Both the position numbers and the translations under genes were made by a program. Of a stretch of 64,000 nucleotides of DNA, positions 1 to 64,000 are shown one piece after another. Source of the DNA: Chara braunii (taxonomy: Eukaryota; Plantae; Charophyceae); NCBI GenBank assembly GCA_003427395.1, contig BFEA01000040.1:3039954-3103953 (forward strand), read 5' to 3'. Numbering within the stretch: position 1 is the first letter of the stretch; each line of letters opens with the position of its first letter. Below the pieces are notes generated by a model. It searched no databases, had not been told where the DNA came from, and was given only the letters and a program-made list of their open reading frames with translations.

Positions 1-73
<73 letters not shown>
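1..73. repeat. (GA)n microsatellite
   Basis: Perfect GA run. Similar runs occur at 3946-4008, 4201-4280, 15587-15682 and 23063-23307 (gapped). Confidence 0.97.
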
Positions 74-78
<5 letters not shown>

Positions 79-252
79 CGTTTATGTGCGAAAATGGCAA
101 ATGAAGGTACATATGGTGAGGGAAAAGTATGCATACATTTGAAATCCTAATCTCCCAAAGATCTCTTATTTTCAATGTATTGATAAATGTTCAATTCTTT
201 TGTTGAACTCTTTTGTAATCGCATTTAACGCAGGGAATTAGGAAGACTGCCG

Positions 253-1035
253 ATGTCGATGAAATCAATTCCCACAGCGGAAGGAGATTTCTACATGTGG
301 TTTCCACCTCTTGGTCATCCTATTTTAGACGTGAGGATGCTTGTGGATGAAGAGCTGGGAAAATTGAGAGAGAACACCAAATCGGTGCCCACCAAATTAG
401 AGCTGGTAACACTTTTGGATCGGGTACGAACGCTGGCGGATGAGGGTCTGAAAAACATGAACAATTATTACCACTCACTCCGTGTATTGGAGAAAGAACG
501 AGAGCGGTTAGAGGACGATATATGTTATATTAATGATCAGATGAAACAACGAAAAATACGTCTGAAGCGCTGAAAAATTACGAGGTGGAAAGATACTTTA
601 GAGCGAGTAGGCGTGCTGAAGGCGTTGGAGGTTGGTCATCAAGGAACACATGGTGTGGCATGTGTCCCTCCGAATACAAACAAAAGGTCTCGTGAGGGCA
701 CAAGTGATTCCAAGTCACCTACTCGTGAGCCTTTGGAACCATGCATTGATGATTCGTTTTGCATTTTGCAAAACGTGTGGCCAAACAACGACGAGTACAC
801 ACAATAAGACTTATGTGACGAGGAGCTAGAAAGGAGGAGATACACGGGTTTGCTCATGTACTCGATTGACACGATCAAATATCTGAAGAGCGAGTTCAAA
901 CTCGATAGTTGTGGGACATCTGACAAACTGCCTCCAGAGTTTAATAAGCATAGACATAATCTGCTAGATAGGAGTGATGAATTGATTGAAGCTTTAGTTC
1001 TTCACGCTGCACAATACGACGAGAGAGAGAAGTGA
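253..1035 (+). pseudogene. Unknown coiled-coil-rich cargo protein (~260 aa) with two in-frame stops
   Basis: ORFs 253-573, 613-807 and 850-1035 share one frame. They are separated only by TGA (571) and TAA (805), each one C>T change from CGA/CAA. Confidence 0.6.
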
Positions 1036-1605
1036 TTGAGTAATGAGCATCGAATCCAAATACGTCTACGAAGGTCGTTGTCATGACAGTGTGCGACTCG
1101 AAGTGAGAGGTAGAACAGATATATTCTAAAGACGATAGAGAGTGCAATTATGAATATCGAATGTGGAGTATTTCCGTTTCTGGGCAGTATAGTGTGTTTA
1201 TTGTCGTGTGTTTTTGAATCAAAGGAAACATGTGAACAACAGAGCTATCTTAGAAGATGATAAAACATGTCATAATACAATTGTCAAAACGACACAGTCG
1301 TATTGATGTTGGGGTAGTTCGCACTGAGCGATGTCCTTGTTGTTTTACATGACAATGTGTCGCGTATCGTACGGGGACTTTAGGGTTATCCTAAACATTA
1401 CGCAAACTTTTATGGAGTCAACATGAAGAAAACAAACAAACTTCAAATTTGTTTTTTTGTTTGAAAAAATTGGTGTCTGTCGAAAGGCATGCGAATGTTG
1501 TAATCGATGTGCGCTCATGTGTTGTAGACGTATGCTTTAATTGTTATGAACTTTTCTTTTTCTACTACGCAAGTTTCATTTTTTTCGTTGCTTGATACGA
1601 TCATC

Positions 1606-3045
1606 ATGTCGAGTGACTCCAGTTCGCAGCATCACGATGTTAGCAAATGGTGGGAAACTAGTGCTTGTCCGTCGTGTGCGCCTATTCACACAGGCATAGT
1701 GCAATTTCGTCCACCGACTTACATAAAACATGTTGTGAATTGGGAGCACGACTTGCTGCAACCAGGAGTGAGGGACGAAGAATTTTGTTTTGCTATGCGG
1801 AGTTGTGATGAGGGTTGGGTGTCGCTTGGGACAATTCCAGAAACCGTGTATATCATGTTTACGTCTTGCATTGTCCTTGACCGCGTCATTCGGGTTAGGA
1901 ATTATGACTTTTGCTGGCCATCTTCACGAGTCCTTGCTTGCGAAGGGGTTGTTGAGGTTAAATGATTTCTTTTACGATAATGTGGAATGCGGGTTGAATT
2001 GGTGCACGTCAAATGTGGATGTAGAAATAAAACATGAGAAGGATGAGAGAAGAAATCCAAGATACAGATGGGTTCCTTTTCAATTGCCTATTGTTATTTC
2101 GAAGATTGTTCTGAACGTGTTAGATCTTGTGGGAAACTATTGGGAGGCAACGTATAGCAAGGGAGAATTGTTGTCTCGCAAATTGTTAAGGTTAATGTAC
2201 GATTGACCTATTTTCCGCAATCCGCGTCTTTTGCATGTGATGGGTCTTATTCATTTGCCACCCAGGATTGCAGTGTGGTTGATGTTTGCGGATCCTGGGA
2301 GCGATATTCGAATTTGTTGGAGTGTGCGTGGGATCCTCTCAGTCGTTCACAGGGAGCATCATCTTGTTGCGACGTGTCCAAAACAATTATACAGAGTGAC
2401 AGGTTCCTGGAAGTGAACAACAATTGGGGATACTTTGTGAATTGGGTGGAAGGGAAGCTGCATCCAGCGTAATATAATGGGAAATGGACGATGGCAGCAC
2501 GCGGGGATAATGATTTTTGGGTTCCGTTGGGCTGTGTCCCGGAAGGATTGATGAGTCATCTCCATTACGTCGTTATCCTTTTGAAAGTATGCTTCGCAAA
2601 TGCCGGGGTGGGCGATACAACAGTCATAGAGGAGCATGCTAGGTGTTGCTTTGAGAAGATTGCTGTTAGTGAACGACAAATATTCACTGCTGCGTATGAC
2701 AAGATCTTTGATGATAATTTCTGGGTGCTACAATCGACAGTCATGATACGCTCCGAGGGACAATCTTTTTATGAACATCTTCCTGACCCTATAAGATCTT
2801 CAGCGCTTTTAGGGTGGGTACCTCTACAGTGTCCACTGAAATTTCCCGAGTCGGACCGATTGGAAATGATTTTCTTTGATCCACTTGGTGTCCCTTTCAC
2901 TTTGACTTACACCAATGGACTGCTAACATTCATCCAACCACACGGAATGACACACTTGACCGACATGACATCCCTCATAACATCTTTGGGGATAGATTCA
3001 CAAGCGAAGCAATTCATTGCTTAAGAGGTCAAACTGTCTTCCGAA
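1606..3045 (+). pseudogene. Unknown repeat-module protein, probably the N-terminal part of the H3-fold fusion gene
   Basis: ORF pieces 1546-1965, 1790-2206, 2203-2472 and 2491-3024 carry recurring modules: WVSLGTIPE/WVPLGCVPE and WVPFQLP..DLVGNYWEATYSKGELL/WVPLQCP..DPLGVPFTLTYTNGLL. The span 2203-3555 is one frame broken only by TAA 2470 and TAA 3022. Confidence 0.55.
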
Positions 3046-3555
3046 ATGCGGGGAAAAAAAAGGTTAGCTTCCAAACCGAAGACCATCGATTCTCAACAGT
3101 CTGGGAAGGCTGTGTCGATGCCTGGTGCAAAGAAAGCAAGTGTGAAACCAAAGAAGAGGATGCCTCCAGGCAAAGCAGCGCTGCAAGAAATTCAAAGATT
3201 GCAGAAAACCGAGAAGCTTCAGATTCCGAAGACAGCGTTTTATCGTTTTGTACATGAGCTTACACAGAAGAGAGATGAGACTGCTTGCATGCAGCTTATT
3301 GCACTCCAAGCTCTTCACGAGTTTTCAAAGCAGTGGCTGACAAGATTATTGGAAGATGTTATTTTGGTAGCATCCTGTGCTGGACGTGTGACAATCCTTC
3401 CGAAGGATCTTCACACTGTCATTCTGATACGAAATGATGATGTTAGCGATAGGTGGAAGAATAGAGCAATGAACAATGTAGCGCCACCTCCTTCGACAAG
3501 GTATGAAAAAGTCGCGGCAGAGACAAAAATGAGAAAAAAACAAAAAGAGAAATAG
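3046..3555 (+). CDS. Divergent histone H3-like (histone-fold) protein
   Basis: KPKKRMPPGKAALQEIQRLQKTEKLQIPKTAFYRFVHELTQ...LQALHEFSKQWLTRLLEDVILVASCAGRVTILPKDL aligns without gaps to H3 [41 protein letters not shown]...[36 protein letters not shown]. It has a non-canonical basic N-tail and a ~40-aa C-terminal extension. Confidence 0.9.
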   Translation: MRGKKRLASKPKTIDSQQSGKAVSMPGAKKASVKPKKRMPPGKAALQEIQRLQKTEKLQIPKTAFYRFVHELTQKRDETACMQLIALQALHEFSKQWLTRLLEDVILVASCAGRVTILPKDLHTVILIRNDDVSDRWKNRAMNNVAPPPSTRYEKVAAETKMRKKQKEK

Positions 3556-3942
3556 ATGTTGGAGCTGAAGTTAGTTGGGCATGATTTTGATGGGAGCAGC
3601 ACCACTTTCAGGACAACAGCCGTAGAGCAGCGCTGGAGGAGTGGAGGAGCAGGCTAGAATGAAAGGGTTGGCATAGGCCATGCCCACAAGGGAGAGAAAG
3701 ACCTACCTAGGTGTCATAGGTGGGATTTCATACCAGTCCGTAGTCCGACCTTCAACAGCGATCTGCATCGACAGTCTATTGCCATCGCTGATCAGTATTT
3801 ATTACACCGTCAGCAGGACGCAGAAAAAAAGAGGAGAGTTATTGTTTTTTTTCCCTCATGACCACGACTCTTCTCTGTTCGTCCATAGCCATTCATTTCG
3901 GCTAAAAACATATTGTCCTCATGCTTAATTTTTCTTCTTCCT

Positions 3943-4015
<73 letters not shown>

Positions 4016-4196
4016 CACATGAGGTGANNNNNNNNNNNNNNNNNNNNNNNNNNNNNNNNNNNNNNNNNNNNNNNNNNNNNNNNNNNNNNNNNNNNNNNNN
4101 NNNNNNNNNNNNNNNNNNNNNNNNNNNNNNNNNNNNNNNNNNNNNNNNNNNNNNNNNNNNNNNNNNNNNNNNNNNNNNNNNNNNNNNNNNNNNNNN

Positions 4197-4280
<84 letters not shown>

Positions 4281-4421
4281 CTTGCGGTATGGAATCACAC
4301 ATGAGGTGATGAGGGGGGCTGTGTTGTTTTCATGTATGCTGACGACGATCAAACACGTGTCGAATTTCATGTAAGTCCGTGTATGATTGTACATGTATCG
4401 GAGAGAATACGAATGAATGAT

Positions 4422-4480
4422 GTGAAGGTGGTCATGCTCCCTGCCGGTACGAGACCGCAAAAATGTCAACAACATTTTTA

Positions 4481-4529
<49 letters not shown>

Positions 4530-4549
4530 GTGCGCGCACACACACACAG

Positions 4550-4583
<34 letters not shown>

Positions 4584-4701
4584 ACACACACACACAAACA
4601 TCGCAATGAGTTAGGTTGTCGTAAAGGTGGTCATGCTACAATGACATTCGCCACCGCAAAAGTGCATGGAGCATGACCACCTTTACGACATCTCTCTCTC
4701 T

Positions 4702-4750
<49 letters not shown>

Positions 4751-4863
4751 ACACATATTGGGAGGAGGACTAGACGTCGTTAAGGTGCTCATGCTCCAAG
4801 CACATTCGCCACCGCAACAATGTTTGGAGCATGACCACATTTACGACATCTCTCTCTCTCTCA

Positions 4864-4910
<47 letters not shown>

Positions 4911-5029
4911 AGACACACACACACATACACACACATATTGGGAGGAGGAATAGACGTCGTAAAGGTGGTCATGTTCCAAGCACTTTCGTCACCACAACAA
5001 TGTTAGGAGCATGACCACCTTTACGACAC

Positions 5030-5072
<43 letters not shown>

Positions 5073-5227
5073 CTGTGCATGTGCGTCATTGGCGAAGGAA
5101 TAAACGTCGGAAAGGCACAGACACATACACACATAGGGAGGAGAAATGATGTTGTAAAGGTATTCATGCTCCAATCACATTCGCCACCGCAAGAGTGTTG
5201 GGAGCATGACCACCTTTACGACACGTT

Positions 5228-5275
<48 letters not shown>

Positions 5276-5295
5276 ACTGTCTCTCACACACACGA

Positions 5296-5361
<66 letters not shown>

Positions 5362-5904
5362 ACGCGCACACATACACGAATACACACACACAAACACACA
5401 CACACACACACATAGACACACATACACACACATATTGGGAGGAGGAATAAACGTCGTAAAGGTGGTCATGCTCCAAGCACATTCGCCACCGCAACAATGT
5501 TAGGAGCATGACCACCTTTACGACATCTNNNNNNNNNNNNNNNNNNNNNNNNNNNNNNNNNNNNNNNNNNNNNNNNNNNNNNNNNNNNNNNNNNNNNNNN
5601 NNNNNNNNNNNNNNNNNNNNNNNNNNNNNNNNNNNNNNNNNNNNNNNNNNNNNNNNNNNNNNNNNNNNNNNNNNNNNNNNNNNNNNNNNNNNNNNNNNNN
5701 NNNNNNNNNNNNNNNNNNNNNNNNNNNNNNNNNNNNNNNNNNNNNNNNNNNNNNNNNNNNNNNNNNNNNNNNNNNNNNNNNNNNNNNNNNNNNNNNNNNN
5801 NNNNNNNNNNNNNNNNNNNNNNNNNNNNNNNNNNNNNNNNNNNNNNNNNNNNNNNNNNNNNNNNNNNNNNNNNNNNNNNNNNNNNNNNNNNNNNNNNNNN
5901 NNNN

Positions 5905-5939
<35 letters not shown>

Positions 5940-5994
5940 CTGTGCATGTGCGTCATTGGCGAAGGAACGAACGTCGGAAAGGCGGTCATGCTCC
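4422..5994. repeat. Array of 72-bp hairpin units interleaved with (CT)n(CA)n microsatellites
   Basis: Units at 4618-4689, 4776-4847, 4956-5027, 5151-5222 and 5453-5524. Consensus is GTCGTAAAGGTGGTCATGCTCC-N28-GGAGCATGACCACCTTTACGAC (22-bp inverted arms). Half-units occur at ~4422 and ~5972, and there is an N gap at 5529-5904. Confidence 0.92.
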
Positions 5995-6145
5995 CTTCTC
6001 AAATGGCGAGCACAAAGTTTGGAGAGGATGACATTGGTCTGTGGATTGTATTAAAAAAAAATTACTCATGCCATTATATATCGTTCAATAAGTTTTCTTA
6101 CAAGTTTTTTTGCACAATCGTTATGACGACATGCATGAATGACAG

Positions 6146-7550
6146 ATGGAGATGAGTCATGAACAATGCCCACGCGCAATGGAGATGGTCCTCAAGTATG
6201 CAAAGGAAGACATTGACTACACAACTGAAACAGAGTTCGACGAATTGCGAAATTGCATACCATCATATTTCGATGTGCGCATTGATCGCGACATGACATT
6301 GGCACAGCATGCTCATGACATCTCTCAAGCGCTTGTTTTTTTGGCACAGCATAGTCGATAGGTTGTACGAGCAGGTCGAAATAGGCAAGTCGAAATCACG
6401 GACGTCGGGAGTGTATGATAAACGCACTTGGAAGGGGGATATGAAAAGGAAAGCGTTAGCTCATGGATATTTTATACTTGGTCGTCGTGATGTTATGAGA
6501 CCCGGATTAGAAAATTTGCTTGGTCTTGTACACTTGCGATGTGTTGTAGAGAAAGAGGACGTGCAATCTGTGTGCGAGTTGCCACGTGTGATTGCAAATG
6601 GTGGTGAGTACGTGATGCTGTCGCAGTGGACGAATTTGTGTCCATCATCCAGTCGTGCCCACATGTCTTTTAGTTATTTGGCTAGTATTGTTGAGATATT
6701 AGAAGGAGCCGAAGAGTTGTTGGAATACAATGCGATTGAATTTTCAGAGTCACAGTCCATAGCGGACAAGGCTATTGTGAAGTCCTTGGAGGCTCTTGCA
6801 AACACTNNATCGAATGAAGTACCACAAATTGTAAGAGAGTGTTGGGATGTTATGGNTGCANAATGCAGCGCAAGGGATGAAACATTGAAGTTGACATCCA
6901 ACGAAGGACCAGGCAACACGGTCGTGGTAAACAGCGGAAGGACAACCCCTCTAACATGTATGGATTTTGCTTTGGATTACAAATATCAAGGTCCAAAGGC
7001 AATGGGATTTGGTGAAAGTGAGGATGAGGGAGAGAGTTGTGATGATGAAATGGACGACGATGATGATAACGACAGCCTGTGAAAATTTTGGGATAATCAC
7101 GCGGACGGTTCATGTGATCCGCAAAAAGGATGGTGTCTCGCTGTTCTCCGTCTCGCGTTGACATTTGAAGAATGTCCTTCAACAATTTTGATTTGTTGTA
7201 CGGACATCACAATAGACGGACACTTACAGTATGATTTTTTGTCGAGATTTTCTTATTTGCATCCAAAAGGGAAATATATTTCGAAAGGTGGAAAAAATTG
7301 GTAAGTGTTAGTCAGTTGAGAATTGGCGATAGCCGCATCAAAGAGTTTCGACGGCGTGGCAGATTTTCTCACAAAGGTAGGGATAAATCTTTGTCATGGT
7401 CAAAAAGAGAGAACGGAGAGTGATGACATCGTCTTGTGGAGGCAGATTATGAATCATGTGGTGAGGGAAGGTTTGGCGGACCAGGAAAAAGAGAGCGGCG
7501 GACCTGTGAAGGGTAAGAGAAAGGCAAGTAGTGCTTGCGAGGAGGATTGA
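6146..7550 (+). pseudogene. Unknown cargo protein with acidic patch (frameshifted)
   Basis: ORFs 6146-6361 and 6309-7082 overlap at a T7 run (~6336-6342), suggesting a frameshift. An acidic tract reads ESEDEGESCDDEMDDDDDND. A further piece lies at 7323-7550. No family recognised. Confidence 0.5.
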
Positions 7551-7617
7551 AGCGACCATTCTTCCGTTGAAAGTTTTTCATTTTTAAGCAGGGTTGTGTT
7601 TCGTATATAATCCAATC

Positions 7618-7759
7618 TATGAACGACATATTTATGGTTTTTCAATTTGGAAATAGAAGTATTTTCATGCAAATCCAAAAACATTTTTTATGAACGACTT
7701 GTTTATGGTTTTTCAATTTGGAAATAGAAGTATTTTCATGCAAATCCAAAAACATTTTT
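7618..7759. repeat. ~71-bp direct tandem duplication upstream of the transposase
   Basis: ATGAACGAC..TTTATGGTTTTTCAATTTGGAAATAGAAGTATTTTCATGCAAATCCAAAA.CATTTTT occurs twice in tandem. Confidence 0.9.
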
Positions 7760-7948
7760 CATGAATGCATTGCTTAAAAAATATTGTGAATGCGTCCTCT
7801 TTTCTTAGTTGTGAAGAATAAATGATCGTCGTTCATGAATAAAGTAAACAATTAATATGTGACGGTCAATTTCATGTTTGTTGCATCAATGATGCAGTTG
7901 TATTACAGGAAGATAACCGTGACGTATTCTTGACCATATGATACGCAA

Positions 7949-10528
7949 ATGTCGAGGCACAGCAGGAATGTTGTCCCATGCTATGATTGCGGCCGCATAT
8001 TCAGTCGTACGAGCTTAATGGAGTCGCACAGTTCGAAGGGGTGCTTAGCTGAGATACAACGTACTGGAACTACTAGTGATGCTAACGACATGAGTTCAGA
8101 GAACGAACAAAATGATAATGCCGTGAATATGGACATGCACGAGAATGTCGAACCAATCATTGATGATATTGCAGAAGAGGCAAACAACATAGACGAAAAT
8201 GAATATTCATCGGATTATCGACTCACTGCAGTGATATGTTCTATGAGAGGAGGGTTGGGATTGTCAGATGCAGATGTGAATGCCTTGCTCTCCGTTATAT
8301 GTCACCCTTCTTTCGATGCAAGCCGGCTACCATATAGAAATTCTCGTACTTTGAAGGGTTGGTTACGTGGAAAGCATGCAGACAAATCTTGGGAGCACAT
8401 TGATATGAGGACAGATGATTGGCCGGCAGAAGCGAAGGCTGGACTTTGGGTGAGAAAATGGGATGTAGCATTTGAGACTGTGATTCGAGACGCACTGATG
8501 AACGACACTAACTATACGCTAGAGGCAGACTCAACATGTCATGAAGAAAACATGGTGTTCACGAATGCGAAATCGGCACAGTTTTGGAAACAAGCACAAG
8601 ACATAGTTCGAAATGACAAAGGATTAGATCGAAATGGACGCGTAAGATATGTTCTGCCATTTATTTTGTATTCCGACAAAACGAATATAGATGGTCGCAT
8701 GAAAACAAGCATGTATCCTCTGATGTTGTCACTCGCTGATAAGCCAGTACGAGCAACTTTGCTCGCATACTTGCCAATTCTTCAGACTTTGCCGTACACA
8801 CGAGGTTGGACCCATAGTTCATCTGCATTTATTCGCCGCAAAAGGTGTGTATTCCATGAGAGTCTGACTATTGTATTGAAGGATGCAAAAAAGGCCTCTC
8901 ATGACGGTATGAAACTTAACCTCCCGCGATACGGGAAAGTTACAGTACATCCGTTGCTGTTGAACTATGTGCAAGATCATCCAGAGAGATGTCTTCTGAC
9001 ACTTGTAAAGAACGGCAGATGTCCAAATTGCATTGTACTGAGCGAGAACTTACACGAACATATGGACTGCAACACGATTGTACGGACTGAAAATGTGGAT
9101 CGCGATATATTGCATGGTGTACATGATGGTTCTGATCCTGACGCTCGTGCAGCAGCGATGAAGAGAGCGCTGGACTGGGGGATGCATACTGACGATGTAA
9201 TGAATGGTTTGTGGGGTTTTTATCAAGGTCGTTGCGGTGACATTCTGATGTTAGATTACTATTATGCACTGCAAACAGACCGAATGCACACAGTAGATCA
9301 CGATATTTTTGAATACATTGTTGAAGCCTTAAAGAATATATGCAAATCATTTCAAACACCGTTGGAATGCTTGGAGAACTGGATGCTCGTTTAAAGTGCG
9401 TAAGCAATCGAGGGAATGTCACGTTTCAAAAGCTTATATTGCCGGTAACAACGGGGGTAGACTGTTTTACACGAGAGGGACGATTTAAAGCTAAGCAAAA
9501 TCGTGCCGTGATGACTGTCTTGTTGTCCATTGTGCACAACTTCCTGGACAATATAGAGGGACATGACTTTGTGAAGTGGTGTGACATGTTTCTCGAATAC
9601 TACATAAGCATGTTTCGAGTTGTTAAACACACGAAGCATTCCTTAGATAGATGTGACGCTTTGCTCGAAGACTTTATGACTTATACAAATATGCGTTTCA
9701 GACATCTGCAGAAGTAAAATTGGAATATAGTAAAAATGCATGATTTGAATAAATTCAGAGGACTGTAGAACGATCAGGGCCCCCGAACACTTTTGCAGCA
9801 GACATTTGAGAACACAATCACATTCGTTTTTGCAAAGATCCTTATAAAACATCAAATCGAAGAGATCCTTTAAAGCAAATGGTGGACCACGTTGTACGAG
9901 CAGATATTTTAGAAGAACACGTATCCGTTGTGAGAAGGAAGAGAAATAGAGAGGAAGAAAATTGGTCAACGGTCTTGGAGGCAGAGAGAACATGTCGTAT
10001 GAAGTTCACGATCACACTGTCATACGTCCCCGACCACATGTCGCACTTGCTTGCATACACGATGACTTTATTCAAAGAGCAGATGCACGAATCGTTAGAG
10101 CGACAAACTCGTTTCATGGTCGTGAGGTACGGAGTGATGTGAGTGTAAGGGGTCTCGATAACGACATTTGGTACGCTTGTGTGACAATATTTTTTGTGCT
10201 TCAAACCACAAAACGAGGATAAATGTTCAAGACGGAATGTGCATTTGTTCAATGGTACAAAGACTGCACGAGGAACTTCACAAATCGAACGTCATGTAAA
10301 TTGATAGAATGGGAGAGGAACAGAGGCGTGCAAATGAGTAGCATCATCGATATAGACACAATAATTCAACCAGAACATCTTGTACCACACTTCAAGCGAG
10401 CGGCGTTTAGTCATGATATAGACCGAGCAACGATAGAAAAAATGTTTTTTTTTCGTCAACTGGTTCACAATTATTATATAAGACTGTCTCCAAGTCTTCT
10501 TCTGCTGCCTTATACGTTTTTATTATAA
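7949..10528 (+). pseudogene. Plavaka-type (CACTA/EnSpm-related) DDE transposase with N-terminal C2H2/C2HC zinc finger; frameshifted
   Basis: Motifs in order: CYDCGRIFSRTSLMESHSSKGC finger; PFILYSDKT..YPLMLSL (first Asp); LLAYLP; FHESLTIVL; HPLLLNYVQDHPERCL..CPNC (second Asp); TDRMH (D/CxxH); KMHDL; C-terminal VRATNSFHG..SDVSV, AFVQWY and IIDIDTIIQPEHLVPHF. Breaks near 9340-9394, 9715, ~9770-9960 and 10220. Confidence 0.85.
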
Positions 10529-10566
10529 AATGCATCCTATTCTGCAGGTGTAACTATTGTACGATA

Positions 10567-13268
10567 ATGACGTCGTTGCCTGAACGAGGTACAAATAGCG
10601 AAAGAAATGAGGAGGGAGCAGAAATATTTCTACACAAGACACCACGCCGAAGGATAAGGGTAACCAGTGAACCGAAAACTGGAGATGGTGCAAGTGAACC
10701 GCAAACATGCAAAAGTAATGAGAACAATCCGGGAGAAAATAAAGGAGTTGCACGCTCGGGAACGTGGAAAGGCAAAGGAGGCAGAACGGCTCGCAAGCAC
10801 ACGACCTCCAATCGCGGTCAAGTATTGGAAAAACAAGGAATATCAAAAAACAAAGTTCAAGGCTGTGTAGAGAAAGCATCGACGTCGAGAACTCAGGAAT
10901 CGAAACGTGTCAGGAATTTCACGGCAGCCAAGAAGATGGTACCGAAGTTCAATAAGACATTGACGGACGAGACAATACAAAGGATGTACCACAGACCTTT
11001 GCTGTCATTATCAGTAACTGCCAGGAATCTCATACCGTTGCCTATTGCTACCATTTCTCATTCACCAAGAAAATACAATCGAGGGATGTTAGAGAGTGAC
11101 AGTGAGAAAGAGACATTGCGAGATATGCGGCATGAAAAAAGATTAGCAACACACGATAAACAATTGGAGAGATTGAGAGAGAAAGTGAAAGGGACAGAAG
11201 AAAGAGAGGGATGGGCGACGGGGAAAGAAGTTATTGAAGAGGTCAATGTAGGAGAAGATGTCATGAAGTCTGTATTCTCACACAACTGCAAGAACACAAA
11301 TCAAAAGAATACAAACGACGGATGAGTGTCTGTAACACGTGAAGACCTCACTAGCACAGAGAAGTTCATGCACACAGTCAGAAAAGATGCAACACAGAAT
11401 GATGAAGCAGTGTCGAGGTTAGCGTCATCTGCAGTTGACAAGATCGGAGGAGACTCTGAAGTGAGAGTCAGCACAACAAGTCAACATATGATAACAGAAG
11501 AGCAAAATAAGGCAAAGACGAACCTCGATAGAGTGGAAACAAATGAACAGCCGACGTTGCCGGCTTCGAATCTTCTGGGAGGCTCGACTGACATTGCTGT
11601 AGATGACAAGTCAACAATTGCAAATATGGAGATATTGTCAGAACACGAAGGAAAGACATCAGGGGGAAGTAACCCAGAGAGGCCGCAAGAGTGTGAAGGT
11701 CATATGATAGCAGAAGAGCGAAATGAGGCAAAGACGAACCTCAATGGAGTGGAAACAAATGAACAGCCGATGTTGATGGTGGAATGTGAACTGCGAACGA
11801 GAATTGAAGTCGACCATGGAGAGACAAATTGTGTAAGACTTGCTCTACAACCGGCTTCGAATCTTCCGGGAGGCTCGACTGACGTTGCTGTGGAGGACAA
11901 GACAACAGTTGAGAAGATGGAGATATTGCCAGAACACGAAGGAAAGACATTAGGGGGAAGTAACCCAGAGAGGCCGCAAGAGTTTGAAGATCATATGATA
12001 ACAGAAGAGCGAAATGAGGCAAAGACGAACCTCGATGGAGTGAAAACAAAGGAACAACCGACGTTGATGGTGGAATGTGAACTGCGTACGAGAATTGAAG
12101 TCGACCATGGTGAGACAGATTGTGCAAGACTTGCTGTACAACCGGCTTCGAATCTTCTGGGAGGCTCGGATGATATTGCTATGGAGGACAAGACAACAGT
12201 TGAGAAGATGAAGATATTGCCAGAACACGAAGGAAAGACATCGGGGGGAAGTAACCCAGAGAGGCCGCAAGAGAAGGATGAAGGAACCGGAGTTGTAGTG
12301 TATTTGGATGTAGATACAGAGGAGGGCGAGGAAACACAATCTATGGAGCAGAAGGTGGTGGCAGCAACTATTGATATAGTTCATGAATTTTTTCCATTCA
12401 CATGGAACCCCCTGAACAATGAATCATTCACATTAAGAGTACAAGATCTCCAATGTCTGGGAGCGGGCAAGTGGTTGACGACAAATATCGTTGACTTTTA
12501 CTACCATTACGTATATGACTCACTCACACGTAAGGCTGTTGACCTCTCACACGTTAAACTGTTGCCTGCTCTATAGTACAACGGAATCCAGGGGCTCACA
12601 AGGACGCGAGTTTGGGCAGCCCTCCTGATCTGGAGACGGTAACACGAAGTTCAAAGTCGAAGGCGAAAAGCATGAGGAGTTTGTGGAAAAATCAAGTAGT
12701 TATTGTTCCTCTGCTAAGCAATCACCATTTTACTATTCTCGTGCTGAACAACATAGGACGCATGCTACAACATCCACATCTCGACCAATCAAGAGGCTGC
12801 GCCATTTTCCACCTAAACTCAAAGAAACGATTGGGCAATCCTCCGTTTCAACCTTTGTTAGCCTATTTCTTTTACGAGCACATGGCATTACGGTATTCAG
12901 CTGATGTTGAAGTTATGACCTCGACCATTGAATCGATATGGAAAGCATTGATGCAAGGTGTATCTTTCATCGACGAGATTGATTGCCAGCAACAACGGAA
13001 CTCAAACGATTACGGTGTATTCGCCACGAGGAATGTTGAGAGCATTCTTATGTGCATCGCAAACGACGAAGACTTCGAGTTCACGAAAGACACAAGGACG
13101 AAGGCTTGCGAACGTTTGTCGTCAAGAAAGCCTTGTGAGCAACGATACATAATGATCAAGGCTTTGGCGGAGTCACACCCCGCGCTATGCGGAACACAGA
13201 CAACAAATGACAAGTACGTTATTTTCAAGAAGTTAGCATCAAGCAGGAGGAAGACATCGACAAAATGA
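10567..13268 (+). pseudogene. Ulp1/SENP-like (peptidase C48) SUMO protease with long disordered repeat N-terminus
   Basis: LRVQDLQCLGAGKWLTTNIVDFYY; VIVPLLSNHHFTILVL (catalytic His); IFHLNS (Asp site, here Asn); CQQQRNSNDYGVF (QxNxxDCG, Cys here Tyr). In-frame TGA at 11323 and TAG at 12574, plus a frameshift at ~12600. Confidence 0.85.
11485..12273 (+). repeat. Coding tandem repeat, 3 copies (216, 291 and ~282 bp; 72/97-aa units)
   Basis: HMI(T/A)EE..AKTNL..PASNL.GGS.D.A..DK.T...MEIL.EHEGKT.GGSNPERPQE starts at 11485, 11701 and 11992. Confidence 0.95.
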
Positions 13269-13765
13269 TGAAGCACGCACTGGAAGAGGTGAGCTAAGAT
13301 ATGGACGTGCGGCGACTCGTAGATTTCGTTAGTTGAAACATAAAACAAGTACGCAAATGATGATAAAGACAAGATAAGGTAGGTGAAATTTTTAACATAA
13401 GTCCACAAATTTATCATTGCATATGTAATGTGAAAATACGTGTTTTTTGTTCACGAAAAGCAGGGTCGAGATAAAGCCCCACTGCTGAGATGAAATTTCA
13501 CTAATGACAATTTTTTCATGTCCTATGTTACGTGTCTTCTTCCTCTTCACAGAATCGGTGAGCGATATAGACGAAGTACTTGCCACCAATGGACAACCAC
13601 ACATTACGACCTCGTCGAGGGCCTGATGTTAAAGGGACATCGACGCAACGAAGGCTCTGCGTTCGCGAAGAAGGGTTGTCATGAAAGCAGACGAATGTCG
13701 GTGCACGTCTCGTACAGGAACGAAACAAAGTTCGAGATATAACACGACATAGAACATCTGAAGAA

Positions 13766-15345
13766 GTGAAGAGTGTACGAACAAGAACGGAGCGTTGGAG
13801 GACAAATTTGGTCGAAATGCACCGCGAAGCGAGCAAACGAAAATTGCAGATGGAAAAAACAGAGAAGCGAGATAACGACATTGACATCCGACGCAGGGAA
13901 GAGTCTTCAAAGTGTACTCCGAAGTCGAAGACAGTACACAGGAAAACGCTGGTCGGAGCAACCCCTCTTGCTCCAAGTAAGTACGTCATGGAAAAGAAAC
14001 GGGAGCACAACAAGGGTGAAGCGACTGTTGTGGACAGTGCAGAAGTAGGAGGAAGCGGTGAGGATATCGAAGGCAGCATGCGTTGTGGTCGGCAGGCTGG
14101 CGAGAGCAGTGGAGGTAAACATATTGGAGGTCGCGACATTCAGCACAAGCAATGGCATGTGGAACGAGAATGTCGACAACCATCATTGACAGAGTGCGAA
14201 GACGAGCAGCTGGAGCAAAAAGAAGCAAATACGGAAGAGGACGAGAACAACAGAGACAACGACAATTTTGGTGAACGTGAATCGAATGAAGACGAGGATG
14301 ATGATAATGAAGACGGTCGTGAAGAGGATGACGAGAACGACGCACACTTCACAAACGAGAAAGCAATAGGTAAAACATTGTGTGAAATCCTGTAAAGTTG
14401 TTTGTGGCATTAAAAAAATGTGGAAGAAAAAGACAACAACATTGAAAACAATTCTCTTGTTTGCATTCTCGCTTATGATTTGCACGTGCTTAATGAACAT
14501 ATAAAAGTAACCAGCATAATAATTGTGTTTTCCGTTTTTTTGTTTTGTTCTGTCTCTGTGTGCTCGTCCTCTTTGTTTGTGCAGTTATGCGAGGACGCGA
14601 AAAACGGGATGCGTCGGAGAAAAACAACCTGAACAACCGCATTAGTGACAACATCCACACGTTATACGCGCACTCCAAAATAGTGAAGCAATTGATGCGT
14701 TGCGTAGCGAAGGACTTTTGTTTATCCCGAGCCAAGGATGCAGAGATGTATCCGTCAGTCGACACGTATCTCGAATCCTTCAGGGGTCTCACCGAATCTC
14801 TGGACCCGGACACACGATTCATCGTAGATCAGTCGATGAAGAGCACAACACCGACAACACTTCGCACACTCGGATCAAGGGAGCTGACGAACATCAGAGG
14901 AGAGATCGCTTACGACATTGTNCGGGCTTTTTGGAGCGCCGNGGGGCTNCCTTATCCATGCGGAACTGTAAGAGATCGTTTTGAAAAGGAGCGAGAGGAG
15001 ATGAGGACGAAAATGCTCGAACAATCATCGTGGAGAGTGAAAGGCGAAGAGCCGTCGAGCGCAACAGAGTTTAAGAATGTCATGCGAGACGTTTTATACA
15101 GAGATTGNAATGAAGCAGGTCGAAATGGTTGCACTCTCCAACAACTCGCATTCGCTCATATGGTGTTAGAGTGTCACATCAGCAACAAAAGTCGACCCGC
15201 ACGCACGGCAGCAGCGAGCAAGGAAATGCGAAGAATAGAAGAAGCCATCGTGTCAACTTGCGAGACCTGTATCAGAAAAGTGACTATAAATGTGATCTCT
15301 CTCGATCGTGATAAGACCGTAGTGCAGAGTTCAAGGAATATATGA
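13766..15345 (+). pseudogene. Spliced unknown cargo gene (acidic exon plus globular exon), possibly the 3' part of the Ulp1 gene
   Basis: A GT-AG intron at 14370-14584 (ATAG|gtaaaa...tttgtgcag|TTATG) joins ORF 13766-14395 to ORF 14545-15345 in frame (EKAI-V-MRGREK). A further candidate intron lies at ~13379-13552. Confidence 0.6.
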
Positions 15346-15584
15346 GAACGACATTTTGCTGGCAGAAAGAATGCAAAAGATGAGGTCGTTCAAATGAAGA
15401 ATTATCATAGATTTTTCGAAATTTTTGCAGATAGTGACGAGGTGATTGCTGAGGAGAGGTCTTAGGACGTTTGTGATATTAGTATTTTGTTATTTCCGTA
15501 TAATACTTTGATTTCGCATACAGCAAGGTGGTGGTGAAGACGTCGTGGGAGTTGAATATGATATTGAGGATTATTGATTGATTG

Positions 15585-15685
<101 letters not shown>

Positions 15686-16371
15686 TTATGACGTCTGTGA
15701 CATTCGTACTTTGTACGTTTTGTACAGTACTTGGACTTCGTGTACGGCGAGATAAATGTCAAGAGGTCATTCCAGTTGAATATGATATCGTCAACTATTT
15801 AGACTCGGAGAGAGAGAGAGAGGTATGTAGAAAGAGGTAGGAAACAAACAAAGGAGACATAATCGCTGTGATGTGTGTTTGGTATGATGACATGATTTTG
15901 CAGACATGTGTTATAGGTGTGTTGTGTATTGCTATGCTAGTTGGGGTAAATGAACAACAAAGACGACTATGGAATGTCTCAAGCGTTATGCAATTTGCTT
16001 TTTTTTTTTTTTTTTTTTAAGTGGACAAAACACGTTCGTGGTCATGTTTAAAGTGCCTCAGTGTGGATTGAATGTAACAGGTACAATGAGAAGTGTGTGT
16101 CGGATTTCTATTTTGCCAAAGAAAATATTGATAATTGGGATATTTGCANNNNNNNNNNNNNNNNNNNNNNNNNNNNNNNNNNNNNNNNNNNNNNNNNNNN
16201 NNNNNNNNNNNNNNNNNNNNNNNNNNNNNNNNNNNNNNNNNNNNNNNNNNNNNNNNNNNNNNNNNNNNNNNNNNNNNNNNNNNNNNNNAAAAAAAAAAAA
16301 AAAGCAAGGATAAGTGTCGCGACGGATCTATATTGATTGTCACACTGAGAGTTCCAACTATTTTTAAACGA

Positions 16372-17076
16372 TTGGGCACCAGTTTCGCCCGCATGAAAAC
16401 GAGGGAGTGGAAGTGGGAGGACGTGTGGGCGAGGTTGCAGTCGATGGGCGTGACGAGGGATGCAGTCGACTGCGGGAAGAAATGGGACAACGTGATGCAG
16501 CAATTCAAGAAGATCCACAAGTTTCAGAACCTCTCCGGCGGGAAAGACTACTTCAAGCTCGCATCGAAGGCTAGGCGATCGGAGGGCTTCAGCTTCGTCA
16601 TGGACCGGAGCGTGTACGACGAAATTGAGGCCATGACGAAGGGGGATCACACGATCCACCCGAAAAATTTGGCGGACACTGGGGCGGCCGGTGGGGTTCA
16701 GATGCCGGCAGGCGCGGGTGCTGCAGGGGACACCGTGGCCACTGAGGGTGGAGGGGAGGCAGCCGACGAGGAGCAGGGGTCGACGAAAGACTCCACATTC
16801 AGCGCGGGGAGCGGCGGCGGTTATGGGAAGAGGAAGAACATGCGGCAACAAACCTTTGAGAGCGTCGCCGAGGTCATGGACAAGCATGATGCGCTTATGG
16901 CGAGCACAATGGACAACGCGAGCAAGCAGCAATGCTCGATGATGTTACGTAAGTGCGAAATCCTAGAGAGCGAAGTGGAAGTGTAAAGGAAACATTATGC
17001 TGCGGCGGATGAGGCGAACAGAATGATGTGCGACGCCCGTATGGAGATAGCAAAAGCCATCCGCGAGAGATCATGA
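16372..17076 (+). pseudogene. Trihelix / Myb-SANT-like DNA-binding protein, 5'-truncated with premature stop
   Basis: MKTREWKWEDVWARLQSMGVTRDAVDCGKKWDNVMQQFKKI matches the W..V...L...G..R....C..KW.N trihelix signature. Reading through TAA 16984 gives RKHYAAADEANRMMCDARMEIAKAIRERS* ending at 17076. Confidence 0.85.
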
Positions 17077-17156
17077 GTGATACTGCCAATTATGTCCACC
17101 GTTGCTTTAGTGGCCTGACTCTCCACTCGTTGCGCCTGCAGAGATGGCGACCTGTG

Positions 17157-17159
17157 TTT

Positions 17160-17218
<59 letters not shown>

Positions 17219-17281
17219 CGTGCGTGCGTGTGTGTGTGTGTGTGTGTATGTGTGTGTGCGTGTGTGTGCGTGTGTGTGTGT
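17157..17281. repeat. (TG)n/(TGCG)n microsatellite
   Basis: Direct inspection. Confidence 0.95.
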
Positions 17282-17934
17282 CGTCGCCAAATGCTCAGCA
17301 ATACCTTTTTTAGAATCTTTTTTTTTTTATAGTTGGTGTGCTGCATTCGCGGTCTCCACAGCGAGAGGTCCAAGTTGTTGAAGGGGTTATGTAGTTCTAG
17401 GATTGCGGTGGACGGGGGTTCCACCGTTCGTGTCCAAGAAATTGCGCGTCGGGGGGGTGGGGAGGGGTTGGGGGGGGTTGGGGTGTTTTAGGGGGGCGGG
17501 GGGTGGGTGTGTGTTTTTTTTTTTTTTTTTTTTTTAAAGAAAGCCATATTGGCCCGTAGAGAGTGTATGGACGTGCTTCTGCAGAGGCGTGGAAAGGTCT
17601 GTATGCGCCTCAGGGAGCTGGGCATGGCAACAGTTGAAGGGAGTGTGCGCGAAGGAGGTCTGCAGAGTTGCTGTAATACGTGTCGCTGCCGACGACAACG
17701 GCAGGCGAGGAATCGTCGTCGGGGCCCGTCCGTCTGCTCCATGCTTTCGATGCGTCGGCGCCTCCTCCACCATACAGGTCTTCCGCTTGTGGCCTCTCCA
17801 GCATTGAAGGTCGGCGCACACGGTGCACAGCGACGACATCCACGCGGGACACCCTCTGCCTTTTCTCCTCGTCGTCGCACCTCACAGCCACTACGAAGTC
17901 GCCGTTTTCTTTGCAGTCGTCAACATCTCGGATG

Positions 17935-18204
17935 TCTTCAATGTCGTCGTCGATCATCGTTGTGGATCTTGTCGCTCTCCTTCTCGCCGCGGATCCTTCT
18001 CGCCGTGGATCTGAATCGCCCCGTCGGAGGTCCGGCATCCTTTAGTCGCGAAGATCTTCTTCTCGCCGCGGAGCAGTGTCTGCAGGGTTCATCTCCTTCT
18101 CGTCTGGGACTTCTTCAGTGTCATTGTCGATCATCGCTGTGGATCTTCTCGCTCTCCTTCTCGACGCGGATCCTTCTCGCCACGGATCCTTCTCGCCGCG
18201 GATC
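17935..18204. repeat. ~177-bp imperfect duplication with TTCTCGCCGCGGATC sub-repeats
   Basis: CTTCA.TGTC.T.GTCGATCATCG.TGTGGATCTT.TCGCTCTCCTTCTCG.CGCGGATCCTTCTCGCC at ~17936 and ~18113. Confidence 0.8.
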
Positions 18205-20148
18205 GGTGTCGCCCCTTCGGAGGTCAGACGTCGCTTAGTCACAAAGAGTTTCTTCTCGCCGCGGAGAAGTGTCCGCACAGTTAATCTCCTTCTCGCGTTC
18301 GCGTCGACGTGGGGGTTGTGTGTGTGGCGAGGGCGAGGACGCATTGCTCCCCAGGGCGGCAAAGGCGCTTGTTCGTCGTCAATGCGAACACAGGCGTAGC
18401 GACAGACGACCATTGACGGAGGCGGTGTCGGCGCGAATACCCTTATAAGGGTATCCGCCCTGGTTTTTTACAAGTGGCAGAAAATAGGTTTGGTTTGAAA
18501 TTTGAGTACAATGCATGAGTTGCGGTTGTGTTTTTGTTCACGTTGAATGAATGGTTGACTATAAGCAAAGTGTGTGTGGGCGTGCAGTTTTGAGGCGCGC
18601 GTGATGATTTTTATTCTTGATGCTATAGAGTTGGCGTTTCCGTCGGCAAAATGTTTGGCTTTGATTAAAACTAGGAAGAGGTTTTCTTTTATTGAACCGA
18701 CCACAGTACATCTGCGTTCATACGGCGGGCGTCATTGGAAGTGGTGTTGCTTTGGGCAGTAATTGGGGTGTGCGAGAGAAAGTAGAACGCAAGCGGTGAC
18801 CTCCGCGCGGTAGATGCGGGAGGTTGACAGTCGAGGACGGAGCCAGGCCCTATGAGCCGCGGACGCCATAGGTTGACAGTCGTGAGTTTGGTGCGTAGGC
18901 GAAGGAATGGCCTTGACGTATTTTGATAGGCCCGCGCGCTGTGTGGCAACAGTTTATATTGAATTTTGCAGTGGTTCATCTCAGCCTTGGGTACTCGCAC
19001 TATTGGTAACGACATTGGACTTTCAACGCGATGGTACAAGGATTGAAGGCAGTGAACGGCGGCGATGGAACATCGCAGCGGCTGAAGATGCCGAGGGGTT
19101 GAGGGCCCGGCGGGGCTATCCCCCTTGGTTTTGTTGCCGGCCCATCCGTAGGCCCGGTTGGAGGAACTGAGAGTAGTATTGACAGTCTCTCTTCCCCAAA
19201 GCACCGGTTCCCGATGCTTATGTTTTTATTTTTACTCTTAATTTTTTTATTTTTTTTTTAATTATCAGTCTTGTTTCTGGGACGTGGCACCAACATCGGT
19301 ACTAAGGTTGTTTGCAGGGTATCGCCCAGCGTGGGCTGAAGGGGCCAGCGGTTGCAATCTCCGCGAAGTGGCCGTCACCACAGTCGACGACCTTGACCAC
19401 ACGCCTCTTTCGGCGGACCCATTTGGGTTCCGGCGTGTTCTGAATGCTGGCAAAATTCCTTTATCCTACCCATGTTGAAGCACAGGCCAAGGAGTCAGCA
19501 GCTATGCCAACCAATGAGTGTGTAGCCAACGAGGCAGAAGAAACCGAGTGGCGGGAACCTCCTGCGGGTCCACCATCCGCCAACCATGATCTGCTGCAGG
19601 GGAGCTGTCCGCCACTCGCGATCTGCAGTGAGAGGTTCGTAGAGTTCTTACCTAACTTGTGGATGGACCAGCAATGACCAATTCACCATTGATGCAGACA
19701 CCCAGGGCTTTGTCCCACTTGAAAAGGTACACTGGTATGACCTGAACCACGCACAACACCTTGAATCGGTCGGTCCCAAAATCAGCATATTTTGCAGATT
19801 TTTGGGGCCGCAGTGTGATCAGTCCCATTGGGACCCGAAGAAAGGAGAGTTGTGCTCTGGGCACAGCAGGTAAGGGTGGTGGCTGCAGCAGCACTGACTG
19901 TGTCCAGTTGCGCATTTGGAACCCTTCTCTAGTTCAGTCTTCAAAGCCCTCACTTGAAGGGTTGTTACCACCCCCAAGATCTGCACAAGGAACAGCTAGC
20001 CGAGCATGACCGGTACACCCCCGAGCTGCTGATATACGGGTTCAAGCTCGAACCAGGAAGCTTTTGAGTGGGGAAGGTGAAAACCACTCAGGTTTGCTTA
20101 GGCCCAGTCGGCTCACTGGAGGTGTCCTAGTGCCATTTTCCTGCCTGT

Positions 20149-20164
20149 GTCCTTCGGGACGTCC

Positions 20165-20198
<34 letters not shown>

Positions 20199-20235
20199 GG
20201 CCCCTGCACAAGAAATGACATGCATAAATTGAGAA
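20149..20235 (+). pseudogene. U6: U6 snRNA-derived copy, 3'-truncated
   Basis: GTCCTTCGGGAC..AAAATTGGAACGATACAGAGAAGATTAGCATGGCCCCTGCACAAG..TGACATGCATAAATTGAGAA matches plant U6, including the ACAGAGA box and AGC triad. It shows CpG>TpG/CpA changes and lacks the 3' end with its oligo-U. Confidence 0.92.
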
Positions 20236-20304
20236 GAGTTGGCACGTCCCCTCACTTTCTCTTTATTTTTCCTACGAGGTTTGCGGTCCGACCAACCGCA
20301 GTTA

Positions 20305-20798
20305 GGGCCTCGTTCCACTACCCTAGACTTGAAAATATCTCAAGGGCAGCCCTACAGGCGCCCTTGAGCGAAAACGTAATTAAAAAATACTAGAGTGCGT
20401 CTTCGTTCCACTGCACCCTGCAGTTCCCGCTCGCACAAGGAGCGGGAAAAAGTGCGGCCCGGTTCGTTACAATATTTTCACCACCAGGCCCGTCGCTGGA
20501 CCAGGACCACCGCGGTTCGCAAAAAAAAAAAAAAAAAAAGGACCAGACGAGGGGGCTGAACTGTCGTTCGGCGCGCGTTGCCGGCTTTTCCAAGAATTTT
20601 CAAGCCACCTCTGGGAGGTGACTTGAAAATTGGCCCAATTTGCCTCGGCGCCCTACGGCCGCCCTCGAGTCTAAGAGCGGGATTTTCTTCAGGCGGGAAG
20701 CTTAATCACTTTCCATTGTGATTAGCAGATCTCAAGGGCCTAGTGGAACGGCGTCGCCCTTGAGATATTTTCAAGTCGAGGGTAGTGGAACGAGGCCC
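20305..20798. mobile_element. PIF/Harbinger (Tourist-like) MITE, 494 bp
   Basis: 43-bp TIR GGGCCTCGTTCCACTACCCT(A/C)GACTTGAAAATATCTCAAGGGC with 1 mismatch; TTA TSD at 20302-20304 and 20799-20801. Confidence 0.93.
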
Positions 20799-23058
20799 TT
20801 ATTCTGCGCTACGGGAACGAAGGTGAAAACTGCGCTGGCCTCTGGCCTGCCTAAAGTACAGAAGGGGAGGATCAAATTAAAGGATGGATCTGCACGGGAT
20901 GCCCGCCGGGGTGCATTCGAAGATGAAGAAGAGGGAGAGTAACTATGGCGGGCTGCAAAAACATTTAGCTCACTCGATTCTTGATGGAATCAAGCGAACC
21001 GAGAGTCGAATTTGGGGTTATGAGGTAGGGCGAGATGAATGGTGGAAGTAGTTTTGCCGAAGGGTTAGTAAAAGGGAAGTTAGTAAGAAAAAGGTGTGCG
21101 CAGGCTATGGCGGGAGTGGCGAAGACAAAAAGGGAGGAAACGAGTATCTCGCTCGTTTCTGAACGGAATCGAGCGAGGGAAGGGTCGTTCTGGGGGTTTT
21201 GAGGGCAGGCGAGCCTGAATCTGGAGTTAGAATGGAGCTTAGGTTAGTGGATGTGGTGCTAGCAGAGAAATAGCCTGCGCTGAGCTATGGTGGAGGGAGG
21301 AAAACAGAGGAACAAACTTGTAATAAATCTGTCATTTCTTAACCGATTTCTGCGATCTTAGATGCTAATCGGGGGTTTTCGGGGCTGGCGACTCGGAATC
21401 CGAGGTTAGATTTAGAAGAAGGGGGTTAATTTTTGTGCTATAACAAAATTGTGTTACGTGACAGGTGTCGAGGGAAGCGGGATATGGAAAGAACGGGGAG
21501 TTATTATGTTGGTTCAATCTTCGAAAGAATTGAAGGAAGAGAGGATTGTGGGGTTTTGAGCTGAGGCAGGGCAGATGGCGATGGTAGATCCGACGTAGGA
21601 TGGGCGATATGACCGGTATGTGTTGAAAGGGATGCGTGTTGCATAACAGAGTGTATCTGGCCGCATAAAAGTGGGAGATTTATTCTGAATTTCAAGATCT
21701 GTCTGATATCGGATATTTACCTGGCAGTAGTCTGTACTGGGCGCATAAACATGGATGAGAGAGAACTAGGTGCGTGGGCATACGAAAGAAGAAGAGGGAC
21801 GGGAGGTGGTCAAGTAGAGGTGGAAAGGAACCAAACGATGTGGGGAGTCGAGAGCAAGGTTGGGAAAGGGAAGTTATACACACCTGATCATGTTGTGGAG
21901 GAAGATTCATCCCTCCCACTAGCCTTCGCGAGAGCATTGACGGCAGATGCTCAGATCGTAGATAAAGAGAGAGTGGACGAGAGTTGTCCGCAGCCAATCG
22001 AGTGAGGATGGCGAGAGTAAAATGTAGGATTGGGGGGGGAGGAGACCGTGAGGCTGCAAACCTTACCTGTTGGCCGGTTCACTGCTGACCCTCACGAACG
22101 AAGTTGCCGGGCGGTATCTTTCTGCGTGCATGAACAGGAAGCAGTGTACGGTTCCATGTTCTAGCAGAAGATTCATTCCGATTTTGCTCAGTCTGTCTGG
22201 CGGAGCAGCAATTGAATCGGGCAACAAGATAAGTCGTGTTAGTAAGTAGTAGTAGTAATAAGGGAGAGAAAAAGAGAGGTACTTACCATCATAGGCTGGT
22301 AAGGCGAGGTGATGGTAAAGTCGAGCGGCGGCTCAGCACCCGCCAATGTTCCGATACTCCTCATAGTATGAAGCATCGCGCGGTCATCATGATGTTAATT
22401 GCCACGTCATCACCATGGTGGGGTCCTCGTCATTTGGTTCTTTGTCATTGGTTGTGTTACTCATCTCAGGCGTAGTCTTTGTGTTCATCATGGTAGTGCC
22501 CCTGGCTCTCAACAATTGTTTTCCACGTGAGGATGCTGGCGAAAAGCTTTTGAATCTGGTCGGGCCGTTGACCAGATACACTCAAGCGGTGGGAAAGTAA
22601 CCAGCGAAGGAGTAAGGAAGAACGGGGTAGAGAGGAGGAGCTAAATAAGGTTGGAGACTTACCAGTTGGTCAGTGCATTGCTAATCCTATCGATGGAAGT
22701 AGCGTGAGGCCAGCAGCGGAGCCAGATCCGGGGTAGTGACCACCTGCATCATTCGACCGTTCATCCTTACCGTGGTAATTGACTTGGCAATCTTCCTCAT
22801 CGGCCGTGTGCTCATCTTCGAAAATGTTGTTGATTATTTTTGCGTTCAAACGTCGAATTCGCCATCGTTATCATGATCATGGTGGTAGTGTTTATGTTCG
22901 TAGTCCTCAGCCATGATGGTGATCTCCATCACGCTCGTCCTTGTAAGAACTTGGTAATGTTCGTTGTTCCCATCCCCGCGACGTGGTTCTGTTGATGTGA
23001 TTGAACCTAGACATGCGAGCGGCCAGGTCCGTTCGAACGCCGAGGTTACCTGTAAGAC

Positions 23059-23112
<54 letters not shown>

Positions 23113-23220
23113 NNNNNNNNNNNNNNNNNNNNNNNNNNNNNNNNNNNNNNNNNNNNNNNNNNNNNNNNNNNNNNNNNNNNNNNNNNNNNNNNNNNNNNNN
23201 NNNNNNNNNNNNNNNNNNNN

Positions 23221-23310
<90 letters not shown>

Positions 23311-25310
23311 AACAAGCACCCACCTTCAAGAGATGGTGGTGAGGGACGAATCAAAAGTCGAGCTACTGGAGTCAAGCCGGGTGTTGCCACGGGCTAAAGA
23401 TGGGAGCGTATCTTCCAATCGACTAAGGGAAGATTCTTTCTCGATTTGCACATTTTTGAAGCGTGTTGTGCTGACGTCACAACCACTTTTTCTATTGGGG
23501 CCACTCCTGTTGTCCGCGGCTGGCGTCACCATTCCAGCCGGCCTTCACCACTCTCACCTGCAGCTGACCGTTGTCATTTCCCGCTAGGATCGTGTGAACG
23601 TCGCAGAGGAGGTTGGCCAAGTGCATTAAGGAGAAGGAGATGTATGGCGCAGGGTGACTTGATTCGTGGAAATGTCTCTGCTATAGGAGGAGCATGTAGG
23701 CAATAGGGAAGGAAACAGAGAGAGGAGAAGGGAGGATACTGATGTGTGGGAGCGATGGCCTACAAGGTCGACATCTTCATGCACTCCGATTGATGCTGCG
23801 GACGTCAGTAGGATGCTGTCAATTTGTAGGTCGCCAGTAGCTGGTAATAGTAGTAGAAGTCTGGTCTCTGGATACATATGTTTGTGTTAGCAAGGGTGTG
23901 CTCTTACTGACAGTCGGATTTAGCGTCTTGGTTCTCTTGTGGGGCAATGTCTGCATTCTACTTTCTGGACAACGTTCGATTTGCTGACTTTCAATGAGAA
24001 ATTGCATTCTGAATTTTTGCCATTTTGCTATGGTTCGTTCTCCCTGAGAAGGAAGGGAAGATAGAGGAGGCTTACCTACACGTGAACGGTGGGAGGCAGG
24101 AACGCCGTACCGTGCTAGGAGCTGCTGGGTTTCGGCAGCAGCAAGGAGTGTAGCCGCTCCGAGGTACTGCTGAGTCGAGTTTGGAGACTCGAATGCTGAC
24201 CGGTTTCCGGAGTTGGAGTGGCTGCTGGCTTATCCAATCCGGTGCTGACCTGGGCTCAGACTGTTGGGTAATTCCACTGCTGGGACCGAGGTTGCAATGA
24301 TTCAGCGGATCCGTGTTGTCGCTGTTGAGAGCGTTGTAGTGGCTGTTGTCGAGATCACTACTGTTGCAGCTATGCGAATTGCTACCATTTGCGCCGCGGT
24401 TGTTGTTATCGAGGCACCAAGATTGTTGCTGGGCTTTGACAAACTGCTGTCAGACTTAGCTAGGAGAAGCTAATGTTGCCGTTGTGGGGTCTCAAGTTTT
24501 GTTGTTGTTGTTGCTGCTGAGTTCACGGTGCCGAATTGTTGCACAGTACTACGCTTCGCCGGTGTTTGAATGGGGCACGAAGGGATGTGTACTCCATTTG
24601 AACGTTGCCCGGTAAGCTGCGTAGCGGGGTCTTGGTCAGGGGATGGAGAGGTGTGACTTGGGGAAGTGATCCAATTGGCAAAGGGAGTCTTTGTTGCGCG
24701 CTTGAAGGGTGCAATGCAAAGAGGTTATTTCTGCGGCTTGGAGTTTAGTCAGACAACCATTTCTCGGCATCTTGATCAGTTTTGACCATCTCCACTGCAT
24801 TATTGGCCACCATTGCGGGGCCCTTAGGAGCTGAAGATAACAAAACCCTCTCCATGCAAGTATGAGTGAACCTTTTCCTAAATCCTGAGCGACTAAATAT
24901 CTCTCCTTCTACCTTTCTCACTCTCAGTCTAGTCTGTTTTGGATCGGAGGGGAAGGCGGCAAGCGGGATTGAAACCCGTAATCCGCCCCAAGGCCTCTGT
25001 GGGAGGTTCGCCCCACCGATTGCGGGAGCTTTGCCGGAGCCCAGGCGGGGTTCTGGAGGCAGGGAACTTCAGATATAACTCTTGTTTGACGCGTGTGATC
25101 CCTTCCCCTAACTGTTATCCCCTGGGTATCTGAATACAACTACGTAAGGATATTGCTTTTTGTTTTGTTATGTATGTCAGGACATGTTTTTGGAAAGGTA
25201 AATCAACAAGTATATATGAGAGTTCAAATACTTTGAGCAAATTCAGACAAAATAAACTGGGGGAAGGTGAGATGAAGGCGTTTTGTTTGGTTTGACTAGA
25301 TCAACCCAAG

Positions 25311-26302
25311 ACTGGACCCCTCTAGGTTGAGTGGGTCAAGTGCTGTGTTTTATTTATGTTTGCTGGGCTGATTGCATGACCTTCTTAGGACTGGGCCTAT
25401 CCTAGGTTGGACGGACCAGTCGCTGTTTTCTTTGGGGTTTCTGAACAGGAGGATGAGCGCCCTTGGTTGGGAAGGCTCGGATTCCTGGTGTTTTCTTTTG
25501 ATGGGTTTGAGGTGTGTTTTCTTCTCAGGGGAACAAGGGCATGAGACTAAGCGTACCCTTAGGTTAGGGCGGCTCAGTCATATGCTCATAATAACAAAAG
25601 GGGCAGAAAGTTAGTATAAATCTTCTTTTATTTTCCCTTTTAAACACAATGCGGGGTTGGATGTCTCCCTAGGTTGGGTAGGTCTTACCATCTGCCTTAG
25701 AAAAAAAAAAATCATAAAATTTGTACAAAGTATTCATGGTGTTTAAATTGTGGTTACGGAGGCTAAGTGTACCCTTAGGTTATGGCGGCTTAGTCATACG
25801 TCGTTTGTACTTGTTCAGGCAGATCGGACGTACCCTTAGGTTAGGGCGGTCTGGTCGCAAATGCCTTATGTAACTTAAATTGTATAGGCTAACTAGGCGT
25901 ACCCCTAGGTTGGGGCGGCCTAGTGATATGCCCTTGTCGTTAATGCTCTGTGGGTTGGACGTACCCTTAGGTTAGGGCGGTCTAACCATTTGTCGTTTGT
26001 GGTTGTTCAGGCAGGTTAAGCACACCCCTAGGTTGGGGTAGTTTAACCCTACGCCATATGTAACTTTGTTTAAAGCTGGCTAGGCACACCCCTAGAGTGG
26101 GGCAGTCTAGTCCTATGCTTCCTGTCGTTAGTTAAGAAAAGGTCAGACTCACCCTTTGGTTATGCCAGTCTGATCATATGCTTTATGTATATAGTTTATG
26201 TTATGTTGGGCACACCCTTAGGTTAGGGCAGCCCAGTTGTGCGTACTTTACTTGTCTACCTAGGCAGGTGAGGCATACCCTTAGGTGAGGGCTTTGTCTG
26301 AC
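25311..26302 (+). repeat. Array of 35-nt structured hairpin repeats with 26-34-nt spacers
   Basis: Clear units at 25545, 25761, 25822, 25891, 25953, 26014, 26078, 26141 and 26204. Each has an 8-bp outer stem, a GTA/ACA bulge, CCC(T/C)-TAGGTT-(A/G)GGG, CG/CA, then the outer stem. Degenerate units lie at ~25311-25480, ~25660 and ~26265. Confidence 0.9.
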
Positions 26303-29300
26303 CATATGCCATAAGTAAAGGGGGGCATAAGAAGGTGAGAAGAACTGAGTGATTTAACGAACTACTTGGCTCAAATTGATGTGGGGCCATGAGAGATGTT
26401 TTGCTTATGCATGCTTGTGGGCTCTCACTTTGGGACATCTCTTGGATAGGTTAGTTGTTTTAGATGCTCGCCAAATGCTGGAACCATAGATAAATGAGAT
26501 GGATGATGGGAGGGAGAGCTTAAGATAAAGATAGGACTGACCTAACTTGAAGATAAAATTGATGATAGCTCACGATACCATCTTCTTGAAGGGATCGTGT
26601 AAACTATCTTCAGTTCTAACTACCAAGCAAGTGTTAGAAGTTAGTCCCCAGTATAGCTTTGCTTTGTCTTTTTGTTTTCAGCTTCGTATAAATCTTAACA
26701 GCCTCCTGTCCCTACGGGAACCACTGCCGAAATTTCTACAAATCTTAACGAGTTAGTTATTTTTAGACTCATAGAAATTCTGAAAAGACACATTTCTTAC
26801 GGGAAGCGCTGCCGAAATTTTGTAGAATTTGGAGAGTTATATTATTTTCAGCTAGGAGAAATCTGACAATCCATCCTGTTTAGGGGATATGCTGCCGAAA
26901 TTTCTTACATTTTTAGATAAACATCAGAGGTCAGTTAGGAAGGTAGGATTATTTCTTGATCACTCAAACATGGCTTGGGTACTGGTCTGTGCTGCATTGC
27001 AGGTCACCTTTATTCATATAGATTCAAGGCTTGACTATCTTTAAACTGATCCTACAGGGATCACCTTCTGTTATCCTTTGATAACAGGTCGGTTTCCGGC
27101 TCAACTCTAATCCACTCTTGGTATTCAACCAAAAGACTTTAGCCCTGTGGTTTGATTTGTTTTGTTATGTTTTTACCTGGACTTTAATTGAATGGTCATT
27201 TAATAAAGATGCTAAGTATTTTATTTCGAGAGTTGCACAAAAAGTGAGGCTTGTATGGCTAAAGCGAGGGATGTGAGTGCAAGAATGGTTGAAGTTGACC
27301 CCGTGTAGTACATGGACTTTTGGTTGAATCTTTGATGTGATTGCAGGTATGTTTGGTGATTCAGACTTTGGATTTGACTGCCATCGATCACTTAAGTATA
27401 TATGGCTGAAAGGAATCTTACTGTCATTGTGAGAAGTGATCGTCACATATTTGCAACCTTCTATATATATTTACATACATACGCGTTGGGTGTTCGCGCG
27501 ACCTATTGTGACCGCGTGCAAGGGTTAAACAGGTTATGCATTGAGAGAAAAGGAAGATTCTCCTTTCATCCTTTTGCTTTTTAGAATTGATACAGTTTGA
27601 CGTTGTTGTCTGTGGCAACCGTCAAAGTCAAACCCCTCGATCGTTGGTCACCATGACTGCTCTGAAGCTGTCTACTCAACCTCTCTGCACAGGGTGTAGA
27701 AGAGGGTGTGGTCTTTAACCGCACATGACGGTTGTCTAGCGCTGAGAGATTAACCCCTCAGCGCGCATATCATCCGACCATTGAGTGTTGAACGTGACCT
27801 CGGGACTATCGAGGATCGCGCGCTTATGAGTACTACATAGCACTCGATCAGTGCAAATGCTCGCACACGCCCGCACAACTCTTATACAAAAAAATCCAGC
27901 ACGTGATACCTATCTGAGTCTCACGACACAAAATTGTGGGTCGGATACTGAAGGGACTAGGAGTATTGTGGTGTTATGGCGTCATTCATGATGTCTGTTT
28001 TGTGTATTTTTCAGTGTTATGTGTGGGTAGATGTAAGTGTTGTGGTGTACGTGTAGTGTGCGTGAAGCGTCCTAGTCGACCAGAGCGGAGTCGCGTTTGG
28101 GACCTCAGCCCCCCAGAACGTCGATTCGCGTGCGGGTTCGATTTCCTGGGCGTCCGACTGCGCACAACCCCCTATGCTACAACGAACGAAAAACACCCTC
28201 GGCTGCGCCCCCTCTGCAATTGCGTACGAAAAACTTTCACATGTGGTTCAGTAGCTCAGCGGGGATACGCCCACCTAAGGGATGGTGACAGCTCCCGCAG
28301 GTGGAGGTAAGCGGTGACCCTGTCCTGTCGTAGGGGCTCGCGAGAGGTACGGCTGGCGTACTCGGCCAGAGCGGCAAACGGTCTCCTCGACAAGTCTTGC
28401 CAAATCCTGCGTGACGCGGCCGGAAGGGTCCCCGTGCATGACTGATCTGCTCGACAAGTGGCGTCGTTGCCGGGGATCTCGGCTGCCTACCGGGGTCATT
28501 AAGAGAATGAACCCAGGTTAAATGCAGGCTGATGATCCAGGCAAAACGACACATTTTATTAATAGCGTTAGGTAAATGAGTGATGAGTAGTGTATTGATG
28601 GTTTTTATGGGATTACACTATTGAACGGCGATGCGAGATAAGGGACGTCTGTGTACCGTGGCAACTAGTAGTGGCAACTGCAGTTATAAGGTTGCGGGTT
28701 GAGGTGCCATAAAGTAATACAGACGATGTTATGCGTATCTAATGTCATAGACTGATCGTCGTTCGCATTTGATGCGACTCTGCATATTCAGTTACCCAAC
28801 CAAGGATCTTTGGTACTTTAACATAGTCGATGAGCTGCCTAAGTTGTCATGGCAGTATTACTTTACGCTAGCGATAAGAAATAGTGTGACTAAGAAAAAC
28901 GTATTCTCTTCGTACATAAGGGCTCTCGTAAGGAAAGGTCATAAACGTCATATCCATCTAAGTGTTTGAGTTTAACATTTTGAGATTATACTTTTCAACC
29001 TATCTATAAAATGCATTCATCCGCATCAAAATTTTTCTTTTAAGTTAGCATACTTAAAATGCCGACTCATATAAAACTATGTATTTAATGTTATTTATCT
29101 CAGCCTTATTAATCTACGACTAGCTGTATGTGTCATCTGTCAAGTTTTATCTTACATATGTATAACCCTTTGGATCTGTGTTTATCTGAATTATTCATTC
29201 ATATCTATTTTGTTTTCGAATCTATATGCATGGGTTGATCTTTCAAAAGGGGTCGAAAATCTCACATAGAATCCACGCCCGATGCGGATTCGGAGGTGAA

Positions 29301-29985
29301 TGGAGTGACCAGTTCCTTGGAAAGTAAATTTCGTGAACAAATGGTCAATGTGTGAAGTCTACCCTCAGAAAGTTGCAACCCTATGTTATTATTTTCCTGA
29401 GAGGTGGCTTTGAAGAAGTTGTAATCTTGTCTTGTGGGTAGTAGTGAGACCCACGCCGGAACTATGTTCTTGGCCCATAGTGGGGTGTTGTCATCTAATC
29501 TTTGTGGTGAGGTGACTACACTACTACTGAATAGGAGGAAAGTGTTTGAACCTTGTCAGACCATGACCTATGAGGGAGGCGGCTACTGCCTGCCACAGAG
29601 ATGTAGGGGGTGAATTCCCAACTATTTTTGCGTCAAATGGGTTCATTTGCTTGCAAAGGGACAGATCATCCCGGAGTATGTATGGTGAGGTTGTCTACCT
29701 TGTCGGCGAGGGTCTACAAGGTGCAAGTGTTGGAATCGGAGGGAGATGCAGTGAGGCTTGATCCTTGAGCGGGGCTCAAGAATAAGATGTTATCCCTCTG
29801 AAAAAGGATTACACTGCCCCTCGACACGATATATTTTTGTCAAAGCTTCGGGAATTATAATATAATATTTTCATTATTGTTGCATTTGAAAACCGTCATG
29901 GTTGCAAAAAAATTAACTTAAGCATGGTATCAATATTCATTCATGATTATTTCTTCTTCATTACGATACATAGCATTACAATATG

Positions 29986-30767
29986 CATAGTTGTCAGGCC
30001 GAACGTACGGAGGCCCCTAAGCTGACCCCCGAACGTTCGGGCGTTCGGGTCCCCGTACGGGGCCCGAACTCGAAGGGGTTTGGACCCCGCAAAAAATTAT
30101 TTTGGTACCTAAAAATTATTTTTTTTTTCTGATTTGTTTTTTCTGAGTTCTCTGTTATGTAAGCTACTTGTCTCTCAATTTTGAAGTCATTCTGTGGAGC
30201 CAAACAATAATGAAAAATCGGCAAAGATGGTGGTGTCAAAACTTGCTTTCTCACTTACTAATTTGTTTTTTTTTCTCTTTTCACTTTTTGTTTTCCCTTT
30301 ATTTCGAGGCCTGAAAAAAAATATTATTTTTTCAAACTTTATTTGTAGGATCTCTATGATATAAGTTGCATTTGACAAAGCCAAAAAAAAATAAAAAATC
30401 GCCAAAGATGGCGGTGTCAAAAACTTGCTCGCCCACGCAATAATTTCATTCTCGTTTTATTTTTTCTTATTTTCATTAATATTATTTATTTTTTATATTT
30501 GATTTTTATTTCAAATTTGGTAAGAAATTTGGATGAACGTTTGAGGCAAATGTTGTTTAGTTTATTCTTATGCATGACTTTTTTTTTTTTTTGAGATNNN
30601 NNNNNNNNNNNNNNNNNNNNNNNNNNNNNNNNNNNNNNNNNNNNNNNNNNNNNNNNNNNNNNNNNNNNNNNNNNNNNGTCGAACGTCCGAACGCGTCGAG
30701 AGGGGTTCCCAAACGTTTAGGCGTTCGGGTTCGGGTGTTCGGCCCGTCCCGAACGCCGGCAACCCTG
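29986..30767. mobile_element. hAT-like non-autonomous element (MITE)
   Basis: Imperfect TIRs CATAGTTGTCAG / CAGGGTTGCCGG. The 8-bp TSD is ACAATATG (29978-29985) / ACAATATA (30768-30775). Subterminal CCGAAC/GTTCGG motifs are clustered around an AT-rich core. Confidence 0.8.
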
Positions 30768-32271
30768 ACAATATATATATTAATGTTATTATCGCATGAT
30801 CATGACCATTAGAAGAGATAAAATTTTAGAGAGTGAATAAGAGTTTAACAATAAGGTCCGGTAAGGAAGAGAAAAGACAGATTGCCTCTGAGGTATAGAG
30901 TGTCCTGCTTATCTTTGAATTAAGGTTGTTCAACTCTAAGTACGTGTATGGCTTTCAGGCTATTTTTCGTTCCTTTTGAGTTGAGATATCCCAACTTTAT
31001 ACATAATAAAGACTTGAGACTACCTCTTTGTCTGACGATCATTATCACTCTCACGTGTGTGGATTTATCCCGATGTATGATGATTTTTTAATGCGAGAGA
31101 TGTACAGGATGCATCTCGTGTGTTTTGTAAATGTAAAATGTGTAAACTGTCTACTCTTCGATATACTCGCACAATCTGCCTATGGACAGATAATAGGCTC
31201 GAGTATAAGAAGGGGGAGTGCAGTTCGTTTTGTAAAAATGTGTGGGAATCCTAAGGGATTTAGGAGTCTTTTTGCGACTTGAATGCTTGTCTATGCCGAA
31301 TGTTATTTGCTGAGCTGAGATGAAGACCCATAAGTTGGTCTCTCAGTAATTAGTGTTTTTTAGCTGACTTCCCTCTATGTGGGAGTTGGTTGTGAGAATT
31401 TATGATTAATTACCCTCCATGTGAGACGTGGTGGTGAGATTTTACTATAAGTGAGTCCCCTTCAAAAGTGAAAGGTGGTTAAATGATTTGAAATGGCATG
31501 AAAATCAGTTTTGACGATAAAATATGACGAGAAAGACCAAGAGAAATTATTATTTTGATGAAATTTTGGAAGGTCGCAAATTGGTGAAATGTTGAGAGAT
31601 GTCTTTAAGATGTGTGGTCTGCTTCACTCTGATCAAGTGGGAGGCCACGACCCTGTGAATCTTGCGGTGAATTTTTGAGGATTTTGGAAAGGACGCAGTG
31701 CTCTGTATATCGTCCTATAGAGAACTGGTGAATGCCTTTGAGTGAGACAGACCTATGTGTAGTCCCGCAGTAGGCCTGAGTTTATTGGGACACACCGTCC
31801 AGTTATTATGATGCTAATCTTAAGACATATATGAGAGACCTAGCTTGAAAATAATCTGGCATCACTAGGGTGCAACCCCTAGTGATTGGCTGCTGACCGA
31901 CACAACCTGGCAACGGGACCATGACTCACCAAAGGGTAAGGCTTGAGGGGTGTGGCCGCCTCAGATGGTCTTACTCTCGCGGGATGTCAGAGGGATAAAA
32001 GTCGAGTCTGTCGTGTTTCTTGAGAGTCCAGATAGAAAGTTTATCAGGATATTTGCTTATCGTTGCGCAACCAACGAGGACACTGCCGCTAATGTAACAA
32101 CGCGGCGGGCCGTAGATCTGGCTCGATCAACCAGACTATGGTGGACCAAGATGGATGCCTGACTCTACTGTAATAGAGTGCAGGAGAGATCTGTGATAAA
32201 AGTTGTATATTTTTGTAGATATTTTATGAGAAAGGCGATAATGCCTTCAAAAGGTCTCGGTTAGGGCCCGC

Positions 32272-35200
32272 TGTCGCACTTTTTCCAGTCGAGGCTCTTA
32301 GGGCAACCGGAAAACCAACAGGCTTTCACGTAGGATTTTGTATGTGATTGCAATAAATAAAATGAATTAAATAATGCAAATCCCTTTCTGTTGTGTGCGT
32401 TCGGCTTCGAGCGAGACCCTTCAATTGCGATCTTCGCCGGTCCCCAGTCTTAGGAATCTTTTATTTTGATTCGGAACAGCGGAGAATTAATACAAACAAT
32501 AATCATAAAATTATGGGGTGCTATGCATGCATCNATTATGTNAATCTGATTTTGAGAACTGTGACAAAANGTCCACAATGGCAATCATCAAGCAAGAATA
32601 ATGCAGAAAACAAGANTGACTGACTCNAACAAAACAGAGGCAATCGAGTGAGGGAAGAATGATAACTCATAATAATCTCNGAAAGTACACATAAACGAGC
32701 GTGGTCAGCACCTCTCAAGAGTCCTCACTCATCCCTCTGGTCCATCTCTCAATCTCTTTTCACTACTNCTCTATGGTGCCGAGGTNNACGCCTACGTACA
32801 ATCTGAGACTGAGGCTTCNTGACGAAAAGCCACCTGTAGCNAGCTAGCTCTNAGCATGACCATCCGAGGCACATGACACGGTAGTTAACCATTGAGCAAA
32901 ACTCCTCCCACAAAGTAGGCAGTCCATCTACTGAAAAGACTCCTCGTCTGAAGTAGGGGNACTCGNTGGGCTCTGTCAACGCNTCAATGTCGATNACCGC
33001 AGGAGAGATATACCTCTTTGCCAGACCAATTACATCCAGCCAACTCGTGCCATCAGTGAGAAGGGAAGGGACTGGANGCCTNGGATAGTCAGTATAAAGC
33101 ATCGNCCCGAAGCTGCGGATCAGAGTAGTGTCACTCTCATCGAGCTNCCTCTCCCTCTGCTCGAGATACCTTGTGGCAGAGATCCAAACTGCGTCAAAAT
33201 GATCATGAGCCTCCTTCCCCTTTTTCAGGTATGGCCTCAGGTCATGAATAGTACCATTTGCAAAGCTGGTCTGGACAACGAAGATTGACAGATCTCCCTG
33301 TCTGAAACCAATGGCATTAACATACTGATAATGAAATGCCTCTTTGCATGAAATCCGATTGAGGTTGGCCAGCACTGACTCACTGACTGGCGCAGACTGA
33401 ACTGTGCTCATCAGTACCTTTGCCAGTACAGGCTGATCAGACGGTCCCGGAGAACTGACTACCAAGCTGACCGTAGGGAACCGATTACCAAAAAACTGAT
33501 TGCTGATAATAGATTGTTTACTAAATGAATGTTGATGATTGATTGCTAATTAAATAATCGCTGATGACTAATTGCTGAGTAAAAGGTCTTTGATGACTGA
33601 TTGTTGATTGTCCAGGTAGGTGAGTTGTTCTTGTTCAGAGACAGAACACTCACTAGTGGCCGCTAACAATCCTCCTTGCTTCCTCAATAGTGCCCACTTA
33701 AGTTATGGTAGCACATAGCCTGCCAATCTTATCATGCAGGTAGTACGTGTATTCGATTTTTGTATGATCCCTCACGAGAACCAGCGCACATTCCATCATC
33801 ATAGCAGTCTGCTGATTGTACTCCTCAACTGCTCTCTCCCTCCAGGTCTCTTCAGCACTCTGATACAACAAGCAGGAGACTCTAAATGTGTTGCTGCTGT
33901 CCATATTCTCACTGAATTCTCGTTACATCAGATCACCAAACTCGAGACGCGTGACTCTTGGATGATATAAGTGTCAAAATAGCATTAGGCAGATTGCTGT
34001 TTTGAATGGTTGTTTTAGATTGTCGTTTCTTGCTGCTGTTTCTGGTTGTTGTTCTAGATGCGGTTCTCTGTTGTCATTCGCTCACCGTTTGATTACCAGT
34101 TGATTGCTGTTAATGCGATTACTGCTCAGGAGGGTGGTTTCCAATTACATGCTGATTGCTGCTCTGAAAACTAATTGCTTGATAAAGTACACTCGTTGAC
34201 GTTTGAGTTGGCTGTTTGCTGATTAAATGCAAATTGAGAGACAACCGAATCCACAGTTAAATACCGGTCAGAGCACCATCCTAAGTACTGCTCTGAATGT
34301 GGCTCCAAGTACTTGTCCTGAGAACTGCTCTTAGTACAGCTCCAGGTACAGTTACGANNACTGCCCAAGTACAGTTCCGAGCACAGTTAAGTCCAGAATA
34401 CAGAGCCCAAATCCGGACCTGAANACCGTTCAAAGTAGTCAGAGTCCTGATCTGAACACCTTCTNTTCTGGCCGGTTAGATGTTGATTAGTCGCTGACTG
34501 AAAACTGAACGCTNTCGTTTGACTGTTGANGGNGTAGACTGAGTGTTGTTGATGTTTGCTGATAAAGGGCAAGATGCTAGNGGTCGAGATAACAGTAGTC
34601 TGCCAATAAACGCCTGCTGTCAGATCAAGTTGACCGCAAAAATTGTCATTCAGAAGTGCTTTCTCTGACCACTGACTGGTTGCGAAACATCAAACAAGTA
34701 AAAGACNGAATAGTNGNTGAGTAAGAATCCGAGTATGGTTCANAGTATGATTCGGAGTATGGTTCTGAGTATGGTTTCGGATACGGTTCTGAGTATGGTT
34801 CCAGNTACAGTTNTGAATATGGTTCCGCATACGGTTCTNAGTATGGTTCCTGATACGGTTCTGAGTATGGTTCCGGATAGAGTTNTGAATNTNGTTCCGG
34901 ATACGGTTCTAAGTATGGTTCCGGATGCCTTTCGAATACTTGCTCTAGATANAGTCCCCAATTGCTNCCTCANANAACCTNTTCTCTGACAGCCGTTTCC
35001 GGTTACCACTCTGATCATTGTGCCGANCCCGATGGCAGAATGNTGATCCTAGTCTAGTCCCTNCTCTGGCTGTCTANATATGTACCGAGTATTCGGATTG
35101 TTGACACCAGCATCCTCATGNGACNGAGGAGNNNGCAGACTNCCACTATTTGGACACTAGTAAAAATTCTGGAAACGATGATCTGAACTCTGTTGGGCTC

Positions 35201-38200
35201 ACGCAAGTTTTGCCTTGACCTGCTCCACGCTNTCTAGCGAAGAACCAGTACTATGCAGTTTACCATCGGGACCGTAAAAGTAGATCANATATTCNATGTA
35301 CTTTCTCTCTCCTGCTGTTTCAACCGCAANCTCTCTTTGAGTTNGTCTATGTCTTTCCATATCCCTACTTGCCTCTTCCTCCCANCCTTCTCTCNTATTT
35401 CTATCNGATCTACCTTTCACCATTAGAATCTCGTCCTTCCTCATGACTTCTTCACGATCAATATCACAGATTTACCAAGCAGGTATGTATATAACGAGTT
35501 CTCTGACTGTGCACANGGTTTGTCTGTACTTATACTGAATTANCGGGGCCCANACTGGGCTGTATGGGTCTATNTGCAGATTGCCTGAGTCTGTTTCGCA
35601 TGAGTCAAAGTTTTNCTGAACTGGGGTTACCATTAATNCACNGGTGTAGANGCAAGGCTACGAGAGTCTCCCCTGCGAACAGTTCTCAATTTAACTCCTC
35701 AACCTCGGGATAGAGACCCAGCACGGATGGTCCTGACCCTTCAGAAAACAAAACTTAGGGTGCTATTGACNGAGGACCACCCTGTCCCTCGCGCTCGATT
35801 ACACAGACAAATCTCACCCTTAAAGACTGATCACGAATTCAATCAGAGCATGCTCACCTCCTGGTCNGGCTTTTGTTAAAGATGGACACCCTTGCGACAN
35901 CCTCGACACCACACNGTTCATNATGCACAGAGCGCGGGACAACGTAAACAAAAGCCCTCATCACCCGAATAGCGCAACTACGATCTCCACTCATGTATCA
36001 CATAGTAGTTTTGTTATTGATACAAGTGAAGCTCATGTCTGAATCTCGCCTAGTGCCGAACTAGTTATGAGATCATCGTTGATAACTCAATCAAAAGGAT
36101 TTCAAGGGATTTGTAGGCCCCACTCAGTCCGTCCTCGAGTACCATGGCTCAGGGAAACACAACAAAACGCATATTTACTCATCAAGCTCACTACTCAGGA
36201 CATTGAGCCCTCTGCTCTCGCCCCCTTAAAAGACAAGAAAATTTAACAATTAAGACCCGACTCTTCCTAAAATGTCACAACACATCATAGTATCTCATGG
36301 GATTTTACGTTGTGAGTAATTAGATTCCGAAGTCCGACCCACAGGTGAGCTGGCATACCAGAACCTAGTTGAGCGTTCCTCGGAGTACCGCAAAACATGA
36401 ACTCTGTGTACTTTTCTCAACCCACAAATGCACTCTGATTTCCCGATGGCTTACCTGTTACCCATTATGCACTTGAGCCAGCTAAAATTAAAGTGCAGAT
36501 CACTAATCCCCGTCAAACAAATATTTAGCCAGTAGGTAAGCGACTTTTCTCAGCACCAGTTTTTCTTGTTCATAGTCAAAACTAGACCATCACGCTCAAT
36601 TCATTCCGAGTGGCTGTGAGAGTAGCACAAAAGTCCTTCGGCAGCGTCGCGTAACCAACCAAGAAAAGGAAAAATAATACCCTTATTAAGAGCGAAAACT
36701 TCAGAAGAGCTCGTAGCCAACAATAAAACTACCCCTTTTGCTGTGCAAAGCTACTTGACCCTTCCAAGACACTACCCACTCACCCTGCCAAGCAGCCTTA
36801 TTAGGATTACGTGGGAACGCAATATCTAGAGTCTTGTTAAGGTTCTTTTGATTTTGGTCGCTATCAACCACTCCCTTAAGCGGCATGATCTTTCGGTACC
36901 CAAGTATACTTAGCTGTCAGTTTAGTCCTCTCGGTCTCGCAACCACTACTCCTGTCGAGGATGACTGGTCTTCGCATGTAAAGCTTGAACTCACATCTTA
37001 AGTCTNTCAGAAGTCAGNCCCTNNCCGCTGAGCTCACTAACCAAACAAACAATACTCATCACTATCATCCTCCATAACAAAAAAAACTTAGCATGGCCCC
37101 ACTCGTAATGATNAGCAGCNTGCACGTTCCCTCTCAACTTCTCGAATTTCAAGAAGCAAGGAGCAGACGGGTGTCACGTTGAAGTTGAATCAAGATTCAT
37201 GTTGCGACAAAATGCTGACATCAGCAGCTAACTCGCGCGTATACTTTCTCATGCGAACCGTCTCTCCTTACTTCACGCGCGTCATGCACTCTCNTGAGAA
37301 CATATCNTCACACATNTNTCCTTTCTCTGTTCAGCATGCGGGTGGTGATCAGCACACCGTTATACCGGCCCTNTTTTACCTTTGCAGATTGCGNGCAATG
37401 CCCTTGTCTTCTTTGAACANCAGAAGACTGGCNGTGCCAAGCACAAAGCTCCTCTCATCCTTCATGGCTATACANCATTGTCGGTTGGCAGCNATGACCT
37501 CACCGTCTTCTCACACGGTCNCTGGCTTTGTTACNTGCGACCTGTACATGCACTTAACTACCTTCCCACTCAATCACCGCGCTCNCTCGCGCCNACTTGC
37601 CTACGTCTACTCTCCGTAGCTTGTNNTGTANCGCAGTCNGATTGACGTAGGCATCTCCCTTCACNTACACTTGGCTCTAGCCCCCCCTTTTTCCCGTTGA
37701 CCCTTTAGTCACGCTCTATCAGGCNACCACGCAGGAGTCAAGTGTACTGCCCACCCTCTCTCTTATTCCTACCGCNGACTGCCTCCTTACAGGACACNCC
37801 ACCTGTCGTGCATGTTCCCATGCAACTNCNCTTACCTCCCCGTTTCAAGTTNCGTTCCGCTNACACTCTCTTCCCCTCTCACAAAACCACGTACTAATTA
37901 ACGGGTAATTANAGCCTAAGCACAGTGTAAAAGNTGCTNATCCAAGTCCCAAACAGANAGGGACCGTGCTCAATGCGNGGCAAAGCAATTCGAGTAGCAA
38001 CTNACATCGCGCTTCGCAGACTAGCATCTCTAGATNGTTACTTCTCGNGTTGTCCCTNNGGGTTCCTCTTTCCTCATCTTTTCATCATTACTGCAGGTGC
38101 GAGCTTGCCACACGAACGTGCGAGCGGTGGTTGATGTCAAATACCCTCTGTGAACTAGCGTCCTACCTTACTCACACCGTCTCCCTTTTCGCTGGCTCTC

Positions 38201-41158
38201 CTCTCATACACCAGGCCTTGCTACGTGCAGTCCACCACGCTCGCACATAACCACCTATCGACTCAATCGCCGCGCTTGCTCTCTCTGACTCGCTGCCTGC
38301 CCTCTCTTTGCAGCTCGTTACTCACTGCCTTCCAGTTGACATCAACATCCCAGCACACGCGTTCAGTTCTCTCCTCTCTCGATGTTGACCCTCTCACCCG
38401 CGTGTCTCAGGCGTACTGCCTACTCTCCCCTCTCACTTTCTCAGTGACCACCCACTTGCTCGTCTCAGACCGCGCCACGTGCAGACTGTACACACCCATC
38501 ACGCTCATACGCACCACTCATCTCGTCACCTCTGGTTTGCTACAGATGTCGTTCAGTTGACATCAGTCGTGCTCCGCAAACTCGTCTCGTTCCCGCTTAC
38601 TCTCTGTCTCCGTCTTCGATGACCTCTTCGCAACGCACGTGTTCTGCCTCATCACACTTGTCTCTTCCCCTTGCTCTGTTTTCCTCCTGCCCTGCGGCCT
38701 CCGGTCCCACGGCCTCTGGGAGTCGGCTGTCGTGAGCTGGCCTCAGACCCCTTTTCCACCGGCTCCGCGGCCCGGTGGTGCTTTTGGATCTCCTCGGGTC
38801 TGTTCCAGGACCTTAGATCCGTCTCACAGTCAGCCTCGCTCATTTCACTCTCCCCGCCTGAGTCTCTCTCGTTGTGCTGCTCCTCCCTTGTCTCGGTCCC
38901 AGTTGATGATTCGGTCTTGTGATAGATGACCGTCACTCTGAAGCCCACGGTCACCCTGTCTCGTCTGCACCTCCGCTCTGCCCTGTCGCGCGCTTCGGAA
39001 ATGGCAGCCTGCAGCCTCTGGTCACCTCGCATCTCCTCCTCTCTCCCCCCTTCAATACACACCTTCAGTCGAACTTCTCCCCCATCATAGTTCGGGGCCG
39101 TCGTAATCAGGGGGCCTTTACCTGACACTGGGACCCAGCGCACCGTGTGCCGCCAACAGCCAGTCCTAGAGCCGTGTAGCGCCATTGCTACTCAAGATAG
39201 CCTGCCCCGCTTGATAGATAGCACAACACTAGACCCAACACTCGTGCCCACAGACTACCCACCGCTTTCTCAGGCCAACANCGTCAACACAGCAGGAGAG
39301 GCTTCACTGCCAAGAACTCGTTTGCCTCACCTCTTTATAGGCTCACCCCTCGCTATGACCCCGCNCTCTAAAAGAAAAGTTCTGCTCTGGCCTTTTTTTT
39401 TAATAGTCTTGATATTCCAAAATATAAAGCAAAATAAAACTGAATAATTCGAAGCCGAAAACTCAACGGTCAAGGTATGGTTCAAAATCGCTATGCTGCC
39501 CTCAAGCCACTAATTATCACGATGTGACCACGGCCCACTATCTGAAGTCCCATAACGGGACACTGACAAGCATTTTTCTTTCTTTAAGACGTACGCGTTG
39601 ACTTATACCCGATGGGTACCCGTGTCCGATGGCAAGGAGGGGGCTTATNANCCTCCACNGGGGGGTGATAGACTCCCTACCAATGCGGCCGAGGGTCGCC
39701 CTTCTTTTGAGGCTTTACCGTGCAACACTTCAACCATGCGCCTCTGGTACATGAGTCTTACGAGGAGTCGGTCCAGTNTAGGCCGCCAGNCCATANTCGC
39801 ANNCCAANAACTTGAACCGTCGGCCTCCCCTTCAAANTGTCTGAANCGAGAAAAGGAGAACCGCGCCTGGAAAATTGAGAAGTTAACAATGATGGTTATA
39901 ATAATAATCGTAAATAAAATAGAAAGGGGAAGACTCAACGGTACAGTAGCCCGATATCGCCGGATTATCCCCGATTAAAGCAAGGGTNGCGATCCATATG
40001 CAGCTCTGACTCTTAGTTTTCCTTTCTGCTCTCACACTTCTTACTTTCTTTTATTTCTTTTACTTAGCTTTTCTTTTCTTTGACACCGGTCTGTCTCCAT
40101 GCACCTAACCCATAGCTCAGTACCGGGGCGCTTGGCGCACAGTTGCAAAGACCGGGCCAGCCCTCTCACCTCCGCGTCCCAGGGTGAACCCGACGGCTAC
40201 CACGGTCACAGGCCGGTTGTGCTCTGCTGTACAGCAGGGCGCTGAGCCTGGGTGGACCAATGGAAGTCCTGTGGCGCACCCCTTTTGCTGAGGGCTACGC
40301 CACCGGGACTGATCCACATCATACTTTAGCCCAGGTACCAAGCGTCACAGTGTCTTGGGAGGAGCTACAAATCGCAACAATAAACTAAGGGTCGTACCAA
40401 GTAGGGACTTGGTACACAGAGGAGGGCCGGGACACCGCGCCCTCCGACATAATACCAAACCCCCATCCAGCGTCCCCGCTGGGTCGGAGCGAGAAGTTTC
40501 GATATAAAAACAGTGCAACCCAATATGCCCTCGCTCATTCCCATTGCGGCTTGAGGCGATTTCCGCGCTACCGTTCTCATAGCGTTCGTAATCCTCTGAG
40601 CACACCTTCCTTCTTCGCACTCACCTTCCTTCTCCGCATCCGCCTCTCTCTCAAGTGTTCGCCCTCACTCTCTGCGCTGGCTATCCCCCTTTGCGCTAGG
40701 TTTCTTTCTCTCTGTGCCAGGCTTCTTCTCCTTGTACTTGCTTTTCTTTTAGCGCTCACCTTCTTTCTCCCGTAGCATACCGCAATCTCCCGTAGTAAGC
40801 GATCATTTTCCTTTACTTCTTTTGATAATCTTTCACTCCCACTTTCAGGATTCATCTCATCATCGCAGATTTCACTCACACAACTTTCTCAGTCCTAGCG
40901 CTTAGACACCTCACGTGCATCATGCCTGAGGCACGCCGCGGACAGGGTAGGTGAAGAGGAGGAAGGACAGGGAAGGCTAGGAGGAACCGCCAGCCAGGGT
41001 ATGGCGCACTTATAGTTCAGAGGAGGAGGAGGAAGAAGAACCAAGAGGCTACGCGCACTGGAGGCACTTTCCGCGTTATCCATCATCAGGGTGGTACGAG
41101 AAAACTCCATCCCCAGACAGGATGGAATACCTCCGAAATAAGTTTGATGCGCGCTACA
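32272..41158 (-). repeat. Very long LTR (~8.9 kb; far boundary uncertain, alternative ~43126)
   Basis: The U5 end ..GTGCGACA is fixed by the PBS in copy 2. The candidate U3 start TGTAGCGC (41158) matches the other terminus at 6/8 and lies ~13 nt from purine tract AAGGGGGAGAAGAGG. An alternative PPT, GAGAG(C/T)GGGGAGTAA.TGTGA, lies at ~43126-43142. A TATA-like CCTATAAAG is at ~39341. The equivalent copy starts at 51374. Confidence 0.55.
32749..33904 (-). pseudogene. Copy of the LTR-encoded gene in LTR 1
   Basis: The 238-aa ORF 32749-33465 is near-identical to 51851-52567. The upstream exon has a TCA>TAA stop at 33698. Confidence 0.55.
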
Positions 41159-43393
41159 ACACACCGAGTACCTCTTCTCCCCCTTATATCCCTAGACCTC
41201 CTTCCACTCTTGCAGTAAGCAAGGCCATAGTGCCAGTTCAGCCTCCTTCTGCCCCATGCGCCGTCTCATCACTCCATCATCCCAGTCACTGCATTCTCTT
41301 CAGCATCTTCTTTCTCCTCTTTCTTTTCCAGCTCGAGCTCATGGCAGTCTTTTACGTCTTATATAAGCGTGACTTCTTTTCAGCCTTTTAAATCTGATTT
41401 TTGGCTAATAAAATTATTTATCCAGTCCACTTCATAGCGTCCCAAGCCTGAGAGTTTGGCTTACTTAAGGCCCGGGATGCAGGTTCCTCGCGAACCAGGC
41501 CGCTTGTCGGCCACCAAGTAAAATTTTAAGAAGGATTTTGTCTAAATGTTTGACTTGCTCAACTGTTGGCCTTTTCATATGGAGGTTACCTCAGCTCTTG
41601 ATCAGGCACCTATGCTAGGGATGACCCCAGTAATGAGAGTACTCACTCTGTCTGACATGCTGGAAATAAGGTATACCAAACCCTCTTTTCTGCTCTCTGA
41701 ATTGAGAGACATCTTCTCAGCTCCTCACTTGATAGAGATACCAAACCCTTGTTTTCTTTCTCTAGTCCCAGTGAGGCGTCTCCTCAACTTCTCAGACAAA
41801 GGGGAGGGGATACCAGACCCTTTTTCTTTTCTCTGGTCAAGGAACTTCAGATAAGTATTTGTATACCTGCAAAACCAGCAAGTCCCACAGACACCCCCCA
41901 TATCCCAGCAAACAGACCCTCTGACAACCAGCAATCAAACATTAACAAATTAAAATAAGCCCCATTAATAAAATAATAAATAACAAATAACAATTAATAC
42001 ATAACAGCTCTTCATACCCATGATTTATTGATTGCCTTATTTTCGACCCACCACTGGCCAGGAATGTCAAACGTCCCGTCAGTCTGACATGCCTCATTCG
42101 GCCCGCCTCAGGCCAGGACTAGTCGGATAATCTGTCTTGACAGCCCCTTTGACCTGCCTCAAGGTCAAAACAAATCATACCCACTACTCGAGTATGGCAG
42201 CCCTTTGACACTCTCGCCAGGACACCCAGACTATAGCGGGTCTGGTCACCCTATGGCAGTAGACGTCCCGTCAGTCTAACTGTTCCGAATCCGGATTTAA
42301 CCACTGCGGTCAGGGACCGGCTCACCTACCAGTTTTTGGCCAAGAGCGCTAGCTACCCCGCCCAAATTTTTAAACGTGGGACCCGGTCTAACCACAGTTC
42401 CAGGCTCTGGCTAACCTCACTAGATTGCATCCTCTGACTGCGGTAGGGTTCCAGCCGACCCCTCTCAGTCTCATAGGCCAGACTCCCAGAGTCCTAGCCT
42501 CAGCTGACTACGGAATTCGACACTCGCGTCGGGGACCTGCTGACCCCACCAGATTGCAACCTGCTACGGTAAGGCTCTGGCTAGCCTCGGCAATCAACGC
42601 ATCCTTAGGTTAGAGAAGAAAACCCCAGACACATACAATCAGGCAAGCATATCATAACCCACAAGCAGACTGCCCTTGCCCCATAACAGAACAAACATTT
42701 CCCAAGAGACTTACCTTCAGTCTCAAGAGACACTGAACAGACTAGCCAACACTAAGAGTTTGCAAGAGACCTCCCTTTAGTCACAAACAAAAACTTAGTG
42801 CTAGCCCCAGAGAGGTCCCTTTCCTCATCTGAGTGAAGACAGACCCTTTGCCAAGAATCACGAAGTCCCTCTACTGACCACTCGCAGTCAAGTAGGGCTG
42901 AACTTCTTTATGCCTGCCTTCGTCTCAATCTCTTGAAAGAACAACTTAGTCAGAGACATGAAGTCCTCCTGCTGATAATTTTCGATCAGACAAAACTGAA
43001 CTTGGCTATGCCCATCATGATTTCTATCAGTGATAACAATAACACTGCTTATATCATTTGATATGCCACAGCCATGAGCTTCTCAGACTTTGACACTATG
43101 CCAATGCTCTCAGAACTGTATTCACAGTTACTCCCCGCTCTCAGGATTTGACACTCATGTAACGACTGCAGCGCTGCATCAAAGATATAGTCCCATTAAC
43201 TTAGTTGCTTGCTGACATAGGTAACGAAATGACTTGTTGAAAACTGGAATATTGAAACTGAGATGCTGAAACTGGAGCACTGAAATTGAAATGTTGAATT
43301 ATCTATGCAAGAATGATCATTGTCTGCTGATAACTGAGCCTCACTGTCTTAGTATCTTACTGTACTCTTTCTCAGTCCTCTATGACCGTTCTC

Positions 43394-46300
43394 TTACTTG
43401 GGTGGTTGATTCCCCTGTCCTCTCTTTGGAGTCACAGTAGGGATCAAGTCAGGATCTCTGAAGATAAACTTACGAAGTCTTGACCCTGACACCATGTCGT
43501 GAACTCTGAATCCGTCTATTTGTGATATCTCATAAACCTTGCCTTCTGCCTCTCCTGTGATTCTGTAACGACCAAACCATCTAGGCTCCAATCTTTTAGT
43601 CCATTGTGTCTCAAGAGAACTGTTAAACAGAAGAACAACATCTCAAATCTTCAATTTCTCTTTTCTTATGTACATTTTCTTGTTCCATCTTTCTTGATCC
43701 GATAGTTTGCTGGATGTCATTCTCTCTGCTGCATCCATCACTGCCTGATCAACTTCAGGCTGATCTGAAGGAGTTCTGAAATAGAATAATCCCTGCCACT
43801 TTTTTGACTTGACCATGTCTTAACAATACTCTCAATAGGCAATGTAGCATATCGGCCGTACCACAGGGTAAAATGTGCATAACCAACAGTTCTCTTGACT
43901 GTGATATTATCAGCATATACAACAGCTCTTAACTCCTTTGGCCAGTTACAGAGTTTCCCTTCACACCACTTGGCCAATGAATCTTTCAGAGTTTTGTGAC
44001 CTCTTTCAACAGGTGCATTCGCTTGAGGATGGTAAGTAGTCACATACCGAATTTTGACTCCCAATCTGAGTATAATTTTTCTGACAACCTCATTTCGGAA
44101 TTATGATCCTCTGTCTGAGACAAATTCTCCGATAAAGGGATACCTGAGATAGACTTTCTTTATCCAATTAGCCACTTGCTCGGCTGTCTTCTTTTTCAGA
44201 GTTTTTGCCTCAACGTATCCAGAGAATATATCTCTCATGTTTAGTATGTATCTCATCCCACCCTTGTCTGGAGGCATAGTGATGAGATCTAGATGAACTC
44301 TACTACCTGGCTCTACCAGGATTGCAGGGAATAGGGGCTCAATCATCCTCGTGGTAGACCTCTTCTGACATAAGACACATGATTTACAGTATCTGAAAAT
44401 CATGTCTCTCATGCAAGGCCAGAAGTAGAGTTTGACAGTCTTGGAGTAGGTAGCCTCAGCAGCCCTGTGACCACCAACGACCCCTTCATGCAAAGCAGCA
44501 ATTATCTCTAGCTGCCTCTCTTTACCACAGACCACTGTTAGTGGAGGTAGGCCTCCCCCACCATCCACAAAGAGATGTCCTCTTTTTAGTCTGAATTTCT
44601 TCCTTGAATCTTTACAGTAATATTCTTTTAGTTGCTCATTTTTCATTTTTCTGCCAATCTCTTGATAGTTCTCATCATATTCTTCAAAGAAGAAAAATAT
44701 CTCTTCTTCCTTTTTTTCACTCTCCTCTTCTTCCTTTGAACCTGAACTTTCCCCAATCTCATGAGCAGCCACCACCGCTGCATTAACTCTTGCATACCAA
44801 TCGTTTGGTTCGTCATCTTCTTCTTTCCCTAGAATCGACTCATAGACGTATGCACTTGTAATTTCTCCCCAACTGTCTCTCTCTTTTGGGCCACAGACTT
44901 CACTTGTAGGAGCATGGTGCCTCATAGTCCTTATCATCTCTTTCATTAAGGAAATTATTAACATAGGCAAATTCTTCAATTGTTCCATTCACATTTTTCT
45001 CTTCTTCTCGCGACTCAATCCGGCTTAAACCATCCGCTCTGTTCTTCTTAGTGAGGATCTTTTCCAATTTAAAATCATATGTCCAGATGAAAGCGATCTA
45101 TCTGCTGATTGTTGGATCTACCTGTTGATGCTTTTTAATGACACCAATCACAGCAGATGCATCAATCCTCAGGAGGATGAATCTCCTTCCCAACACATAG
45201 TGCTTGAAGCACCAGAGGCTATGAATGATTGACAATAGCTCTTTCCTGAATTGGGTGTAGCCTCTTTCAGTAGAATTGAGGGTTCTGCTTTCAAATCTTT
45301 AGGGTCTTTCTCTCTCATTTTCATCTTTCTGTATGAGCACTCCATACAGAGCCACTGGTCCTCCATCAGCCTCAATGATGAAAGGTCTTGTCTCCTCATC
45401 ATCATAATAGGGTACTCCCAGTACTACTCCACCATCTCTTAGTTTTTCTTGCAACGTTTCTGCTGCAGCTTGTGTTTTATCATTCCACGTTAAGTTAGCC
45501 CCTTGTCTTACCATTTCTCTCAGAGGTTCTGCAAGGGCAACAAAATGAGGAATAAAAATTCTCCAGAATCTACAGACTCCCAAGAAGCTTTTGNCCCCTT
45601 GTCTTACCATTTCTCTCAGAGGTTCTGCAAGGGCAACAAAATGAGGAATAAAAATTCTCCAGAATCTACAGACTCCCAAGAAGCTTTTGACATCTATTGA
45701 CATTTGTCACTCTTTTGAGAGGCAGAGGTCAGTTCAGGATTTTGTCTACCTTCTTGGGATCTGGACTCTTACCCTTGGAGAAGCATCTCAAGCCCAAAAT
45801 TATCACTTNCGGTTGGAAGAAAATGGACTTTGGTCNACTGACAGTCAGATTATACTTCTGAAGTTTTTCTAGGACCATCTTTACTCCTTCAGCATGTTTC
45901 CAGACAAACTCTCTGACTTNCCGTGCGACNAAAGTTTCATCTTTTACTAAGGGTCCTTTTACAGGATTATCATCAATGNAGGGACAAATTATTTCAGGAG
46001 AGATGTCCTGCATAACTTTGATCATATCCCTTTGAACCACCGCNACTCCGTTAGTCCAGCCCTGAGGTACCACACACATCTGAACAAGCCCCCTTGTCNT
46101 GTGCATGGCAGTCAGCGGTCGGCTAGTGGGATCAATAGNGAACTGATCATAGCCGGAATACAGGTCAACTAGGGAATAAATACATNGACCAGCAAAGGAT
46201 TCAGCGAGGAAATCAGCATTAGGAAGACTACCTNCATCACGTACCGTCACAGAATTGAGCTTCTGAAGATTCTGTATCCATCTTAGCCCACCCCCTGGTT

Positions 46301-47782
46301 TTCAGAAACAAAACCAGTGGTTAGCATATGGTCCATCAGCAGGTTCAGCAACATTAGATGCAATATTTTNGTCAAGATACTTNACAACCTTTGCTTNTTN
46401 CTTCAAGGCATACTTGGTTGGTCTATCATTCNANGGAACATGATCCACTGTCCACATCTTGGCCATCTTGATCATGTCCACGTCCAATCGCCCTCTCTCT
46501 TCATCATTAAAGGAGAAGGCACCAGAGAATTTCTGACACATCTTGAAGATATATTCTTTCTCTTTAGGCAGGATAAACTGATCCGAGGCTATCTTCATTG
46601 TGTCAAACCTTTCTTTAGTGACCCTATTCTCCAGTTTTGTTGATTTTCTCAATGCTCTTATAATTTGTCTTTCCTTTTCCAATGCTTCATCATAGTCTTT
46701 CTCTATTAAGACTGCCACTGAGTTTTTCTTCAGCCCCTTGGGCTTGTACTTTCTTTTTGACCCAGTGACTATTTTCCTAAAAAAGGGCGAGTCGATGCAA
46801 ATCTCAATTTCATCTTCCCTCTCTTAGCAGTTTTCACAGCTTTCTTGAAGGCTTCAATTTGTCCATCCTCATCCTCGAGTTTACCAATGNCTCTCATCAT
46901 CTTCGAAACTTGATTGATTCCCACTGAAATCTCTTCTTTTGCTTCACGTTTTCCTTCGTCCTTTAGTCTACTAACCCTTTCAGCAGATTTCTCCCTCCTG
47001 ATCGAGTTAGCAGACAGTTGATGCTTGAACTCATTTTTCGTACTGACCATAAAGGTCTGCTCTTGAGTAGTCTCTAGATCCTGTAGGCTGATCCAAGATG
47101 ACCCCTCATGACTGAAAAATTGGACCACCTCCATCCTATGCAAGAATAGAGTTCCCAAGATACAGTCATGATCCAGGTCAGATACTAGAAAACTCAGTAA
47201 CTCCACAGTCATTGTCCCAACCTTGATAGACAAATTATCAACAAATTCTGCTACGAATAGTTCTCCTGCAATATTACTTAGTACGTTTTGTGTAGGCCTG
47301 TCAATAGATAAATTACATGCTTCCATCGTTCTTCGTGAAAGAAGTATCATCTCTGCCCTAGAATCTACTAGGGCTAAAATATTCACTTGATTAATGCGAA
47401 TTGTAAGATGTCCACAACCCATGGTTGCAAATCTCATCTTGCAACCATGTAGTGATCTATTGACTTGGTTGGGAAAGACTGACCCCAAATAATTAACTTC
47501 CATTTTCTTCTTCTCAATTAACCTTTTCAGTTTTTCTCTCAGTTTGGGTGCTAGCGTCATTGCTTCCTTGAAACACAATGTCATTTTTGTTTCCTCCAGC
47601 ATCTTAGCAATTAGACTAGAAATCACAATCCCATCGTCCAAATCACTCTTGAGGATAAATTTTCTCTTTCTCCCTTGTTCATTCTTTTCCTGTGAACGTT
47701 CCATTTCAGGATCATTAAGGATGTCGATAAGTGACTCCTCAACCTTCTTTCTTTTCTTTTCTTCTATCATTTGAGGTGTCAT
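43394..47782 (-). pseudogene. pol: Pol: aspartic protease, RT, RNase H, integrase (stops and frameshifts)
   Basis: Protease: ALVDSRAE (DSGA motif mutated). RT: VDLYSGYDQ, PQGWTN, xIDD. Connection/RNase H: SFLGVCRFWRIFIPHF, FIIEADGG. Integrase: LHEGVVGGH..CKSCVLC, HLDLI, SDRGS, YHPQANAPVER, RWFGRY (GPY-like). Confidence 0.95.
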
Positions 47783-48168
47783 ACGGGTTTGGTGATTCTA
47801 ACTTCACCAACCCTGACACTAGGTTCCATGATAAGCTCTGGGGGTAGATCACCATGAAATGACATCATGTTAGCCAGGAAATGAACCATTTCATTGGAAG
47901 AGTACTCCACTAATCCAGAGGGATTCTAAAAAGTAGGGTTCCCTCCCAATGGAGACTCACTTGTTGATGCCTCACTAGGCTCACACTCTGTCAATGTTAA
48001 GGACTGCAGAGACAACTCAATCATGGTATGAGGGTCATCTGTTCTTTATATCAGTTCACTAGGCAAATCTCCAGTAAAGAGATGAACATTCACATTGGTC
48101 TTTCTCTTCTTTTTAATCTTCATCTTTTCATCATGCTTAAGAGCAAGAAGCCTCATACCTCCCAGATG

Positions 48169-49284
48169 TCAGGGGTCTAACTTATTCCATGAACTATCAC
48201 AGACGTGGCCCATTGCATCTTTCTTTGTCACCCCATTCCTTACATCCTCCTCAAGAGGCTTGCAATAGGTGGTAATATGTCCACTTTCGCCACAATAGTA
48301 ACAAGTAAAACTCCTCTTAGGACGCTCATCATATTTTCTTTTCTCATTGCTTCCTCCATCACCATTCTTCCTATTCCTTTTGGTTCTGGACGAATCTCCT
48401 TTCTTACCATGATTTTCGTTGTCATCACCATCGTCGTCATCTTCCTCACTTTCAACCTTTTTATTTCCCCTATCATCCACAACATGAGTTGCAGGCCTTG
48501 CAGGCATAAAGTTAGTCATCACCTTTTGAAAAATGTTCTCGGCAGTTAGATTTCTTTCTCTATTCATTCCATTCTCAGTCTCTCAATCCTTGGCCAAAGT
48601 ACTGATCTGATTCAGTGACCATTTCTTATGACAGACAGTAGGTAAAGTTCTTATGATTGCCACAATTTCAGCCCATCTAAGAAGATAGTGCTGAGCTTGA
48701 TTAAGGGCTGTTTGCCTTTCTGTGTCCGTAAAATTTGTCAAAAGTATATGGCATCTCTGAGTTTCGTCCAAATATGGAATTTTTCTTGCTGTTCGGAAGA
48801 AGGTCTGAAGAAAAACATTGAAAGTGTCATATGTAGCTCTTCTGATGTTAAGTAAATCCTTAGTTGTAGTCGGAACTGAATCTTTCTCAAATTCATTTTT
48901 CATCATTTCCTTGACTTCTTCCCAAGTAGTAGCACCTTCCATTAATTCCTGAACTGTCAGTCTTGAGTCAGTATCACAATAAGATAGGAGGTGCTTAAGC
49001 CGTTGCTTATCTGTCCAGCCATTACTGAGTCCAAATAACGCATACTCGTCCAGGAAGTCATTAACCTGTGGTCCTCTGAAGCAGGGAATTCTCTCATCTG
49101 GTTTTTTTGCTCTACCAATATCTGACCCCCCTTTGATTGTATCAACTCTCTCGACCAGTTCCCGTATGACCTCAACCAATGTCTCTTCATTGGTCCCTGC
49201 AGATGTACTCGGTCTTGCTCGCCCTGCCATCTTGACCATATACTTTTCCCAAGTATACCCTTCTCTTTCTGTGACTGTTGTCAT
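48169..49284 (-). pseudogene. gag: Gag (capsid plus CCHC zinc knuckle)
   Basis: IPCFRGPQVNDFLDEY...TWEEVKEMMKNEF capsid-like region and CYYCGESGHITTYC knuckle; split at ~48575. Confidence 0.88.
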
Positions 49285-49300
49285 TTTTCTTCTCTGCCCT

Positions 49301-51039
49301 TCAATCTCTCACTCTCTTCGCAAGAGATACAGGCTCGTTCCTCTCTTCTCTTGTCTGCTCTACCCCCTGATTGTTCTGTACATATAGGGTATAAGCAATA
49401 ATTGATTGGGTAGTGATCAAGGACAGTGCAATCCTTCTCAGCTTTCCAATATAATCTTCAATCAACTCTCTCTCATCATCTCTATTCAACCTTCTATTAT
49501 ACCCCTTTATAGTACCCCGGATCATAAAATATCGAGTCAGGTCTATAATCTCATAATCAAATTGCATCGTTTACAACCCACTGTTGATCCTTCTTGCAAG
49601 AGAGACCCGTTCTTCAAAAATGTGATACGATACTCTCTCAATAGTTCCCACTTTCATCACCTTTAACAGATAGTTTATCTCAGTCTGGTCAGTGGTAACT
49701 CTCAAGGCAGAGTCTCTCATGCGATCTAAGAAAGGTTGCAAAAACTCAAGCTCATCTAGGGGAGAAAAATTTCTGTCAGAGATCCTAAGAGTCCCTTCTA
49801 TCTTGACTTGTTTACTCTCCAACACAACTCCTAGTGTCAGCTGTTCAGTCAAACTGGACATTGCTAATCATCATAAGAAACATCTGAAAGATAGATCTCA
49901 GGTTGGACACAATTAGGGATCTCAAATCTGTGTTCGAAGGTACTCAGGAGCAGGGATTTTATCATCACAGTGGAGTCTTTTTCTCTTGCTCTACCAGTCT
50001 CAGCAATGGTTCCCAACAGAGGCATCCAGTCTCTCCTACCTTCAAATCCCTTAACAATTGAAAACTCAGGAAGCCTCTCAAATTGTCTCACTTCTTTTCC
50101 TTGGTTACTTTTCTCTTTAGCTTTTCACATCGTTTCTTGATTCTTATGAGAATAATATAAGCGTCTGTGTGAGACTTTCAAATAGTCATCTTCATTTTCT
50201 AGGCCTGCTGATACATAAATCCGTACATCCAGACTGCCAGCACTCAGGAATTTGACCACTGGTATGTGAAATATTATGAGCCCTCCCTCACAAGTCTCAT
50301 ATCTCAGGATCACAAAAGGACTATCACACCCTACTACCTCATACAGTTTACCCCTCACAGTAGTTATCCTGGCTACTGAGAATATTCTTCTTGGACTCTC
50401 TTCACTTCCCATGCAAACTTTATCATGGCGTACCAATTGTTTTTAGATAGATTGATATCAGGTAAGGGAGGGACTGGGAATCCATCAAAGACAACAAATC
50501 GAGTCGACCCAATGAAGCATTTGTTCTCTCTCTCAAGTCTCTCTTTCTCTCTCATTACTACCTCTTCAGCAAATCCCCAGCATCTCTCATACACTGCATC
50601 AACACTTCTTTCCTTTGGGACATAGATTCTTACGTCATACATATCCAAGTCTGTAAAATAGAATGTCAGTATATATAATCGTTCCTGCTCCCGTCCGCTC
50701 TCGACCATCTCATACCTGACAACTTCATATGGAAATGTCTCTCTCTTACTTAGAGTATTCAGCGACCTTAGGAGACCTTTAATCTTCTCTTGACTTGAAC
50801 CCGAACCTCTACCGAAATTTGACATTTTTTGTCTGATTACTTCTGCTGAAACCTCTTGAGCTCTCATGACCACTGTTTCTTTTCTCTCTTGCCAATATCA
50901 TGTTGATTATCGACAGCCAGTTAGTCCCATCACAATAACTGTGAGGTATAGGAGGGATTGGACAAGCCTCATACCTGTAAGGAAATATCCCTCTTCTAGT
51001 AAATTTAAACAATTCTTTCAGAACACCGTCGACCAGCAT
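49301..51039 (-). pseudogene. Extra pre-gag ORF with tandem copies of an unrecognised ~120-aa domain (frameshifted)
   Basis: Pieces 50809-51039, 50373-50873, 50125-50436, 49864-50091, 49571-49861 and 49301-49567 carry recurring FPY..RYE, DVRIYV and P.P.......W...I motifs. Confidence 0.65.
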
Positions 51040-51351
51040 CTGTCCCGATCCGTTTCACCATTCCTTTCAATTCCTTTCAGTATGTTGGGCGATAATTAGG
51101 CATACCTGGTATCAAGCTCAAATCTCTCCGGTCAATAATGTCAATCTCCTTTTCCCGATCCAGTGTGATACCTCACACAATGAAGAAATGAATCACAGTT
51201 AGTAGCCATGATTCTCAAGAAAATCGAGATGTGAATCAAAATAATAAAATAAACATGAAGCTCTCAGAAATGTCAACAGTTCTCACGTTCCAATCAAGGC
51301 TCAAAGATGATAATGACCCAGATTCGTTTCGGACACGAAATTCTTTTCATG

Positions 51352-51369
51352 TCCCCTGCAACGGCGCCA
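51352..51369 (-). promoter_or_regulatory. Primer binding site complementary to tRNA-Asp 3' end (Athila-type)
   Basis: The minus strand reads LTR..GCGACA-AAAA-TGGCGCCGTTGCAGGGGA. Confidence 0.85.
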
Positions 51370-51850
51370 TTTTTGTCGCACTTTTTCCAGTCGAGCCTCT
51401 TAGGGCAACCGGAAAGCCAAAAGGCTGTCACGCAGAATTTTGTATATGATTGCAATAAATAAAATAAATTAAATAATGCAAATCCCTTCCTGTTGTGTGC
51501 GTCCGGCTTCAAGCGAGACCCTTCAATTGCGATCTTCGCCGGTCCCCAGTCTTAGGAATCTTTTATTTTGATTCGGAACAGCGGAGAATTAATACAAACA
51601 ATAATCATAAAATTATGGGGTGCTATGCATGCATCAATTATGTCAATCTGATTTTGAGAACTGTGACAAAATGTCCACAATGGCAATCATCAAGCAAGAA
51701 TAATGCAGAAAACAAGAGTGACTGACTCAAACAAAACAGAGGCAATCGAGTGAGGGAAGAATGATAACTCATAATAATCTCTGAAAGTACACATAAACGA
51801 GCGTGGTCAGCACCTCTCAAGAGTCCTCACTCATCCCTCTGGTTCATCTC

Positions 51851-53006
51851 TCAATCTCTTTTCACTACTCCTCTATGGTGCCGAGGTCCACGCCTACGTA
51901 CAATCTGAGACTGAGGCTTCGTGACGAAAAGCCACCTGTAGCTAGCTAGCTCTGAGCATGACCATCCGAGGCACATGACACGGTAGTTAACCATTGAGCA
52001 AAACTGCTCCCACAAAGTAGGCAGTCCATCTACTGAAAAGACTCCTCGTCTGAAGTAGGGGAACTCGTTGGGCTCTGTCAACGCTTCAATGTCGATTACC
52101 GCAGGAGAGATATACCTCTTTGCCAGACCAATTACATCCAGCCAACTCGTGCCATCAGTGAGAAGGGAAGGGACTGGACGCCTTGGATAGTCAGTATAAA
52201 GCATCGTCCCGAAGCTGCGGATCAGAGTAGTGTCACTCTCATCGAGCTCCCTCTCCCTCTGCTCGAGATACCTTGTGGCAGAGATCCAAACTGCGTCAAA
52301 ATGATCATGAGCCTCCTTCCCCTTTTTCAGGTATGGCCTCAGGTCATGAATAGTACCATTTGCAAAGCTGGTCTGGACAACGAAGATTGACAGATCTCCC
52401 TGTCTGAAACCAATGGCATTAACATACTGATAATGAAATGCCTCTTTGCATAAAATCCGATTGAGGTTGGCCAGCACTGACTCACTGACTGGCGCAGACT
52501 GAACTGTGCTCATCAGTAGCTTTGCCAGTACAGGCTGATCAGACGGTCCCGGAGAACTAACTACCAAGCTGACCGTAGGGAACCGATTACCGAAAAACTG
52601 ATTGCTGATAATAGATTGTTGACTAAATGAATGTTGATGATTGATTGTTGATTAAATAATCGCTGATGACTAATTGCTGAGTAAATGGTCGTTGATGACT
52701 GATTGCTGATTGTCCAGGTAGGTGAGCTGTTCTTGTTCAGAGACAGAACACTCACTAGTGGCCGCTAACAATCCTTCGTGCTTCCTCAATAGTGCCCACT
52801 GAAGTTATGGTGGCACATAGCCTGCCAATCTTATCATGCAGGCAGTACGTGTATTCGATTTTTGTATGATCCCTCACGAGAACCAGCGCACGTTCCATCA
52901 TCATAGCAGTCTGCTGATTGTACTCCTCAACTGCTCTCTCCCTCCAGGTCTCTTCAGCACTCTGATACAACAAGCAGAAGACTCTAACTGTGTTGCTGCT
53001 GTCCAT
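51851..53006 (-). CDS. LTR-encoded two-exon gene of unknown function (~322 aa)
   Basis: Exon 53006-52756 ends TA|gtgagt. The intron spans 52755-52569 (..ggtcag|C) and joins in frame (Tyr) to the 238-aa ORF 52567-51851. Confidence 0.55.
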
Positions 53007-53831
53007 ATTCTCACTGAATTCTCGTTACATCAGATCACCAAACTCGAGACGCGTGACTCTTGGATGATATAAGTGTGAAAAGACTATTGGGCAGATTGCT
53101 GTTTTGAATGGTTGTTTCAGATTGTCGTTTCTTGCTGCTGTTTNTGGTTGTTGTTCTAGATGCGGTTCTCTGTTGTCATTCGCTCACCGTTTGATTACCA
53201 GTTGATTGTTGTTAANGCGATTACTGCTCAGGAGGGTGGTTTCNAATTACAGGCTGATTGCTGCTCTGAAAACTAATTGCTTGATAAAGTACACTCGTTG
53301 ACGTTTGAGTTGGTTGTTTGCTGATTAAATGCAAATTGAGAGACAACCNAATCCACAGTTAAATACCGGTCAGAGCACCATCCTAAGTACTGCTCTGAAT
53401 GTGGCTCCAAGTACTTGTCCTGAGAACTGCTCTTAGTACAGCTCCAGGTACAGTTACGATAACTGCCCAAGTACAGTTCCGAGCACAGTTAAGTCCAGAA
53501 TACAGAGCCCAAATCCGGACCTGAAGACCGTTCAAAGTAGTCAGAGTCCTGATCTGAACACCTTCTATTCTGGCCGGTTATATGTTGATTAGTCGCTGAC
53601 TGAAAACTGAACGCTATCGTTTGACTGTTGACGGCGTAGACTGAGTGTTGTTGATGTTTGCTGATAAAGGGCAAGATGCTAGAGGTCGAGATAACAGTAG
53701 TCTGCCAATAAACGCCTGCTGTCAGATCAAGTTGACCGCAAAAATTGTCATTCAGAAGTGCTTTCTCTGACCACTGACTGGTTGCGAAACATCAAACAAG
53801 TAAAAGACAGAATAGTGGTTGAGTAAGAATC

Positions 53832-54030
53832 CGAGTATGGTTCAAAGTATGATTCGGAGTATGGTTCTGAGTATGGTTTCGGATACGGTTCTGAGTATGG
53901 TTCCAGTTACAGTTCTGAATATGGTTCCGCATACGGTTCTGAGTATGGTTCCTGATACGGTTCTGAGTATGGTTCCGGATAGAGTTTTGAATATGGTTCC
54001 GGATACGGTTCTAAGTATGGTTCCGGATGC
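53832..54030. repeat. 24-bp (12-bp subunit) minisatellite inside the LTR (copy at ~34731-34930)
   Basis: GAGTATGGTTCCGGATACGGTTCT repeated about 8 times. Confidence 0.92.
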
Positions 54031-54300
54031 CTTTCGAATACTTGCTCTAGATACAGTCCCCAATTGCTTCCTCAGAGAACCTGTTCTCTGACAGCCGTTT
54101 CCGGTTACCACTCTGATCATTGTGCCGATCCCGATGGCAGAATGTTGATCCTAGTCTAGTCCCTACTCTGGCTGTCTAAATATGTACCGAGTATTCGGAT
54201 TGTTGACACCAGCATCCTCATGCGACAGAGGAGGCCGCAGACTTCCACTATTTGGACACTAGTAAAAATTCTGGAAACGATGATCTGAACTCTGTTGGGC

Positions 54301-54546
54301 TCACGCAAGTTTTGCCTTGACCTGCTCCACGCTCTCTAACGAAGAACCAGTACTATGCAGTTTACCATCGGGACCGTAAAAGTAGATCATATATTCGATG
54401 TACTTTCTCTCTCCTGCTGTTTCAACCGCAAACTCTCTTTGAGTTAGTCTATGTCTTTCCATATCCCTACTTGCCTCTTCCTCCCAGCCTTCTCTCTTAT
54501 TTCTATCTGATCTACCTTTCACCATTAGAATCTCGTCCTTCCTCAT
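54301..54546 (-). CDS. Small LTR-encoded ORF/exon paralogous to 52755-53006 (copy at 35199-35444)
   Basis: Gap-free alignment with the 52755-53006 peptide (W.E.A, E.A, IEY, G(K/R)L..T..S..(V/I)E). It ends at a phase-2 GTGAG donor-like site. Confidence 0.5.
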   Translation of the reverse strand: MRKDEILMVKGRSDRNKREGWEEEASRDMERHRLTQREFAVETAGERKYIEYMIYFYGPDGKLHSTGSSLESVEQVKAKLA

Positions 54547-57500
54547 GACTTCTTCACGATCAATATCACAGATTTACCAAGTAGGTATGTATATAACGAG
54601 TTCTCTGACTGTGCACAAGGTTTGTCTGTACTTATACTGAATTACCGGGGCCCACACTGGGCTGTATGGGTCTATATGCAGATTGCCTGAGTCTGTTTCG
54701 CATGAGTCAAAGTTTTCCTGAACTGGGGTTACCATTAATCCACTGGTGTAGATGCAAGGCTACGAGAGTCTCCCTTGCGAACAGTTCTCAATTTAACTCC
54801 TCAACCTCGGGATAGAGACCCAGCACGAATGGTCCTGACCCTTCAGAAAACAAAACTTAGGGTGCTATTGACTGAGGACCACCCTGTCCCTCGCGCTCGA
54901 TTACACAGACAAATCTCACCCTTAAAGACTGATCACGAATTCAATCAGAGCATGCTCACCTCCTGGTCGGGCTTTTGTTAAAGATGGACACCCTTGCGAC
55001 AACCTCGACACCACACAGTTCATTATGCACAGAGCGCGGGACAATGTAAACAAAAGCCCTCATCACCCGAATAGCGCAACTACGATCTCCACTCATGTAT
55101 CACATAGTAGTTTTGTTATTGATACAAGTGAAGCTCATGTCTGAATCTCGCCTAGTGCCGAACTAGTTACGAGATCATCGTTGATAACTCAATCAAAAGG
55201 ATTTCAAGGGATCTGTAGGCCGCACTCAGTCTGTCCTCGAGTACCATGGCTCAGGGAAACACAACAAAACGCATATTTACTCACCAAGCTCACTACTCAG
55301 GACATTGAGCCCTCTGCTCTCGCCCCCTTAAAAGACAAGAAAATTTAACAATTAAGACCCGACTCTGCCTAAAATGTCACAACACATCATAGTATCTCAT
55401 GGGATTTTACCTTGTGAGTAATTAGATTCCGAAATCCGACCCACAGGTGAGCTGGCATACCAGAACCTAGTTGAGCGTTCCTCTGAGTACCGCAAAACAT
55501 GAACTCTGTGTACTTTTCTCAACCCACAAATGCACTCTGATTTCCCGATGGCTTACCCGTTACCCATTATGCACTTGAGCCAGCTAAAATTAAAGTGCAG
55601 ATCACTAATNTTTCTCAACCCACAAATGCACTCTGATTTCCCGATGGCTTACCCGTTACCCATTATGCACTTGAGCCAGCTAAAATTAAAGTGCAGATCA
55701 CTAATCCCCGTCAAAGAAATATTTAGCCAGTAGGTAAGCGACTTTTCTCAGCACCAGTTTTCTCTTGTTCATAGTCAAAACTAGACCATCACGCTCAATT
55801 CAGTCCGAGTGTCTGTGAGAGTAGCACAAAAGTCCTTCGGCAGCGTCAAGTAACCAATCAAGAAAAATAAAAAAAATACCCTTATTAAGAGCGAAAACTT
55901 CAGAAGAGCTCGTAGCCAACAGTAAAACTACCCCTTTTGCTGTGCAAAGCTACTTGACCCTTCCAAGACACTACCTACTCACCCTGCCAAGCAACCTTGT
56001 TAGGATTACGTGGGAACGCAATATCTAGAGTCTTGTTAAGGTTCTTTTGATTTTGGTCGCTATCAACCACTCCCTTAAGCGGCATGATCTTTCGGTACCC
56101 AAGTATACTTAGCTGTCAGTTTAGTCCTCTCGGTCTCGCAGCCACTACTCCTGTCGAGGATGACTGGTCTTCACATGTAAAGCTTGAACTCACATCTTAA
56201 GTCTATCAGAAGTCAGGCCCTGACCGCTGAGCTCACTAACCAAACAAACAATACTCATCACTATCATCCTCCATAACAAAAAAAACTTAGCATGGCCCCA
56301 CTCGTAATGATTAGCAGCCTGCACGTTCCCTCTCAACTTCTCGAATTTCAAGAAGCAAGGAGCAGACGGGTGTCACGTTGAAGTTGAATCAAGATTCATG
56401 TTGCGACAAAATGCTGACATCAGCAGCTAACTCGCGCGTATACTTTCTCATGCGAACCGTCTCTCCTTACTTCACGCGCGTCATGCACTCTCNTGAGAAC
56501 ATATCNTCACACATNTNTCCTTTCTCTGTTCAGCATGCGGGTGGTGATCAGCACACCGTTATACCGGCCCTNTTTTACCTTTGCAGATTGCGNGCAATGC
56601 CCTTGTCTTCTTTGAACANCAGAAGACTGGCNGTGCCAAGCACAAAGCTCCTCTCATCCTTCATGGCTATACANCATTGTCGGTTGGCAGCNATGACCTC
56701 ACCGTCTTCTCACACGGTCNCTGGCTTTGTTACNTGCGACCTGTACATGCACTTAACTACCTTCCCACTCAATCACCGCGCTCNCTCGCGCCNACTTGCC
56801 TACGTCTACTCTCCGTAGCTTGTNNTGTANCGCAGTCNGATTGACGTAGGCATCTCCCTTCACNTACACTTGGCTCTAGCCCCCCCTTTTTCCCGTTGAC
56901 CCTTTAGTCACGCTCTATCAGGCNACCACGCAGGAGTCAAGTGTACTGCCCACCCTCTCTCTTATTCCTACCGCNGACTGCCTCCTTACAGGACACNCCA
57001 CCTGTCGTGCATGTTCCCATGCAACTNCNCTTACCTCCCCGTTTCAAGTTNCGTTCCGCTNACACTCTCTTCCCCTCTCACAAAACCACGTACTAATTAA
57101 CGGGTAATTANAGCCTAAGCACAGTGTAAAAGNTGCTNATCCAAGTCCCAAACAGANAGGGACCGTGCTCAATGCGNGGCAAAGCAATTCGAGTAGCAAC
57201 TNACATCGCGCTTCGCAGACTAGCATCTCTAGATNGTTACTTCTCGNGTTGTCCCTNNGGGTTCCTCTTTCCTCATCTTTTCATCATTACTGCAGGTGCG
57301 AGCTTGCCACACGAACGTGCGAGCGGTGGTTGATGTCAAATACCCTCTGTGAACTAGCGTCCTACCTTACTCACACCGTCTCCCTTTTCGCTGGCTCTCC
57401 TCTCATACACCAGGCCGTGCTACGTGCAGTCCACCACGCTCGCACATAACCACCTATCGACGCAATCGCCGCGCTTGCTCTCTCTGACTCACTACCTGCC

Positions 57501-60500
57501 CTCTCTTTGCAGCTCGTTACTCACTGCCTTCCAGTTGACATCAACATCCCAGCACACACGTTCAGTTCTCTCCTCTCTCGCTGTTGACCCTCTCACCCGC
57601 GTGTCGCAGGCGTACTGCCTACTCTCCCCTCTCACTTTCTCAGTGACCACCCTTTTGCTCCTCTCAGACCGCGCCACGTGCAGACTGTACACACCCATCA
57701 CGCTCATGCGCACCACTCATCTCGTCACCTCTGGTTCGCTACAGATGTCGTTGAGTTGACATCAGACGTGCCCCGCAAACTCGTCCCGTTCCCGCTTACT
57801 CTCTGTCTCCCTCTTCGTTGACCTCTTCGCAGCGCACGTGTTCTGCCTCTCGCGTCTCACACTTGTCTCTTTCCCTTGCTCTGTTTTCCTCCTGCCCTGC
57901 GGCCTCTGGTCCCACGGCCTCTGGGAGTCGGCTGTCGTGAGCTGGCCTCAGACCCCTTTTCCACCGGCTTCGCAGCCCGGTGGTGCTTTTGGATCTCCTC
58001 GGGTCTGTTCCAGGACCTGAGATCTGTCTCACAGTCAGCCTCGCTCATTTCACTCTCCCCGCCTGAGTCTGTCTCGTTGTGCTGCTCCTCCCTTCTCTCG
58101 GTCCCAGTTGATGATTCGGTCTTGTGATAGATGACCGTCACTCTGAAGCCCACGGTCACCGTGTCTCGTCTGCACCTCCGCTCTGCCCTGTCGCGCGCTT
58201 CGGAAATGGCAGCCTGCAGCCTCTGGTCACCTCGCATCTCCTCCTCTCTCCCCTCTTCACTACACACCTTCAGTCGAACTTCTCCCCCATCATAGTTCAG
58301 GGCCGTCATAATCAGGGTGCCATCACCTGACACTGGGACCCAGCGCACCATGTGCGCCAACAGCCAGACCTATAGCCGTGTAGTGCCATTGCTACTCAAG
58401 ATAGCCTGCCCCGCTTGATAGATAGCACAACACTAGACCCAACACTCGTGCCCACAGACTACCCACCGCTTTCTCAGGCCAACANNNNNNNNNNNNNNNN
58501 NNNNNNNNNNNNNNNNNNNNNNNNNNNNNNNNNNNNNNNNNNNNNNNNNNNNNNNNNNNNNNNNNNNNNNNNNNNNNNNNNNNNNNNNNNNNNNNNNNNN
58601 NNNNNNNNNNNNNNNNNNNNNNNNNNNNNNNNNNNNNNNNNNNNNNNNNNNNNNNNNNNNNNNNNNNNNNNNNNNNNNNNNNNNNNNNNNNNNNNNNNNN
58701 NNNNNNNNNNNNNNNNNNNNNNNNNNNNNNNNNNNNNNNNNNNNNNNNNNNNNNNNNNNTTTTTTTTAATAGTCTTGATATTCCAAAATATAAAGCAAAA
58801 TAAAACTGAATAATTCGAAGCCGAAAACTCAACGGTCAAGGTATGGTTCAAAATCGCTATGCTGCCCTCAAGCCACTAATTATCACGATGTGACCACGGC
58901 CCACTATCTGAAGTCCCATAACGGGACACTGACAAGCATTTTTCTTTCTTTAAGACGTACGCGTTGACTTATACCCGATGGGTACCCGTGTCCGATGGCA
59001 AGGAGGGGGCTTATNANCCTCCACNGGGGGGTGATAGACTCCCTACCAATGCGGCCGAGGGTCGCCCTTCTTTTGAGGCTTTACCGTGCAACACTTCAAC
59101 CATGCGCCTCTGGTACATGAGTCTTACGAGGAGTCGGTCCAGTNTAGGCCGCCAGNCCATANTCGCANNCCAANAACTTGAACCGTCGGCCTCCCCTTCA
59201 AANTGTCTGAANCGAGAAAAGGAGAACCGCGCCTGGAAAATTGAGAAGTTAACAATGATGGTTATAATAATAATCGTAAATAAAATAGAAAGGGGAAGAC
59301 TCAACGGTACAGTAGCCCGATATCGCCGGATTATCCCCGATTAAAGCAAGGGTNGCGATCCATATGCAGCTCTGACTCTTAGTTTTCCTTTCTGCTCTCA
59401 CACTTCTTACTTTCTTTTATTTCTTTTACTTAGCTTTTCTTTTCTTTGACACCGGTCTGTCTCCATGCACCTAACNCATAGCTNAGTACCGGGGCGCTTG
59501 GCGCACAGTTGCAAAGACCGGGCCAGCCCTCTCACCTCCGCGTCCCAGGGTGAACCCGNCGGCTACCACGGTCACAGGCCGGTTGTGCTCTGCTGTACAG
59601 CAGGGCGCTGAGCCTGGGTGGACCAATGGAAGTCCTGTGGCNCACCCCTTTTGCTGAGGGCTACGCCACCGGGACTGATCCACATCATACTTTAGCCCAG
59701 GTACCAAGCGTCACAGTGTCTTGGGAGGAGCTACANATCGCAACANTAAACTAAGGGTNGTACCAAGTAGGGACTTGGTACACAGAGGAGGGCCGGGACA
59801 CCGCGCCCTCCGACATAATACCAAACCCCCATCCAGCGTCCCCGCTGGGTCGGAGCGAGAAGTTTCGATATAAAAACATTGCAACCCAATATGCCCTCGC
59901 TCATTCCCATTTCGGCTTGAGGCGATTTCCGCGCCACCGTTCCTTTTGCGCTAGTTGACTCTTCACCTTTCTCATAGCGTTCGTAATCCTCTGAGCACAC
60001 CTTCCTTCTTCGCACTCACCTTCCTTCTCCGCATCCGCCTCTCTTTCAAGTGTTCGCCCTCACTCTCTGCGCTGGCTATCCCCCTTTGCGCTAGGTTTCT
60101 TTCTCTCTGTGCCAGGCTTCTTCTCCCTGTACTTTCTTTTCTTTTAGTGCTCACCTTCTTTCTCCCGTAGCATACCGCAATCTCCCGTAGTCAGCGATCA
60201 TTTTCCTTTACTTCTTTTGATAATCTTTCACTCCCACTTTCATGATTCATCTCATCATCGCAGATTTCACTCACACAACTTTCTCAGTCCTAGCCCTTAG
60301 ACACCTCACGTGCATCATGCCTGAGGCACGCCGCGGACAGGGTAGGTGAAGAGGAGGAAGGACAGGGCAGGCTAGGAGGAACCGCCAGCCAGGGCACGAC
60401 GCACTTATAATTTAGAGGAGGAGGAGGAAGAAGAACCAAGAGGCTACGCGCACTGAAGACACTATCCGCGTTATCCATCATCAGGGTGGTACGAGAAAAC

Positions 60501-62871
60501 TTCATCCCCAGACAGGATGGAATACCTCCGAAAAAAGTTTGATGCGCGCTACAGCACACCGAGTGCCTCTTCTCCCCCTTATATCCCTAGACCTCCTTCC
60601 ACTCCAGCAGTAAGCAAGGCCATAGTGCCAGTTCAGCCTCCTTCTGCCCCATGTGCCGTCTCATCACTCCATCATCCCAGTCACTGCATTCTCTTCAGCA
60701 TTTTCTTTCTCCTCTTTCTTTTCCAGCTCAAGCTCATGGCAGTCTTTTACGTCTTATATAAGCGCGACTTCTTTTCAGCCTTTTAAATCTGATTTTTGGC
60801 TCATAAAATTCTTTATCTAGTCCACTTCATAGCGTCCCAAGCCTGAGAGTTTGGCTTACTTAAGGCCCGGGATGCAGGTTCCTCGCGAACCAGGCCGCTT
60901 GTCGGCCACCAAATAAAATTTTAAGAAGGATTTTGTCTGAATGTTTGACTTGCTCAACTGTTGGCCTTTTCACATGGAGGTTACCTCAGCTCTTGATCAG
61001 GCACCTATGCTAGGGATGACCCCAGTAACGAGAGTACTCACTCTGTCTGACATGCTGCAAATAAGGTATACCAAACCCTCTTTTCTGCTCTTTGAATTGA
61101 GAGACATCTTCTTAGCTCCTCACTTGATGGAGATACCAAACCCTTGTTTTCTTTCTCTAGTCCGAGTGAGGCGTCTCCTCAACTTCCCAGACAAAGGGGA
61201 GGGGATACCAAACCCTTTTTCTTTTCTCTGGTCTGGGAACTTCAGATAAGTATTTGTATACCTGCGAAACCAGCAAGTCTCACAAACACCCACCATATCC
61301 CAACAGACAGACCCTCTGACAACCAGCAATCAAACATTAACAAATTAAAATAAGCCCCATAAATAAAATAATAAATAACAAATAACAATTAATACATAAC
61401 AACTCTTCATACCCAGGATTTATTGATTGCCTTGTTTTCGACCCACCACTGGCCATGAATGTCAAACGTCCCGTCAGTCTGAAATACCTCATTCGGCCCG
61501 CCTCATGCCAGGACTAGTCAGACCATTTGTTTTGACAGCCCCTTTGACCTGCCTCCAAGTCAGGACAAATCATACCCACTACTCGAGTATGGCAGCCCTT
61601 TGACACTCTCGCCAGGACACCCAGACTATAGCGGGTCTGGTCACCCTATGGCAGTAGACGTCCTGTCAGTCTGACTGTCCCGAATCCGGATTTAACCACT
61701 GCGGTCAGGGACCGGCTCACCTACCAGTTTTTGGCCAAGAGCGCTAGCTACCCCGCCCAGATTTTTGAACGTGGGACCCGGTCTAACCACAGTTCCAGGC
61801 TCTGGCTAACCTCACTAGATTGCATCCTCTGACTTCGGTAGGGTTCCAGCCGACCCCTCTCAGCCTCATAGGCCAGACTCCCGGAGTCTTAGCCTCAGCT
61901 GACTACGGAATTCGACACTCGCGTCGGGGACCTGCTGACCCCACCAGATTGCAACCTGCTACGGTAAGGCTCTGGCGAGCCTCGACAATCAACGCATCCT
62001 TAGGTTAGAGAAGAAAACCCCAGACACATACAATCAGGCAAGCATATCATAACCCACAAGCAGACTACCCTTGCCCCATAACAGAACAAACATTTTCCAA
62101 GAGACTTACCTTCAGTCTCAAGAGACACTGAACACACTGGCCAACACTAAGAGTTTGCAAAAGACCTCCCTTCATTCACAAACAAAAACTTAGTGCTAGC
62201 CCCAGAGAGGTCCCTTCCCTCAACTGAGATTTCGTTTTCCAAGAGACGTCACTCCACTCTCAAGGAAATACTGAAACTCTGATCGCAGAGAGGTCCCTTC
62301 CCTCATCTTAGTGAAGACAGACCCTTTGCCAAGAATCACGAAGTCCCTCTATTGACCACTCGCAGTCAAGTAAAGCTGAACTTCTTTATGTTTGCCTTCG
62401 TCTTAATCTCTTGAAAGAACAACTTAGTCAAAGACATGAAGTCCTCCTGCTGATAATTTTCAATCAGACAAAACTGAACTTCGCTATGCCCATCATGATT
62501 TTTCATAGTGATAACAATAGCACTGCTTATATCATTTGATATGTCACAGCCTTGAGCTTCTCAGACCTTGACACTATGCCAATGCTCTCAGAAATGTACT
62601 CACAATTACTCCCCACTCTCAGGATTTGACACTCATGGAACGACTGCAGCGCTGCATCAAAAATATAGTCTCATTAACTCAGTTGCTTGCTGACATAGAT
62701 AACGAAATGACTTGTTGAAAACTGGAATATTGAAACTGAGATGCTGAAACTGGAGTACTGAAACTGAAATGTTGAATTGACTATGCAAGAATGATCATTG
62801 TCTGCTGATAACTGAGCCTCACTGTCTCAGTGTCTTACTGTACTCTTTCTCAGTCCTCTATGATCGTTCTC

Positions 62872-64000
62872 TTACTTGGGTGGTTGATTCCCCTTTCCTC
62901 TCTTTGGAGTCACTGTAGGGATCAAGTCAGGATCTCTGAAGATAAATTTACGAAGTCTTGACACTGACACCATGTCGTGAACTCTGAATCCGTCTATTTC
63001 TGATATCTCATAAACCTTGCCTTCTGCCTCTCCTGTGATTCTGTAAGGACCAAGTCATCTAGGCTCCAATCTTTTAGTCCATTGTGTCTCAAGAGAACTG
63101 TTAAACAGAAGAACAACATCTCCAATCTTCAATTTCTCTTTTCTTATATACCTTTTCTTGTTCCATCTTTCTTGATCCGATAGTCTGCCGGATTTCATTC
63201 TCTCTGCTGCATCCATCACTGTCTGATCAACTTCAGATATCTGGCTCATTCTGATCTGAAGGAGTTCTGAAATAGAATAATCCCTGCCACTTTCCTGACT
63301 TGACCATGTCTCAACAATACTCTCAATAGACAATGTAGCATATCGGCCGTACCACAGGGTAAAATGTGCAAAACCAGCAGTTCTCTTGACTGTGATATTA
63401 TCAGCATATACAGCAGCTCTTAACACCTTTGGCCAGTTACTGAGTTTCCCTTCACACCACTTGGCCAATGAATCTTCCAGAGTTCTGTGGCCTCTTTCAA
63501 CGGGTGCATTCGCTTGAGGATGGTAAGTAGTCACATACCGAATTTTGACTCCCAATCTTAGTATAATTTTTCTGACAACCTCATTTCGGAATTATGATCC
63601 TCTGTCTGAGACAAATTCTCCGATAAAGGGATACCTGAGAGATAGACTTCCTTTATCCAATCAGCCACTTGCTCGGTTGTCTTCCTTTTCAGAGTTTTTG
63701 CCTCAACGTATCCAGAGAAATTATCTCTCATGTTTAGTATGTATCTCATCCCACCCTTGCCTGGAGGAATAGTGATGAGATCTAGATGAACTCTACTACC
63801 TGGCTCTACCAGGATTGTAGGGAATAGGGGTCCAATCATCCTCGTGGTAGACCTCTTCTGACATAAGACACATGATTTACAGTATCTGAAAATCATGTCT
63901 CTCATGCAAGGCCAGAAGTAGAGTTTGACAGTCTTGGAGTAGGTAGTCTCAGCAGCCCTGTGACCACCAACGACCCCTTCATGCAAAGCAGCAATTATCT
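62872..64000 (-). pseudogene. pol: Integrase of unit 2 (frameshifted, partial)
   Basis: HEGVVGGH..CKSCVLC, HLDLI and YHPQANAPVER; homologous to 43394-44500. Confidence 0.92.

What the first reader, a model, noticed from the sequence alone, without database searches (positions are those of the whole stretch)
253..15345. Candidate giant Plavaka/CACTA transposon carrying a chromatin toolkit: histone H3 fold, Ulp1 SUMO protease, unknown genes and a hairpin array
Seen: a Plavaka-type transposase sits among at least five co-oriented genes across >15 kb, including an H3-fold gene ~4.4 kb upstream and a C48 protease gene immediately downstream. All decay by the same mutation type. Established: Ulp1-like domains are known passengers of CACTA, Mutator and Zisupton elements, SUMO participates in TE silencing, and some TEs encode anti-silencing factors. 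Inference: this is one mobile unit that supplies its own nucleosome component and a deSUMOylase to shape its chromatin or target site. I do not know of such a combination in streptophytes.
Basis: partly seen in the sequence, partly recalled or inferred. Interest (0 to 1): 0.92.

Follow-up and report, generated by a model that had tools for sequence, protein, structure and literature searches.

The report
Algal transposon carrying a histone-fold gene
This is a broken copy of a large cut-and-paste transposon of the alga Chara whose family has kept a histone-H3-like domain and a SUMO-type protease under selection for a long time, which suggests, but does not show, that the transposon uses them to manage its own chromatin.

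Summary
Confirmed as a dead copy of a giant multigene Plavaka DNA transposon, probably in Chara braunii. The window's gene order (repeated unknown module, H3 fold, two unknown genes, Plavaka transposase, Ulp1/C48 protease, last gene) recurs, in full or part, at ten other C. braunii loci. Sister subfamilies have about 16-bp TIRs (CAACAG...CTGTTG), and two of three copies with both ends show a 2-bp target duplication. Between subfamilies the H3 fold (dN/dS 0.13-0.30), protease and unknown genes are under purifying selection, the H3 fold about as strongly as the transposase. Corrections: the H3 fold is not a free histone but the C-terminal domain of a fusion with two copies of an unknown module, without a canonical tail. 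The window's transposase and protease are broken by stops, frameshifts and lost catalytic residues. Its ends were not found, and no RNA read covered its H3. The 72-bp palindromes look like DNA-binding sites, not RNA. Precedents: red-algal giant Plavakas with chromatin genes, Ulp1 in VANDAL/KAONASHI, H3 captured by fungal hATs. I found no report of this combination. The chromatin function is inferred only. First readers noted similar elements on other pieces of this genome.

The parts
253..1035 (+). Gene A, unknown; broken by stops at 571 and 805. Homology to the first gene of sister subfamilies not shown.
   Evidence: no match; multicopy in DNA contigs and a few RNA reads from relatives at under 95% identity
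1606..2185 (+). Module 1 of an unknown repeated domain (about 170 aa), N-terminal part of the module-module-H3 fusion; frameshift at about 1910
   Evidence: tblastn to L008 module 1, E 4e-20; alignment A1
2186..3024 (+). Linker and module 2 of the same domain; stop at 2470; in frame with the H3 part, separated from it only by a stop at 3022
   Evidence: stop-free module 2 + H3 frames in L005 10933-12336 and L006 9761-11239
3046..3555 (+). Histone H3 fold (about 3090-3435) plus basic C-tail; no canonical N-tail; 39% identical to a near-canonical H3 and 33-35% to the H3 folds of sister subfamilies; His113 position is Cys
4028..4196 (.). Assembly gap; the same GA-microsatellite unit and unique tail on both sides
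4422..5994 (.). Array of 72-74-bp palindromes (23-bp outer arms) spaced by CT/CA microsatellites; includes gap 5529-5904, which has array sequence on both sides
   Evidence: no Rfam match
6123..7550 (+). Genes D0 and D, unknown, with an acidic stretch; broken
   Evidence: homologs at the same position in L001, L003, L005, L006
7949..10480 (+). Plavaka DDE transposase (929 aa in the intact L005 copy); catalytic and C(2)C / H(3)H motifs recognisable; broken by frameshifts, stops at 9715, 9807 and 10220, and a deletion
10567..12330 (+). Low-complexity coding region upstream of the protease domain, with a 291-bp tandem repeat (11560-12273); probably the N-terminal part of the protease gene
   Evidence: in frame with the first protease piece
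12331..13268 (+). Ulp1/C48 protease domain, dead here: stop at 12574, frameshift at about 12620, catalytic His kept, Asp and Cys positions changed; triad intact in L005 and L008
13766..14395 (+). Acidic, low-complexity ORF at the position of a similar acidic ORF in sister copies; homology not shown
14587..15345 (+). Last gene K; 25-33% identical to the last gene of sister copies, whose protein resembles basidiomycete DUF6532-like proteins (lead only)

Best explanation
The region is a decayed, non-mobile copy of a deep-branching subfamily of a giant (about 15-23 kb) Plavaka cut-and-paste transposon of Chara. Shown: the family moves as one unit between short TIRs and makes a 2-bp target duplication, and its accessory genes were kept by selection while the subfamilies diverged. 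Inferred mechanism: the accessory genes are a self-directed chromatin kit of the VANDAL/VANC or red-algal PAG type. An element-encoded DNA-binding protein (candidates: the repeated module or gene K) recognises the subfamily-specific 72-bp palindromes placed between the element's genes. The fused, tail-less H3 fold pairs with host H4 and either forms nucleosomes without the K9/K27 tail on the element or sequesters H4 and chaperones. The Ulp1 domain removes SUMO from silencing factors there. The net effect would be transcription or transposase access despite host silencing.
For: Synteny at ten C. braunii loci; H3 next to element genes in L001, L002 (part), L003, L005, L006, L008 and in gene models P0015 and P0157. 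Shared 5' ends in six loci and inverted 3' ends in seven. TSD TC in L004 and GT in L012. dN/dS for L005 vs L001: H3 fold 0.17 (CI 0.08-0.31), transposase 0.22, module 0.37, D0 0.40, D 0.32; protease 0.31-0.41 within older subfamilies; K 0.25. His113 and Asp123 of the H3-H3 interface are kept in sister H3 folds; protease triad intact in L005 and L008. A different palindrome of the same length sits at most intergenic and subterminal positions of L005. Analogous systems: PMC5735166, PMC13317346, bioRxiv 10.1101/2025.02.11.637652. Confidence in the transposon identity alone is about 0.95; the value given is for identity plus the anti-silencing or chromatin mechanism.
Against: No functional data. 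No RNA read on the H3 part in two poly(A) libraries read at 6-12% depth. C>T at CpG is enriched 1.4-1.6 fold in Plavaka copies against 1.1 in the LTR duplication of the window, so there is no sign of escape from methylation. The module has no recognisable fold. The window's own H3 is very divergent and could not be included in the dN/dS analysis. The window's own ends and TSD were not found. L005 has both ends but no matching TSD.
Confidence: 0.5

Rival explanations
1. Same transposon, but the H3-fold fusion serves transposition itself. It tethers the transpososome to nucleosomes or centromeric chromatin for target-site choice, or acts as an architectural DNA-bending partner (TnpA-like) at the palindromes, and the protease regulates the transposase.
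For: The palindrome also occurs in both subterminal regions of L005 (2161; 23881-24130), as TnpA sites do in CACTA elements (own knowledge). Sister H3 folds share a 3-residue loop-1 insertion and lack Gln68, features that recall CENH3 (CENH3 features from own knowledge). No hypomethylation signature.
Against: Palindromes are also placed beside internal genes. Phe84 and Thr107, typical of ordinary H3, are kept in sister copies, and the window's H3 lacks the loop-1 insertion. No insertion-site data.
Confidence: 0.3
2. The H3 fold is a captured host fragment with no histone-like role: either a passive passenger, as in the fungal hAT elements, or reused only as a dimerisation domain.
For: H3 capture by hAT transposons is known in fungi (PMC3538342, PMC6710886). 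The window's H3 sits on a very long branch and has changed His113. L004 lacks the H3 block yet has intact ends and a TSD, so the block is not needed in cis.
Against: dN/dS of 0.12-0.30 for the fold across subfamilies whose synonymous sites differ by 0.6 to more than 2 substitutions per site excludes a passive passenger. A pure dimerisation role is not excluded.
Confidence: 0.17
3. The window is a chance or mis-scaffolded juxtaposition across the N gaps, not one element.
For: No read spans the gaps; the window's ends were not found; gene A has no shown homolog in sister copies.
Against: The order of six gene blocks on both sides of the gaps matches independent loci, and both gaps have the same repeat on each side.
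Confidence: 0.03

Closest known systems
Giant Plavaka elements of red algae (Bostrychia moritziana; bioRxiv 10.1101/2025.02.11.637652)
   Same: Plavaka transposase, 17-19 kb, several accessory genes with chromatin-related domains, tandem arrays of inverted repeats inside the element
   Different: Cargo there is PAG1-3 (adenine methylase plus SET; ParB-like plus 2OG oxygenase). Here it is an H3-fold fusion, a C48 protease and four or five unknown genes.
Fungal PlavakaA and PlavakaB (PMC12730594)
   Same: DDE core with C(2)C and H(3-4)H motifs, CA..TG-type ends as in PlavakaB, 2-bp TSD
   Different: Ends are CAACAG..CTGTTG rather than TGT..ACA or CATCA..TGATG; no TET/JBP gene found
VANDAL / KAONASHI Mutator-like elements of Arabidopsis (PMC5735166, PMC13317346)
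   Same: Conserved captured Ulp1 domain; subfamily-specific motifs in non-coding tandem repeats
   Different: Other superfamily; no histone fold; VANC function is shown experimentally, nothing is shown here; motifs here are 72-bp palindromes, not 8-9-bp words
hAT elements carrying histone H3 in Pyrenophora and Pseudocercospora (PMC3538342, PMC6710886)
   Same: A DNA transposon amplifying an H3-like gene between its TIRs
   Different: There a stand-alone H3 gene, in near-identical copies or inactivated by RIP. Here the fold is fused behind two unknown modules and is under purifying selection across deeply diverged subfamilies.

Membership tests
Plavaka (CMC/CMCT clade) | Plavaka transposase domain | tested here: met
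   PF18759 E 1.7e-28, above the curated cut-off
Plavaka (CMC/CMCT clade) | [quoted passage not shown] | tested here: met
   Motifs found in L005, L003, L008 and in the window's pieces; assignment of the catalytic residues by motif, not by structure
Plavaka (CMC/CMCT clade) | Short TIRs with CA..TG ends | tested here: met
   Met in sister subfamilies. In the window's own copy neither end was located.
Plavaka (CMC/CMCT clade) | 2-3-bp target-site duplication | tested here: met
   TC in L004, GT in L012; no match in L005, whose 3' end is eroded. About 1% by chance for two of three. Not testable for the window's copy.
PlavakaA or PlavakaB subgroups | Ends TGT..ACA (A) or CATCA..TGATG (B) | tested here: not met
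   Ends are CAACAG..CTGTTG
CACTA/EnSpm proper | CACTA/CACTG ends, 3-bp TSD, TnpD-family domains | tested here: not met
   Ends and 2-bp TSD differ; only the Plavaka Pfam family matches the intact L005 transposase
Canonical histone H3 / H3.3 | Stand-alone protein of about 136 aa with a conserved N-terminal tail | tested here: not met
   Fusion protein; no tail motif; 39-51% identity in the fold
CENH3 | Longer loop 1, and changes at Gln68, Phe84 and Thr107 (features from own knowledge) | tested here: inconclusive
   Sister copies: loop 1 longer by 3 and Gln68 changed, but Phe84 and Thr107 kept. Window: loop 1 of normal length, all three changed. No CENH3 sequence was on hand for a tree; the H3 tree is unresolved.
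Ulp1/SENP protease (C48) | PF02902 domain with His-Asp-Cys triad | tested here: met
   Met in L005 (E 8e-15) and L008 (E 1e-17); the window's copy is a pseudogene with two triad residues changed
Ulp1/SENP protease (C48) | Cleaves SUMO rather than NEDD8/RUB or ubiquitin | not testable with these tools
   Needs an enzyme assay
VANC-type anti-silencing system | Element protein binds element motifs and causes sequence-specific hypomethylation | not testable with these tools
   Only indirect: mutation spectrum shows no CpG escape
Structured RNA array | Compensatory base changes or an Rfam match | tested here: not met
   89% of cells paired but no change on both sides among six units, so little power; no Rfam hit

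The most novel reading that the evidence does not exclude
Chara Plavaka elements encode a sequence-targeted histone variant: a DNA-binding module fused to a tail-less H3 fold that is laid into nucleosomes at the element's own palindromes, so the element builds chromatin that cannot carry H3K9/K27 silencing marks, helped by its own deSUMOylase. Protein and palindrome would change together between subfamilies.
Probability: 0.25. Interest if true: 0.9.

Novelty: new variant of a known kind. Interest (0 to 1): 0.64.

Why it matters
Transposons that encode chromatin readers, writers and erasers are known, and H3 genes have been captured by fungal transposons. A histone fold kept under selection as a standing accessory domain of a transposon family would add a further route of counter-silencing or target choice: supplying part of the nucleosome itself. 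Near-intact copies (L005: full transposase, protease triad, module-H3 frame) and a subfamily-specific palindrome make this directly testable. It also explains why several C. braunii gene models are annotated as histone-domain proteins: they are transposon chimeras and would inflate counts of histone variants.

Tried and rejected
The search for homologous proteins with the window's H3: nothing; this tool only sees proteins of similar length, so it says nothing about fusions. Exact look-up of ten window proteins: none on record, so the DNA upstream of base 1 could not be fetched. Metagenome scan with the transposase and viral scan with the H3 fold: no relatives. Single-sequence structure model useless, pLDDT 32; model from alignment A1 pLDDT 52, no fold match in PDB or the Atlas, best Z 4.4; no Pfam, PDB-sequence or Atlas-feature hit for the module. 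One search used a mis-registered structure string and is replaced. The L006 row and the L006 and L001 rows of the transposase tree were in a wrong frame; the transposase tree was redone. Low CpG depletion (O/E about 1 against 0.32 in the LTR element) was considered as a sign of methylation escape and rejected, because the neighbouring Harbinger-like region shows the same and the pairwise spectrum does not support it. An endogenous-virus reading was rejected: TIRs, TSD and a DDE transposase are present, and no viral hallmark gene was recognised. The Calypogeia Plavaka locus L010 shows only transposase similarity, no H3 or C48 hit within 10 kb. A possible 3' end at 16374, just before a 5'-truncated Harbinger-type Myb/SANT frame, does not match the family TIR and is unproven.
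Full report
Source. The closest relatives of the window's transposase are Chara braunii gene models at 37-46% identity. The window shares unrelated repeats with C. braunii scaffolds at 68-84%. The window is therefore most likely C. braunii or a close relative (inference). The 2018 DNA runs that hold it share about half of its 31-letter words, so they appear to differ from it by about 2% and may be another strain or other copies.

Observation. Pfam confirms a histone fold at 3046-3555 and a Plavaka transposase at 7949-9394; PDB matches make the first H3-like. The protease is real but dead. An HMM built from sister C48 ORFs finds two pieces separated by a stop and a frameshift; the catalytic His is kept and the Asp and Cys positions are changed. 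The transposase continues to about 10480 through frameshifts, stops and a deletion of about 58 codons when compared with the intact 929-aa ORF of L005. Five full 72-74-bp palindromes and a half unit lie at 4422-5525.

The gaps. Both lie in non-coding repeat DNA. Gap 4028-4196 has the same GA-repeat unit and unique tail on both sides; gap 5529-5904 has array sequence on both sides. I did not test them with reads. Continuity rests on the flanks and on the same gene order across the corresponding interval in L001, L003, L005 and L006.

One mobile unit. Ten C. braunii loci (L001-L009, L012) carry the same genes in the same order and strand where they are not hidden by gaps or deleted. Alignments between copies start and stop at shared points: CAACAGAAAAAATGTG at the 5' end of L001, L004, L005, L007, L009 and L012, and its reverse complement, with small variations, at the 3' end of L002-L006, L008 and L012. 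Three loci have both ends. L004 is flanked by TC on both sides and L012 by GT; L005 has an eroded 3' end and no match. L005 spans 23.0 kb, including about 7 kb of estimated gaps. L004 (14.4 kb) has lost the module-H3-D block. Fungal Plavakas have 2-3-bp TSDs and the C(2)C and H(3-4)H motifs (PMC12730594), which are present here. In the transposase tree the window is the sister of all other Chara copies (99/99 and 98/99), on a long branch. Its subfamily is multicopy: 217 and 259 contigs lay on 100-3930, mostly at 85-99% identity. Its TIR was not found: the 5' end lies upstream of base 1 and the 3' end somewhere after 15345.

The H3 fold is a domain of a fusion. In L005 (10933-12336) and L006 (9761-11239) one stop-free frame runs from an unknown module into the H3 fold. 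A second copy of the module (21-27% identical) lies upstream, and in the window module 2 and H3 are in frame with one stop between them. The product is module-module-H3 fold-basic tail, about 650-750 aa, with no canonical N-tail. Sister H3 folds keep His113 and Asp123 and have a 3-residue loop-1 insertion. The window's H3 lacks the insertion, has Cys at 113, and is no closer to sister folds (33-35%) than to a near-canonical H3 (39%). Position and a shared Arg-Trp motif after the fold suggest one capture, but the tree is unresolved, so two captures are not excluded. The module has no family or fold match.

Selection. Nei-Gojobori estimates with bootstrap. For the least saturated between-subfamily pair, L005-L001, dN/dS is 0.17 (0.08-0.31) for the H3 fold, 0.22 (0.18-0.28) for the transposase, 0.37 for module 2, 0.40 for D0 and 0.32 for D. 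Other H3 pairs give 0.12-0.30, with synonymous sites near saturation. The protease gives 0.31 (L002-L003) and 0.41 (L005-L009), and gene K 0.25. Very young pairs are uninformative. The cargo was therefore translated and useful to the active lineages. The window's H3 did not align at the threshold and is not part of this estimate.

Palindromes. The window's units are 89% self-complementary with no compensatory change and no Rfam match. The L005-type subfamilies use an unrelated sequence of the same overall length, placed near both ends and at most intergenic positions. This fits binding sites for an element protein that change between subfamilies, as VANC targets do (PMC5735166), and recalls the inverted-repeat arrays in red-algal Plavakas. 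That reading is inference.

Decay and expression. C>T/G>A dominates (27 of 40 listed differences for the window; 73 of 110 among L005-type copies) in all contexts, with a mild CpG excess. That excess is no lower than in the window's LTR duplication, so there is no sequence evidence for escape from methylation. Two poly(A) libraries, read at 6% and 12%, gave 8 and 23 reads, none at 95% identity or more and none on the H3 part. The family is at most weakly transcribed in those samples.

Mechanism. Most likely the accessory genes act on the element's own chromatin: a DNA-binding protein finds the palindromes, the tail-less H3 fold engages H4, and the protease removes SUMO from silencing factors (about 0.5). 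A role in target-site tethering or transpososome architecture is the main rival (0.3), and a mere dimerisation domain is not excluded (0.17). Only the anatomy, the mobility marks and the selection are shown.

Comparison. Plavaka in streptophytes is reported without cargo (PMC13519894). Giant Plavakas with other chromatin genes are known in red algae, Ulp1 cargo in Mutator-like elements (PMC13317346), and H3 capture by fungal hATs (PMC3538342, PMC6710886). Searches of the held literature found no Plavaka with H3, nor H3 together with Ulp1; Repbase and subscription papers were not searchable. Verdict: a new variant of a known kind, with one surprising and testable part, the conserved H3-fold fusion. 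First readers of this scan noted similar elements on other pieces of the genome; those notes are unchecked and are not counted as support.

Noticed in passing
window 16393-18400: Myb/SANT-like ORF (PF13837, E 3.5e-7, matching profile positions 32-74 of 89, so apparently 5'-truncated) and GC-rich sequence: probably a Harbinger-like element. The Plavaka copy may have inserted into it near 16374.
   Followed up: partly
window 20149-20250: Full-length U6 snRNA match (77 bits), gene or pseudogene inside repeat DNA
   Followed up: no
window 32272-44507 and 51374-64000: Direct duplication at 94-98% identity, about 19 kb apart, of very long LTR-like sequence around a minus-strand Gypsy gag-pol; CpG O/E 0.32 in 43000-50000
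   Followed up: partly
window 11560-12273 and 7618-7765: 291-bp coding tandem repeat (2.5 copies, 92%) upstream of the protease domain; 71-bp duplication upstream of the transposase
   Followed up: no
L004 3241-17590: Internally deleted copy: gene A abuts the transposase, the module-H3-D block is missing, both TIRs and the TSD are intact
   Followed up: partly
C. braunii gene models P0003, P0005, P0007, P0015, P0157: Annotated as histone-domain proteins, but they are chimeric models stitched across genes of this transposon
   Followed up: partly
L010 (Calypogeia fissa) and P0019 (Closterium): Plavaka transposases in a liverwort and a zygnematophyte; no H3 or C48 hit within 10 kb in L010
   Followed up: partly
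L011 7274-7840: Near-canonical H3 with an extended N-terminus, 4 kb from a Gypsy pol on a metagenome contig; used only as the canonical reference
   Followed up: no
L009 22052: A further TIR-like start with subterminal repeats downstream of the main element; possibly another family member
   Followed up: no
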